Of a stretch of 64,000 nucleotides of DNA, positions 1 through 64,000 are shown one piece after another. The notes under the pieces were generated by a model. That model had not been told where the DNA came from, searched no databases, and saw only the letters and a program-made list of their open reading frames with translations. Made by a program: the position numbers and the translations under genes. This DNA comes from Haliotis rubra (lineage: Eukaryota): assembly GCF_003918875.1 (NCBI RefSeq), contig NW_025766092.1, positions 1,054,001 through 1,118,000 of the forward strand. Reading direction: 5' to 3'. Each line of letters opens with the position of its first letter. The stretch's first letter is position 1.

Positions 1-207
1 CATTTGTAGAGGCATTAATGTTTACGTTGATATACTGAACAACATAAGAAACGCACCACACTAAAATGCACCGACGATGCTCAGATATCATGGGTAGATT
101 TCAGTCTGGCGGGGATATTTCGTATGATATGGGTGGAGCGTTTCTTATGTTCTTCAGTATATTTTCACTCAGCTTGTTTTTAGAACATATTTCTCTTTCA
201 ATTTCAG

Positions 208-411
208 CCGATGAGAGGGCTGACTATAGTATTGACGAGGTCCCAATGTCCGTCATCTGGGCAAGGGGTCAGGACACTGGGAATTATGTGCATTTGCCAA
301 GATCGGGGCTGGAAGTTGGGCAAGCAGCGAATCCCAAGTACTACAATGAAGATGAGCTGAAATATCATGGACACAGGCCGAACAGGGGCGCTGCTACTAT
401 AAACTTCAGAG
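208..411 (+). CDS. Exon encoding the C-terminal part of a different DOMON-like domain
   Basis: Acceptor ttcag at 207. Translates ADERADYSIDEVPMSVIWARGQDTGNYVHLPRSGLEVGQAANPKYYNEDELKYHGHRPNRGAATINFR. Phase-1 end matches the next exon; donor gtcttt is weak. VIWARGQ...DELKYHG...RG...INF resembles, from memory, arthropod nahoda-like DOMON proteins. Confidence 0.7.
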
Positions 412-3400
412 GTCTTTACACATTTTCTGAACATTTGAACAAGTGTTTGTAATGCAATAGTTTACTCCGCGCTTAAGAAAGTCATTATCATTCATGGACA
501 TCTCGCGGAGGTTTGAACGGTTACATAAAAATATACATTTCAACTGTCTGTATATATGTGCGAAATATTGACAATATGGTATTATAAGTTTTTAAAAGAT
601 ACATATACACAGCTACAAAAAGCTCCAGGTTTGAACGGTTACATAAAAATTACATTTCAACTGTCTGTATATATGTGCGAAATATTGACAATATGGTATT
701 ATAAGTTTTTAAAAGATACATATACACAGCTACAAAAAGCTCCAGTATGATTCTTGACATTTATTCCAAGAAATATAGTCACCATTTATACAAGTATAGC
801 TGTATCCAGCTACAGATCTTTCTAGACTGCTAGTAATACTCATTTTAAGTTTATACTCTCAGGTCAGGGAGACAACTTGGCATGCTTCAGTGGCGATGTT
901 CTTTTCTTTTATGTTTAATGTTGAACGCTTAATAAAGTTTCCATCATGTTTTTGTAGAGAAGACAGAACTTCCAAGCGGATGCACCGGTCAGTGGCCAGC
1001 CACGTGCAACAACTGCCCCTACCAGGTGACATGGGTCGTGGACGTGGCCAACGACATGGTCAACTTCACGATCACCGCCAGGCTGAATGGGGCGAGGAGA
1101 TGGATAGGACTCGGATTCTCACCCACTGGGAGAATGGTAGGTGTTTTACAACCAAACATTTCTGTTAGTTACTAACGGGTTCGCGGACATAGTGAGTGAT
1201 TGATTGAGTGAGTGGGTGAGTTTGGTTTTAAATCGCTTTTAGCAATATCCCAGCAATATCACGGCTGGGGACACCAGAAATGGGCATCACACATTGTACC
1301 CATGTGGGGAATCGAACCCGGGTCTTCGGCGTGACGAGCGAACGCTTTAACCACTAGGCTACCCCACCAACCCTGTTCCCTGACATACAAAGTAACTCAT
1401 TATGCGTTACGAAAGAATATATAATCGTTGTCGGAAAGAAAACGGGATTCGTGCGTATACTGGGTACGATTAGACCCTAAAACTATTACATGTGATCAGG
1501 GTGCCGTTCCACTAACCGATCTTAGCCCTACGCCAATCGTAAACCCCTAAAGTCCCAATCTTAGCGTGACGTTACGATCGGCATACCGTTCCACCAACCA
1601 ATCTTACCCAAGTCAATTGTAAAGTTAAGATTCAAAGTCTAAGTTGCTCATGACCAACTTAGGATAGCTAAAATCAATCGTAGAGAAACCAAAATGGTGC
1701 CTTTCCTATTCTATGTGAAAAATAAGAGCGAGCATTTCACCGTCAGCGTCCCCTGAAGTCCCCCATGAAATGAATTTATTTCTGTGATGTAACCAAACAC
1801 TGCACCAGTCTGACCACTGTCGTCATGGGAAGACAACCGAGCGAGTCGGTGTAACACATTTGTACAACAATATTGCAACGTCATGGTTAAGAATATGAAC
1901 AATGTTCTGAAGCAAAAAGATACAAATATGTTTGATTTCACTGCGCATATTTGTAGGGGGATTCTAAAGGCAGGCCGCGTGTTATTCAAGACCACTGACA
2001 GATTCTACATACGTTATAGCCTCGTCACGCCATGTTTATTCTGATTGACAAGGTTCAGGCACACATTAAAAGCTCTGACACAATTGACATTTTTAAAGTT
2101 CAGACTTGTTCTCAGTATATTACTTATAATCTCGGCTGTAAATACTCTCGTGTAAATTATCTGTACACAGCGCTTTGAGCATGCCCCAGTATGTGGAATA
2201 GGCGCACTATAAATATGCATATATTATTATTATATTATGCCTGATACCCAGCGTTCGCACGCACTTGCACCTGAAACCAAGATGCTCACTACCCTAATAT
2301 TTTGCTCTAGGTTTTTTCTCCACGTTTACACTTGGTTGGAAAAATACCCATGAAGGCCCGGGTTAGAATATTGAACTTCAATAACCCATGCTTGTCGTTA
2401 GAGGCCACTAACGGGATCGGGTGGTCAGGCGTTCCACTAACCGATCTTAGGCCGATCGTAGCCGGTTCCGATCTAGCTAAAAGCATATTTGTATCTTTTT
2501 GCTTCAGAACATTGTTCACTTCATGGCTGTCCCTATTCTTTACCATGACGTTGCAATATTGTTGTACAAATGTGTTACATCGACTCGCTCGGTTGTCTTC
2601 CCATGACGACAGTGGTCAGACTGGCCTGACATTTGTAAGGCTTCAGTGCAGTGTTTGGTTACATCACAGAAATATACAAGATCATTTCATGGGGGACTTC
2701 AGGGGACGCTGACGGTGAAATGCTCGCTCTTATTTTTCACATAGAATAGGAAAGGCACCATTTTGGTTTCTCTACGATTGATTTTAGCTATCCTAAGTTG
2801 GTCATGAGCAACTTAGACTTTGAATCTTAACTTTACGATTGACTTAGGTAAGATTGGTTGGTGGAACGGTATGCCGATCGTAACGTCACGCTAAGATTGG
2901 GACTTTAGGGGTTTACGATTGGCGTTGGGCTAAGATCGGTTAGTGGAACGGCACCCTGGACGAATGAACATTGCAATGCAGTGCTAAGTTTTAAGGCAGA
3001 AACTCTTAATGTGCAGATACAATTAATTTACATCGAAAGAGTGTTTTAAATTGCACTACATGATAGCTACGTTGCGTGGGACGTAAGTAGCCGACATCCA
3101 ACTCAATCAAAATAAAGGGGTTGCTGTCTATCCGAGCTCTCTTTTGGTTTTGCATATATATAAAAACCAAAAACAGAATGCCTTTTTCTCCAACATGTTT
3201 CGTTCTTTACTCAGGGAGATTGTAGCAGTTACAGTATGACGTCATTACATATATATTGTGACGTCACAATAGGGACAACATTCTAGAGCGACAAGGTCAC
3301 AGCTTGCAATGGTTTAACATTGGTTTGAACTTGTCTATGAAGTAGTGTTCTTTTAAAATTCGTTTTACTTTGTCCGAATTTTGAACTTGATAAAAAGGAA

Positions 3401-6400
3401 ATATTGTAAANNNNNNNNNNNNNNNNNNNNNNNNNNNNNNNNNNNNNNNNNNNNNNNNNNNNNNNNNNNNNNNNNNNNNNNNNNNNNNNNNNNNNNNNNN
3501 NNNNNNNNNNNNNNNNNNNNNNNNNNNNNNNNNNNNNNNNNNNNNNNNNNNNNNNNNNNNNNNNNNNNNNNNNATTGTGAGTTTGTAATGGGATACATGA
3601 GTGTATCCTACATCATCTTCATCTCCATCCAGTGTTACGGGGGAGGTGGGGTAGCCTAATTGGTAAAGCGTCCGCTCGTTATGCTGAAGACCCGGGTTCG
3701 ATTCCCCATATGGGTACAATGTGTGAAGCCCATTTCAGATGTCCCCGCCGTGATATTGCTGGAATATTGCTAAAAGCAACGTAAAACCCAACTCACTCCA
3801 ATGTTACGACTGGATGCTTGCTGCTATTTCGTCCATGTCAGATGTTTTTTCCTCACTTTTGATATATACAATCTGTATTGTGAACAAATCATCAGCATCA
3901 AAGAGCTGGGTACAATTATTGTTTTTTGAGCAAGGTATTAATATTAGTTTTCCCTTCTCTACTTTTCAGCCTTCTTCCGACGCTGTGATCGGATGGGTGG
4001 ATGATTCTGGTGTTCACATTTCTGATAGGTACGTGACTATGACTGGAAATACTTGTGATGAGTCCAAGTTGCAATAGACGACAGGAACCTCGGCCCTGTT
4101 TCACAAAGCGGTCGTAGCGCTGAGGTGATCGTAACTCCCATACTTTAACCAAGCCTTACGATAGTCGTAACACTAAGATTGCCCTGAGTCAGAAAGCGAT
4201 CACAGCACTGTGCTCTAAATTCCAAGCTTTAACATACGGATGTCTTAGCCCTACGGTGGCTGTGTGGCGAAGTGATTATTGGCAGTATTCTCTTAAAGGG
4301 GAAGTGTACTCGCAAAACTCTACTTCTATCAAACAATACGGAATCAGTTACATTCAGTATTTGAAAATATATACTCTTTTGCGTACATTGAAAGTAGAAC
4401 GCTCAAAATAAGCATAGAAAAAATATGTCATTATGGGGCCTTTGTTTACAGAGGTAAACAGACCAGAGTTACCCCCCTTAGATTAGATTGGTGCCAGTTG
4501 ATTTTGTCCCAAAACAAAAGACATTAGAAGCGAAATTTTTAAACGATGTAGAAATTACGAGAGATTCATGCACTACAGATTGAACGTGTGTATTTTCATT
4601 CAAAAACCTCACTTCAATGATATACCAAATATGTATGACAATGTTGACGTGCGATGGCTTGATAGATCTAGTGCAGGTACGCTTGGATTTGATGATGTCG
4701 AATGGCGCCATTTGCTTATCATTTTGTCCGTCATATAGCAAGGAATATAAGCCGCGTTGTGTTTATTATAGAAATTTAACTCTTTGTACATGTGCAAAAT
4801 GAATGAATCGATACAATGAAAACAACCACTGTGCCATTAGATATTTGTGATATCTGTGTGCAGTATTGATTATGAAACGACTAGATAAACGCTGTAAACG
4901 TTAAAAAAGGTGCAAGACAAAAAGGTATATTTTCATATAAACGTGCCCTCTACGACCTCACATATGACCCCAGAATCCTCAGTTATAAAGCTTGTCGTGA
5001 TGGACAACTTAATGGACCGGCTGGTCAAGTTCGGTCGATTGATGACGCTCCATCATGCCCTGAGGTAATGATGGTGTTCATGCGTTAATTATGGTTTATC
5101 TGGTCCAGATTTGATGTAACTTGAATACCGATGTGTGCGGCGAAAAATAACCAAAATAATGTGGTGATGTTTTGGAAGTGTAAGTTGATGTGGACCGTAA
5201 TAATCCCTCTCTTTATGTATTATAGTAGAGTAGTGGTTAGTATATTGGCCTCTCACGCCAAAGGCCCGGGTTCGAATCCAAGTGGAGACACAAAAATTTG
5301 TGACCTGGGTCTCATACTGTGTTGTGCGCCTGGGCAAGGCACTTCGTCCTGAGAAGCGGATGTAGGACCTATACGGTCGCGCGAAGCGCTTAGTAGCTGC
5401 TTTGAAAGTACAATTCCGTCAGGGTGATAATGTAACGCCAGAGAACAGCATTGCATTGTATCATAGGTGCACAAATTAGCATTATTGTTATCATAAACCG
5501 TACACACAAAAAACCTCGCGTTTAGTCGCAACATTTGTTCGAGTTAAGCTGAAATTATTTAATGTAAATAGAATTTAGTTCGAGCTATAAGATTCCAGGA
5601 GTCACATGTTTTCTCTTCTTGAAAGATATTTCATCACATTTCAATAAATAATATAGGTAAACTTCCACAATACTTGTTTGATATGTTGAGATCCTATTCA
5701 AATCATTTACAAATATAAATTCCAGGTTCCTCACCGGATACAGTCCCCCGCAAATTGACGCAGTAGAGAACTTAGTGGGCACATCAGGAACGCTCACCAA
5801 TGGAGTTACTGAGATAAAGTTCTCCCGTAAAAGAAACACCGGTCAGTCTCAGGATTTCACCTTCACAGACACCGACACCGGGTGTCCCTTCTTGTTGTTC
5901 CCCGTGGGAGGGGCATATAACCCAACAACTCTGGGCATCTCCCAACACGCAGCCACGCCCCAGGTGTCCGCTCAGAGAATATGCTTCAGCAGCACATGTG
6001 CGGGTTCAGCCAGCAATGGCGGTATGTATGACAGTATATGACAATATCATCCATGGAAGTAAAGTTTATGTTACTGTGGGAAGCCACTGAATTCATTTGT
6101 TAGCAGTATAAATTTGGATGGAATGTATCCGTGTACGACAAACCTTCATCCATTGCCATTGCGTCGGGTATATTGAACATCCGGGTTCGATTCCCCACGT
6201 GGCTACATTGTGTTAAGCCCATTTCTGGTATCCCCAGCCGTGATATTGCTGGGATATTGCGTAAATCTAAACTCACTCACTGACTGACTCAAGTGTAGTT
6301 CAAGAAACACAAGCAACGGGTTTGTCCAGTTGGATGAAAACAACAGTATGCTTTTAACTATGAGCGTTTACCAGTAAGCCTTCATATGACACAAGCGGGA

Positions 6401-9400
6401 ATATTTCCCGTGTAACATGTGTCACAGCCTCGAGGTCTTCATTACTGTCATTCAGATGTGGGATTTTACTCACAATGCATCCATGGAGCAATGTTTATTA
6501 GATTTCCATCAGTTATACACGGTCTCGCTACTCGCTAGTTACCACAACACCATGCATCGGTCGTAGGTATTCAGCGTTCATGAAGCAATGTGGTATTTCC
6601 AAACCCGTAAAATAGTGACGATACTTACAAGTGTCATCATACATATGCGTTTGTACGATTTTGAAATGCTAATTATTTCAAGAGATGTAGGTAACGACAG
6701 ATACTGAGAACATATGCCTTCTTTGTCACAGCTCCTCAACCATCACTGAAGCTCGTCGCATCACTGCGCTTTCCAAATCTTCAGTATTCACCCCTATATG
6801 CCAACAAGTCATCAGATGCATTCAAGAACCTGAAGGGGCTATTGGAAAGAGAGGTAATGAAAATCAAATTAATTCTACCCTGTTATATAAAAACATTGCT
6901 CCTTTTAAACTAAAATTTACTTATGGTCATAAGGCAATATTGAAGCTCATAAAGTGTTAATAGAATTTGAACGCCCCACAAACTCTTTTTCAAAATTCAA
7001 GAGTCCATGTTCTGTGTACACGGTCTCAGACACAGAGAGCATGTGTGGATAAATTTGATCAAGTTAGCAAAATACAATCCATATGTCAGCAGAGAATTGC
7101 AATTAATGTTCACATCACACACAATTTTATGACAGTATAAATTACATCCCATAAACTTCTTCATATCTGCAGTAACAAAATTAACTACAATGATAATAGA
7201 AAGTAAATGTCTGACCATATGGAATTCTACTGACGCTGAGATCTACATCATTTTCAGATGAGCAAGCTGTCCAAACCTGGAACAATTGTAACTATTGAAG
7301 TTGTCAGTATAAGGTGTGTATAGCAAGTCAGCATAATACTCCATACTTGTCAACAAATGATGAGTACAATACAATGATATGAAATCTATGAAGTTTGTTT
7401 GGTACTTAAAAATGCATTCAGCAATATTCCAGCTCTAGGACCGCGGCCTTTAAAGAATCTAGTCTGGACCAGACAATCCAATGATTAGCATCATGAGCAT
7501 CGATCTTTGGAATTGGGAAACAATTATCCTGACCCCACGATCCGTTAGTGGCAAGCATGAGTAGTTGAAGATCTACTATAACCAGTATGTTGACTGGTCT
7601 CTTGGCCAAATTATCATTAGGAATTAAGACACCTTTGTTTATTTTCGTAAAGGTGTAATGTTAATATACCGTTTGATGAGCGTACATTAAAAGTAGTATT
7701 CTGTCATCTGTGATTCGAGGCAGATAAAGTTCCGATTGCAAGTGCCCCTTGTTGAAAGACATGGCAACATGTGATTATGTGACAGGGTACCCCGTAGACT
7801 GATGCTCATGCTGTTAACCACCGGTTTGTTCGGCATAAACATGATTATGTACCGGATGCACAATACCGAAGTCAACATTCACTCAATCACATGTAGATTC
7901 ATTGCTGAATCTAAAAAACGGAGAAATATCACGTCTTGACTCTAAATATAGTTTTGAGCTATTTAATATCGAAAAAAAATCATATAAAAGAATATATTAA
8001 ATACTGGAGTCATATGCAGGACGTTTATCATCGATTTCTTCACCAGATCGGGGAGTGTCATTGCTGATTTTGAGGTGACTTCCAACACTACAACCGAAGA
8101 CACCTTAAAACGTGACACAGAAACCCTCTTCAAGTCTATTCAGTCCAATGGCAGAGTGGGCGACTACGCTGTAGACCCTGCCTATCTAACAGTTAACAAT
8201 CCTGATAAAGAAGGTACGTATTATCTGTTTGTAAGCGGTGTACTGATTACATGAAACGGTACATTTGAAAATTTGATCAATCAGTGACAGAAATTATGTC
8301 CGATGCAGTTCCCTATTTTGACTTCTACTATACGTTCCCGAACATGTTTTCAGGTGAGTATAAGGCTTTGCATATGTTTATGCCGAGTGTCACCGGTGGG
8401 CCAGGATATGCTCAGCTTTTTGCGAACACCTGCAGCTGGTACCATTAGGAGATAAACATCATGTGTTGGCCAGTTTCCGGGTGTTATTGAGTATTTGAAG
8501 CACGGGAATTCATTTGGAACCGACGGCGTCAGGCCGGAGGTTTCAAATGGAATATTCCCGTGCTTCAATTACTCAATAACACCCGGAAATTGGCCAACAC
8601 ATGATGTTTATCGACATTGTAAACACAAAAGTAAACCAAAAGGTCCACTTATTGACATCGAGTACGGGTACAGCAGTGAAATGTCATCAGCCGGCCGTTT
8701 CGGCTGTCTCCCATGGTAGCATCTAGAACTGCTCATTTGTGACGTCATTCGGACTTTACGTCACAATATGATTTGAATGACGTCATCTCAGCTGACGACG
8801 TAACGATACAATGGTGTGAGCGATGTTTGTATGCATTAATACGCAGCGAATTTCCGGGAATCGAATACCATTTGATCACGTTTTTCAACCAGTCAGGTCA
8901 AAGAACACAGTGATTTTGGTTTACAATCACTGTTTGATAGTTTAAATACATGCTCAGTCATCTGAATGTAACTATCACTGGATTGTCTGATCCAGACTTG
9001 ATTGTTTACAGACTACGACGTAACTGTAATAGCTGCAATACTGCTGAATGCGACGTCAAACAAACACTGTCATGATAGTGTCATGAATTGCACAATAGAT
9101 TCTGCTTTTAGCATAGATTTCTTACGGATGTGGAAAGGGTATTGTCGTTTCTATTCCATGACTTTGATGATCAGACAGTTTACATGTACACATGTATAGT
9201 TATTCGCAATTGCAGCAGTGTTGAGATTCAGAATTGTCGTATCAACTATCTTCTTTAGAATACGTCCGCTTTGAACAATATTTTACTGCATGTTAGGCTA
9301 GTGTGGAAGAAATCACAAATTCTCACTGTCAGTGATAAATGGTTTGCCACCACCAAAACGTAGATGTTGGTTTTACTTTGTGATTTGCTTCCTCAATGTG

Positions 9401-12400
9401 AAGTTGCTCAGTAAAATATCCCAGACATACCGTTTAAAGTAGCATTAAACCAATTGCCTTTTCAGTTTGGATATAGACTTTACCTGATTTAGATAATGCC
9501 TTTTCTCGAATAACCGGTATTATCACTATTTAAAAGCCTATCATAAACACATGTTCATGATATGTTTTATCTCATACAATAGACTCTACTTTTAGCGAAA
9601 CTTTCTATCGAATATGTAAGGGGTTTCGTCGGTTTGATTTATTTGATTGAAGTTCGATAATGATTGATCAGGATACCTTTCGAATTGGTTGATACATCTT
9701 GGAATAATTTCCCACCGGTTGTAAGTTAGTGTAAGTAGCCCTCGTGTGTGCAATATACATGCAATTAACTTCATACGTTTCTTTTGAAATTATGATGCAT
9801 GATTAATCCGTTTCAATATCTGTTTTCAGAAACAGAGTTTCAGTTCATTGCCTCCCTGCGGTTTCCCAGTCTCACCTACACAGCTGACTATGCCAACAAG
9901 GGGTCGACTGTTTTCATGCTACTGAAGAACCACTTTGATAACGAGGTAAACGGATTTCTTACATATTTGTTATTCTGCACATATGACAGTAGAAGCATAT
10001 ACCTGCCAATCAAAGGTGACAGGTATGAAATGTAATTATTCATTTTCATCTCACCTTTGTTATAATTATAGATTTGCTTATTCAAGGTCAGTAACATACA
10101 TAGTATTCTACTTATATACTCATTTTCATCAAAGATATCGTTGAATAATTGTCATCACAGAGATGTTCGGAATACATTGAACAGATTTTCTAAAGTATTT
10201 TCTTAAAGCATAACACTAATAACACTTGTTCCTGGATTTAGTGAAACTGTTTCCCTTTCAGATGAAGGATCTGCTCAAACCCAATACTATAAAAAGTATT
10301 GAAGTTATCAATATACGGTAAGAGCGAGCATCTTTACACGGTGACACCTTCTGTAAAGTTACTTAAAGTACATAGTTAAACAAATTAATGATGGAGATGT
10401 TTTTGCATAGTGACACTTAAATAGTTACACCCATTTCTTGATTTGCTGAAGATAAATTGCTGTATTTGTCCCATCTTTGCTTCAGGAACGGAAGTGTTAT
10501 TGCTGACTTTGTAGTAAAATCAACATCAAGCGCAACGAACAATGAAACGTTTCAAGATGATGTGATGAACTTCTTCAAGTCTATCCGGACCATCGGCAAT
10601 GTTGCTGGATATGCCGTGGATCCTATCTTCCCCATAGTTGAAACTAGCAGCCAAGGTTTGTTACCGGTGGGGTAGGATGCGCTCACCTTTTTGCGAACAC
10701 CTGGTATCATCACTATTTCATAGTTATTGACAGTATTGGTTTGTTGGGTTGTTAGACGAGACACTCATCTTTTTGATAACACAAGGTATCATCACGATGT
10801 GGCTGTTATTCATAAAGATATATTAATATTATGATGTAGTTAGAATCGCTGAGAGGAATAACGTTTAGTAGCGCTTCCTTGTGATTATGGAAATGTTTAC
10901 TTTACACCATGACATATGCCTCAAATTCCAAAGTTATCTTGTTGCAAATACATACACTGAATTGAATGAAAGAAAATGATGAATGAAATTAGTTCATGTG
11001 TTTCGGACATTTGAACCTCATTTTGTTTCAGTTGTCTATTGTTACCAAAATACTTTGCAAATGTCAATTAATCTGCATTTCATGCAAGGACACAAACCTA
11101 TTCAAAGCCTCATCACATGCTTTTTTCAGAAGAACCTACAGAGATGCCAGAAGGCTGTATGGGTCAGTGGCCAGCCGAGTGTGACGATTGCAGCTACCAA
11201 GTGAAATGGGTCGTTGATGTTGCCAATGACGTAGTAAACTTCACCATTACCGCCAGGTTGGAGGGTCAGAAGAAATGGATTGGACTTGCATTCTCACCAA
11301 CAGGGAGAATGGTATTTAAGTCTTTGCATGTGTTATGATATAGTCCTTAATGTTGAAGGAATGTCATTACATGCCTACAGTTCCTAATTTTATCTAAGCC
11401 AGACGTGACCATACAGACTGATTTTTAAAACTCACATAATCGCGTATTTAAAAATATGTTTTTGTAACTTTTATTACGTAAATTGTTGTGATTGCATGCA
11501 TATATGTTGTATTTGATAACCATGTAACTTTGGTTTCGAAATTTATATCAAATTTCATTGCAAATGTCCAGAGGTAGTGCTACTGGTAGTCTCATTATGC
11601 ATGCCACAAAAGCAGGAAATACCTCAAGGACATGTATCACATAGCAATTATTTTACTGACGCTTCATATTCATTCATCATGCAGAGAAACTCGGATGCAG
11701 TTATCGGATGGGTGGATGGCACCGACTCTTATATCTCAGACAGGTATGAATTACTGCCATGGTAACATATGAAACAAATGGAACTGCAGCTGACATATAT
11801 TTTGCCATCGATGTACTTTGTCATAAATGTGAAATGTACTCCATGTGTTTACCTTCATAGGTTTTATTCTTGTATTGAACGTTGTAGCCTTCATTGTATT
11901 GAAACCCGTAAAGGTCCGGTTTATAATTGGTCTTTGGCAACCCGTGCTTGTCGTAAGTGGCGACTAACGTCATCAGTTGGTTAGGCCCGTTGACGTGGTT
12001 GACACATGTCACCATATCCGAAGTACGTAGATCGATTCTCATTCTGTTGATCACTGGATTGTCAGGTCCAGACTCGATTATTTACAGATCGCCGCCATAT
12101 GGCTGGAATATTGCTGAGTGCTGCCTTACACAACAAACAAACAAAAATGACCGTGAATACTTTCAATTCAGTTATTCATAATGGAAACGTAATTGTTTTC
12201 AGTGATTAATGTCCTTGTTTACATATCTAAACAATTTAGCCGTAACATGTTCATTATCATGACACATTCATTCAGGTAGCTAAACAGTGCAATGTACATC
12301 CAAAGGGGTAATATGATGTTTGATGTTTGATGCACAGATTCATAGTTGGCTACAGCCCACCTGCATTAGATACCGTGGACGACCTGGTTGGTAAAGAAGG

Positions 12401-15400
12401 GACAATGGAAAATGGTGTGACTGTGATAAGGTTCTCCCGCCCAAGAAATACCAGCCAGACTCAAGATTACATCTTCACCGACACTGACTGTCCGTACTTG
12501 CTGTTCCCTGTGGGTGGTGGCAACTATAACGCAGCAGACAGGAGTGTATCCAAACATGACATTACACCATCCGTGTCGGCTCAAAGAATCTGCTTCAGCA
12601 GTGCATGCGCCAGCAAAGGTACTCAGTGATGTTATTATACAGACTTTCTATATGTTACCACTACGAACACGTTTTGTCTCATATTATAAAAACTTCACTG
12701 TTTCGTTTTGTTTGTTTTAATTTCACGTCCGCAAACAATGCAAAGGTTTGTCTTGCTGAATTTAATAATGCTCCTCTTTATAGAACCCAAACCAACATAT
12801 GAGTTCATCGTCTCTTTGCGGTTCCCAAGTCTTCAATACTCACCCGAATACGCTAATAAGATGTCAAATGTTTACTTGCTACTGAAGGATACGTTTGATA
12901 AAGAGGTGAGACGACTGTGGACAGTATATGGGAAGTTGGGAAAATAGGAAGTTGGGAAAATGGGAAGAGAATCAAGTGGGCAGTAAACATTGGTGAACAT
13001 ATTTAAAACAGGAGGAATCGACCTCACCTACCTCAGAACGTGTATTTTATAGATTTGCTATCGTAAGACGCATAACATAGGTGATTGAGTCTTCAGTCCT
13101 TTTGTTACTGAGTATTCTGAGATGTGATTCTAACTATTGAGCTTGATTTAAACGACTACTTGTACATTCGGTATCTTGTTCAGACCTAGTTTTGATGAAG
13201 CATTATTATATGCTATACATCTACACATGAGTGTCCGTAATATTTGCTACTGTAAACGGAAAATAATTATTGAAAATAAATTAACTTCCATAACAGTGTG
13301 TATTTAACAAAATGAAAATGTAATCCTTTTCAGATGAAGGACTTACTGAAACCCAAAAGTATCCAAGGTATTGAAGTAATCAACTTTAGGTAAGGGGCAT
13401 TTCTTGTAATACTTTAAGTGTATTTGTCTGTTTTTCATCACCTTTCTTGTACAATGCATACACAAAGAAATGCACAGTGTACCTTTACAGACAGACAAAC
13501 AATATGTTTTTTGTCAAAATTACTTAGCATTATGCAAAGACACATTTATTATACCATGACATTTATTTTAAATATACATTTTTATGAGAAAAGGAACTAT
13601 GAAATATTACAGCCTTCAAACAGTCAGTTATTTTCTTTGTTTCGAAATTAGGGAAAACTACCAATGTCTAATGTGATCTATTACTACATATGCCTCTATT
13701 TTGTTCAATCTCTCATTTCTCTTCCAGCAATGGAAGTATTATTGCTGACTTTCTGGTAAAATCGTCCCAAAACGCAACGAACAATGAAACCTTTCAAGGC
13801 GATGTAAGGACATTCTTCAAGTCTGTTAAGGTTCTTGGTAATGTTGGCGCTTATCGTGTGGATCCTTCCTATCCCTTAGTCAGGTCGGATGTCCAGCCAG
13901 GTTTGTCATTTTTCTCTGATATATAAAAAATAAAATGTTTAAAATGAATGTTCAAGACTAGATTAAGACCTATATCCTTCTACCATCACTGAATTAGAAA
14001 GAACAGTTTTCATCCAATATGTGCGATGAAGGATTCTGTGTTATTAATAACAAACATTACAATGAAATTAATCCATGAATTTAGTTCGAGGTCAGTCCCA
14101 ATCTGTCCAGTAGTAACAATTGAACCATTCAACTGTACATTTGTTTATGTTCACGATTCCACGAAGAGGTTATTGAAGTCTCTTAAATGTATAGGTCCAG
14201 GCAAGCACATTGAAACATATGTCATTAAAATATGCTTCTATATTGTCTTTTTAGAAGAACCTCCAGAGATGCCAGAAGGCTGTATGGGTCAGTGGCCAGC
14301 CGTCTGTGACGATTGCAGGTACCAAGTGAAATGGGTCGTTGATGTTGCCAATGACGTAGTAAACTTCACCATTACCGCCAGGTTGGAGGGTCAGAAGAAA
14401 TGGATTGGACTTGCATTCTCACCAACAGGGAGAATGGTAGGCCTAAACTATTGATGTCCATGTGTTCAATATAACCTTTGATGGTATAGATATTGATTAC
14501 CTGCATTTACTGATGTTATATTCTATGGGATGAGATATTTAATATCATTGCTACTATTCAGGGATAATTTTGCTACAAACGATGAATATCCTAAACCTAA
14601 ATTCCAATTCTTGTAGCAAAGACCATGTTACACTTGTAATGCTGATTCTTTGCAGAGTAACTCGGATGCAGTTATCGGCTGGGTGGATGGTTCCAACGTT
14701 TACATCTCAGACAGGTAGGAATAGCTGACATGTAAACTTGCCCGACTGTAACAATGTAAGGTTTTGTGTTTTGATCAGGAGAAATGTGGTATTCAAGTAC
14801 TAGACAAAACAAGGAATGGCACCGTATACAATATTTTTCCGTTCAAATGAGAAGAGACTATGGTAATTATATAATTCACGAGAGGAAGTATTCTACATTG
14901 ATACATAAGATTTGATGATACTATTTCAGCCCAATCGGTACAACATTGTCATGGTCATGTTCATATAAATCAATACAATCATGCTCCAACCATTTCAGGT
15001 AACTTAGTTTTCCTAGTAGATTGTAAAGACTAATATGATGTATGTTTTACCTAGATATATAGTTGGCTACAGCCCACCTGCAATAGATACCGAGGACGAC
15101 CTGTTTGGTAAACGAGGGACAACAGAAAATGGTGTCACTGAGATAAAGTTCTCACGTCCAAGAAATACCAGCCAGACTCAAGATTTCACCTTCACCGATA
15201 CTGACTGTCCGTACTTGCTGTTCCCTGTGGGTGGTGGCAACTATAACGCAGCAGACAAGAGTGTATCCAAACATGACATTACACCATCCGTGTCGGCTCA
15301 AAAAAATCTGCTTCAGCAGTGCATGCGCTAGCAAAGGTACTCAAAGATGTTATTCTACAGACTTCCTATATGTTACCACTGTTACGGTTAGAGAATTTCT

Positions 15401-18400
15401 GTCGTAAAAGGTTCCCGAGTCCCCTTTCAAAAGCAAAATACAACAAAGACACGTCTATAATATTCAACTGTATATTAAATAAGCCATGACCAAGGTTACA
15501 ATGAATGACAGTACAGATATCTAGTACAATGCAATTGAGTCACAAATCTAAAATATTGGGTCACAATCTAACCAGAGTCTTGACGTTCACAGTGAGAACA
15601 GATGTACTGATTGAAGGTTGTTGACAGTGACTGCAGTTGAATAGACAAGCACGGGTCGGTCTTGTAACGTTGATAAACTTGATGATGGCAGACAGATTGT
15701 ATAAGTCCGAAGTCCCCGAAACAACTCAACAATCATCCTTTACATAGCTTTTACACTGTTCTCGAACATTCAAGCAAAGCAAGGCTACATCAATATCCTC
15801 TCAGAACGTTATAAAATGCCATCGAAAACACAAGACACCTTGACAACTATTACCAGAAGTCAAAACAAACAAACAAGCCAGCCAATGGCAGATAACTCCA
15901 AAGCGCTATCTCAAAAGGCGTACCGCAAAATCCACACTCAAAACTTTATAACCCATAAGAACTGTCAGTTAATCAATGTGATATTACAATTAAAAAAAAC
16001 ATACTCTCATAACACCACTCTGAAACATTTCATCTTATATTGACAAGAATGTCAATATTTTGTTTTAAGAATTTTCACATCCTCAAAGAGTGCAAAAGTT
16101 TGTGTTGCTGTATTCAAACATGCTCCTCTTTATAGAACCCCAACCGACTTTCGAGTTCATCGTCTCCTTGCGGTTCCCAAGTCTCCAATACTCACCCGAA
16201 TACGCTAATAAGATGTCAAATGTTTACTTGCTTCTGAAGGACTCAATTGAGAAAGAGGTAAGACGACTTTAGAGATTTTTTGGAATTTGATTTCGGTCAA
16301 GTGTATTGTGATGTAGGTGAAACATCTTTGAAACTGGAGGCATTTACATCACCTAACATGGTGCACAATATTGAGTCGATGATAACATAGACATTCAGGG
16401 GGAAATGTATTTTAATCGTGTATATATGGATGACATTGATGATAGTGATCTTAAACCTAAGTTTGTTATTTAAATGCCCTATGATTTAGTTTTATGTAAT
16501 TTGTCCATTCTTTCATAAACATATTAGTTCCATTAGCATACAGGGTTCTAATACCCCGGGCTCTGGAACCGCCTTCCTCGACACATTTAGGACATTGTCA
16601 ATCTCGACCAGTTTCAAACGACAACTGAAAACCCACTTGTTCAACATAGCCTTCGCCTAAACGCCCTTGAGCAATACGTTGGAACAGGCACTATACAAAT
16701 ATTAACTTTATTTATTCATAATTTATTTATTTAATACATGACTCATAACCGAGTAAATGTCATAAGACATTCGTGACTCTTCAGCCTCTGTTCTTACAGG
16801 TCCCGTGTGTTCTAATCATTTTGAGATATTTGTTCACACAAGCTGTTAAATCTGTTAAGTTACTTCTGAATCATAGCATATTTCATCAATTGAAAATGTG
16901 TTCCTTTCAGATGAAGGACTTACTGACACCAAAAAGTATCAAAAGTATTGAAGTAATCAACTTAAGGCAAGGGCATTCTGTACATAGTGTAAATTAGTTC
17001 ATATTCTCTATCATATTCCACTCCTTCTAAACAGCACAAAAATAGAAATGCAATAATGCACCTAAACAGACACTTTACAGTGTATATGTTGCACCTATTA
17101 CTTTCTGAACTATTCCACGTAATGCAATAACACAATAATTGATTTTTTCTCGAGACATACTATAACTGACCTTTTATGATAAAAGGATAGATGGAATATT
17201 ATAGCATTTAAAGACACGTTATGTTTATTGTTTCGAACATAACTAGATATACAACGTGCCCTTTTGACAATTTAAGATAAGTGTCACTCTTTTGTAAAAT
17301 CTGTAATTTCTCTTCCAGGAATGGAAGCATTATTGCTGACTTTGTGGTAAAATCGTCCCAAAATGCAACGAACAATGAAACCTTTCAAGGCGATGTAAGG
17401 ACATTCTTCAAGTCTGTTAAGGTTCTTGGTAATGTTGGCGCTTATCGTGTGGATCCTTCCTATCCCTTAGGTCAAGTCGGATGTCCAGCCAGGTTTGTCA
17501 TTTTTGTGTGATATAATAAAGTGATATGTTTAAATGATTGTTCATGACTTTATTAAGACCTATATCCTAGTACCATCATTAGATAAAAGATTTTTCACTA
17601 ATATGAAGGAATTCTATGTTATGTAATAACAAAATTGCAATGGAAATAAATCCATGAATTCAGTTCGATGGGTCCCTAATCTATCCAGCAGTAACAATTG
17701 AACCATTTAATTGTATATTTGTTTATGTTCACGATTCCAAAGAGGTTATTGCAATCTTTTAAATGTATAGATCCAGGCAAGCACAAATAAAGATATCTCA
17801 AGTTAAACATGCTTCTATATTGTCTTTTTCAGGAGAACCAACAGAGATGCCAGAAGGCTGTATGGGTCAGTGGCCAGCCGTCTGTGACGGTTGCAGGTAT
17901 CAAGTGAAATGGGTCGTTGATGTTGCAATGACGTAGTTAACTTCACCATTACCGCCAGATTAGAGGGTCAGAAGAAATGGATTGGACTTGCATTCTCACC
18001 AACACGGAGAATGGTGAGCCTAAAATATTGATATCCATTTCTTGCAATATAACCTTTGATGGTATATATATTGATTACCTGCATTTACTGATGTTATATT
18101 CTATGGGATGAGATATTTAATATCATTGCTACTATTCAGGGATAATTTTGCTACAAACGATGGATATCCTAAACCTTAATTCCAATTCTTGTAGCAAAGA
18201 CCATGTGACACTTGTAATGCTGATTCTTTGCAGAGTAACTCGGATGCAGTTATCGGCTGGGTGGATGGTTCCAACGTTTACATCTCAGACAGGTAGGAAC
18301 AGCTGACATGTAAACTTGCCCGACTGTAACAATGTAAGGTTTTGTGTTTTGATCAGAGAAATGTGGTATTCAAGTACTAGACAAACAAGGAATGGCACCG

Positions 18401-21400
18401 TATACAATAATTTCCGTTCAAATGAGAAGAGACTATGGTAATTATATAATTCACGAGAGGAAATATTCTACATTGATACATAAGATTTGATGATACTATT
18501 TCAGCCCAATCGGCACAACATTGTCATGGTCATGTTCATATAAATCAATACAATCATGCTCCAACCATTTCAGGTAACTTAGTTTTCCTAGTGGATTGTA
18601 AAGACTAATATGATGTATGTTTTATCCTAGATATATAGTTGGCTACAGCCCACCTGCATTAGATACCGAGGACGACCTGTTTGGTAAACGAGGGACAATT
18701 GAAAATGGTGTGACTGAGATAAAGTTCTCACGTCCAAGAAATACCAGCCAGACTCAAGATTTCACCTTCACCGACACTGACTGTCCGTACTTGCTGTTCC
18801 CTGTGGGTGGTGGCAACTATAACGCAGCAGACAAGAGTGTATCCAAACATGACATTACACCATCCGTGTCGGCTCAAAAAATCTGCTTCAGCAGTGCATG
18901 CGCTAGCAAAGGTACTCAAAGATGTTATTCTACAGACTTCGTATATGTTACCACTGTTACGGTTAGAGAATTTCTGTCGTAAAAGGTTCCCGAGTCCCCT
19001 TTCAAAAAGCAAAATACAACAAAGACACGTCTATAATATTCAACTGTATATTGAATAAGCCATGACCAAGGTTACAATGGATGACAGTACAGATATCTAG
19101 TACAATGCAATTGAGTCACAAATCTAAAATATTGGGTCACAATCTAACCAGAGTCTTGACGTTCACAGTGAGAACAGATGTACTGATTGAAGGTTGTTGA
19201 CAATGACTGCAGTTGAATAGACAAGCACGGTCGGTCTTGTAACGTTGATAAACTTGATGATGGCAGACAGATTGTATAAGTCCGAAGTACCCGAAACAAC
19301 TCAACAATCATCCTTTACATAGCTTTTACACTGTTCTCGAGCATTCAAGCAAAGCAAGGCTACATCAATATCCTCTCAGAACGTTATAAAATGCCATCGA
19401 AAACACAAGACACCTTGACAACTATTACCAGAAGTCAAAACAAACAAACAAGCCAGCCAATGGCAGATAACTCCAAAGCGCTATCTCAAAAGGCGTACCG
19501 CAAAATCCACACTCAAAACTTTATAACCCATAAGAACTGTCAGTTAATCAATGTGATATTACAATTAAAAAAAACATACTCTCATAACACCACTCTGAAA
19601 CATTTCATCTTATATTGACAAGAATGTCAATATTTTGTTTTAAGAATTTTCACATCCTCAAATAGTGCAAAAGTTTGTGTTGCTGTATTCAAACATGCTC
19701 CTCTTTATAGAACCCAAACCGACTTTCGAGTTCATCGTCTCCTTGCGGTTCCCAAGTCTCCAATACTCACCCGAATACGCTAATAAGATGTCAAATGTTT
19801 ACTTGCTTCTGAAGGACTCAATTGAGAAAGAGGTAAGACGACTTTAGAGATTTTTTGGAATTTGATTTCGGTCAAGTGTATTGTGATGTAGGTGAAACAT
19901 CTTTGAAAGTGGAGGCATTTACATCACCTAACATGGTGCACAATATTGAGTCGATGATAACATAGACATTCAGGGGGAAATGTATTTTAATCGTGTATAT
20001 ATGGATGACATTGATGATAGTGATCTTAAACCTAAGTTTGTTATTTAAATGCCCTATGATTTAGTTTTATGTAATTTGTCCATTCTTTCATAAACATATT
20101 AGTTCCATTAGCATGCAGGGTTCTAATACCCCGGGCTCTGGAACCGCCTTCCTCGACACATTTAGGACATTGTCAATCTCGACCAGTTTCAAACGACAAC
20201 TGAAAACCCACTTGTTCAACATAGCCTTCGCCTAAACGCCCTTTGAGCAATACGTTGGAACAGGCACTATACAAATATTAACTTTATTTATTCATAATTT
20301 ATTTATTTAATACATGACTCATAACCGAGTAAATGTCATAAGACATTCGTGACTCTTCAGCCTCTGTTCTTACAGGTCCCGTGTGTTCTAATCATTTTGA
20401 GATATTTGTTCACACAAGCTGTTAAATCTGTTAAGTTACTTCTGAATCATAGCATATTTCATCAATTGAAAATGTGTTCCTTTCAGATGAAGGACTTACT
20501 GACACCAAAAAGTATCAAAAGTATTGAAGTAATCAACTTAAGGCAAGGGCAATCTGTACATTGTGTAAATTAGTTCATATTCTCTATCATATTCCACTTC
20601 TTCTAAACAGCACAAAAATGGAAATGCAATAATGCACCTAAACAGACACTTTACAGTGTATATGTTGCACCTATTACTTTCTGAACTATTCCACGTAATA
20701 CAATAACACAATAATTGATTGTTTTCTCGAGACATATAACTGACCTTTTTATGATAAAAGGATAGATGGAATATTAGCATTTAAAGACACGTTATGTTTA
20801 TTGTTTCGAACATAACTAGATATACAACGTGCCCTTTTGACAATTTAAGATAAGTGTCACTCTTTTGTAAAATCTGTAATTTCTCTTCCAGGAATGGAAG
20901 TATTATTGCTGACTTTGTGGTAAAATCGTCCCAAAATGCAACGAACAATGAAACCTTTCAAGGCGATGTAAGGACATTCTTCAAGTCTGTTAAGGCTCTT
21001 GGTAATGTTGGCGCTTATCGTGTGGATCCTTCCTATCCCTTAGTCAAGTCGGATGTCCAGCCAGGTTTGTCATTTTCTCAGATATATAAGAAAACACAAA
21101 ATGTTTAAATGATTGTTCATGACTTTATTAAGACCTATATCCTACTACCATCAGTGATTTGCAATGAAATGAAGGATTCTGTGTCATTAATAACAAAAAT
21201 TGCAATGGAAATAAATCCATGAATTTAGTTCGAGGTGTCCCAATCTGTCCAGTAGTAACAATTGAACCATTCAACTGTACATTTGTTTATGTTCACGATT
21301 CCACGAAGAGGTTATTGCAGTCTTTGAAATGTATAGGTCTAGGCAAGCACAAAGAAACATATGTCATTAAACATGCTTCTATATTGTCTTTTCAGAAGAA

Positions 21401-24400
21401 CCTACAGAGATGCCAGAAGGCTGTATGGGTCAGTGGCCAGCCGTCTGTGACGATTGCAGGTACCAAGTGAAATGGGTCGTTGATGTTGTCAATGACGTAG
21501 TAAACTTCACCATTACCGCCAGGTTGGAGGGTCAGAAGAAATGGATTGGACTTGCATTCTCACCAACAGGGAGAATGGTAGGCCTAAACTATTGATGTCC
21601 ATGTGTTCAATATAACCTTTGATGGTATAGATATTGATTACCTGCATTTACTGATGTTATATTCTATGGGATGAGATATTTAATATCATTGCTACTATTC
21701 AGGGATAATTTTGCTACAAACGATGAATATCCTAAACCTAAATTCCAATTCTTGTAGCAAAGACCATGTTACACTTGTAATGCTGATTCTTTGCAGAGTA
21801 ACTCGGATGCAGTTATCGGCTGGGTGGATGGTTCCAACGTTTACATCTCAGACAGGTAGGAATAGCTGACATGTAAACTTGCCCGACTGTAACAATGTAA
21901 GGTTTTGTGTTTTGATCAGGAGAAATGTGGTATTCAAGTACTAGACAAACAAGGAATGGCACCGTATACAATATTTTTCGTTCAAATGAGAAGAGACTAT
22001 GGTAATTATATCATTCACGAGAGGAAATATTCTACATTGATACATAAGATTTGATGATACTATTTCAGCCCAATCGGTACAACATTGTCATGGTCATGTT
22101 CATATAAATCAATACGATCATGCTCCAACCATTTCAGGTAACTTAGTTTTCCTAGTAGATTGTAAAGACTAATATGATGTATGTTTTTACCTAGATATAT
22201 AGTTGGCTACAGCCCACCTGCAATAGATACCGAGGACGACCTGTTTGGTAAACGAGGGACAACAGAAAATGGTGTCACTGAGATAAAGTTCTCACGTCCA
22301 AGAAATACCAGCCAGACTCAAGATTTCACCTTCACCGATACTGACTGTCCGTACTTGCTGTTCCCTGTGGGTGGTGGCAACTATAACGCAGCAGACAAGA
22401 GTGTATCCAAACATGACATTACACCATCCGTGTCGGCTCAAAAAATCTGCTTCAGCAGTGCATGCGCTAGCAAAGGTACTCAAAGATGTTATTCTACAGA
22501 CTTCCTATATGTTACCACTGTTACGGTTAGAGAATTTCTGTCGTAAAAGGTTCCCGAGTCCCCTTTCAAAAAGCAAAATACAACAAAGACACGTCTATAA
22601 TATTCAACTGTATATTGAATAAGCCATGACCAAGGTTACAATGAATGACAGTACAGATATCTAGTACAATGCAATTGAGTCACAAATCTAAAATATTGGG
22701 TCACAATCTAACCAGAGTCTTGACGTTCACAGTGAGAACAGATGTACTGATTGAAGGTTGTTGACAGTGACTGCAGTTGAATAGACAAGCACGGTCGGTC
22801 TTGTAACGTTGATAAACTTGATGATGGCAGACAGATTGTATAAGTCCGAAGTCCCCGAAACAACTCAACAATCATCCTTTACATAGCTTTTACACTGTTC
22901 TCGAGCATTCAAGCAAAGCAAGGCTACATCAATATCCTCTCAGAACGTTATAAAATGCCATCGAAAACACAAGACACCTTGACAACTATTACCAGAAGTC
23001 AAAACAAACAAACAAGCCAGCCAATGGCAGATAACTCCAAAGCGCTATCTCAAAAGGCGTACCGCAAAATCCACACTCAAAACTTTATAACCCATAAGAA
23101 CTGTCAGTTAATCAATGTGATATTACAATTAAAAAAACATACTCTCATAACACCACTCTGAAACATTTCATCTTATATTGACAAGAATGTCAATATTTTG
23201 TTTTAAGAATTTTCACATCCTCAAATAGTGCAAAAGTTTGTGTTGCTGTATTCAAACATGCTCCTCTTTATAGAACCCCAAACCGACTTTCGAGTTCATC
23301 GTCTCCTTGCGGTTCCCAAGTCTCCAATACTCACCCGAATACGCTAATAAGATGTCAAATGTTTACTTGCTTCTGAAGGACTCAATTGAAAAAGAGGTAA
23401 GACGACTTTAGAGATTTCTTGGGAATTTGATTTCGGTCAAGTGTATTGTGATGTAGGTGAAACATCTTTGAAACTGGAGGCATTTACATCACCTAACATG
23501 GTGCACAATATTGAGTCGATGATAACATAGACATTCAGGGGGAAATGTATTTTAATCGTGTATATATGGATGACATTGATGATAGTGATCTTAAACCTAA
23601 GTTTGTTATTTAAATGCCCTATGATTTAGTTTTATGTAATTTGTCCATTCTTTCATAAACATATTAGTTCCATTAGCATACAGGGTTCTAATACCCCGGG
23701 CTCTGGAACCGCCTTCCTCGACACATTTAGGACATTGTCAATCTCGACCAGTTTCAAACGACAACTGAAAACCCACTTGTTCAACATAGCCTTCGCCTAA
23801 ACGCCCTTGAGCAATACGTTGGAACAGGCACTATACAAATATTAACTTTATTTATTCATAATTTATTTATTTAATACATGACTCATAACCGAGTAAATGT
23901 CATAAGACATTCGTGACTCTTCAGCCTCTGTTCTTACAGGTCCCGTGTGTTCTAATCATTTTGAGATATTTGTTCACACAAGCTGTTAAATCTGTTAAGT
24001 TACTTCTGAATCATAGCATATTTCATCAATTGAAAATGTGTTCCTTTCAGATGAAGGACTTACTGACACCAAAAAGTATCAAAAGTATTGAAGTAATCAA
24101 CTTAAGGCAAGGGCAATCTGTACATTGTGTAAATTAGTTCATATTCTCTATCATATTCCACTTCTTCTAAACAGCACAAAAATGGAAATGCAATAATGCA
24201 CCTAAACAGACACTTTACAGTGTATATGTTGCACCTATTACTTTCTGAACTATTCCACGTAATACAATAACACAATAATTGATTGTTTTCTCGAGACATA
24301 CCATAACTGACCTTTTTATGATAAAAGGATAGATGAAATATTATAGCATTTAAAGACGCGTGATGTTTATTGTTTCGAACATAACTAGATATACAACGTG

Positions 24401-27400
24401 CACTTTTGACAATTTTAGATAAGTGTCACTCTTTTGTAAAATCTGTAAATTCTCTTCCAGGAATGGAAGCATTATTGCTGACTTTCAGGTAAAATCGTCC
24501 CAAAATGCAACGAACAATGAAACCTTTCAAGGCGATGTAAGGACATTCTTCAAGTCTGTTAAGGTTCTTGGTAATGTTGGCGCTTATCGTGTGGATCCTT
24601 CCTATCCCTTAGTCAAGTCGGATGTCCAGCCAGGTTTGTCATTTTTGTTCAGATATATGAAGAAAACACAATATGTTTAACATGATTGTTCATGACTTTG
24701 ATTTAAATGACCTATATCCTACTACCATCAGTGATGTGCAATGAAATGAAGGATTCTGTGTCATTAATAACAAAAATTGCAATGGAAATAAATCCATGAA
24801 TTTAGTTCGAGGTGTCCCAATCTGTCCAGTAGTAACAATTGAACCATTCAACTGTACATTTGTTTATGTTCAATAGATTCCACTAAAGAAGTTGTTGCAG
24901 TCTTTTTACAATTTATAGGTCTAGATGAGCACAAAAAACATATGTCATTAAACATGCTTCTATATTGTCTTTTCAGAAGAACCTACAGAGATGCCAGAAG
25001 GCTGTATGGGTCAGTGGCCAGCCGTCTGTGACGATTGCAGGTACCAAGTGAAATGGGTCGTTGATGTTGCCAATGACGTAGTAAACTTCACCATTACCGC
25101 CAGGTTGGAGGGTCAGAAGAAATGGATTGGACTTGCATTCTCACCAACAGGGAGAATGGTAGGCCTAAACTATTGATGTTCATGTGTTCAATATAACCTT
25201 TGATGGTATAGATATTGATTACCTGCATTTACTGATGTTATATTCTATGGGATGAGATATTTAATATCATTGCTACTATTCAGGGATAATTTTGCTACAA
25301 ACGATGAATATCCTAAACCTAAATTCCAATTCTTGTAGCAAAGACCATGTTACACTTGTAATGCTGATTCTTTGCAGAGTAACTCGGATGCAGTTATCGG
25401 CTGGGTGGATGGTTCCAACGTTTACATCTCAGACAGGTAGAAATAGCTGACATGTAAACTTGCCCGACTGTAACAATGTAAGGTTTTGTGTTTTGATCAG
25501 GAGAAATGTGGTATTCAAGTACTAGACAAAAAAAGGAATGGCACCGTATACAATATTTTTCGTTCAAATGAGAAGAGACTATGGTAATTATATCATTCAC
25601 GAAAGGAAATATTCTACATTGATACATAAGATTTGATGATACTATTTCAGCCCAATCGGTACAACATTGTCATGGTCATGTTCATATAAATCAATACGAT
25701 CATGCTCCAACCATTTCAGGTAACTTAGTTTTCCTAGTAGATTGTAAAGACTAATATGATGTATGTTTTTTACCTAGATACATAGTTGGCTACAGCCCAC
25801 CTGCAATAGATACCGAGGACGACCTGTTTGGTAAACGAGGGACAACAGAAAATGGTGTCACTGAGATAAAGTTCTCACGTCCAAGAAATACCAGCCAGAC
25901 TCAAGATTTCACCTTCACCGATACTGACTGTCCGTACTTGCTGTTCCCTGTGGGTGGTGGCAACTACAACGCAGCAGACAGGAGTGTATCCAGACATGAC
26001 ATTACACCATCCGTGTCGGCTCAAAGAATCTGCTTCAGCAGTGCATGCGCTAGCAAAGGTACTCAAAGATGCTATTATACAGACTTCCTTTACATTACCA
26101 CTGGGAACACGGTTTATCTTACATATTAAACGTGTCAATGCTTTGTTTCAAGAATGGCAAATCTACAAACAGCACAAAATGTGGTGAACCTGAATTCAAA
26201 CATGTTCCTCTTTATAGAACCCAAACCGACATATGAGTTCATCGTCGCCTTGAGGTTCCCAAGTCTTCAATACACGACCGAATACGCTAACAAGATGTCA
26301 AATGTTTACTTGCTACTGAAGGATACGTTAGACAAAGAGGTAAGAGGACTGTAGAGACTTCTTGGGAAGTTGGGAGGGAATCAAGTGTGTCATGGTGAAA
26401 CATATTGAATCCGGAGGCATTTACATGACCTTACATGGAGCACATTATTTACAAGTTAGACATTGTTGGAGAAATGTATTTTTAATCGTGTGTATATGGA
26501 TGACATTGATGACAGAGAGCCTAAATATGAATTTGTTAACTAAACTGCCTCATGATTGAGTATTATAATATATGTTCGGGTTTTTTTTATAACCACGTTA
26601 GGTCCATTAGCATATAAGTTTACTAATACGGGACTCATGACCGAGTGAACATCATAAGAGATTCGTAACTTCAGTCTCTGTTCGTAAAGGTCCTGTGGCT
26701 ACTAATCATTCTGAGATATTTGTTCACACAAACTGTTAAACCTGCTTTGAACGATGATCGGTACATATTCAGTCTCCTGTTCATTGAAGCGTTATCGCAT
26801 TCTTCGTGTTTATAAACGAAAGTTCGTAACATTAGCAATTGCCAAAAATACACCTAAAATGATTCTTTGAAATTTTGACTTCAGAAACATGGCATATTCA
26901 ATGAAATGACAACGTGTTTCCTTTCAGATGAAGGATTTACTGACACCAATAAGTATCAAAAGTATTGAAGTAATCAACTTAAGGTAAGGACATTGTACAT
27001 ATTGTCTAAAAGGGTTATTACTCAGGGGATAACTGTACTGTGTTTGACGAATTGGGGAGGTGTACCGGTGGCTATACCGCAAATTTAGTTATATCGGCGA
27101 CGCGACCAATCAGAACTCGTGTTACATACTCAGTTGAATTAGAATTTGTTATATATTCCACTACAAGTACAAAACACAAACGAGATTGCAATCATGTGCC
27201 TTAAGAGAAAGTTAACAACAAAACGGTTGTACGTATTATTTTTCCGATTATTCCACATAATCCCAAAGCATAATAATACCTCGATATTAACTTGATGTCT
27301 TATTTTTTTCATAATGAAAGGAAAGATGAATTTTTATAGCATTGCAGGCCATGTTATGTTTATTGTTTCGAACTTAACTAGAAGAAACCTGTCTGCTTTT

Positions 27401-30400
27401 GACAATTTTGAATAATGTCACTTCTTTGTAAAATCTTCCAGGAATGGAAGTATTATTGCTGACTTTCTGGTAAAATCGTCCCAAAACGCAACGAACAATG
27501 AAACCTTTCAAGGCGATGTAAGGACATTCTTCAAGTCTGTTAAGGCTCTTGGTAATGTTGGTGCTTATCGTGTGGATCCTTCCTATCCCTTAGTCAAGTC
27601 GGATGTCCAGCCAGGTTTGTCACTTTTATTATTTTCCCTCTGATAATCACCTGATTGATATACATAAATGATATGTGGAACGTTAAATAGTTTCAATGAC
27701 CGATGCTGACTATATAATGAGCCTTATCCAACTATTGTGAATATATTAGATATGTTCCTTTCTCCCACAACGTGCATTCGAATTATTAATTGTGCCTTAT
27801 TTGATTAAAGATATCGCAATGAGTGTGTTTCCATTAATTCATGGCGATGAACCCTAATTTGTCCAGTGGTAACATTAGAACCATTTAGCTGTATACGTCT
27901 TGTCTATGTTCAATAGAATCCCTAAAGAAGCTGTTGCAGGCTTTTGAAGCTATAGGACTAGATAAGCACAAAACATGTCATTAACACGCTCTTCAATTGC
28001 TTTTCAGAAGAACCTATAGATATGCCAGAAGGCTGTATGGGTCAGTGGCCAGCTGTGTGTGAGGGTTGCAAATATCAAGTGAAATGGGTCGTTGATGTTG
28101 CCAATGATGTAGTCAACTTCACCGTTACCGCCAGGTTGGAGGGTCAGAAGAAATGGATTGGACTTGCATTCTCACCAACAGGAAGAATGGTAGGTCTTAA
28201 ATAAAAATGTGCAGTTTTAACATTGTAACCATTATTTACTGTTCTTCGTTGGATCTGATTGATTTCCTCAACATAAAATCTTAATATTTAAGGTCACACT
28301 TTCATTGTTTTAATGATGAGGATATTTGTTTACAGTATGTTACTTAGGAGATAAACATCATGTGTTGGCCAATTTCCGGGTGTTATTGAGTATTTGAAGC
28401 ACGGGAATATTCCATTTGAAACCTCCGGCTGACGCCATCGGTTCCAAATGAATTCCCGTGCTTCAAATACTCAATAACACCCGGAAATTGGCCAACACAT
28501 AATGTTTATCGACATTGTAAACACAAAAGTAAACCAAAAGGTCCACACACGTTTTTGTGTCTGCACTCATTGACATCGAGTACGGGTACAGCAGTGCAAT
28601 ATCATCAGCCGGCCGCTTCGGCTGTCTCCCATGGTAGCATCTGGAACTGCTCATTTGTGACGTCATTCGGACTTTACGTCACAATATTATTTGAATGACG
28701 TCATCTCAGCTGACGACGTAACAATACAATGGTGTGAGCGATGTTTGAATGTATTAATACGCAGAGAATTTCCGGGAATCAAATACCATTTGATCACGTT
28801 TTTCAACCAATCAGATTAAAGAACACAATGACTTTTGGTTTACAATGTGTTATAAATACACTAATAGTAAGTTTGTCTGATATGTATTTATGTCTGATAA
28901 ATATGTCTCTTATTTTTGTGGTTTACGTGACTAAACATGCTTGTATGCATCATATTAACCTAGAAATATAAATTTTATTGACGACTATAAGATTCTAACG
29001 TTGCATTATGCCATACCGTTGACATTACCGGCGTTCTGACGACATCGCTCGCTGTCCGGTAATTCTGCGCAGCAACTGATGCGCATAACATCCAGCTGGA
29101 GATCCGAAGTATGGAAGCGTATTAGGGCCAGATTCTTTTCAAAAATCACTTCATCAATGTAAGGAAGAGTGTTTCATTAAGGAAAAGGTTTAAAAGTCTG
29201 AAGAAAACGAATTTTCATGAAACTGTCAATTTATCTGTCACTTACTTACTGTTATTTACTTACCTTTAGTGATTAAAAGCTAGAAATGTCTTGATTTCAA
29301 TCGTTAATGTGGTAGCAGACGATGTCAACCATCGATACGGAAGTACGCTATTGCAGCGCAGAATTACCGGACGCGTTGAATTACCGGACTGGATTGTGTA
29401 TGATGGTGAAGCGAAATCAGTTTGGCCGAATAATAATGAATATAACTTGCAGTCATTGTCATCAAAGCAGCTATGAATTTGATACTGAACTGCTGGTTCT
29501 GCGTTTCATGTCACAATATTCGATGTCAAGGCGTTCATTATATCGTAATATAACCGTTTACACCGATATTGACAGGTTTAATTGTGAATACACATACGTG
29601 TTTATTGATTTAGATTATGAAATGCCCAAGGAAGAAGGTGTGCAAAACTATTGTTAAAAAAGAAAACGTTAAATGTAACGCCTAAGTTCACTGCAATATA
29701 TTTCCCCTTTCAGAGTAACTCGGATGCTGTCATCGGTTGGGTTGATGGTTCCAACGTTTACGTGTCAGACAGGTATGGTTCACTCAGACAGGTATGGTTC
29801 ATTCAGATAGGTATCGTTCACTCAGATAGGTATGGTTCACTCAAACAGGTATGGTACACTCAGATAGGTATGGTTTACTCAGATAGGAATGGTTCACTCA
29901 AACAGGCATGGTTCACTCAGATAGGTATGGTTCACTCAGACAGGTATGGTTCACTCAGACAGGTATGGTTCACTGAGATAGGTATGGTTCACTCAGATAG
30001 GTATTGTTCACTCAGATAGATATGGCTCACTCAGACAGGTATGGCTCACTCAGATAGGTATGGTTTACTCAGACCGATATGGTTCACTCAAACAGGTATG
30101 GTTCACTCTGATAGGTATGGTTCACTCAGACATGTATGGTTCACTTAGACAGGTATGGTTCACTTAGACAGGTATGGTTCACTCAGACAGGTATGGTTAA
30201 CTCAGACAGGTATGGTTCACTCAGACATGTATGGTTCACTCAGATAGGAATGGTTCACTCAGACAGGTATGGTTCACTCAGATAGGTATGGTTCACTCAG
30301 ACAGGTATGCTTCGCTCAGACAGGTATGGTTCATTCAGATAGGTATGGTTCACTTAGATAGGTATGGTTCACTCAGACATGTATGGTTCACTCAGATAGG

Positions 30401-33400
30401 TATGGTTCACTTAGACAGGTATGGCTCACTCAGATAGGTATGGCTCACTCAGATAGGCATGGTTCAATCAAACAGGTATGGTTCACTCAGACAGGTATGG
30501 TTCACTCAGACAGGTATGGTTCACTCAGACATGTATGGTTCACTCAGACAGGTATGGCTCACTCAGATAGGCATGGTTCACTCAGATAGGTATGGTTCAA
30601 TCAAACAGGTATGCTTCACTCAGACAGGTATGGTTCACTCACACATGTATGGTTCACTTAGACAGGTATGGTTCACTAAGACAGGTATGGTTCACGCATT
30701 GAGGTATGGTTCACTCGGACAGCCATGGTTCACTCAGACAGGTATGGTTCACTCAAACAGGTATGGTTCACTCTGATAGGTATGGTTCACTCAGATAGGT
30801 ATTGTTCACTCAGATAGATATGGCTCACTCAGACAGGTATGGCTCACTCAGATAGGTATGGTTTACTCAGACCGGTATGGTTCACTCAAACAGGTATGGT
30901 TCACTCTGATAGGTATGGTTCACTCAGACAGCTATGGTTCACTCAGACAGGTATGGTTCACTTAGACAGGTATTGTTCACTCAGACAGGTATGGTTCACT
31001 CAGACAGGTATGGTTCACTCAGACATGTATGGTTCACTCAGATAGGAATGGTTCACTCAGACAGGTATGGTTCACTCAGATAGGTATGGTTCACTCAGAC
31101 AGGTATGGTTCACTCAGATTGGTATGGTTCACTCAGACAGGTATTGTTCACTCAGACAGGTATGGTTCACACATTGAGGTATGCTTCGCTCAGACAGGTA
31201 TGGTTCATTCAGATAGGTATGGTTCACTTAGATAGGTATGGTTCACTCAGACATGTATGGTTCACTCAGACAGGTATGGTTCACTTGGACAGGTATGGTT
31301 CACTCAGACAGGTATGGCTCACTCAGATAGGCATGGTTCACTCAGATAGGTATGGTTCACTCAAACAGGTATGGTTCACTCAGACAGGTATGGTTCACTC
31401 ACACATGTATGGTTCACTCAGACAGGTATGGTTCACTAAGACAGGTATGGTTCACACATTGAGGTATGGTTCACTCGGACAGCTATGGTTCACTCAGACA
31501 GGTATGGTTCACACATTTAGGTATGGTTCACTCGGACAGGTATGGCTCACTCAGACAGGTCTTGTTCACTCAGACAGGTATGGTTCACTCAGTCAGGTAT
31601 GGCTCACTCAGATAAGTATGGTCCACAATTGAGGTACGGTTCACTCAGATAGGTATGGTTCACTCAAAGTGTTTCACTCGAAGATATAGTTGTTGTCATT
31701 CTGGCATTGCTATGTTAAATCCATTTACTTCAATCAAGGAAAGTTCCAGCAGCTAATGTAATGATAAGAGACAACAATGAGGATTGGTTGTTTGTGAAAT
31801 GTCGCCGCGCTGTTTATGTGGCACCATACTGGGCGTCAGGGGTTGTTCCTCTGCCTGCTATACAGGTCTTCTCAGTGATATATCAGCCCAAAGTAAAGGT
31901 GATACAGGGGAACCCGTTTGGACCAAATCTGATGTTAGGGCTATTCTGTTGAATATCTCAGAATACAAGGAATATTACTTCAGTAATCTATAAAGATTAT
32001 GTAAAACATAAAACACTAAATTCAAACGACGGTTCAACGTAACATTCCCTTTGCCGATCCAAGAATTTCTTCACAATTTCAAATAATTCTTTGCCATTTG
32101 ATTGCCTAAATATGATTTGTTCATATATCGTAAAATGGCAAATATTACTCTTTTCTTAAGATAGAATGGGTTGATGATTGAATGTGAGAGATGGTGTTGC
32201 ACGCTGTGACGAAGGCTGTCACATATACCTTCCTGTGTCTTCAGGTTTTGTGTGGATGGTGCGATTAATGGTCTTTGAATTAATCATATATATTTATAAG
32301 AACTGACTTCATCCTGTGTCGATGGAGACACAAATCGGTGTGCACACAAATATCTTGATGTTCTTTATCCCTTTTTTTTCAATGTTCTAATCGTGTGATA
32401 TCGATATTGTTTGCTCAGGCACATCACCGGGTATAACCCACCTGTAATTGACGCACAGCAGGACCTGCTGGATGCTCGGGGAACGCTAGTCGACGGTGTC
32501 ACTGAGATTACCTTCTCTCGTAAAAGAAATACTGGTGGACTTCAAGATTTTACCTTCACCGACACCGACTGTCCATTCTTGATCTTCCCCGTTGGCGGCG
32601 GCGGCTACAACGCAGCTGACAAGAGTATCTCCAAGCATGACACAACGCCCGAGGTGTCAGCTCAAAGAATCTGTTTCAGCAGTACATGTGCTAATAATGG
32701 TACGTTTATTGTTTCCAGACCCGTGCAGATCTGGGTTAGAAATGGTCTTAAGCAACCCATGCTTGTCGTAAGAGGCGACTAACGGGATCGGATGGTCGGG
32801 GTCGGTGACTTGGTTGATACAGTTGCGTAGATCGATGCTAATGATGTTGATCACTGGATTGTCTGGTCCAGACCTGTCAGTCGAAGAAGCTACTAACAGG
32901 ATCCGGCGCTCAGGCTCCGTGACTTAGTAATTCATCCATATTGACCTCACCATACTGATGTTGTTCAGGCAAAACGTCCATCCCGTCCTTTCTGGATATA
33001 TGCTGATTTTCCAGTTGCCATTGATTCAGTAACCATAATAATCACAACCTACTGGACCTCATCAAATAAAGGGAATCACTCTGTTTATTTGCAGCAACAA
33101 AACCAACGTTTCAGTTCACAGCTTCCCTGCGGTTTCCAAACCTGCAGTACACAACCGACTTCGCCAACAAGATGTCCAATGTCTTCATCCTACTGAAAAG
33201 CCAATTAGATAAAGAGGTATTAAGGAATATATATTAAAATATATATAAAACTCAAAACAAGTTTAGAACACGAATATTTGTAAGGCTGGGCGCCAAGCCA
33301 GGAGCCGGTTTACTACAGTCTTCTTGGAAAAATCGGGATTCCTGTATTTCTTTTGAGTAGTATAGTGTATAACTGTATTGGAAATTGGATCCTCTACTAT

Positions 33401-36400
33401 TACAGTATACATAGCTGGAAGTATATGTTTTAAAGGCATTAACTTTTCCTTCTCAACACCCTGCCGTTTGCCACTATTATGTCCGTTATTTCAGATGAAT
33501 CTCCTGCCGAAACCGAGTACAGTGCAGAAAATTGAAGTTATCAATCTACGGTTAGTAATTGTCACTTAATGTTCATTTGGTTGTAACGTTACACATGACT
33601 AAGCTAAAACATAACAAGAAACTTTGTACTTTTTATGTTCAAAATTATTAATTATTAGAAATGAATTAATGTGTGGTTTTAAAACCGATAATTTGCAATA
33701 ACCCACTTCTGTCTTTTAAAGCTAACTTATGTAAAGCATATTGTCATATTTATTTCATATATCAGTGTTTCTTGACATACCGGTACTCTTATTGTTGAAT
33801 CCGTCATGATGTATCTTCTTCAGGGAAGGAAGTGTCATAGCCGACTTCCTAGTTACCTCCAATACAGAGAGCAATCAGACCTTCCAAGAAGATTCCCTGA
33901 AATTCTTCACGTCTGTGCAGACTCTGGGAAGTGTTGCAGGACACACCCTTGATACGTCCTATCCAGTAGTGAAGGGTGCCCAACAACAAGGTACTACTGC
34001 TATCCCCTACATGTGGGAATGTGTATAGTCATTACCACTTGCTAATTGACATAACCTGGGCACTCATTACTCCAAATTGACATAACCTGGGCACTCATTA
34101 CTCCAAATTGGCATAGCCTGGGAACTCATTACTATCAGGTTTGTAGTTACTATCAGGGTCTTTAATTTAACATCGCTCACTTCATCTTTGTGAATGACGT
34201 AAACACAGGTATTATCGTCCCAATGAAATACGGATTTACATGTACTCAACTATTTCATTATTACTGAGTAATAACCTTGTTTGTTAATGAAAGTATTCCT
34301 GGGTGAATAGTTCTGAAAGTGGGATTTCCTTATTGGCAAAGTTTGACTGTACCATGTTCCTTGAATATTCATAATTCCAAGTTAAAGATTATAATTAAGT
34401 ACAGGAAAACAATTTCCGTTAATGTCCGTCACGGTCTAGTATTAAAACTGACTGTTATCTGGTATACCTGTATGAAGTCTGTTACTATTAAGCGACACAT
34501 TATATGATCTTTATTGTTTTCACGAAAGGTAACGGGAACATGTTTCAAGGCAAGTGTACAGGCCAGTGGCCTGCCGTCTGTAATAACTGCCCGTATCAAG
34601 TCAAGTGGGTTGTGGACTCCGTTAAAGATGAGGTAACCTTCACCATCATCGCCAGGTTAAATGGCCAACAGAAATGGATAGGACTTGGGTTCTCCCCAAG
34701 TGGTCAGATGGTAAGTTTTTCGGACATTAGATTTTATATTTACTTTTCAATACATGATCGATGGATGGCCACAAACTGCTAGCAACCACAGACCAATGTT
34801 GATTCAGCTTGCAATGAATGCTTCAGGTAGTCCGCGTGTATACCTGTAACCCTCCCAGACCTCGTACAGTACATGTCAGCATATTCAGGATATGTGCGAA
34901 GAGAAAACATTGTGTGTGATTGTGTTGTGGCGTTGTGCAGTGCTGGCTCTGGTGCTGGTGCTGTGCTGTGCTGCTGCTGTGCTGTGCTGTGCTGTGCACA
35001 TATATTGACACGTTACGTACGGTCAATGACCGAATCACCTTCAATCCCCTATTGAACAATTCCTTCATCTTTGATATGATCATCTGCGAGACGTTGATGG
35101 TGTCCTCCCATCTCAAAACACCAGTTATCATCTCCTTTAGTCAAATTAATACTAGTTATAATTGAATAATTTAGTTGTAATGTTAAATATGAAAAATAGA
35201 CATTACGATGTGCACAAACATTTTTTTCAGGACAAAACTGATGCTGTCATAGGATGGGTGGAAGGATCAAGTGTCTATGTTTCAAACAGGTAACTGTCCA
35301 TTTTCTTTTCCTGAATTCAGTTCCCGATGTATCCTTCTGACAGAAATACATTATGGGTCATCCAGTCAACCGTTTTTCAGTTGTATGGAGGAGCTATAAC
35401 TAAGCAAATCTATGGTGTCAGGATTGCATATGGTCGGACTTATAAAATAAAACTGGGAATAGTATGTAATTAATAGTAATTATCATATTAAAAATCCCAA
35501 AAGTGTCTATACATGTTGAGATTCAGTACAATTACGAATGGTTTGACCCGTGAATGTCCGGCTTAGAATATTGATCTTCAGTAACCCATGCTGGTCGTAA
35601 GAGGCAACTAACGGGATCGGGTGATCAGGCTCGCTGACTTGTTTGACACATGTCATTGGTTCCCAATTGCGCAGATCGATGCTCATGCTGTTGATCACTG
35701 GATTGTCTGGTTCAGACTCGATTATTGACAGACCGCCGCCATATAGTTAGAATATTGCTGAATGCGGCGTAACACGAAACTCACTTACTCTCACGAATGG
35801 TTTGTTATGATGGCGTCGTCGGGTTTCATCGTAGCGGTAAGCATCTGGGACACGCATCAGTTCAGTGATCAATATTAAACCTCTTTAAACACAACCCACT
35901 CTATATGATTTGTTTCTTCCCCCTAAGGCACATCACTGGGTACAGCCCACCTGCCCTGGATGCTGAACAGAACCTGATGAATACTCGGGGGACACTAGTC
36001 GATGGTGTCACTGAGATTACCTTCTCTCGTAAAAGAAATACCGGTCGAGATGAAGATTTTACATTCACCCGACACCGACTGTCCATACTTGATCTTCCCT
36101 GTTGGTGGTGGCGGATACAATGCGGCTGACAAGAGTATCTCCAAGCATGACACAACGCCCATGGTGTCAACTCAAAGAATCTGTTTCAGCAACAAATGTG
36201 CTGGTAAGGGTGCCTTGGATTTGGCTGCCATTTTAACTGGTTTATTGGATCTTACTTCAATGTTTGATATTATTGTTTGTCTGCAGTTGGCTCAAAACAA
36301 CTCGTACCCTCCCCTAGGCGAAACATTTTGATATGTTCCACATGGTCACATAAGCCATTTTCAAACATCCTTTAGGTAGTTTATCTGCAATGTCGCAACC

Positions 36401-37846
36401 AAATCCAACTGTTTTGCAAGGGCAATAGTAATTTCATCTGGACACATTCTGATAACATTGATCACCTGTGAATGTATTTATTTTGCAGCTGAGGTGGTCA
36501 GCCAAGGCGCTGTTCCACCTCCAGCTCCGGCTCCAGCTCCCGACCACGTTGTCATCATCGTCGTCTGCATCAGCGTCGTCTTGTGCTTCCTTGGCGTCAT
36601 CGTGGGTATCTACAAGATCAGGGAAATAAAGAGTATGCAGCTTTCCAAGGTAAGAAGTAATTGTGAACCAACACAGGTGCTATTTTGATGATAGGTGTTA
36701 GGCTAGTCTACTGGTTATAATGCTTGTCATGGCCAGTGACCTGGTTTGATTCCCTAGTATGGTAAAATGAGTAAAACGCATTTTAGTGTATTCTGTGACA
36801 ATTTATGAAGAGAATCAAACGCAGCAGAAATCCACATGCACTCATAGTTTCATAAAACAATGCGGTCACTGCTGAGGATGGAAGCAGAAATACCAATATT
36901 TGTGTTCATAAATAACCTTTAGTCATGCATATTTCAATTAATAGTTCACCTTTCCATATACTACTAAAAAGGTCAAAGATTTACACTGTGTTTTAGTGGG
37001 TTTTCTATGTTAAAGATGTGGTTTCTCAGTCCCTTCGGTCTGTACAAAAATAACATAAAATAGAAAACTCCATTGAACTCCATTTTACCACCAATCCAGC
37101 GATTGTTATACAGATGAATATGTGTCCTCCAAGCAAGAACAAATAGCGCATTATTATTTGATGCTGTTATCCAAGATATTCAACACAAAACCTTTCTACA
37201 TCTGTATGTTGTATGTCTATAAATACTCGAGTTTGGACCAGACAATCCAGTTATTGACAGTATCAGATACGGGGATAGAGCAGATGTTTATGAACCACTC
37301 TCAAACAGTGATGACACCAAGTGGCAGCGAAAAGACTGCACCCGAGAGCACTCTCTTGTATTGCTAGAATACCCACAGAATGATCCAGGATCATTACTAC
37401 TGTTTTCTCCCCTTATTCCACCAATGGCACCTCTATCACGTTTGGGTATACCTCGTTGATATACTCATAGAAACGAATAATGGAACACCTGAAAGTACAA
37501 GTGTTCCTTTATTCTTTTCCAGGTTTCTTCTCAAGCTTTGTATTGCACTGTGGGTAAAATTCTGGAAAAGAAAACAGAAACACTTGTACTTTCATGTGTT
37601 CCCTTATTTGTTTCCATGAGTATCTATTCACGATTTCTTTGCCCATTTCAGAAACTCAACCCGCCCAATGACGACAAAAAGAGACTAGATCCCCGAGACG
37701 ACAGGCCTTACAACAGAGGCCCCTACCTTGGGCATGCTCGAAGGAACTCACCTCGCATGTCCGACACCAACTTCATGCCGCATATTCACGCCAGTGGAAG
37801 AAAACAGGACCCTCGAAGATCATTCAACGATGTGTACTATCCTTGA
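208..37846 (+). CDS. Multi-exon gene (5' end upstream of window) encoding a type I membrane protein with 8 DOMON and 8 SEA domains, TM helix and cytoplasmic tail
   Basis: 51 exons with AG/GT (three GC) boundaries and compatible phases. Repeating exon set A(179-182 nt), B(59), C(~281) = DOMON and D(116-122), E(56), F(167-173) = SEA. TM exon 36489-36649; stop at 37844-37846. Five 1-bp indels in this assembly. Confidence 0.88.
509..744. repeat. Direct tandem duplication, 2 x ~118 bp
   Basis: aggtttgaacggttacataaaa...ctacaaaaagctcc occurs twice back to back (509-626, 627-744). Confidence 0.9.
958..6021 (+). CDS. DOMON domain 1 (exons 958-1136, 3970-4028, 5726-6021)
   Basis: CTGQWPATCNNCPYQVTW...WIGLGFSPTGRM|PSSDAVIGWVDD...SDR|FLTGYSPPQID...GVTEIKFSRKRNT...ISQH. 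These are the DOMON motifs WxGxGFS, M..SD.vIGW, FsRk and His. Confidence 0.85.
1192..1373 (-). mobile_element. tRNA-derived SINE family A
   Basis: Reverse complement gives a tRNA-like head (A box tagcctagtgg, B box ggttcgattcc), body and (actc)n tail. Same family as 3639, 39388 and 41671. Confidence 0.85.
1497..1930. mobile_element. Truncated MITE copy, inverted relative to 2428-2958
   Basis: Reverse complement of 2484-2958; starts cagggtgccgttccactaaccgatcttag. Confidence 0.75.
2060..2238 (+). mobile_element. 3' end of an L2/CR1-type LINE
   Basis: gcgctttgagcat...aggcgcactataaat followed by an (att)n tail. Confidence 0.5.
2346..2430 (+). mobile_element. SINE family B 5' fragment, interrupted by the MITE
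   Basis: cccatgaaggcccgggttagaatattga...aacgggatcgggtggtcagg matches other family B copies. Confidence 0.75.
2428..2958. mobile_element. MITE with terminal inverted repeats
   Basis: Left end cgttccactaaccgatcttag; right end ctaagatcggttagtggaacg. Non-coding. Confidence 0.75.
3411..3573. other. Assembly gap (N run)
   Basis: Run of N. Confidence 1.
3639..3798 (+). mobile_element. tRNA-derived SINE family A
   Basis: A/B boxes and tail. TSD-like flanks tccagtgttacg / tccaatgttacg. Confidence 0.85.
5215..5350 (+). mobile_element. Diverged tRNA(Glu-like)-headed SINE with CORE-like body
   Basis: tagtggttag...ctctcacgcc...ggttcgaatcc followed by tgtgcgcctgggcaaggcactt. Confidence 0.55.
6181..6290 (+). 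mobile_element. SINE family A, 5'-truncated
   Basis: ccgggttcgattcccc...gatattgctgggatattgc...actcactc. Confidence 0.75.
6732..8213 (+). CDS. SEA domain 1 (exons 6732-6853, 7258-7313, 8047-8213)
   Basis: SLRFPNLQYSPLYANKSSDAFKNLKGLLEREM...IEVVSIRSGSVIADFEV...VGDYAVDP. SEA motifs including the GSVI loop. Confidence 0.85.
7415..7600 (-). mobile_element. SINE family B, diverged
   Basis: cagcaatattccagct...gtctggaccagacaatcca...gagcatcgatct. Confidence 0.65.
8445..8927. mobile_element. Non-autonomous hairpin-ended element, copy 1
   Basis: 59-bp inverted arms 8451-8509 / 8554-8612 around a 44-nt loop, then a body ending ttttggtttacaat. Homologous to 28344-28846. Confidence 0.8.
9830..10655 (+). 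CDS. SEA domain 2 (exons 9830-9945, 10262-10317, 10486-10655)
   Basis: FIASLRFPSLTYTADYANKGS...IEVINIRNGSVIADFVV. Canonical splice sites. Confidence 0.85.
11130..13900 (+). CDS. DOMON 2 + SEA 3 (exons 11130-11311, 11685-11743, 12338-12618, 12784-12905, 13334-13389, 13728-13900)
   Basis: Paralogous exons with intact frame; GRM and SKHD; SNGSIIA. Confidence 0.85.
11904..12146 (+). mobile_element. SINE family B
   Basis: acccgtaaaggtccgg...gcttgtcgtaagtggcgactaac...gatcactggattgtc...gctggaatattgctgagtg. Confidence 0.8.
14255..17492 (+). CDS. DOMON 3 + SEA 4 (exons 14255-14436, 14656-14714, 15055-15336, 16136-16257, 16911-16966, 17319-17492)
   Basis: Paralogous exons. Extra A at 15300-15306 and extra G at 17470-17471 relative to sister units. 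GC donor after 16966. Confidence 0.8.
15380..16014. mobile_element. Solo LTR, copy 1
   Basis: TGTTA...TAACA termini with 4-bp TSD CCAC (15376-15379 / 16015-16018). Absent from the homologous introns after 12618 and 26058. Confidence 0.8.
16555..16737 (+). mobile_element. L2/CR1-type LINE 3' fragment (also at ~20130-20313 and ~23695-23877)
   Basis: Degenerate LWNRLP...FKRQLKTHLFNIAF*, cgcccttgag...aggcactatacaaat, (ttta)n tail and taatac TSD. Absent at the homologous site ~26625. Confidence 0.7.
17833..21064 (+). CDS. DOMON 4 + SEA 5 (exons 17833-18013, 18234-18292, 18631-18911, 19711-19832, 20487-20542, 20892-21064)
   Basis: Paralogous exons. Missing C at ~17926. GC donor after 20542. Confidence 0.8.
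18955..19589. mobile_element. Solo LTR, copy 2 (co-duplicated)
   Basis: Same termini, TSD and position as 15380-16014. Confidence 0.8.
21396..24633 (+). CDS. DOMON 5 + SEA 6 (exons 21396-21577, 21797-21855, 22195-22475, 23274-23396, 24051-24106, 24461-24633)
   Basis: Paralogous exons. Extra C at 23276-23279. GC donor after 24106. Confidence 0.8.
22519..23152. mobile_element. Solo LTR, copy 3 (co-duplicated)
   Basis: Same termini, TSD and position as 15380-16014. Confidence 0.8.
24977..27614 (+). CDS. DOMON 6 + SEA 7 (exons 24977-25158, 25378-25436, 25778-26058, 26218-26339, 26928-26983, 27442-27614)
   Basis: Paralogous exons, intact frame, all GT donors. Confidence 0.85.
28008..33990 (+). 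CDS. DOMON 7 + SEA 8 (exons 28008-28189, 29714-29772, 32419-32699, 33095-33216, 33495-33550, 33824-33990)
   Basis: Intact frame; GRM and SKHD; REGSVIADF. Confidence 0.85.
28344..28846. mobile_element. Non-autonomous hairpin-ended element, copy 2
   Basis: Arms 28350-28408 / 28452-28510. Loop is the reverse complement of the loop in copy 1; body is in the same orientation. Confidence 0.8.
29765..31667. repeat. 19-bp minisatellite (tcagacaggtatggttcac), ~100 copies
   Basis: Begins inside exon 29714-29772 and repeats the exon/intron junction. Confidence 0.97.
32718..32872 (+). mobile_element. SINE family B, partial
   Basis: gacccgtgcagatctgggttagaa...gcttgtcgtaagaggcgactaacgggatc...ggattgtctggtccagac. 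Confidence 0.8.
34047..34130. repeat. 31-bp tandem repeat, ~2.7 copies
   Basis: ttgacataacctgggcactcattactccaaa repeated. Confidence 0.8.
34529..36203 (+). CDS. DOMON 8 (exons 34529-34710, 35231-35289, 35928-36203)
   Basis: WIGLGFSPSGQM|DKTDAVIGWVEG...|RHITGYSPP...SKHD. Extra C at 36068-36070. Confidence 0.82.
35545..35792 (+). mobile_element. SINE family B, full length
   Basis: gacccgtgaatgtccggcttagaat through gcggcgtaac...actcac. Confidence 0.85.
36489..36649 (+). CDS. Pro/Ala linker + transmembrane exon of the DOMON-SEA gene
   Basis: PPPAPAPAPDH-VVIIVVCISVVLCFLGVIVGIY-KIREIK: hydrophobic helix followed by a basic stop-transfer segment. Acceptor ttgcag, donor gtaaga. Confidence 0.88.
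37652..37846 (+). CDS. Terminal exon: cytoplasmic tail of the DOMON-SEA gene
   Basis: Acceptor ttcag, phase 0 matches the TM exon. KLNPPNDDKKRLDPRDDRPYNRGPYLGHARRNSPRM...FNDVYYP*. Confidence 0.8.
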   Translation, partial: KLNPPNDDKKRLDPRDDRPYNRGPYLGHARRNSPRMSDTNFMPHIHASGRKQDPRRSFNDVYYP

Positions 37847-38340
37847 ATCTTGTATGTCTATCAGAAATCCCATATGAACTTAAATATGAACACCCTAAAT
37901 ACTCATTTTGTAATGATATTATTGCATTATATGTATGAATATGCACGTGCACATCTTAAACGTAATTACTCCAGGATACTTCAGGATTTAAAATTTAAAT
38001 GTGAAAAAATCATTAAGGCAATTACAAGCCATATCGTTTTCAGATAACTTTAATGTATTTTGTAGTTTAATTTTTTGGATGCTGACATGCATACATTCAA
38101 TATGGTTGGATAAAACGCGTGCCTTTGATGAGTGGTATAGAAAGTCTCAAGAAAATTCATATGACTCCTTCAGGTCTTCCACATTATATCGGTTGTGATT
38201 GAAATAGAGCAGTATTGCCTGTGACGTTACAATTTACAGTATACTTTTTTTATATCCCTTTTCTCTTTTGATGACAAGAAGTAGCTTTGAAACATAGTTG
38301 CGGACAATTGTTATTTGTAAACATTTCTAACAAGACGTGA

Positions 38341-38346
38341 AATAAA
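38341..38346 (+). terminator. Candidate polyadenylation signal
   Basis: AATAAA ~500 nt after the stop codon, followed by a T/GT-rich stretch. Confidence 0.5.
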
Positions 38347-39119
38347 GATTTCTAACCACCCAATGTCCTTTTGTTATATTTGTGATTACACGTTCTCAGG
38401 CTTTGTGTTTTCAGTAAACACAGTGTGCAAGACTTTGTTAGGCGACAACTTTACTAGACCAAGTGGAGGTGGGAGCTAGTAGTGGTGGTGGGTTACAAGT
38501 GTCCCAACTGTGTAGTTCGATGCTCATGATGTTGATCACTTGATTGTCTGGTCCACACTTGGTTATTTACAGACCACTGCCATACAGCTGGAATATTGTT
38601 GAGTGAGCAACACATAAACCTGTGTTGTGCTTTAGGGCTGTAGGAAGCAAATGCAACCCTGTCAGCTTACTTGAAAAGTATAACCTGTAGCAATACAGTT
38701 TCAATTAATGAATTAATTATTCAATAGAAACGGTATCGCTAATCAATTAGATGTTAAATAAAAATATGAAATAGAATCTACAAAGTTACAGTCGAATTCA
38801 TTGTACTTGTGGATTTATCGTAAAACATTAACGCACAAGAAGAAACTTGACGGGAGACTAAATTAGTGAAAGTGTTTCCTGAACTAAGGCTGTAAAGTGG
38901 GACGTTTGCTGACGCCATCCGACCATGGCGAATGAAGATGTGACATTGCTGTCTATCGCTAGCTATGGTTACATAGTCTTAGCGTTAGTGGACGCGGAAA
39001 CGTGAGATGTTATGTACGTGAACCGGTTACAGTTTGTGTGGTAGGTGTAGTAGAAGCGGTAACAGAACTGGTTGTTGAGTGTGAGGCGGCAGCTAGGAGA
39101 GACTTAATGGTCATGGTAG

Positions 39120-39862
39120 CGTTATATTTTGTATAGAGAATTCAAAAGCTTGTTAAACCCTGAAAAATACCTTTTTGAGATTGCAGATTATAAATTACGT
39201 AAATATGTAGTTAGATTTAGAACAGGATTACTAAGGTTTAAATTTAATGAAGGACGATGGTGTAAAATTGAGAACATGTCCTATCTGTTACGGAGGTCTA
39301 GAAGACGAATACCATTTTACTTTCATTTGTCCTAGATATGATGACTTACTTCGTAAATATTTACCAAGTGATTTCAAAACGAATATTGGGGCGGTGGGGT
39401 AGCGTAGTGGTTAAAGCGTTCGTTCGTCACGTCGAAGACCCGGGTTCGATTCCCCACATGGGTACAATGTGTGAAGCCCATTTCTGGTGTCCCTCGCCGT
39501 AATATAGGTGGAATATTGCTAAAAGCGGTGTAAAACTCATTCACAAACTCAAAACGAATTTGCATAACTTTAAGAAACTACTTATGACAAATAACGTACA
39601 TAGTTTGATAATGCTCAGCCTATATATAATGCATTCTTACGAACGAAGATGTAAGCTATTACAAGAATGATAATATTAAATACCTTATTATACTTTTGTA
39701 TCTACTTTATCCATATTAACCTGTATCGTATGTTCTGATTACCTGTATACATCTATGCAGATGAGCGTGTATACATATATGCAAATTGTATTATAATGTA
39801 TGAAACTGTCTGTATATGGGCCCGATTGCCTTTGTACGGAAATAAAGTTTTGATTGATTGAA
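39120..39862 (+). mobile_element. LINE 3' fragment interrupted by a SINE
   Basis: YREFKSLLNPEKYL...RFRTG...EGRW, then (frameshifted) CPIC...EDEYHF...CPRY. Ends aataaagttttgattgattg. Confidence 0.65.
39388..39550 (+). mobile_element. tRNA(Asp-like)-derived SINE family A
   Basis: A/B boxes, gtc anticodon-like loop, TSD tcaaaacgaat on both sides. Confidence 0.88.
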
Positions 39863-39894
39863 CTGATGAGATGTTGTTAATTGTAGTTAGTTAA

Positions 39895-39938
<44 letters not shown>

Positions 39939-40108
39939 TAGTAGATAATGAGTAAATAGTTTTACGCCGCTTTTAGCACTATTCCAGCAATATCACGGCG
40001 GGGGACGCCAGAAATTGACTTCACACATTGTACCCATGTGGGGAATCGAACCCGGCTCTACGGCGTGACGAGCGAACGTTTCAACCACTAGACTACCGAC
40101 CCAGTAGG

Positions 40109-40164
<56 letters not shown>

Positions 40165-40165
40165 A
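39895..40165 (-). mobile_element. SINE family A (39948-40103) between (agt)n and (gca)n(gta)n microsatellites
   Basis: Reverse-complement SINE flanked by trinucleotide runs. Confidence 0.85.
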
Positions 40166-40624
40166 AATAGTAGTGGATGTAGTAATATATCAATGTTATC
40201 ATTTTATGATCACTTTATTAAGTAAAAAAAACCCCTCGGTTCTCTTTATAGATACTGGTATTTATATAGGAATGTGGAAAGGGTTAAGTCGCTTCTATTT
40301 CAAAGACAGGTATGGTCCTCGACCGTGCATGGCAACATACCGTACCAGCTTGCTTCTCCTAGTTCTTACATCCTCCACAACAATGACATGACACACAATG
40401 GCATTGGATACGGTGCACCACCAGAGAACCGAACCGTTTAATAGCAATATCTTCACACATGTCAATACACATCAAAAACTTTCATACATGCATCATTTGT
40501 ACCAATGACTTACATAATATTTATGTACATATCCTGATCACACAGTACATGTATTAAAGAATCATGTACAAAACCAACCATAGATTTATACATTTTATAT
40601 TGCTTAAACATATGAACAAAATCA

Positions 40625-40880
40625 CGGCGACAATATTTCAACTCGCCGACACGCCATCCACATCGGCGATAAGCCATCTTCCTCGGAGACAATATTGCAA
40701 CTCTGCGACAAGCCATCAAACTCGGTGACAAGCCATCAACATCGGCGACAGGCCAGCATGAAGCGACAAGCTTCTCCACATTTCGCAACAACGTATCGGC
40801 GACAAGCCCTCACCTGGCAACAAGCCATTACAAGGCAACAAGCCATCACCTGGCAACGAGCCATCCACTGGGCGACAGGT
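40625..40880. repeat. Degenerate ~19-20-bp tandem repeat (cggcgacaagccatc...)
   Basis: About a dozen imperfect ggcgacaagcc / ggcaacaagcc units. Confidence 0.65.
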
Positions 40881-41670
40881 CTCTCAAGACGCACCCATCA
40901 CTATAACAAACAGAAATACATATATCATACACGTACATGTTGAATATTTGTATTTATCTTTTTCAAAATGACATCTAATTTCTGGGATATGGGTCTCTCA
41001 TCCATGTTGTGTGCACCGTAACCGACAATGGCATATTCACACTTCTACACCCTTTATATACCCCCTTTAAACGCCCCCTACAGTCATTATCTCCCTTTGT
41101 TGTATCTTCCTACGCCAGGAGAAAGAAATTTCATTCTAATTCGTTCCTCAAACGAAAGAAATTATATTTCATCACAGTGCATGAAACCTGCCGCACGTGT
41201 ACGTAATGCTATATTTGGGATTACGCTCACTAAGCCTAGCTCGTACTGGTTTCGTTTCGTTCGAATACCCATGAGTCAAGGCAACTTCCTCGTTTCGATT
41301 TGGTACATGCACAGCTTAGGGGCTAGGTATAGACCACAGTGTGATACAATGAGCAGTGTCACAGTATATGTTCATCCAGACAACATTCGAAGCAACATCC
41401 CTACAACACGTATTCGGAAGAAAGGTAGGTGTCGTACATGTACACATCGATTTCTCACTGATAATGTAAATTTCAACACTATATAGAATGCCTATACTTA
41501 ATGGTGAATAAGGAAAGATAAGCATATGACATTGCCTGGTTGTTTATGCCATATTCTACAAGCAGTAGGTCGATAATTATCAATATAAAGAAACAAATGT
41601 CACATTGCTGAAGTTTTTATACCGTCATGTTTTCTTGATGTATCTACCTTCTCAGTACTTGCGTCAAATC

Positions 41671-41826
41671 GGGGCAGTGGGTAGCCTTGTGGTTAAAGTG
41701 TTCGCTCAACACGCCGAAAGACCCGGGTTCGATTCCCCACATGGGTACATGTCTGGTGTCTCCCGCCGTGATATTGTTTGAATATTGATAAATGCGGCGT
41801 AAAACCATACTCACTCACTCACTCAC
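41671..41826 (+). mobile_element. SINE family A
   Basis: A/B boxes and (actc)n tail; small internal deletion. Confidence 0.85.
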
Positions 41827-42057
41827 TACGTTAAATGGTGATATTGTTGTACAAGGAACTAATGTTAACACATGAAACCGTATTTGTCTCTCAGTCGGGA
41901 TCACCCTTGACCTACGAGAGAAGCCATTGTGTTGTCTGATTTCTATTTCCGCATATACTATACTATACTTAATGGTTATTCTGCTCGCACTGTAAACACA
42001 CTATGCAGTCGTGTCTGTATTGTAGCAGGTACAATTGAAGTTTATTCTGTGTTTAAC

Positions 42058-42284
42058 GACCCGTGAAAATCCGGGTTAGAATACTGATCTTCAGTAACCG
42101 ATGCTTGTTGCAAGAGGCGACTAACGGGATCGAGCTGTCGGGTTTGCTGACTTGGTCGACACATGACACCGTATCCCAACTGCGTAGATCGATGCTCATG
42201 TTGTTGATCATTGGAGTGTCTGGTCCAGACTCGATTATTGACAGACCGCGTCCATATACCTGGAATATAAACCCACTCACTCAC
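42058..42284 (+). mobile_element. SINE family B
   Basis: gacccgtgaaaatccgggttagaat...tggaatat...actcactc. Confidence 0.85.
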
Positions 42285-42309
42285 TGCGTTTTAACGGTAA
42301 GGGATGCAG

Positions 42310-42460
42310 CGAGTAGCTAGCCTTAGCACCACTTTAAGCACTATTGCAGTAGTATCACGTACGGGGGCACCTAACAATGACTTCGTAGCCCTGTGGAGAA
42401 AATCGAACCCAGTTCTCGGCGTGACGCGAAAACGCTTTAACCAATAGGCTTCCCTACCCC
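42310..42460 (-). mobile_element. SINE family A, diverged
   Basis: aatcgaacccagttctcggcgtgacgcgaaaacgctttaaccaataggct. Confidence 0.65.
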
Positions 42461-42774
42461 TGTCATTCGTGTTTGAATAAATATGACTTAGCTGAACAAA
42501 ACGGATGTGAAAATATCCCTTCATTGTAAATAAGTAATTCTATGACATATTCCTTCTAAAAAGAAACGCCTGTAAGGGTTTTTACTACAATTTACTCTTA
42601 TAATTTATACATCGTATGGAATTTAATAGGAAAAGGAATTCAAAGAAATTTCACACGGGAAATGTCACAGTATCACTGCTTGATAAGATCTCGAGAAAAG
42701 TCAGTTAGTGGGTCACATACAGACTTTTGGTGGCGCTGAAGTCAGTATCTCGTGTGACCACCATTAGCGTTCAG

Positions 42775-42930
42775 AAATGCTATATGGCGGCGGTCTGTCA
42801 ATAATCGACTCTGGACCAGCCAATCCAGTGATCAACAGCATGAACATCGATCTATACAACTGGGATACGATGACATGTGTCAGTCCAGTCAGTGAGCCTG
42901 ACCAGCCGATCCCGTTAGTCGCCTCTTATG
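42775..42930 (-). mobile_element. SINE family B, partial
   Basis: gctatatggcggcggtctgtcaataatcga...gatcccgttagtcgcctctta. Confidence 0.8.
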
Positions 42931-42989
42931 GACAGCATTGCGTTGTCAGGTTGCCTTGGATAACACCAACTCACTTGTTGTAGTGTAGG

Positions 42990-43460
42990 TTATGGCTCCC
43001 CACATCATCACGCTTTCCCAGCAGGCGTCATCAAAACGTCTGTACACCCGCATTCATCCATCGCGTCGTTCCAACTGAAATATCGATTCATCGCTGGACC
43101 AGATTCGACGCCAATTGTCCAGGGTCCAGGCCTGAACATTGGTTCACCATTGAACACGATATTATCGATGTTGATGACGCTGCACGGGGCCAAAGTACGG
43201 TCTTCTAGCTCTTAAACCTGCTCTCGCAGTCTGTGCCTGGCAGATACTCTTCTCAAACCGGTTATTTGCCTACCGGTACTGGTCGTTGTAGCTGTTCGAT
43301 CACGCAAATGATGTACCCGGATGTACGAATCTTGCGCTGCAGTGGTACCTCGAGGTCGTCCACTTCTAGGTCCATCTTCCACCGAGTTCTGCCGGTGATA
43401 TCCCACCCAGAGACGGGAAATCGTGCTCTGGTGGACGTTCATACGACTGGCAACTGAAAG
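42990..43460 (-). mobile_element. Tc1/mariner transposase fossil (N-terminal half)
   Basis: NVHQSTISRLW...PRSGRPRGTTAAQDSYIR (paired-like HTH plus GRPR), and downstream NWRRIWSSDES (first catalytic Asp motif). Frameshifts and stops. Confidence 0.8.
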
Positions 43461-43716
43461 CTGAGACTGTCGATTGGCGCGGTTCAGTTAGTTCCCCAAA
43501 ACTCCCAAAATACAGTGAATAAACCAAATACATTTATCGATCTATTATACCCAACAGGGATACGATGTGATCCCCAAGTTTCACGTGATACGATTGCATA
43601 AACATTTCTAAATCAAAGCTTACATTGCCTGAACACACTGTTTATATGGTGGTGATGTTGTTGATATAGGAGGAAACCGCAAGGAGTTAGAGGTGGACGC
43701 ACGCTCGCACACACAC

Positions 43717-43868
43717 AGGGGCGTTGTGGTAGTCTAGAGGTTCAAGCGTTCGCTCGTCACGCCAGAGACCCACATGAATACAATGTGTGAATCCCATTTC
43801 TGGTGTCCCCCGTCGTGATATTGCTGGAATATTGCTAAAAGCGATGTAAAGCCATACTCACTCACTCA
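43717..43868 (+). mobile_element. SINE family A
   Basis: Body and tail match the family; B box deleted. Confidence 0.8.
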
Positions 43869-43881
43869 CACACTACGGACA

Positions 43882-44083
43882 NNNNNNNNNNNNNNNNNNN
43901 NNNNNNNNNNNNNNNNNNNNNNNNNNNNNNNNNNNNNNNNNNNNNNNNNNNNNNNNNNNNNNNNNNNNNNNNNNNNNNNNNNNNNNNNNNNNNNNNNNNN
44001 NNNNNNNNNNNNNNNNNNNNNNNNNNNNNNNNNNNNNNNNNNNNNNNNNNNNNNNNNNNNNNNNNNNNNNNNNNNNNNNNNNN
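43882..44083. other. Assembly gap (N run)
   Basis: Run of N. Confidence 1.
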
Positions 44084-44669
44084 TAGAGTGATCGGACATT
44101 CGGATCTCTTATCTGTTTATTGTGTATAAAACATCTGTTGTTTGTGTACAGAGCCAACCGGATTCTGCTGTTTCTCATCCTCGCTACCCAAGGATAAACA
44201 TGCCCTAATGCATGGCAGGAAGATCATGTTTTGGCTCTAGTTTTACAGGAAACACGTGATTCACGACTTCCTACCTCAAGATAGAAGGATGTTCTTCAGA
44301 ACTTAGAACAGATGCCATGAAAACATTTTAAGAAATAGCAACGCAAGAATCGATGTAAACGAAAACGCGGAACTAAAACTAAAGGACAACTATCTAATGT
44401 ATGTTGTGCACTCTCATATTCCAGTGCAACTATCCTTTATAATGTCAGATTCTTTCTCAGCACAAGAAAGCCAGAGGTTATCACGTGCCTCAAATTATAA
44501 TTAGTACATAATCTTACTAATAATTTTTTGGAGACTATTAATCTTTAACATTAAAATAGAAAATTGGAGATTTTTAAGGCTAGAGTTAATTTCAAATACC
44601 GCAGCAAGTAGTAGTGGATAGGAGTCATTAAAGCACAACTTTTTATCCATACGGTATTGGAAAAAGGGA

Positions 44670-45295
44670 TGTGGATGCAAGACACAAAAATTCTTTACTC
44701 CCACCAATAATTTATTCTCGTATACGTTCAGTTTCACTTTGGCTTCTTTCTTTGGCTTGGTGAGGTTCAGAAAACTACAAAGCAGAAATACAGACTTGCT
44801 AAGTAAATTATTCCTAACAGTCAAAGTACATGCCAAGTCTAAGTTAATTACTTCAAATTAACAGTTACAAGATAAATGAATAAAATGTACAATTAACAAA
44901 ACCTTCAAATAATATTACCTTATTATGCCTTGAAATATATTACAATAGCAAACAATGCCACTCACATTTGTGTTCATGCCAACTACAACAGCTGAATGTC
45001 TCCAACATGGAGGCAGTGACAAGCCATGTGCTCTGATGAGGGGCAACACTCACAATAAGAGGAAGTACATGTAATCTGTTATGACAATCATGATCATACT
45101 TTTTGGAAAACTAATAACAGTTATAGCCAAGCTAGACTTTCTGAACTTCATCTGAACTAAATTTTACAATGTAAATTACTACACTATTTTAGAACTTTGT
45201 ACTTTGCAACATAAAAATATAACCTTTTGACAACAAATATCTTTAGTGCATGGAATTATAAACTAATTGAAGTGAACATTTTTTCTGCATCAACA
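44670..45295 (-). repeat. 3' LTR of the BEL/Pao element
   Basis: tgtggatgca...tgcatcaaca; direct repeat of 51580-52201. Confidence 0.93.
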
Positions 45296-45416
45296 CACTC
45301 GGCCTCTTAAACAACATTGTTCAACAAACTTCTCACAATGCAGAAACAATCCGAAATAACATACAGACCATAACTTTGGCCATACATTCGTACACAATGT
45401 CAATTTTCACAAAATT

Positions 45417-48400
45417 TCACACATCATCATATCTTTCACTCGTCTTTTGAAGTAATAGTACTAGTGTGTGTACAGGTCTGCGCAGTTCTGTACTTTGAGT
45501 TTTCAGTATCACACTTCTCACAAAGCCCTGTTTGTCAGGCTCAACTTTGATCACTCGTCCCATGGGCCAGCATGATCTGTGTGCATTTTCATCCTTGATG
45601 AGTACAATGTCATCTATTTCAATGTTGCGTTTTGGTGCACTCCATTTTTGTCTCTCTTGTAGGGAATACAGGTATTCATTCCTCCACCTTGTCCAAAATA
45701 CATTTGCGAGATCCTGAATCCTTCTCCATCTCCGACGCATGTAGACACCAGCACGTTGAAATTTACCTTGTGGAGCGATGAAAACGATGGATTTTATCAT
45801 GAACAAATGGTTTGGCGTTAGGGGGTTCAGGTCAGCGGCGTCACTGGAAACTGTGGTGAGTGGACGGGAGTTGACGATGGCTTCTACTTTGCTTAGGAGG
45901 GTACGGTATGATTCGTCATCCAAACGGTCTCCGAACTCATACAGCATGGGAGATAGAATCTTATCACGGCAGAACCTATTATGTGTTCCCATACCCCGCC
46001 CATGTGACTGGCTGATGGCGGGTTTAACTTCCAGTCGATGTTGGCTTGCAGTAGGTGAGAGTGGATGCTGTTTTGATCAAGTTCTGCTAGTGCTTCTTTC
46101 AATTCTCTGGCAGCTCCAATGAAGTTGGTGCCATTGTCACACCATATCTCTTTAACAGGTCCACGTCGTGCTATAAAGAGATGCAAGGCAGGTATGAATG
46201 AGTCTGTGTCCAAAGAGTTGTCCGTTTCGATGTGTATGGCTCTACTCGCTAAACATGTGAACAGTGCTCCATAGCGTTTCATCTGTTTCCTACCTTCTTT
46301 GATGGTATCCAGGCCAAAGAAATCTACACCTGAGTATGTAAATGGCGGCGCTGGATTCACTCTGCTGAATGGTAGGTCGGACATCTTCTGTTCACATGGA
46401 GGCATTTTCAGTCTTCGACAGGTGACACAATGGGACGGTATGTTTCTCACGGTTGCGTTCGCTCTGATGACCCAATACTTTTCTCGTAGCTTCGAAAGTA
46501 CATGATTTCGTCCCATATGGCCAAGCTTCTTGTGTATGTCTTGTATGAACAGGCTTGTGACATGATGTTTGCTTGGTAGAAGAATCTGGTGCTTCATTTC
46601 ATCTGGGATCTGAGACTTGCTGAGTCTGCCACCTACTGCTGTAAGGACATGGATTTCCTCGTAGAAACTCTTGGACTGCACAAACTTCATGATATTCTCT
46701 GCACATTCAAGTTTCTCAGCTGTGAAAAGCGGTTTATTGTTATATACCCCCCGATTCAACTTTACCTTTTCTGTTCCTGATACGAGCTTGGATGTTGTTG
46801 ATGAGTTGGAGATATATGACTACGCCCCGCTTAAGACGATACCAACTTGAATAATGTTTAAACAAAGTGTCAAGCCCTTCACATTGCATCTTGGTTGGTG
46901 ATACACACGTAGTTGCAACTGTATCCTCTACAACAGATTCTGCCGGTCCGGGTTGTTTCAGATTCCATTCTGATTCAGATCTCCAGAGGAATTGTGGTCC
47001 TTCAAACCAGTCTGATTGCGCCAGTAGTTGTGCTGTGCTAGCTCCTCTGGATGCTATATCCGCTGGGTTCTCATCAGATTCTACATACTTCCAATCTTTT
47101 GGCGCAGAGTAGTCCCTTATCATATTCTCACACAATTAGCAACAAATACTGGGTATCTCTTCTTCTCACTGTTGATATAATACAGGACAGTTGTTGAATC
47201 TGTGAAGTACGTCACGCTATCAATATCTGTATCAAGTTCTTTCAGCATACGTTGAGCTATTTGAACTGCGACTGTAGCGGCCGTCAACTCGAGATGTGGA
47301 ATACTCACAGGTTTCACAGGAGTCAGTCTTGATTTCCTCATTAGAAAAGCAACATGGATATTTTGCTCAGCATCAGAAAGCCGAAGATAAGCTACACAGC
47401 CGTACCCTACCGAGCTGGCATCAGAGAACACATGAACCTGTTTAGATATAACTTTACAGAACTCAGGAGGCTTCAGGCATCGTTCAATCTTCAGTGTTTC
47501 AAGTAGCTTGAGCTCCTTCAGCCACCTTTTCCATGAGACTTCATACTTTCCTGGTATATCATCATCCCAGTCCAGATCATTGTTGGCACACAATTCTTGA
47601 AGTATCCGCTTAGCGGGAAGAATGATAGGTGTAACGATACCGAGGGGATCATACAGAGATGAAACCGTGGATAGTAGACCACGACGTGTGACTGGTTTCT
47701 CAATGAAGTCGGTGGAAAATCCAAATGTGTCTGTATTTACATACCATTTCATCCTAAGAGCACGTTCAATTGGTAGTTCATCATAATCCAGGTCACGGGT
47801 TTGAATCTCTTTGGAATGATCACCAACTGGGATTGACTTCAAAACGTTTCTGCTATTTGAAGTGAACTTGGTTAATTTGAAGCCCCCATGTGCACATGCG
47901 GCTGTCACGTCATAGATTAGCTTTATAGCTGTCTTGTCATCTTCTACAGATCTTAAACAGTCATTAACGTAAAAGTTCTTTCTGATTGCATCAGGTACGA
48001 GACTGCCAAACCTTTGTTCTGCTCTGTTGGCTGTGGCTTTCAATGCAAAGTTGGATATGCTGGGAGAGGAGACTGCTCCAAAGATATGAACACCCATTCT
48101 ATATTCCTGTAAGTCAGTGTTGAGATCACCGTTTGGCCACCACAAAAGTCTTAGGCTGTTATGTTGAGTCACTGGCACCTTCACCTGGTAAAACATGGAC
48201 TCTATGTCTGCCATGAATGCTATCCGTTCAGCTCTGAATCTTGTCAGAACACCTATCAAAGAGTTTGTGAGGTCTGGACCTTGCAGAAGCCTGTCGTTCA
48301 ATGATGTTCCTTCATACTTGGCGCTGCAGTCGAAAACCACACGGATCTTTCTTGGCTTTTTTGGGTGATAGATTCCATGCGGAAGATACCAAATTCTCTG

Positions 48401-51166
48401 TGATTCAGGTGACAGTTGATCTTCAGGTATCTTGTACGCGAAGCCCTTTCAAGGAGATTATCAACAAAACCTACATAATGCTTGTAGTACTGTTCAGTGT
48501 GGAGCATTTTCTTCCTTTGCCATTTCGCTCTGCTCTCTGCTTGAGTCCTGTTGTTTGCACATAATCTATCGTCTCTGAATGGTAATGGACGCTCATAGTG
48601 ACCATTGACATATTTCACCTGTTCCTCTGCTGTCTCCATAAATCTCCTATCTTCTCTTGAATAGCCCTTCTCCCTTGGTACTTTGCCGAGATCCTGCTCA
48701 CTGAAGTCTCGTTCGAAGATCCTTACGATAGTACTCGGAGCTAGACATTCCTTCACGGAACTCTTTTCGCAAAGGAAAACTCTGTTGCAGACAAGAGTGT
48801 TTCTCTCACTATTAAACTTCACATGTAGAGGCCCGTTAATCGTCCAGCCATGCTTATACAACACTGCGAACGGACCATCCCGATCTGATGGAATCACCTT
48901 TTGAGGCTGTAAGGTTGAAGGACAGTTACTTCCAATTAGGAGACCAACTTCAAGTTCCGGGTAAAATTCAGGTAATTTACTTGCCATATTTTCAAGCTCA
49001 GAGAATCGCTCGAGAAACTTTGGATCAGCAATCTGGTTATGATTAACTGGTATTTCCTTTACAAATGTCCAAGGAAGATAGACTGGATGATTGTCAGTTA
49101 CAGAGAGGCCAGTTACAGCTGAGGTTTCTACCATATCTACACCATGCATAGTCTGTAGTTTCAGAGTTGTCGTAGTTGTTGATGCGCCAAGTTGATCTTT
49201 GAGTGTCTCTGTGATGAAGCAACCAGTACTCCCATTGTCTAAGATGCATAAATCTTCACCGCTTTACTGTTACCTTGCCGGCGTATGATGACAGGCAGAA
49301 TCGGCTGTAGCACAGTTTCCACCGAGTCAGACTTGGTATTGTTACAAGAAGATGACACTGTTTCTGTTAAATCCTTTTGGATGCCGTTGCCTTCTGTTTG
49401 ATACTTGGTGTCTGTTGAATGTTGACTGCTGTGTCTAATTTGAAAGTTATCGTCATGTAGTGCTGTTGGATGACGTTTTCCACACTTCCTACATATTCTC
49501 TTTCTTAGACATCCTTTGACAGCATGGTTGTATCCTTAGCATCCATAACACATGTGCTTCTCTCTCAAGTAAGAACGTTTCTCGTTCAGTGTCTTTTGCT
49601 TGAAGGCTTCACAGTCAGTTCTGTCCAACATTTGTTGCGAAAGAGCTCGACCTTGGTTTCCTAGCAATCAGCTTGTCCTTCCTAAATCCTCTGCTAGGAG
49701 TATGTCCACGATTACTTTCAGTTTTACTCATCGCTTCTTTACTGAAAATAGGCTCATTCGCTGATTTGGCTGCAAAGTCTATGAACTCCACGAGATCTTT
49801 AAATCCAATCATCCTGTTGTTCTGGATCCTACACTTGGTAATGTGATCTCGCCACTTGTTCTGGAGGTATTGAGGCAACTTCTGTACTATAGCCTGCAAG
49901 TTGGGTGCATGGTTCAGGACGGTCATATGGGATATATTATTCATAGCATGTGAACATTTGGTGAGAAAGAATGAGAACTGTCTCAGCTTCTGACTATCTT
50001 CTTGCCTAATATCTGGCCATGAAAGTACCTGATGGACGTACGCTGTAGAAACCTTGTATGGATCCCCGTATTCTCCAGCCAGCAACTCCCGAGCCTTAAT
50101 GTATCCCTCCACTGACGCCATGTACAAACATCCAGCTATCAACTCCTTTGGTTCCCCCTCCAGCTGCAGGTCCAGGTAGTACAGCCTGTTTATACTGTTT
50201 GTCGAGTGAGGAACTATCCTAGCATCAAATGACATCATGAATGAGTTGTATGCTGTTGGGTCACCCCTAAACTTGGGTACTTCAGGTTGTGGAAGAAACA
50301 TGGCAGTTGTCATCTGTCTGTGGGTTTGCAGTAGCACATCATTCTGGGTAGGATGCAGTGTTTGATGAACAGATGCATAGTATTCATAGTCAAAGGTGGG
50401 TGAATCACCCTGTAGCTCGAATCACCCTGTAGCTCCAAGTATATATCAACATAAACCTTCTCTCTTGCCTTACACTTAGCTATTTCTATGTTCAACTGAA
50501 GCTCCTTCATTTTACGTGTTTCCTCCAATATGTCTTTTTCTGCAAGAAGTTCAGCCAATTTTGCCTTTTCCTTATCTAGAGCCGATCTCGTTGAACTTGT
50601 AGTTTTTCCTGAAGCTTGGGAACCCCTATTTGACATATTATCACACTTATCTAACAATAGTCTCTCATTTGAAATCCAACCTTTAACTACTTTTCTAAAG
50701 CTAGAAATAGAAATATCCTTTTCTTCATAACGTTTTCTCTCACAATCTCTATCTGCCTCAGAATCAAGCTGCTCATAATAGGAAGCAAAGTATGTGTGAT
50801 ACTGTTTACACAAGTCAATCAACTCCACAAAACAAAACTTCAATGAATGTAAATAGTCAGTACCACTGTTCAACATTAATCTGGAAAGTTCATTTCTCTT
50901 CTTCGTTATGGCTGAAAGCGCTGCAGTTTGTTGATTCTTCGACCATCGTAACCTTTCAACTTTCCCTTTCTCAGTCAAAGTTTTAACTCTTCCTGACTCT
51001 CTGACAGACTTAGCATTAGTGTGGTTAGCCTCGACCTGGTCAACTGGAGATATATACCTTCACCAGAAGTCTCTACAGTTTGCTCACTGTGTTCCACATT
51101 ATCAGATTGTTCATTCAGTGTCAAATTAGATTGTTCATCTTGAAGATCCCCTGTCGTTGCCATCAT
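45417..51166 (-). pseudogene. Frameshifted BEL/Pao gag-pol polyprotein
   Basis: Gag FRGDPTAY (DUF1759-like) and Cys/His knuckles ~49460-49560. Protease LDNGS ~49230. RT VFDCSAK...SLND.LLQGPDL...[10 protein letters not shown]...FGAVSSP...FYVND. RNase H FSDAS...FTDST. Integrase HxxxGH...CxxC, GVDFFG, DNGTNF. C-terminal WPMGRV (DUF5641-like). Confidence 0.92.
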
Positions 51167-51408
51167 AGCACGTTACACGTTACACTATACTATGATGGTC
51201 TTTATGCAAGAAACAAATGTTTACAAATATTCACTAAGTCCAATTAGGGTAACACTACTGACGTTATTTGGCATTAAAGTTCTGATGGTCAACGTTCTTC
51301 AGCTCCAACATCATATGGCAATGGTAGAATAAATTTGTTTTAACTGATGTGAAATACACAATGCCAATGCCAACAACTACCAGTTGTCCGACTTCAATTT
51401 TTGTGGAA

Positions 51409-51503
51409 GTCGCGGTGGCTGAGCGGTCTAGGCGTCTGACTTTGTGTGCTGGCGATTAGGTGCCTGACTCTGAGGGTGCGGGTTCGAATCCCCGATGGGA
51501 CTC
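51409..51503 (+). ncRNA. Degenerate tRNA-like / Pol III promoter sequence in the BEL leader
   Basis: gtcgcggtggctgagcggtctaggcg (A box, Leu/Ser-type D arm) and ggttcgaatcc (B box). Stems are imperfect. Confidence 0.5.
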
Positions 51504-51579
51504 AACCCAAAAAGTACTAGAATCTGTACTTTACTAAGAAAGTGTAATCCCACATATAACATATGTTACGTTGAACTGA

Positions 51580-52201
51580 TGTGGATGGAAGACACAAAAA
51601 TTCTTTACTCGCACCAATAATTTATTCTCGTATATACGTTCAATTTCACTTTGACTTCTTTCTTTGGCTTGGTGAGGTTCAGAAAACTACAAAGCAGAAA
51701 TACAGACTTGCTAAGTAAATTATTCCTAACAGTCAAAGTACATGCCAAGTCTAAGTTAATTACTTCAAATTAACAGTTACAAGATTAATGAATAAAATGT
51801 ACAATTAACAAAACCTTCAAATAATATTACCTTATTATGCCTTGAAATATATTACAATAGCAAACAATGCTACTCACATTTGTGTTCATGCCAACTAAAA
51901 CAGCTGAATGTCTCCAACATGGAGGCAGTGACAAGCCATGTGTTCTGATGAGGGGCAACACTCACAATAAGGGGAAGTAATCTGTTATGACAATCATGAT
52001 CATACTTTTTGGAGAACTAACAACAGTTATAGCCAAGCTAGACTTTCTGAACCTCATCTGAACTAAATTTTACAATGAAAATTACTACACTATTTAAGAA
52101 CTTTGTACTTTGCAACATAAAAATATAACCTTTTGACAACAAATATCTTTAGTGCATGAAATTATAAACTAATTGAAGTGAACATTTTTTCTGCATCAAC
52201 A
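51580..52201 (-). repeat. 5' LTR of the BEL/Pao element
   Basis: tgtggatgga...tgcatcaaca; direct repeat of 44670-45295. Confidence 0.93.
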
Positions 52202-52299
52202 AGGGAAGTGACAGGATGATATCTGTTTGAGAGGATGCGATGTGTTCTAATGGTTGTTGCATTGGTGCACTTTGTCGTTATAAATGTGGGAGGTCAAAT

Positions 52300-53140
52300 G
52301 CGATGACTGTAGTAAAACCATCTCTGTTGACCAGACATGCACGAATCCTTCGAGACATGCTTCTGATGACTGGAGCAATGTCATCCTGACATATCTTGCA
52401 CCAATGTAATGGGAGTGGCGGGGGATCTTAACGCCGATATGAACGTCTGCCAGTTACGTCCAAGATGAGAGTAAACGGCAGAACTGGGGGCTGGTTATGG
52501 CATAACATGGAAGTTTTGCTGTTTGTGGATATAGGTCACAATCCTTGCACGATGAGCGAGTGAAAAATATAACGTTCACAGCGTTGTGCAAATGGCAAAG
52601 ATGTGCAATGATGCTGTATCGATACTACACACGGTTCAGCCAGCCATTTTGATACCACCCAAACTATCATACCAAAGTGATCATGCTGTCGTTAACGTCA
52701 ATGGAGCGCTCGATATGACGTCACCAAATTCAGTCTTTTCGGTCATGGAAGTCTGGAGAGAGCCTTACTTGGTCAGAAAACATGATAGTGTCGACAGTCA
52801 CTCCAGCACTCCAGCACTGACGCCTCTGTTTCTAATGAGGTGCAGCAGATTGTGGGACGCCACGAGGACGTCGTGTTTCGGGACGGAACCTTATCTCGGT
52901 CCCTGAGTGGCAGTTTGCAACCGATATCCTCATGTCATAATTCTGTCTAATCTATCATGGACTGGAGTAGTTTCTCTTGAGTTTACAGAGCGGCATCAAT
53001 CACCGTTGTGCTTTTGTCGGTATCGGACCTATAATCATCTTCTGACGACAAGTTGAGAAACATGCCAACACTATTCTGAAGTGTGCCTACCTACAACATG
53101 ACTGCGGCATGTAAACGTTGACCACGTTGCAGACGTCAGA
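52300..53140 (-). mobile_element. Tc1/mariner transposase fossil
   Basis: Reverse strand reads AHRARIV...VMP*PAPS (decayed WPA.SPD motif) and IRSMSRRIRACLVNRDGFT (Tc1 C-terminus). Confidence 0.65.
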
Positions 53141-53165
53141 TGATCAACACTGTTACATTCATGGT

Positions 53166-53415
53166 CAGTGCGCGAAATAGCCACTGGCACGCTAGCCCGT
53201 GGCTAGTAAGAATCCAGTCGGGCCTGTGACTGTGGAGATTTACTGGCTAGTAAATTATCATGGGGTCATTTTGTAAATATATCACTCTCCTCCACTTGTT
53301 GAGTTATAATACACTTTTAAATCATGCAAGATTATTAATTATTTTGTGGGCTTGTAACTTTCAGGCATAGCTAGCCCGACTGGTTTGCAAAATTTGGAAA
53401 CTATTTCGCACACTG
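53166..53415. mobile_element. hAT-like MITE
   Basis: TIR cagtgcgcgaaatag / ctatttcgcacactg with imperfect 8-bp TSD ttcatggt / ttcatgag. Confidence 0.75.
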
Positions 53416-53488
53416 TTCATGAGTAATGAATAAAGTGTCTTTGGTTCGAAGAAAACATCCGAGTTTGAGTAATAATGATTAATATGGC

Positions 53489-53548
53489 ATACCACACCTT
53501 GCTGCCCGATACCACACCTTGCTGCCCGATACCACACCTTGCTGCCCG
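53489..53548. repeat. 20-bp tandem repeat x3
   Basis: ataccacaccttgctgcccg three times. Confidence 0.9.
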
Positions 53549-53839
53549 CTGCCACGTGATTAATGACTGTCACAATGTTTTTGCCACATAAAACACTTAC
53601 GTTCATTATGTTTGTATGCGTAAGTGTAGTGTCGCAACGAACACACAATCTCCTGCAACATATAATTTTGTTGCTCTTTACAATGAAGTTCTAGTACGCT
53701 ACACAACACATAGGAGAGAACAGTCTGCATTACTTTCCTATGATGACGAATAAAAGACTGAGTTTGTGTTTCGTTTCGTTGTATTTCTTACTCAAATGAA
53801 AGTTTTTCGGGAAATAGGTCTTCTCTGAAAAGAGTGAGG

Positions 53840-54188
53840 TGAGATGAAATTGGGTTTAACGTCGAGCTTGAGAATGTTTCGCTCATATGACGACGTGCAT
53901 GCATGTGTATGTGTATGTGCGGCTGCTTGTACTAGCCCAGACTTAAGCTGTTTTATAGTGCTAGCCCACTGAGATTCCATGCCGCAGTGAAGCATGAATA
54001 CCCCACTTAGACACATTATACTTACTCCCAGCCGACCAGTCCTCGTTGTACCCATTAATGCCGAGCGCCAGGCAGGGACCAACAAGTACCATATTTTAAC
54101 GTCTTTTGGTATGACGCGTTCGGGGATCGAACCCGCGACCTTCCGCTCTCCGGGCGGACGCTCTAACCACTACACCATGGTGGCGGTT
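53840..54188 (-). mobile_element. tRNA-derived SINE, third family
   Basis: Reverse complement begins accgccaccatggtgtagtggttagagcg...ggttcgatccccg...gtcataccaaaagac. Confidence 0.8.
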
Positions 54189-54769
54189 TCTCTGAAAAGA
54201 ACTATCCTGGGTTAATTGCCTGCACCCTTAACTTTAGGGACAGTACGATTTAATCAAATAAAACTCTACTAAAATGGTAAATTTAGAACACCATATGTTA
54301 GTATCTGTGCAATATGTAATTATCCAATATTCCATGCAGAAGTAAGAAATATACAAATTACTTCAGTTTAAACGCGTTGCACTAAACAAAGTGCATTGTT
54401 GGACCGAGTTAACCCATGTGAACACAGCCGAAGTTCGATGTGATCAGAGTTGTTTTTTGTTTAAAAGTGGCAAATATATTCAGACAGACTGACAAGTTTA
54501 TTTCATAAATGTTGCCATGAGGCCAATAGTACAAAATGACAACTTGGATTAAATTTTTACAGAGCGCATGGACATGATTTTGTTTGCAATAATTGCTAGA
54601 CGGAGTATGATATTGAGGTTCTTAGTATTTAGTAGATGTACAATTTCATTTTATTTTATGCTTTTATTTATTATTGTTTTGGGGGTGGGGGTGGGGTGGG
54701 ATGGGGTGGGGGGGTCTGTGGTCATAATATAGATACTGGGTGGGGGGTGGGGGCTGTGGTCATAATATA

Positions 54770-54930
54770 GATACATTGTGTGAAGTGGGTTCTTACCGCT
54801 GCATATAAAGGACATTTCATTAACACATGGTACTCATCTTCAGGTACACTTTTACAATAATCACACATAGCTACACTAATGTCATTGTCTTTAGATCTTC
54901 TATACGAAATCATTTTCCGTTGTATTCCAA
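54770..54930 (-). mobile_element. LINE 3' fragment
   Basis: CDYCKSVPEDEYHVLMKCPLYAAVR, same C-terminal motif as at 39129-39350. Confidence 0.55.
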
Positions 54931-55606
54931 CGGGAGTGTAGTATAACGCACCAACTGCAAGCCATGAGGTGGTGTGAATATCGAAATGGTTACTCAACAC
55001 TATACAAACCAGCGGAAATCGACAGCAGAGGGCGTTATATGACGTCGCCGTGTGTCGAGGAAGGAGGAGGGAGAGCCGTGTTCATGTGCTAATTTGTGAT
55101 TATGCAATCTTTCAATGATAGCTCATCAATTAGTTCAGCGGCAAACATACATTCCTACGGTGCCGACGTCCAGATATTTGTGTTGCTCATGTGAGTTTTG
55201 ATTATGTTTGTGGTTAAAAGGTGGCATGAGAAATGTCTGAAATCACCTTGCCATATTTTCTCCCAAGGAATGAGATCAATTATTCAACAAGTTTGAAGAC
55301 ATTATTTCAGCCATCGATAATTAAGGTGGTTGCGCCATCTTTACAGTCATGACACACAAATGTCACCATGGCTACGTCAGAGAATAGGGGAGGTAATTTG
55401 AACAGAGGCCATGTACCTATAAAGTGTCCTTCATCGCAGGATAAAAAAACTATCGGTGATTTTAATCATTTAGCGAAGCATTTAAGAAACAGAAATATTA
55501 AGTGTATCGTTGGAGAACAAGTACGAAGGAGGGTTTTTAAGATGGCTGGTTGTCACTATACCTGTGCTGTGATATATACTTCTGTTTTATTTATGTTTCC
55601 AGGGTT

Positions 55607-58600
55607 ATGGGCTATTACATATTAGGAATCGTCGCTATAGTGGTCGCAACTCTTTCGGCATTCGCAGGTAAGTTTGCATATCCCTTGCAAACATGTACGC
55701 CGTAGCAGGCACTCCCAATCACCAGCAGTGATTGCTGTGTAACCCTGTGTTTGATAAAAGACTACAGGAACCGTGACCTGCCAGATCTCAAATCTGCAGT
55801 TGGTCATCGATATTCCGGGTTAGAATTCATTCGGACCGAAATGAACCTGTCAGAGGCGACAGGCTAATTTCGTTCTGACTGAATTCTAATGCCACAGTCA
55901 TATAATTGTGATATGACTATCCACTGAATGTGTTCATATTGTTGTGATATCGTCATACTGCTGACTGCTTCGGGGAATATGATGGTGGTGTCAACATCGC
56001 ACTGATTGTTGTGATGATAACATTTCTGCGTGCGATATACTGCGGTGAGATCATGATATCGTAATGCTCTAGGCTGCAGTAGGATAGTTGTGATATCATG
56101 ATTCGCCTTAAGACTGCAGTGAAATAGTCGTGATGACATGATTCTCCTCTAGGTTGCAGTGAGATAGTCGTGATGTCATGATTCTCCTCTAGGTTGCAGT
56201 GAGATAGTCGTGATGTCATGATTCTCCTCTAGGTTGCATTGAAATAGTCGTGATGACATTATTCTCCTCTACGTTGCAGTGAGATAGTCGTGATGACATG
56301 ATTCTCCTCTAGGTTGCAGTGAGATAGTCGTGATGACATGATTCTCCTCTAGGTTGCAGTGAAATAGTCGTGATGACATGATTCTCCTCTAGGTTGCAGT
56401 GAAATAGTCGTGGTGTCATGATTCTCCTCTACGTTGCAGTGAAATAGTCGTGATGACATGATTCTCCTCTACGTTGTAGTGAAATAGTCGTGGTGTCATG
56501 ATTCTCCTCTAGGTTGCAGTGAAATAGTCGTGATGACATGATTCTCCTCTACGTTGCAGTGAGATAGTCGTGATGACATGATTCTCCTCTAGGTTGCAGT
56601 GAGATAGTCGTGATGACATGATTCTCCTCTAGGTTGCAGTGAAATAGTCGTGATGACATGATTGTCCTCTAGGTTGCAGTGAAATAGTCGTGGTGTCATG
56701 ATTCTCCTCTACGTTGCAGTGAAATAGTCGTGATGACATGATTCTCCTCTACGTTGTAGTGAAATAGTCGTGGTGTCATGATTCTCCTCTAGGTTGCAGT
56801 GAAATAGTCGTGATGACATGATTCTCCTCTACGTTGCAGTGAAATAGTCGTGATGACATGATTCTCCTCTAGGTTGCAGTGAGATAGTCGTGATGACATG
56901 ATTCTCCTCTAGGTTGCAGTGAGATAGTCGTGATGACATGATTCTCCTCTAGGTTGCAGTGAGATAGTCGTGACAAGGTTGCAGTGAAATAGTCGTGATG
57001 ACATGATTCTCCTCTAGGTTGCAGTGAGATAGTCGTGATGACATGATTCTCCTCTAGGTTGCAGTGAGATAGTCGTGATGACATGATTCTCCTCTAGGTT
57101 GCAGTGAGTTAGTCGTGATGTCATGATTCTCCTCTAAGTTGCAGTGAGTTAGTCGTGATGTCATGATTCTCCTCCAAGCTGCAATGACATAGTTTTTATG
57201 GCTTTATAGAACAAGTCGGTGTGAGTTCAGTGTGACTGTTACAGGAACAAGCTGTGTGACGACGCCGTCCAACAGAGAGTGCCATCAAGCATGTAATACC
57301 TGCTCAGCTGACACATGCTCAAACAACTGCATCACATGTCCTGCTACGCTCTACGGAACCGACTGCACCCGGACGTGTCCTGCCCACTGTAAAGATGGGA
57401 GATGTGAACTCCTGTCTAACGGCCGGAGTGTAAACTGTACGATGGGCTGTCAGGCAGGGTACAGGGGTTTGACCTGTAACACGGGCTGTAAACGACCCTG
57501 TTTGACATGTGACCGGTATACCGGGAGATGTACTGGACCCTGCAGGGCTGGGTTCTACGGCGGAGAGTGTTTACAGAGGTGCTTGTATCCCTGTAACCGT
57601 TGCGACAAAGGGTCTGGAAGATGTCTGGATCCTTGTGAAAATGGATTCTATGGTTCTAATTGTTCACAGAGGTGTTCACGGGCGTGCTATCGCTGTAACA
57701 AAGAGTCTGGAGAGTGCACAGGTCATTGTAACGACGGCTACTATGGTGAAACCTGCACTAAGATCCAGCTAAGTGATGCACAAAGCCAGAGGCAGTGTGG
57801 CGATGAGCATCACCACTGAAGTACAAGATGAAAAATCAAAGCCACACACGACAACTGAGGACAGCGCTTCCGGCGAGACAAACGTCACTGTAGAAGATGA
57901 CAATGAGACCGCATTCCCAAGTACGTGCACTGTGTGTAGTTTGACATGTTAATACAGGGTAGTTTATAATATGTAGAGAGTTTCAGGTAAAGTGCTAATT
58001 ACTGAGCTCTCGGGTGCTTTCATGAAAAACAAATCAGGAACCTGAGTGAGTGAGTGAGTGAGTGAGTGAGTGAGTGAGTGTGAGTGGTCCTGAGTGAGTG
58101 TTGAGTGGTGGTGAGTGAGTGAGTGAGTGAGTGAGTGAGTGAGTGAGTGAGTGAGTGAGTGAGTGAGCGAGTGAGGTAAATAATCCTACTCCGTTTCATC
58201 ATTACTACCACTTTGGCCGAACGTCAAAGAAGAAGGATGATTTAATTGCCTTGCTGATCACTGTACATAGTCGTAGTGGAAAAGAATATGTATCGGTGTG
58301 TGTCATGTATGGACAAAACATTCAGCTTGAAGAAACCAATGCCCTCCGACATGACTATGGAATCCTAGAAGGGATATTGTCGAGTTGCCGCCCTCTCAAA
58401 AACAAACAAAAAGAGTCAAAACTTACCAAAGGGCGACAATGCGACAACGTGAAATTTTGGACATTTCTCGCATTGTCGTGCTTTTAATAATATTTTTATA
58501 TTCATACAAAGGGCGACAATGCGACATAGAGACAATTTTCAAGGTCAAATATGTCGCGTTGTCGCATTTTCACATGTTGCTTGCTTTTGAGAGGGCGGCA

Positions 58601-60692
58601 GCGCGACAATATCCCTTCTAGGATTCCACAGTCATGTCGGAAGGCAATTTAGTTTTCTTCAAGTTGAATGTTTTGTCTTTAATTGGTTCAATGTTTCAGG
58701 GACTCTGCCTACAACCAAGACACACAATCCGTACATCATAGCCATTGTCATGGTGGTTGTTGCTGCTGGTCTCCTGGTACTGATAACGACTCCGTTCCTC
58801 CTCTGCACTTGGTATGTATTGCTTTCACGATACAAATATGATGCGCTTTCAGATTTGTGAGTGAGTGAGTGAGTTTAGTTTTACGCCGCACTCAGCAATA
58901 TGCCAGCTATATGGCGGCGGTCTGTAAATAATCGAGTCTGGACAAGACAATCCAGTGATCAACAGCATGAGCATCGATCTGCGCAATTGGGAACCGATGA
59001 CATGTGTCAACCAAGTCAGCGAGCCTGACCACCCGATCCCGTTAGTCGCCTCTTACGACAAGCATGGGTTACTGAAGACTCATTCTAACCTGGACCTTCA
59101 CGGGTTTCAGATTTGTGATTGTTATGGTGTAATAATAACAATGACCAGAGTCATTTCATTTGGACCTGGACCGACTTTGTAAACGGGAGTTTCACCTTTC
59201 AACGTTCTGACTTTACCATTAATTACTTTAATGGTATCCGAAAAACGCACCAATGATTGGATGTAGTCATATGTTTCAATGGCAACAGAATCCACGAGGT
59301 TAACAGTTTGATAATGAAATGAAAGATGCTTTCTGATCAAATTAATTTAGAACACATTCCGAAGGCCACGTTAGATTTGTGCACGATAGAAAGAAGATAT
59401 TCTGCTTTTAGTTCTTATTTAACAACATCCGACAGCATCAGATTGTGCTCCCTTCCGCAACTGTATTACAACGAGAATTATAGTGTTGATACGATGATGC
59501 GCTGGAGAAGCTGTGTCAGATATGGTATACAGGAACTCTGCAATACTCTGCAGGTGTCCGGAGCTGTATATATTTGGCATTTCGATATATAAACTCACTG
59601 ATATGTGTGACCTGAAAGAATGACCCGTGAAGGTACGGGTTAGAATATTGATCTTCAGTAACCCATTCTTATCGTAAGAGGCGACTAACGGGATCGGGTG
59701 GTCAGGCTCGCTGACTTGGTTGACACATGTCCATCGATTCCCAATTGCACAGATCGATGATCATGCTGTTGATCACTGGATTGTCTGGTCCAGACTAGAT
59801 TATTTACAGATCGCCGCCGGAATATTGGAATATTGCGGCGCAAAACTACACTCACTCACTCACCTAAGAATGATGTTATGAAAGAAGTAAGGCCCTTTGG
59901 AATTCACAGTTAATGAGACGCAATGCTAATCTACATACTAACCATAGGATTTCAACTCTCACTTTTCTTGTTTGCAAGAGATTTCCATTGGACATAGGAG
60001 AAAAATGGCGGTGAAAAATTAGTGAATTGATTTCTGACAATATTGGTGATGAACAAGATGTTCTCGAAAGAAACATTCTCAACAATATTGCGCATCAAGC
60101 AATAAATTCAACACTAACCAAATCTTCACTACATGAGTAATATTATGACAATAAAAATCTTTCAAGTTTGTTTCAATGTTTATGAAAACGTTATGCTTAC
60201 TGTTCTTTTTCTAGGCATCGACGAAAACCACAAAAGAGATCTGTGACCAATGTTGCGGTTACTGAGCGCGATTCTGACCATGTCTATGATGAAATAGGCC
60301 CTCCAACCGTACAGCCAAACACAGTTGCACCTCCAGACATTGAAGCGGGATACCTTACACCTACACGGCCAAATACTGAGTCAAGCTACCTAACCCCTAC
60401 AATGCCTAACCCATATACCGTAAGCATTGTTACAGTACCTCCAGACAATGGAGCGGGATACCTTACACCTACAAAGCCTAACACAGATTCCGGAAGCATT
60501 GTTACAGCACCTCCAGACACTGAAGCGGGATACCTCACGGCGACACAGCCAAATACTGAGACCAGATACCTAACCCTTTCACAGTCTAACACAGAGACCA
60601 GATACTTAACCCTTGCACAGCCTAACACAGATACCGGAAGCATGGTTACAGCACTTTCAGACACTGGAGCGGGATACTTTACAACTGTTTGA
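55607..60692 (+). CDS. EGF/laminin-EGF repeat type I receptor (MEGF10/Draper/SREC-like); coding exons 55607-55667, 57245-57920, 58700-58811, 60215-60692
   Basis: Signal peptide MGYYILGIVAIVVATLSAFA; about five C..G(F/Y)YG..C repeats; S/T/E-rich stalk; TM YIIAIVMVVVAAGLLVLITTPFLLC then WHRRK; Tyr-motif tail. Exon phases 1, 1, 2 are compatible. One frameshift between 57771 and 57817. Confidence 0.8.
56040..57190. repeat. 40-bp minisatellite, ~28 copies
   Basis: tgcagtga(g/a)atagtcgtgatgacatgattctcctctaggt repeated, within the first coding intron of the EGF gene. Confidence 0.97.
58044..58173. repeat. (GAGT)n microsatellite
   Basis: Direct observation. Confidence 0.95.
58312..58677. mobile_element. 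Foldback/MITE with ~95-bp inverted arms
   Basis: gacaaaacattcagcttgaagaaa...gccgccctctcaaaa pairs with ttttgagagggcggc...tttcttcaagttgaatgttttgtc. Internal aagggcgacaatgcgaca repeats. Confidence 0.8.
58857..59105 (-). mobile_element. SINE family B, full length
   Basis: Reverse complement of the family consensus. TSD-like ttcagatttgtga on both sides. Confidence 0.9.
59622..59862 (+). mobile_element. SINE family B, full length
   Basis: gacccgtgaaggtacgggttagaat...actcactcac. TSD-like aagaatga. Confidence 0.9.
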
Positions 60693-62194
60693 AGACCTAA
60701 TCTCAGGTTATGACACCATCTTACTGATAAAGGTGGATTAACACCATAAGCACTGTACAAACTGAAAAGTGGAAATTATATTCGTATATATGTAATAAAT
60801 AATATACTATTTTTTTACTATGTGTTTCAGCGAATAATCGAGATGTTGACGTTATATATTTAGAGGAAAAGCTCTGATAAGTTAGTTTCTCTCTTTCACT
60901 ATTTCAATCGGTCAAGGCTTTGTGGTGTAATTAGATTTTGATCCATAACAGGAGCTTCAGTAAATACTCAGTTCAGGAAACATTGATTAAGAGAGGTTTG
61001 AGTTTCACTTTCAGTTGCTAGAGGTTACACAAAACCAAACATTTTCCCATTGACTTTAATTTAACGTTATATTACAACAAATTAACTTTTCAACAAATTA
61101 ACGTTATAAGCAATAACAATCTAAAATACAACCAGCTCCTTTTCCGAAGACTAACCTCAGTTCCGCACAAAATGTCAACCGCTTGAAAATACCTGTGGTC
61201 ACATTCCGTCTAATTCATAATGTAAAAACAGACAGCTCTATGTATTAAAACATATGGTCAGTTTTAATTACTGTATGAATGAACTTTCAAAAAACACAAA
61301 AATCTGACACAATCGCCCAATCACAGCTGTCAGATTATTCAGCCCGCACCTACGAAAGGTGCTCGTTACACTACGGGTTCTGGTTTGATGTAGTGTAACC
61401 TTAGACCGGTGACACAACAGAAGCAGATCATACAATGAAATCGTTCGACTGAGGCAGATATTGTTGACCTGTTCTGTCAAAGAATTGCAATAGGGTCAAT
61501 GTGTGGAGCCCTTATGAGTAGTTTTGATACAGAGCTATGAAAATATCCTTGTGTTAGTAATTGAAAACAGTAGCTGATTCGGGAGTTTCAATTTGTGGCG
61601 GTCAAAACTTGTATCCTTCCTAATCTGACTTGCTGTCTGTAATGTATATTTGACATGTGCCTGACTGGCTATAAAGCTGGATAATAACAAGTACGTTTTA
61701 TCATGTATCGAGCAGTAAGTCAGTTAGCCACAACCTTTTGGCTTTGCAGTATTGGCTTTTCGAGTCTCGCAGTTTGGCTGAAATGTGGTAAGGTAGCCAA
61801 TATAGGTGTTAGGCTATGTAGGGGTTAAGGAGAGCCTGGCTTGCCAAGGTAACAATTCAATATATATATGTGTTTGTCGTCAGAATGGGTAACAAGATCA
61901 GTCTCGGTGTCTCTGTTGAATGGGTGTAATTATATCAAACACTTATTTGTTGGGCCACGGTTATTTATAGTCCAACGGGCTGTAACTCGGACATTACTCG
62001 CTTTGTTGTAAAACAGCAGCCAACCAAACATCACGAACAATCCAAACGATAAATGAAAGCGAATAAACAAGGGATTCTTTCCTTCCAGAAGTAGTCGAAA
62101 CTCTCATAAAATATCTGTTGACGACATGCCACATTGTTGGAGGGGTGATCCGGATACCATGGCGATTAGGTTATGTTGTTGTTGTTGTTGTTAT

Positions 62195-62400
62195 TGTTGT
62201 TTAACTCTGCTTTCAGCAGTGTTCTAGTTATATGGCGCTTGTGAAAACTGAGCCTTGACCTAACAAAGGATTGATATCTCTGACATCACGGGTATTGAGC
62301 TACACATTAGGGATGCTATGGTATGTATCAACCAAGTCAGCGAGTCTGAACAAGTAATAACATTAGTTAACTCTAAGGACAGTCATGGGTTGCTGCATCT
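62195..62400 (-). mobile_element. SINE family B, old copy
   Basis: Diverged match including tcaaccaagtcagcgagtctga and catgggttgctg. Confidence 0.55.
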
Positions 62401-62483
62401 TCATTAGGAACTAAATTCTTTAACGTACTTTCTCATGATTGCTTGCATGGTAACGTCGAACTCGATGTACTAGCTGTAATAGT

Positions 62484-63389
62484 AGCGTCGCACTCAGTAA
62501 TGTTTTAGCTTTATGATAAAGCCCCACTCAGAAATGTTTAACTATATGATAAAGCCGCACTTTGCAACATTCTAGTTGTATGATGAAGCCGCACTCAGCA
62601 ACATTCTAGCTTGTATGATAAAGCGGCACTCAGCAACATTCTAGTTGTATGATAAAGCCGCACTCTGCAACATTCTAGCTGTATGATAACGCCGCACTCA
62701 GCAACATTCTAGCTGTATGATAACGCCGCACTCAGCAATGTTCTAGTTGTATGATAACGCCGCACTCTGCAACATTCTAGTTGTATGATAACGCCGCACT
62801 CAGCAACATTCTAGTTGTATGATAACGCCGCACTCAGCAATGTTCTAGTTGTATGATAACGCCGCACTCAGCAATGTTCTAGTTGTATGATAACGCCGCA
62901 CTCAGCAACATTCTAGTTGTATGATAACGCCGCACTCAGCAATGTTTAACTATATGATAAAGCCACACTCTGCAACATTCTAGTTGTATGATAACGCCGC
63001 ACTCAGCAATGTTTAACTATATGATGATAAGCCGCACTCTGCAACATTCTAGTTGTATAATGATAACGCCGCACTCAGCAATGTTCTAGCTTTATGATAA
63101 CGCCGCACTCAGCAATGTTTAACTATATGATAAAGCCGCAGTTCCCAGCAACATTCTAGTTGCTAGCTGTATGATAACGCCGCACTCAGCAATGTTCTAG
63201 TTGTATGATAACGCCGCACTCAGCAATGTTCTAGTTGTATGATAACGCCGCACTCAGCAATGTTCTAGTTGTATGATAACGCCGCACTCAGCAACATTCT
63301 AGTTGTATGATAACGCCGCACTCAGCACTGTTCTAGCTGTATGATAACGCCGCACTCAGCAATGTTCTAGTTGTATGATAACGACGCAC
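62484..63389. repeat. 34-bp minisatellite derived from the SINE B tail, ~26 copies
   Basis: Unit ttgtatgataacgccgcactcagcaatgttctag; compare acgccgcactcagcaatatgccagctatatg at 58883-58913. Confidence 0.93.
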
Positions 63390-64000
63390 ATGCTGGACCA
63401 CACAAACCTGTTACTGACATCATCAACCTCGATCTACCCAACACAGATGCGATGAGTCATCCAGGTATGCGATCCTGACCACCAATCTCTTAGTCCCCCA
63501 ACATATGACAAGGAGGATTCGCTGTAGTCAGGTTCTAGCAGGATATGGATACTGCCATAGCATTATTGAGTCTAAAGATACCAGTAAACATGATATCACT
63601 GTCTGGCAAAATTCAGTAATCCTATACCAACGTTAGTCCCTGAAAATATATAGTTTCATTTAAACTGAAAAGGAGACCCAATCCTGGAATACTGAGTGAT
63701 TTTCTGACCTGAGGAAAGTGTAGACAGGCTTCATTAAGCGTTTTTACATTACTGATATGGCTGGGCGGAAGGAAAATGGTGTGGTTCAGGGACAGTGAGA
63801 CAAACTAAGTACACCTAAATGGTTTTGTTTCCCCATATCTTGTCGTTGAAATGTTTTATTACTTGACGCTATATCTGTATCTAGTGTAAAATATCCGACT
63901 AACTATTGATTTTGTTATACGACTACACCCGGGGGTAAATTATGGGACGTTACATGTACAGTCGCAAAATGAAATCGGAGACACTGATGGGCAGCAACAT

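Follow-up and report, generated by a model that had tools for sequence, protein, structure and literature searches.

A hairpin-ended repeat of Haliotis rubra is a probable non-autonomous CryptonA derivative with flip and flop forms

Introduction

DIRS elements, like the element described here, are associated with a tyrosine recombinase and lack target-site duplications (TSDs). They also share with it an internal stretch that can pair with either terminus (the ICR; PMC13465315), whereas reverse transcriptase, RNase H and an ITR pair are absent from the 2.2–2.9-kb coding elements reported below.

CryptonA elements are described as encoding only a DUF3504 tyrosine recombinase within 2.2–2.9 kb, as having no TSD and as comprising non-autonomous copies that vastly exceed coding ones (PMC3212892; Krysinska 2026, PMC13465315), all of which resembles what we find in H. 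rubra. In the survey by Kojima and Jurka (2011, PMC3212892), animal Cryptons appear without terminal repeats, CryptonA termini are given as 'n.d.' and a 4–6-bp repeat is likewise unreported for animal CryptonA. Active CryptonF is reported both to excise cleanly and to gain copies (PMC9977147). In contrast to CryptonA as described, the element analysed here has a long single terminal hairpin, an internal complement of its joined ends, one base shared with its target rather than a 4–6-bp repeat, and a symmetric target.

Parvoviral ITRs are likewise terminal imperfect palindromes found in two orientations (PMC5948225). In our element, by contrast, the minor isomer accounts for 12% of copies, the hairpin is single, the partner is not a Rep gene, and many arms are mixed or deleted.

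Results

Two copies carry the terminal hairpin in opposite states

Our window is a 64,000-nt stretch of the H. rubra genome (NW_025766092.1, positions 1,054,001–1,118,000). A previous sequence-only reading had described two same-orientation copies of a hairpin-ended element in it, and this outline is confirmed (Table 1). The copies are 88.8% identical over 507 alignment columns, with body limits at ATTGTAAAC...CAAAA and TTTTGGTTTACAAT. Their 59-bp outer arms contain two mismatches in copy 1 and one in copy 2, and the inner 43–44 nt of copy 2 are the reverse complement of those in copy 1, save for an extra G and single substitutions. What had been called a loop is itself a stem, imperfectly paired and closed by a tip of 4 nt.

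The inner hairpin arm and the bases that follow it form the reverse complement of the joined element ends; in copy 1, B′ and arm A′ mirror these joined ends apart from a 5x3 bubble. Across copies, left ends start with TT (77/78), and a CCAAT-type box lies 40 nt from the element end in 120 copies.

Short-read contigs of run X1 span both junctions of copy 1. Copy 2 sits in an intron, ~155 nt past a DOMON-like exon, and its empty allele, which retains a single T, is present in the same public run.

Table 1. Features of the two copies and of the copy 2 target within the window
Feature	Positions	Strand	Details
Copy 1, flip isomer; probable non-autonomous CryptonA derivative	8445–8927	+	Final T common to element and target
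Copy 1 invariant 6-nt tail	8445–8450	+	TTAGGA; spacer on the element's side of the inferred att site
Copy 1 terminal hairpin	8451–8612	+	Arm A 8451–8509; arm A′ 8554–8612
Copy 1 imperfect inner stem	8510–8553	+	Tandem GA/GA mismatch; GTCA tip 8528–8531
Copy 1 linker and B′	8613–8641	+	3-nt linker GAC; B′ is the reverse complement of the far end
Copy 1 subterminal CCAAT-type box	8888–8896	+	Here CCAGT
Copy 1 far end B	8914–8927	+	TTTTGGTTTACAA plus shared T
Copy 2, flop isomer	28344–28846	+	Polymorphic insertion
Copy 2 terminal hairpin	28350–28510	+	A 28350–28408; inverted inner part 28409–28451; A′ 28452–28510
Copy 2 linker and B′	28511–28539	+	Linker GAC
Copy 2 subterminal CCAAT box	28806–28814	+	
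Copy 2 far end B	28833–28846	+	
Host target left half at copy 2	28339–28343	+	A at -2
Host 6-nt spacer, then right target half at copy 2	28846–28856	+	Spacer is T plus 5 free bases; W at +6, T at +7, then AAA

Both isomers are common across the family

The family comprises at least 570 copies genome-wide (~500 nt in the window examples): the 19-nt hairpin/body junction has 570 exact genome matches, compared with 0 for a reversed control. The flip/flop duality read from two copies extends to the family, as both isomers are common among the 341 copies scored for loop state, with 299 flip and 42 flop (12%). Flops also occur in family B (3/14, read by eye) and in the recombinase-coding copies L271 and L400. 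The predicted energy gap between the two states is small (2.6 kcal/mol).

Flops do not cluster on the family body tree: its 33 flops require 30 changes, compared with a mean of 29.6 after shuffling. This tree is star-like, with 3 of 145 branches starred and only 2 changes forced, so a separate origin for each flop is unproven. Divergence is equal between flop and flip copies (p = 0.78), and the comparison of damaged with intact copies gave p = 0.15. The intact share is lower in flop-right copies (11/45 versus 28/52, p = 0.004), a difference that is weak because two ascertainments are mixed.

Flops coexist with mixed arms and tip-anchored deletions

All five markers are clean in fifteen flops, and eleven flops are exact 161-nt inversions; nine copies have mixed arms. 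Hairpin deletions are concentrated at the tip, where 14 of 27 have a breakpoint compared with 5.2 expected (p = 0.0002). Among the 12 listed hairpin joints in short-read contigs, 9 start at 8523–8532. Some of this damage also arises after insertion, since L428, L445 and L447 share the same left flank and only L428 carries the hairpin deletion.

Long palindromes are hard to sequence, and flops and hairpin deletions could in principle be assembly or library artefacts. The flop of copy 2 is not seen in reads, where its state is unconfirmed because short-read contigs collapse repeats. We nevertheless consider an artefact hardly plausible: tip-anchored deletions are present in short-read contigs, some in 2–3 runs. 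Furthermore, the duplicated loci L285 and L286 carry an identical flop and deletion.

The sequence-only reading took flip and flop hairpins as the signature of rolling-hairpin replication. That interpretation is not supported here, given a 12% flop share rather than about half, a hairpin at one end only, no element ends near 7 RepHel or 8 NS1-like loci, and mixed arms and tip-anchored deletions alongside the flops. A related possibility is that hairpin transfer is integral to movement. In the manner of parvoviral terminal resolution, either a Rep or host enzymes that follow the recombinase would nick a hairpin-capped intermediate, which would then be copied. Both isomers are real, and this model would explain the clean flops equally well, as well as the exact 161-nt inversions and the flops in recombinase-coding copies; tip-anchored breaks could represent hairpin opening, and NS1-like sequences exist in the genome. 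However, the ratios modelled for AAV are near equal (PMC5948225), clean transfer would not yield mixed arms, the element lacks a second hairpin, and its partner gene encodes a tyrosine recombinase and no Rep. None of the 8 NS1-like loci matched the element ends within 1.5-kb flanks. We regard this model as quite improbable.

The flops, together with the mixed arms and the deletions anchored at the tip, instead fit template switching at the hairpin. A switch of this kind between strands inverts a loop where it stands and overwrites one arm with a copy of the other (PMC8794818). As described in that source, such inversions are rare, span 4–8 nt and lie in RNA genes, whereas here 43 nt are inverted in 12% of copies.

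The element shares its ends with copies that carry a DUF3504 recombinase gene

Longer copies with the same ends, to which the sequence-only reading had pointed, do exist: two elements of the 2.2-kb type are built around a DUF3504 tyrosine-recombinase gene. At L428 (C398), both family ends flank a DUF3504-like gene in a 2,180-nt element. In C1099, the leftmost 312 nt and the final 80 nt are 93.6% and 93.8% identical to copy 2, and two frames match DUF3504 and Phage_integrase and show the R, K, HxxR, H and Y motifs. Both of these direct partner copies are frameshifted, and ~6 kb with an RNase H-like frame interrupts one of them. In the sister element L390, a frame of 425 aa runs without a stop and scores above both Pfam cut-offs. 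Catalytic residues R-K-H-R-H-Y can be read in two L426 frames and in the L390 frame, with PF00589 above its cut-off. Within L428, L390, L157 and L169 we found no reverse transcriptase or DDE transposase, only the recombinase frame.

Because the same ends enclose a DUF3504 recombinase gene, we interpret the element as a non-autonomous CryptonA. The CryptonA label is a probable one, based on Pfam DUF3504/QRICH1 matches and a QRICH1 match for L157; a PDB sequence search returned only QRICH1. The recombinase partner with shared ends and the lack of a TSD bear out the earlier view of a non-autonomous element that does not move by cut-and-paste. That view had left movement to either a hairpin or single-stranded DNA intermediate or a tyrosine recombinase; the recombinase has been found, and we consider a single-stranded intermediate likely.

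Two other candidate partners were rejected: L180 is a sister non-autonomous element sitting in a DUF3504 gene, and the recombinase gene neighbouring L258 lies outside the element. Sister families B–E (1.4–1.9 kb) contain no recombinase frame.

The sub-terminal inverted repeat, terminal stem-loop and lack of TSDs also resemble those of a Helentron-dependent HINE (HLE2), albeit one whose stem-loop would be exceptionally long (PMC4067079, PMC11417382), and the genome does encode a 2,350-aa RepHel-endonuclease frame. B/B′, at ~14 bp, is comparable in length to HINE sub-terminal inverted repeats (12–15 bp), but the palindrome spans 161 nt rather than 5–10 bp. The element's ends match tyrosine-recombinase elements and not the 7 RepHel regions (best E 0.28). 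These were the 7 of 29 Helitron_like_N loci checked with wide flanks, and none carries the element ends; nor did the 121 family loci or the window show RepHel similarity. Finally, base -1 is T in only 29/78 insertions, which argues against a TT target. A HINE origin is thus extremely unlikely.

The end plan recurs at DUF3504 loci and in related families

A hairpin lies within 1.2 kb of 44/79 DUF3504 loci (control, 3/39), the other 35/79 having no hairpin nearby. At 23 of the 79 loci, a stretch of 10 or more nucleotides beside the inner arm has its complement on the gene's far side, compared with 1 in an outer-side control. Hairpin arms are 57–75% alike between four families yet 95–98% self-complementary, and both the arms and B/B′ covary across families.

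Across 19 related families, tandem G·A mismatches lie preferentially on one strand: in a survey with hand-chosen hairpins and first family members, the hairpin-first strand has more tandem GA than tandem TC in 28/33 hairpins, with 1 reversed and 4 tied. That strand is predicted to fold into two arms around a mismatched centre, as indicated by covariation and by a circular fold of copy L108 in which the final 14 nt pair with B′.

Insertions share a single T with a symmetric target

As the sequence-only reading had noted, no TSD is evident: across 60 pairs of flanks, matches of 2–9 nt are no commoner than after shuffling, and a search in five possible registers was also negative. The two halves of the target mirror each other across a 6-nt spacer, and the preferences for A(-2) (63/78), W(+6) (79/87) and T(+7) (68/87) recur in sister families (41/46, 37/45 and 33/45, respectively). 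The terminal direct repeat of 4–6 bp typical of fungal and oomycete Crypton F and S elements is absent, leaving one shared T, and the junctions fit a single strand exchange at the spacer edge with minimal homology. The joined-end motif has 10 genome matches and no spacer-swapped products; all are head-to-tail neighbours or truncated copies and are thus no proof of circles.

These junctions bear on whether the CryptonA derivative moves instead as a double-stranded circle (the Goodwin model). The hairpin and internal complement would then form a cruciform or serve as accessory sites, and the 59-bp arms would cross over with each other to give flops, a reaction that the recombinase might initiate. 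The partner evidence fits this scheme equally, clean excisions are reported for active CryptonF (PMC9977147), crossover suits the 15 clean flops, and insertions do occur at the right end of earlier copies. However, the invariant tail and single shared T leave no 4–6-bp repeat and no carried-over coupling sequence, one-strand GA mismatches are not predicted by a duplex model, and the body between B′ and B is never inverted (0 matches) despite its flanking, much shorter inverted repeats. We therefore view a double-stranded circle as unlikely, though a more serious contender than hairpin transfer.

Discussion

We favour, with moderate confidence, a gene-less internal-deletion derivative of a 2.2-kb recombinase-encoding CryptonA that likely moves as a folded single-stranded circle, with flops as a likely by-product of template switching. 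The recombinase would exchange one strand between both ends, releasing the hairpin-first strand as a circle in which A–A′ and B–B′ pairing could restore a double-stranded att site whose centre is mismatched. A single exchange at the left edge of the host 6-nt spacer would need the shared T alone and be resolved by replication. A polymerase that copies the 60-bp hairpin, whether during insertion or afterwards in the resident element, may occasionally change template or jump to the unpaired tip, which would yield clean flops, mixed arms and one-sided deletions.

Bacterial systems provide precedents for such a fold. In CTXphi attP(+), two inverted half-sites of a single strand fold into a duplex site, as we infer here; one strand pair is swapped at the border of a 6-bp centre, the other side lacks homology and replication resolves the product, an order of events that our junctions may share (Das 2014, PMC4246890). 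Unlike our element, which would use its own recombinase, a loose target and a site formed across joined ends, CTXphi depends on the XerCD of its host, acting at dif, and is unable to excise (PMC4246890). Integron attC is also a folded single-strand site with extra-helical bases, an unpaired centre and a strand nucleotide skew (Nivina 2016, PMC5027507). Here, in contrast, there is no cassette array or attI and the terminal stem is 60–85 bp.

More tentatively, animal CryptonA elements may be eukaryotic fold-and-paste transposons, in which case flops, mixed arms and tip-anchored deletions, seen in more than half of the copies, could be the footprint of a pre-formed 60-bp hairpin copied or opened at integration.

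Together, these findings concern a family, animal CryptonA, previously without described ends, and the end plan classifies many orphan hairpin repeats. Flip and flop hairpins need not imply rolling-hairpin replication. With a defined att geometry, a consensus for the target and a recombinase frame free of stops, oligonucleotides can be used to test the mechanism. If it is true, bacterial-type site-specific recombination of single-stranded DNA would also occur in animals, in the family ancestral to ZMYM/QRICH1.

Anatomy of the window copies

Both copies proposed by the sequence-only reading lie where it had placed them and are 88.8% identical in alignment. Each opens with TTAGGA followed by a palindrome of 161-162 nt, whose 59-bp outer arms contain two mismatches in copy 1 and one in copy 2. 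The inner 43-44 nt form a stem that is imperfect and ends in a 4-nt tip; they are oppositely oriented in the two copies, as had been described. Copy 2 is intronic, downstream of a DOMON-like exon (E 1.9e-6, under the curated cut-off). Across the window's source, a eukaryotic assembly of 1.38 Gb (G000), the 19-nt junction between hairpin and body has 570 exact matches (control, 0).

Features in the window and elsewhere in the assembly
Feature	Locus	Position	Strand	Observation
Hairpin element, copy 1 (flip)	window	8445-8927	+	
Hairpin element, copy 2 (flop)	window	28344-28846	+	
Exon-like fragments, DOMON-domain host gene	window	8150-8353; 27962-28189		GT donors precede both copies
Inverted-arm element	window	1497-2958		Arms of 277 nt, 99% complementarity
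Separate high-copy repeat	window	28913-29177		Sharp-ended; 66 nt past copy 2
Tandem satellite	window	29638-31700		19-nt unit, ~95 or more units
Pao/BEL-type retrotransposon	window	45420-51059	-	Broken up; Peptidase_A17 match
Flop-type units in tandem	L293	C2526:458049-458983		Three units, spacing ~425 nt
Head-to-head copy pair	L301	C857:560528-560803		One inserted close to the other's hairpin tip
Copies within another copy's arm A	L022, L032, L042			Same position
Head-to-tail stacks	L182, L184, L185, L186, L190, L257			Newer copies, sister families included, land exactly at older copy's right end
Recombinase-coding CryptonA clan	L390 (C2074), L398-L427	L390:1611-4260		TTAGGA start in common; compensated arm changes
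Further non-autonomous families	L191-L260			At least four, 1.4-1.9 kb; start and tip in common, arms diverged
Rep-helicase-endonuclease (Helentron) frame	L132-L133	C2101:2302741-2309790		2,350 aa, stop-free, within tandem arrays; second copy on C2412
Parvo_NS1-like matches	L351-L358			Eight, several within long open frames; no relation to the hairpin element

A CryptonA partner carries the same ends

The two kinds of partner envisaged from the sequence, a HUH/Rep protein or a tyrosine recombinase, fared differently: the seven RepHel regions and eight NS1-like loci (1.5-kb flanks) examined lack the family ends, and a tyrosine-recombinase partner with these ends was found. This partner (L428) spans 2,180 nt, with a frameshifted recombinase gene between both family ends; a second copy, on contig C1099, matches copy 2 at its two ends with 93.6% and 93.8% identity. 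The window family thus derives from a CryptonA element by internal deletion; ~110 nt from the middle of the non-autonomous element are unmatched in the partner. We regard its identity as a non-autonomous CryptonA derivative as near certain.

Loci encoding DUF3504 share a plan of tail, long hairpin, 3-4-nt linker and reverse complement of the far end. A hairpin lies within 1.2 kb of 44 of 79 such loci (wide flanks) versus 3 of 39 control stretches, and the far-end complement is present at 23 of the 79 (outer-side control, 1). One 2.65-kb element with the clan's start, L390, contains a stop-free 425-aa frame scoring above the DUF3504 and Phage_integrase cut-offs; the tail motif occurs within 1.5 kb in 18 of its 30 closest relatives, on the same side in 15. 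A single pattern for the further non-autonomous families gave 423 matches.

Our search of the open literature on Cryptons found no paper describing this hairpin and far-end-complement plan, which Repbase or Dfam curators may have noted. In the available part of Kojima and Jurka, terminal repeats are not found in animal Cryptons and CryptonA termini are 'n.d.' (PMC3212892); for DUF3504 elements of fungi, a 2026 paper describes the repeats as variable and poorly conserved, and the words 'hairpin' and 'palindrom' are absent from its accessible text (PMC13465315). Eulor5/6 are Crypton relics (PMC5753468), and the Helentron features used for comparison come from three papers (PMC4067079, PMC11417382, PMC5148889).

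Insertion joins one edge of a symmetric target

The reported lack of target-site duplications extends to 60 flank pairs, none of which has one. The empty allele of copy 2, contained in a public short-read run (X1), retains a single T. Inspected by eye, two paralogous loci, one empty and one filled (L036, L030), agree with this single-T junction, as do self-nested copies (L022, L042). Targets are symmetric around six bases, with A at -2 (63/78), a shared T and five free bases, W (79/87) and T (68/87); sister families show the same pattern. The element's junction is the left edge of the host spacer, and its own TTAGGA is always carried in. Because tyrosine-recombinase sites have inverted arms flanking a 6-8-bp spacer (PMC3212892), and given the established chemistry of these enzymes, the junction would be the footprint of strand exchange at one spacer edge.

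The flop isomer is likely a by-product

Genome-wide patterns matched 299 flip and 42 flop copies (12% flop), so the isomers noted in the window recur across the family; among 90 copies fetched from the first 100 listed junction matches, 62 were flip, 10 flop and 18 unclear. Flop occurs in young and old subfamilies, with both arm variants, in 3 of 14 copies of sister family B (by eye) and in two recombinase-coding copies (L271, L400). When 148 bodies are placed on a tree, the 33 flop copies among them require 30 changes, where shuffling gives a mean of 29.6; this tree is star-like, and its starred branches force only 2 changes.

Hairpins are intact in only 30 of 83 unbiased copies. Parsing succeeded for 40 of 53 hairpin deletions, and 3 are symmetric. 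The unbiased set has 27 deletions after one duplicate was dropped; 14 of these break at the tip versus 5.2 expected (p=0.0002), or versus 8.0 in a wider window (p=0.009). Short-read contigs concur: among 12 listed joints beginning inside the hairpin, 9 begin at 8523-8532. Damage affects 6/10 of the youngest copies and 21/36, 7/12 and 12/14 in older bins; its presence in the youngest points to an origin at or soon after insertion, and three loci (L428, L445, L447) show that it also occurs later.

The rolling-hairpin transfer suggested from the sequence is modelled, in its clean form, to approach equal isomer ratios (PMC5948225). It accounts for the 15 clean flops only, and not for the 9 mixed copies, in which one arm is copied from the other, or the many copies whose left arm is cut short and continues, from the tip, into the right half of a flop. 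Inter-strand template switching produces all three classes (PMC8794818), and the flop isomer is likely a by-product. Inverted bodies between the ends were searched for and never found.

A folded single strand is the probable substrate

We infer the mechanism of the family's movement, which likely involves transposition through a folded single strand. Arm A', the linker and B', the internal complement of far end B, together form the reverse complement of the joined ends, save for a 5x3 bubble; in the sister clan, exactly two bases of the joint are missing from the internal strand. In a predicted circular fold of one copy (L108), B' pairs with the terminal 14 nt, and the two arms A and A' pair with each other. 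Between four families, arm similarity is 57-75%, yet the arms are 95-98% self-complementary.

DNA hairpins are stabilised by tandem G·A pairs and GNA-type loops. On the hairpin-first strand, tandem GA exceeds tandem TC in 28 of 33 hairpins, with one reversed and four ties, a count over related families and analyst-chosen hairpins (L156, L169, L313, L342 and L350 left out). The attC strand is chosen by unpaired features and skew, which those of the hairpin element match (PMC5027507). Its folded strand and one-edge exchange would likewise match CTXphi attP(+), a folded strand that is exchanged once, where its 6-bp centre begins or ends, and is resolved by replication (PMC4246890). Active CryptonF gains copies alongside clean excisions (PMC9977147), which is compatible with movement as a folded strand. 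The L390 frame is a candidate for biochemistry.
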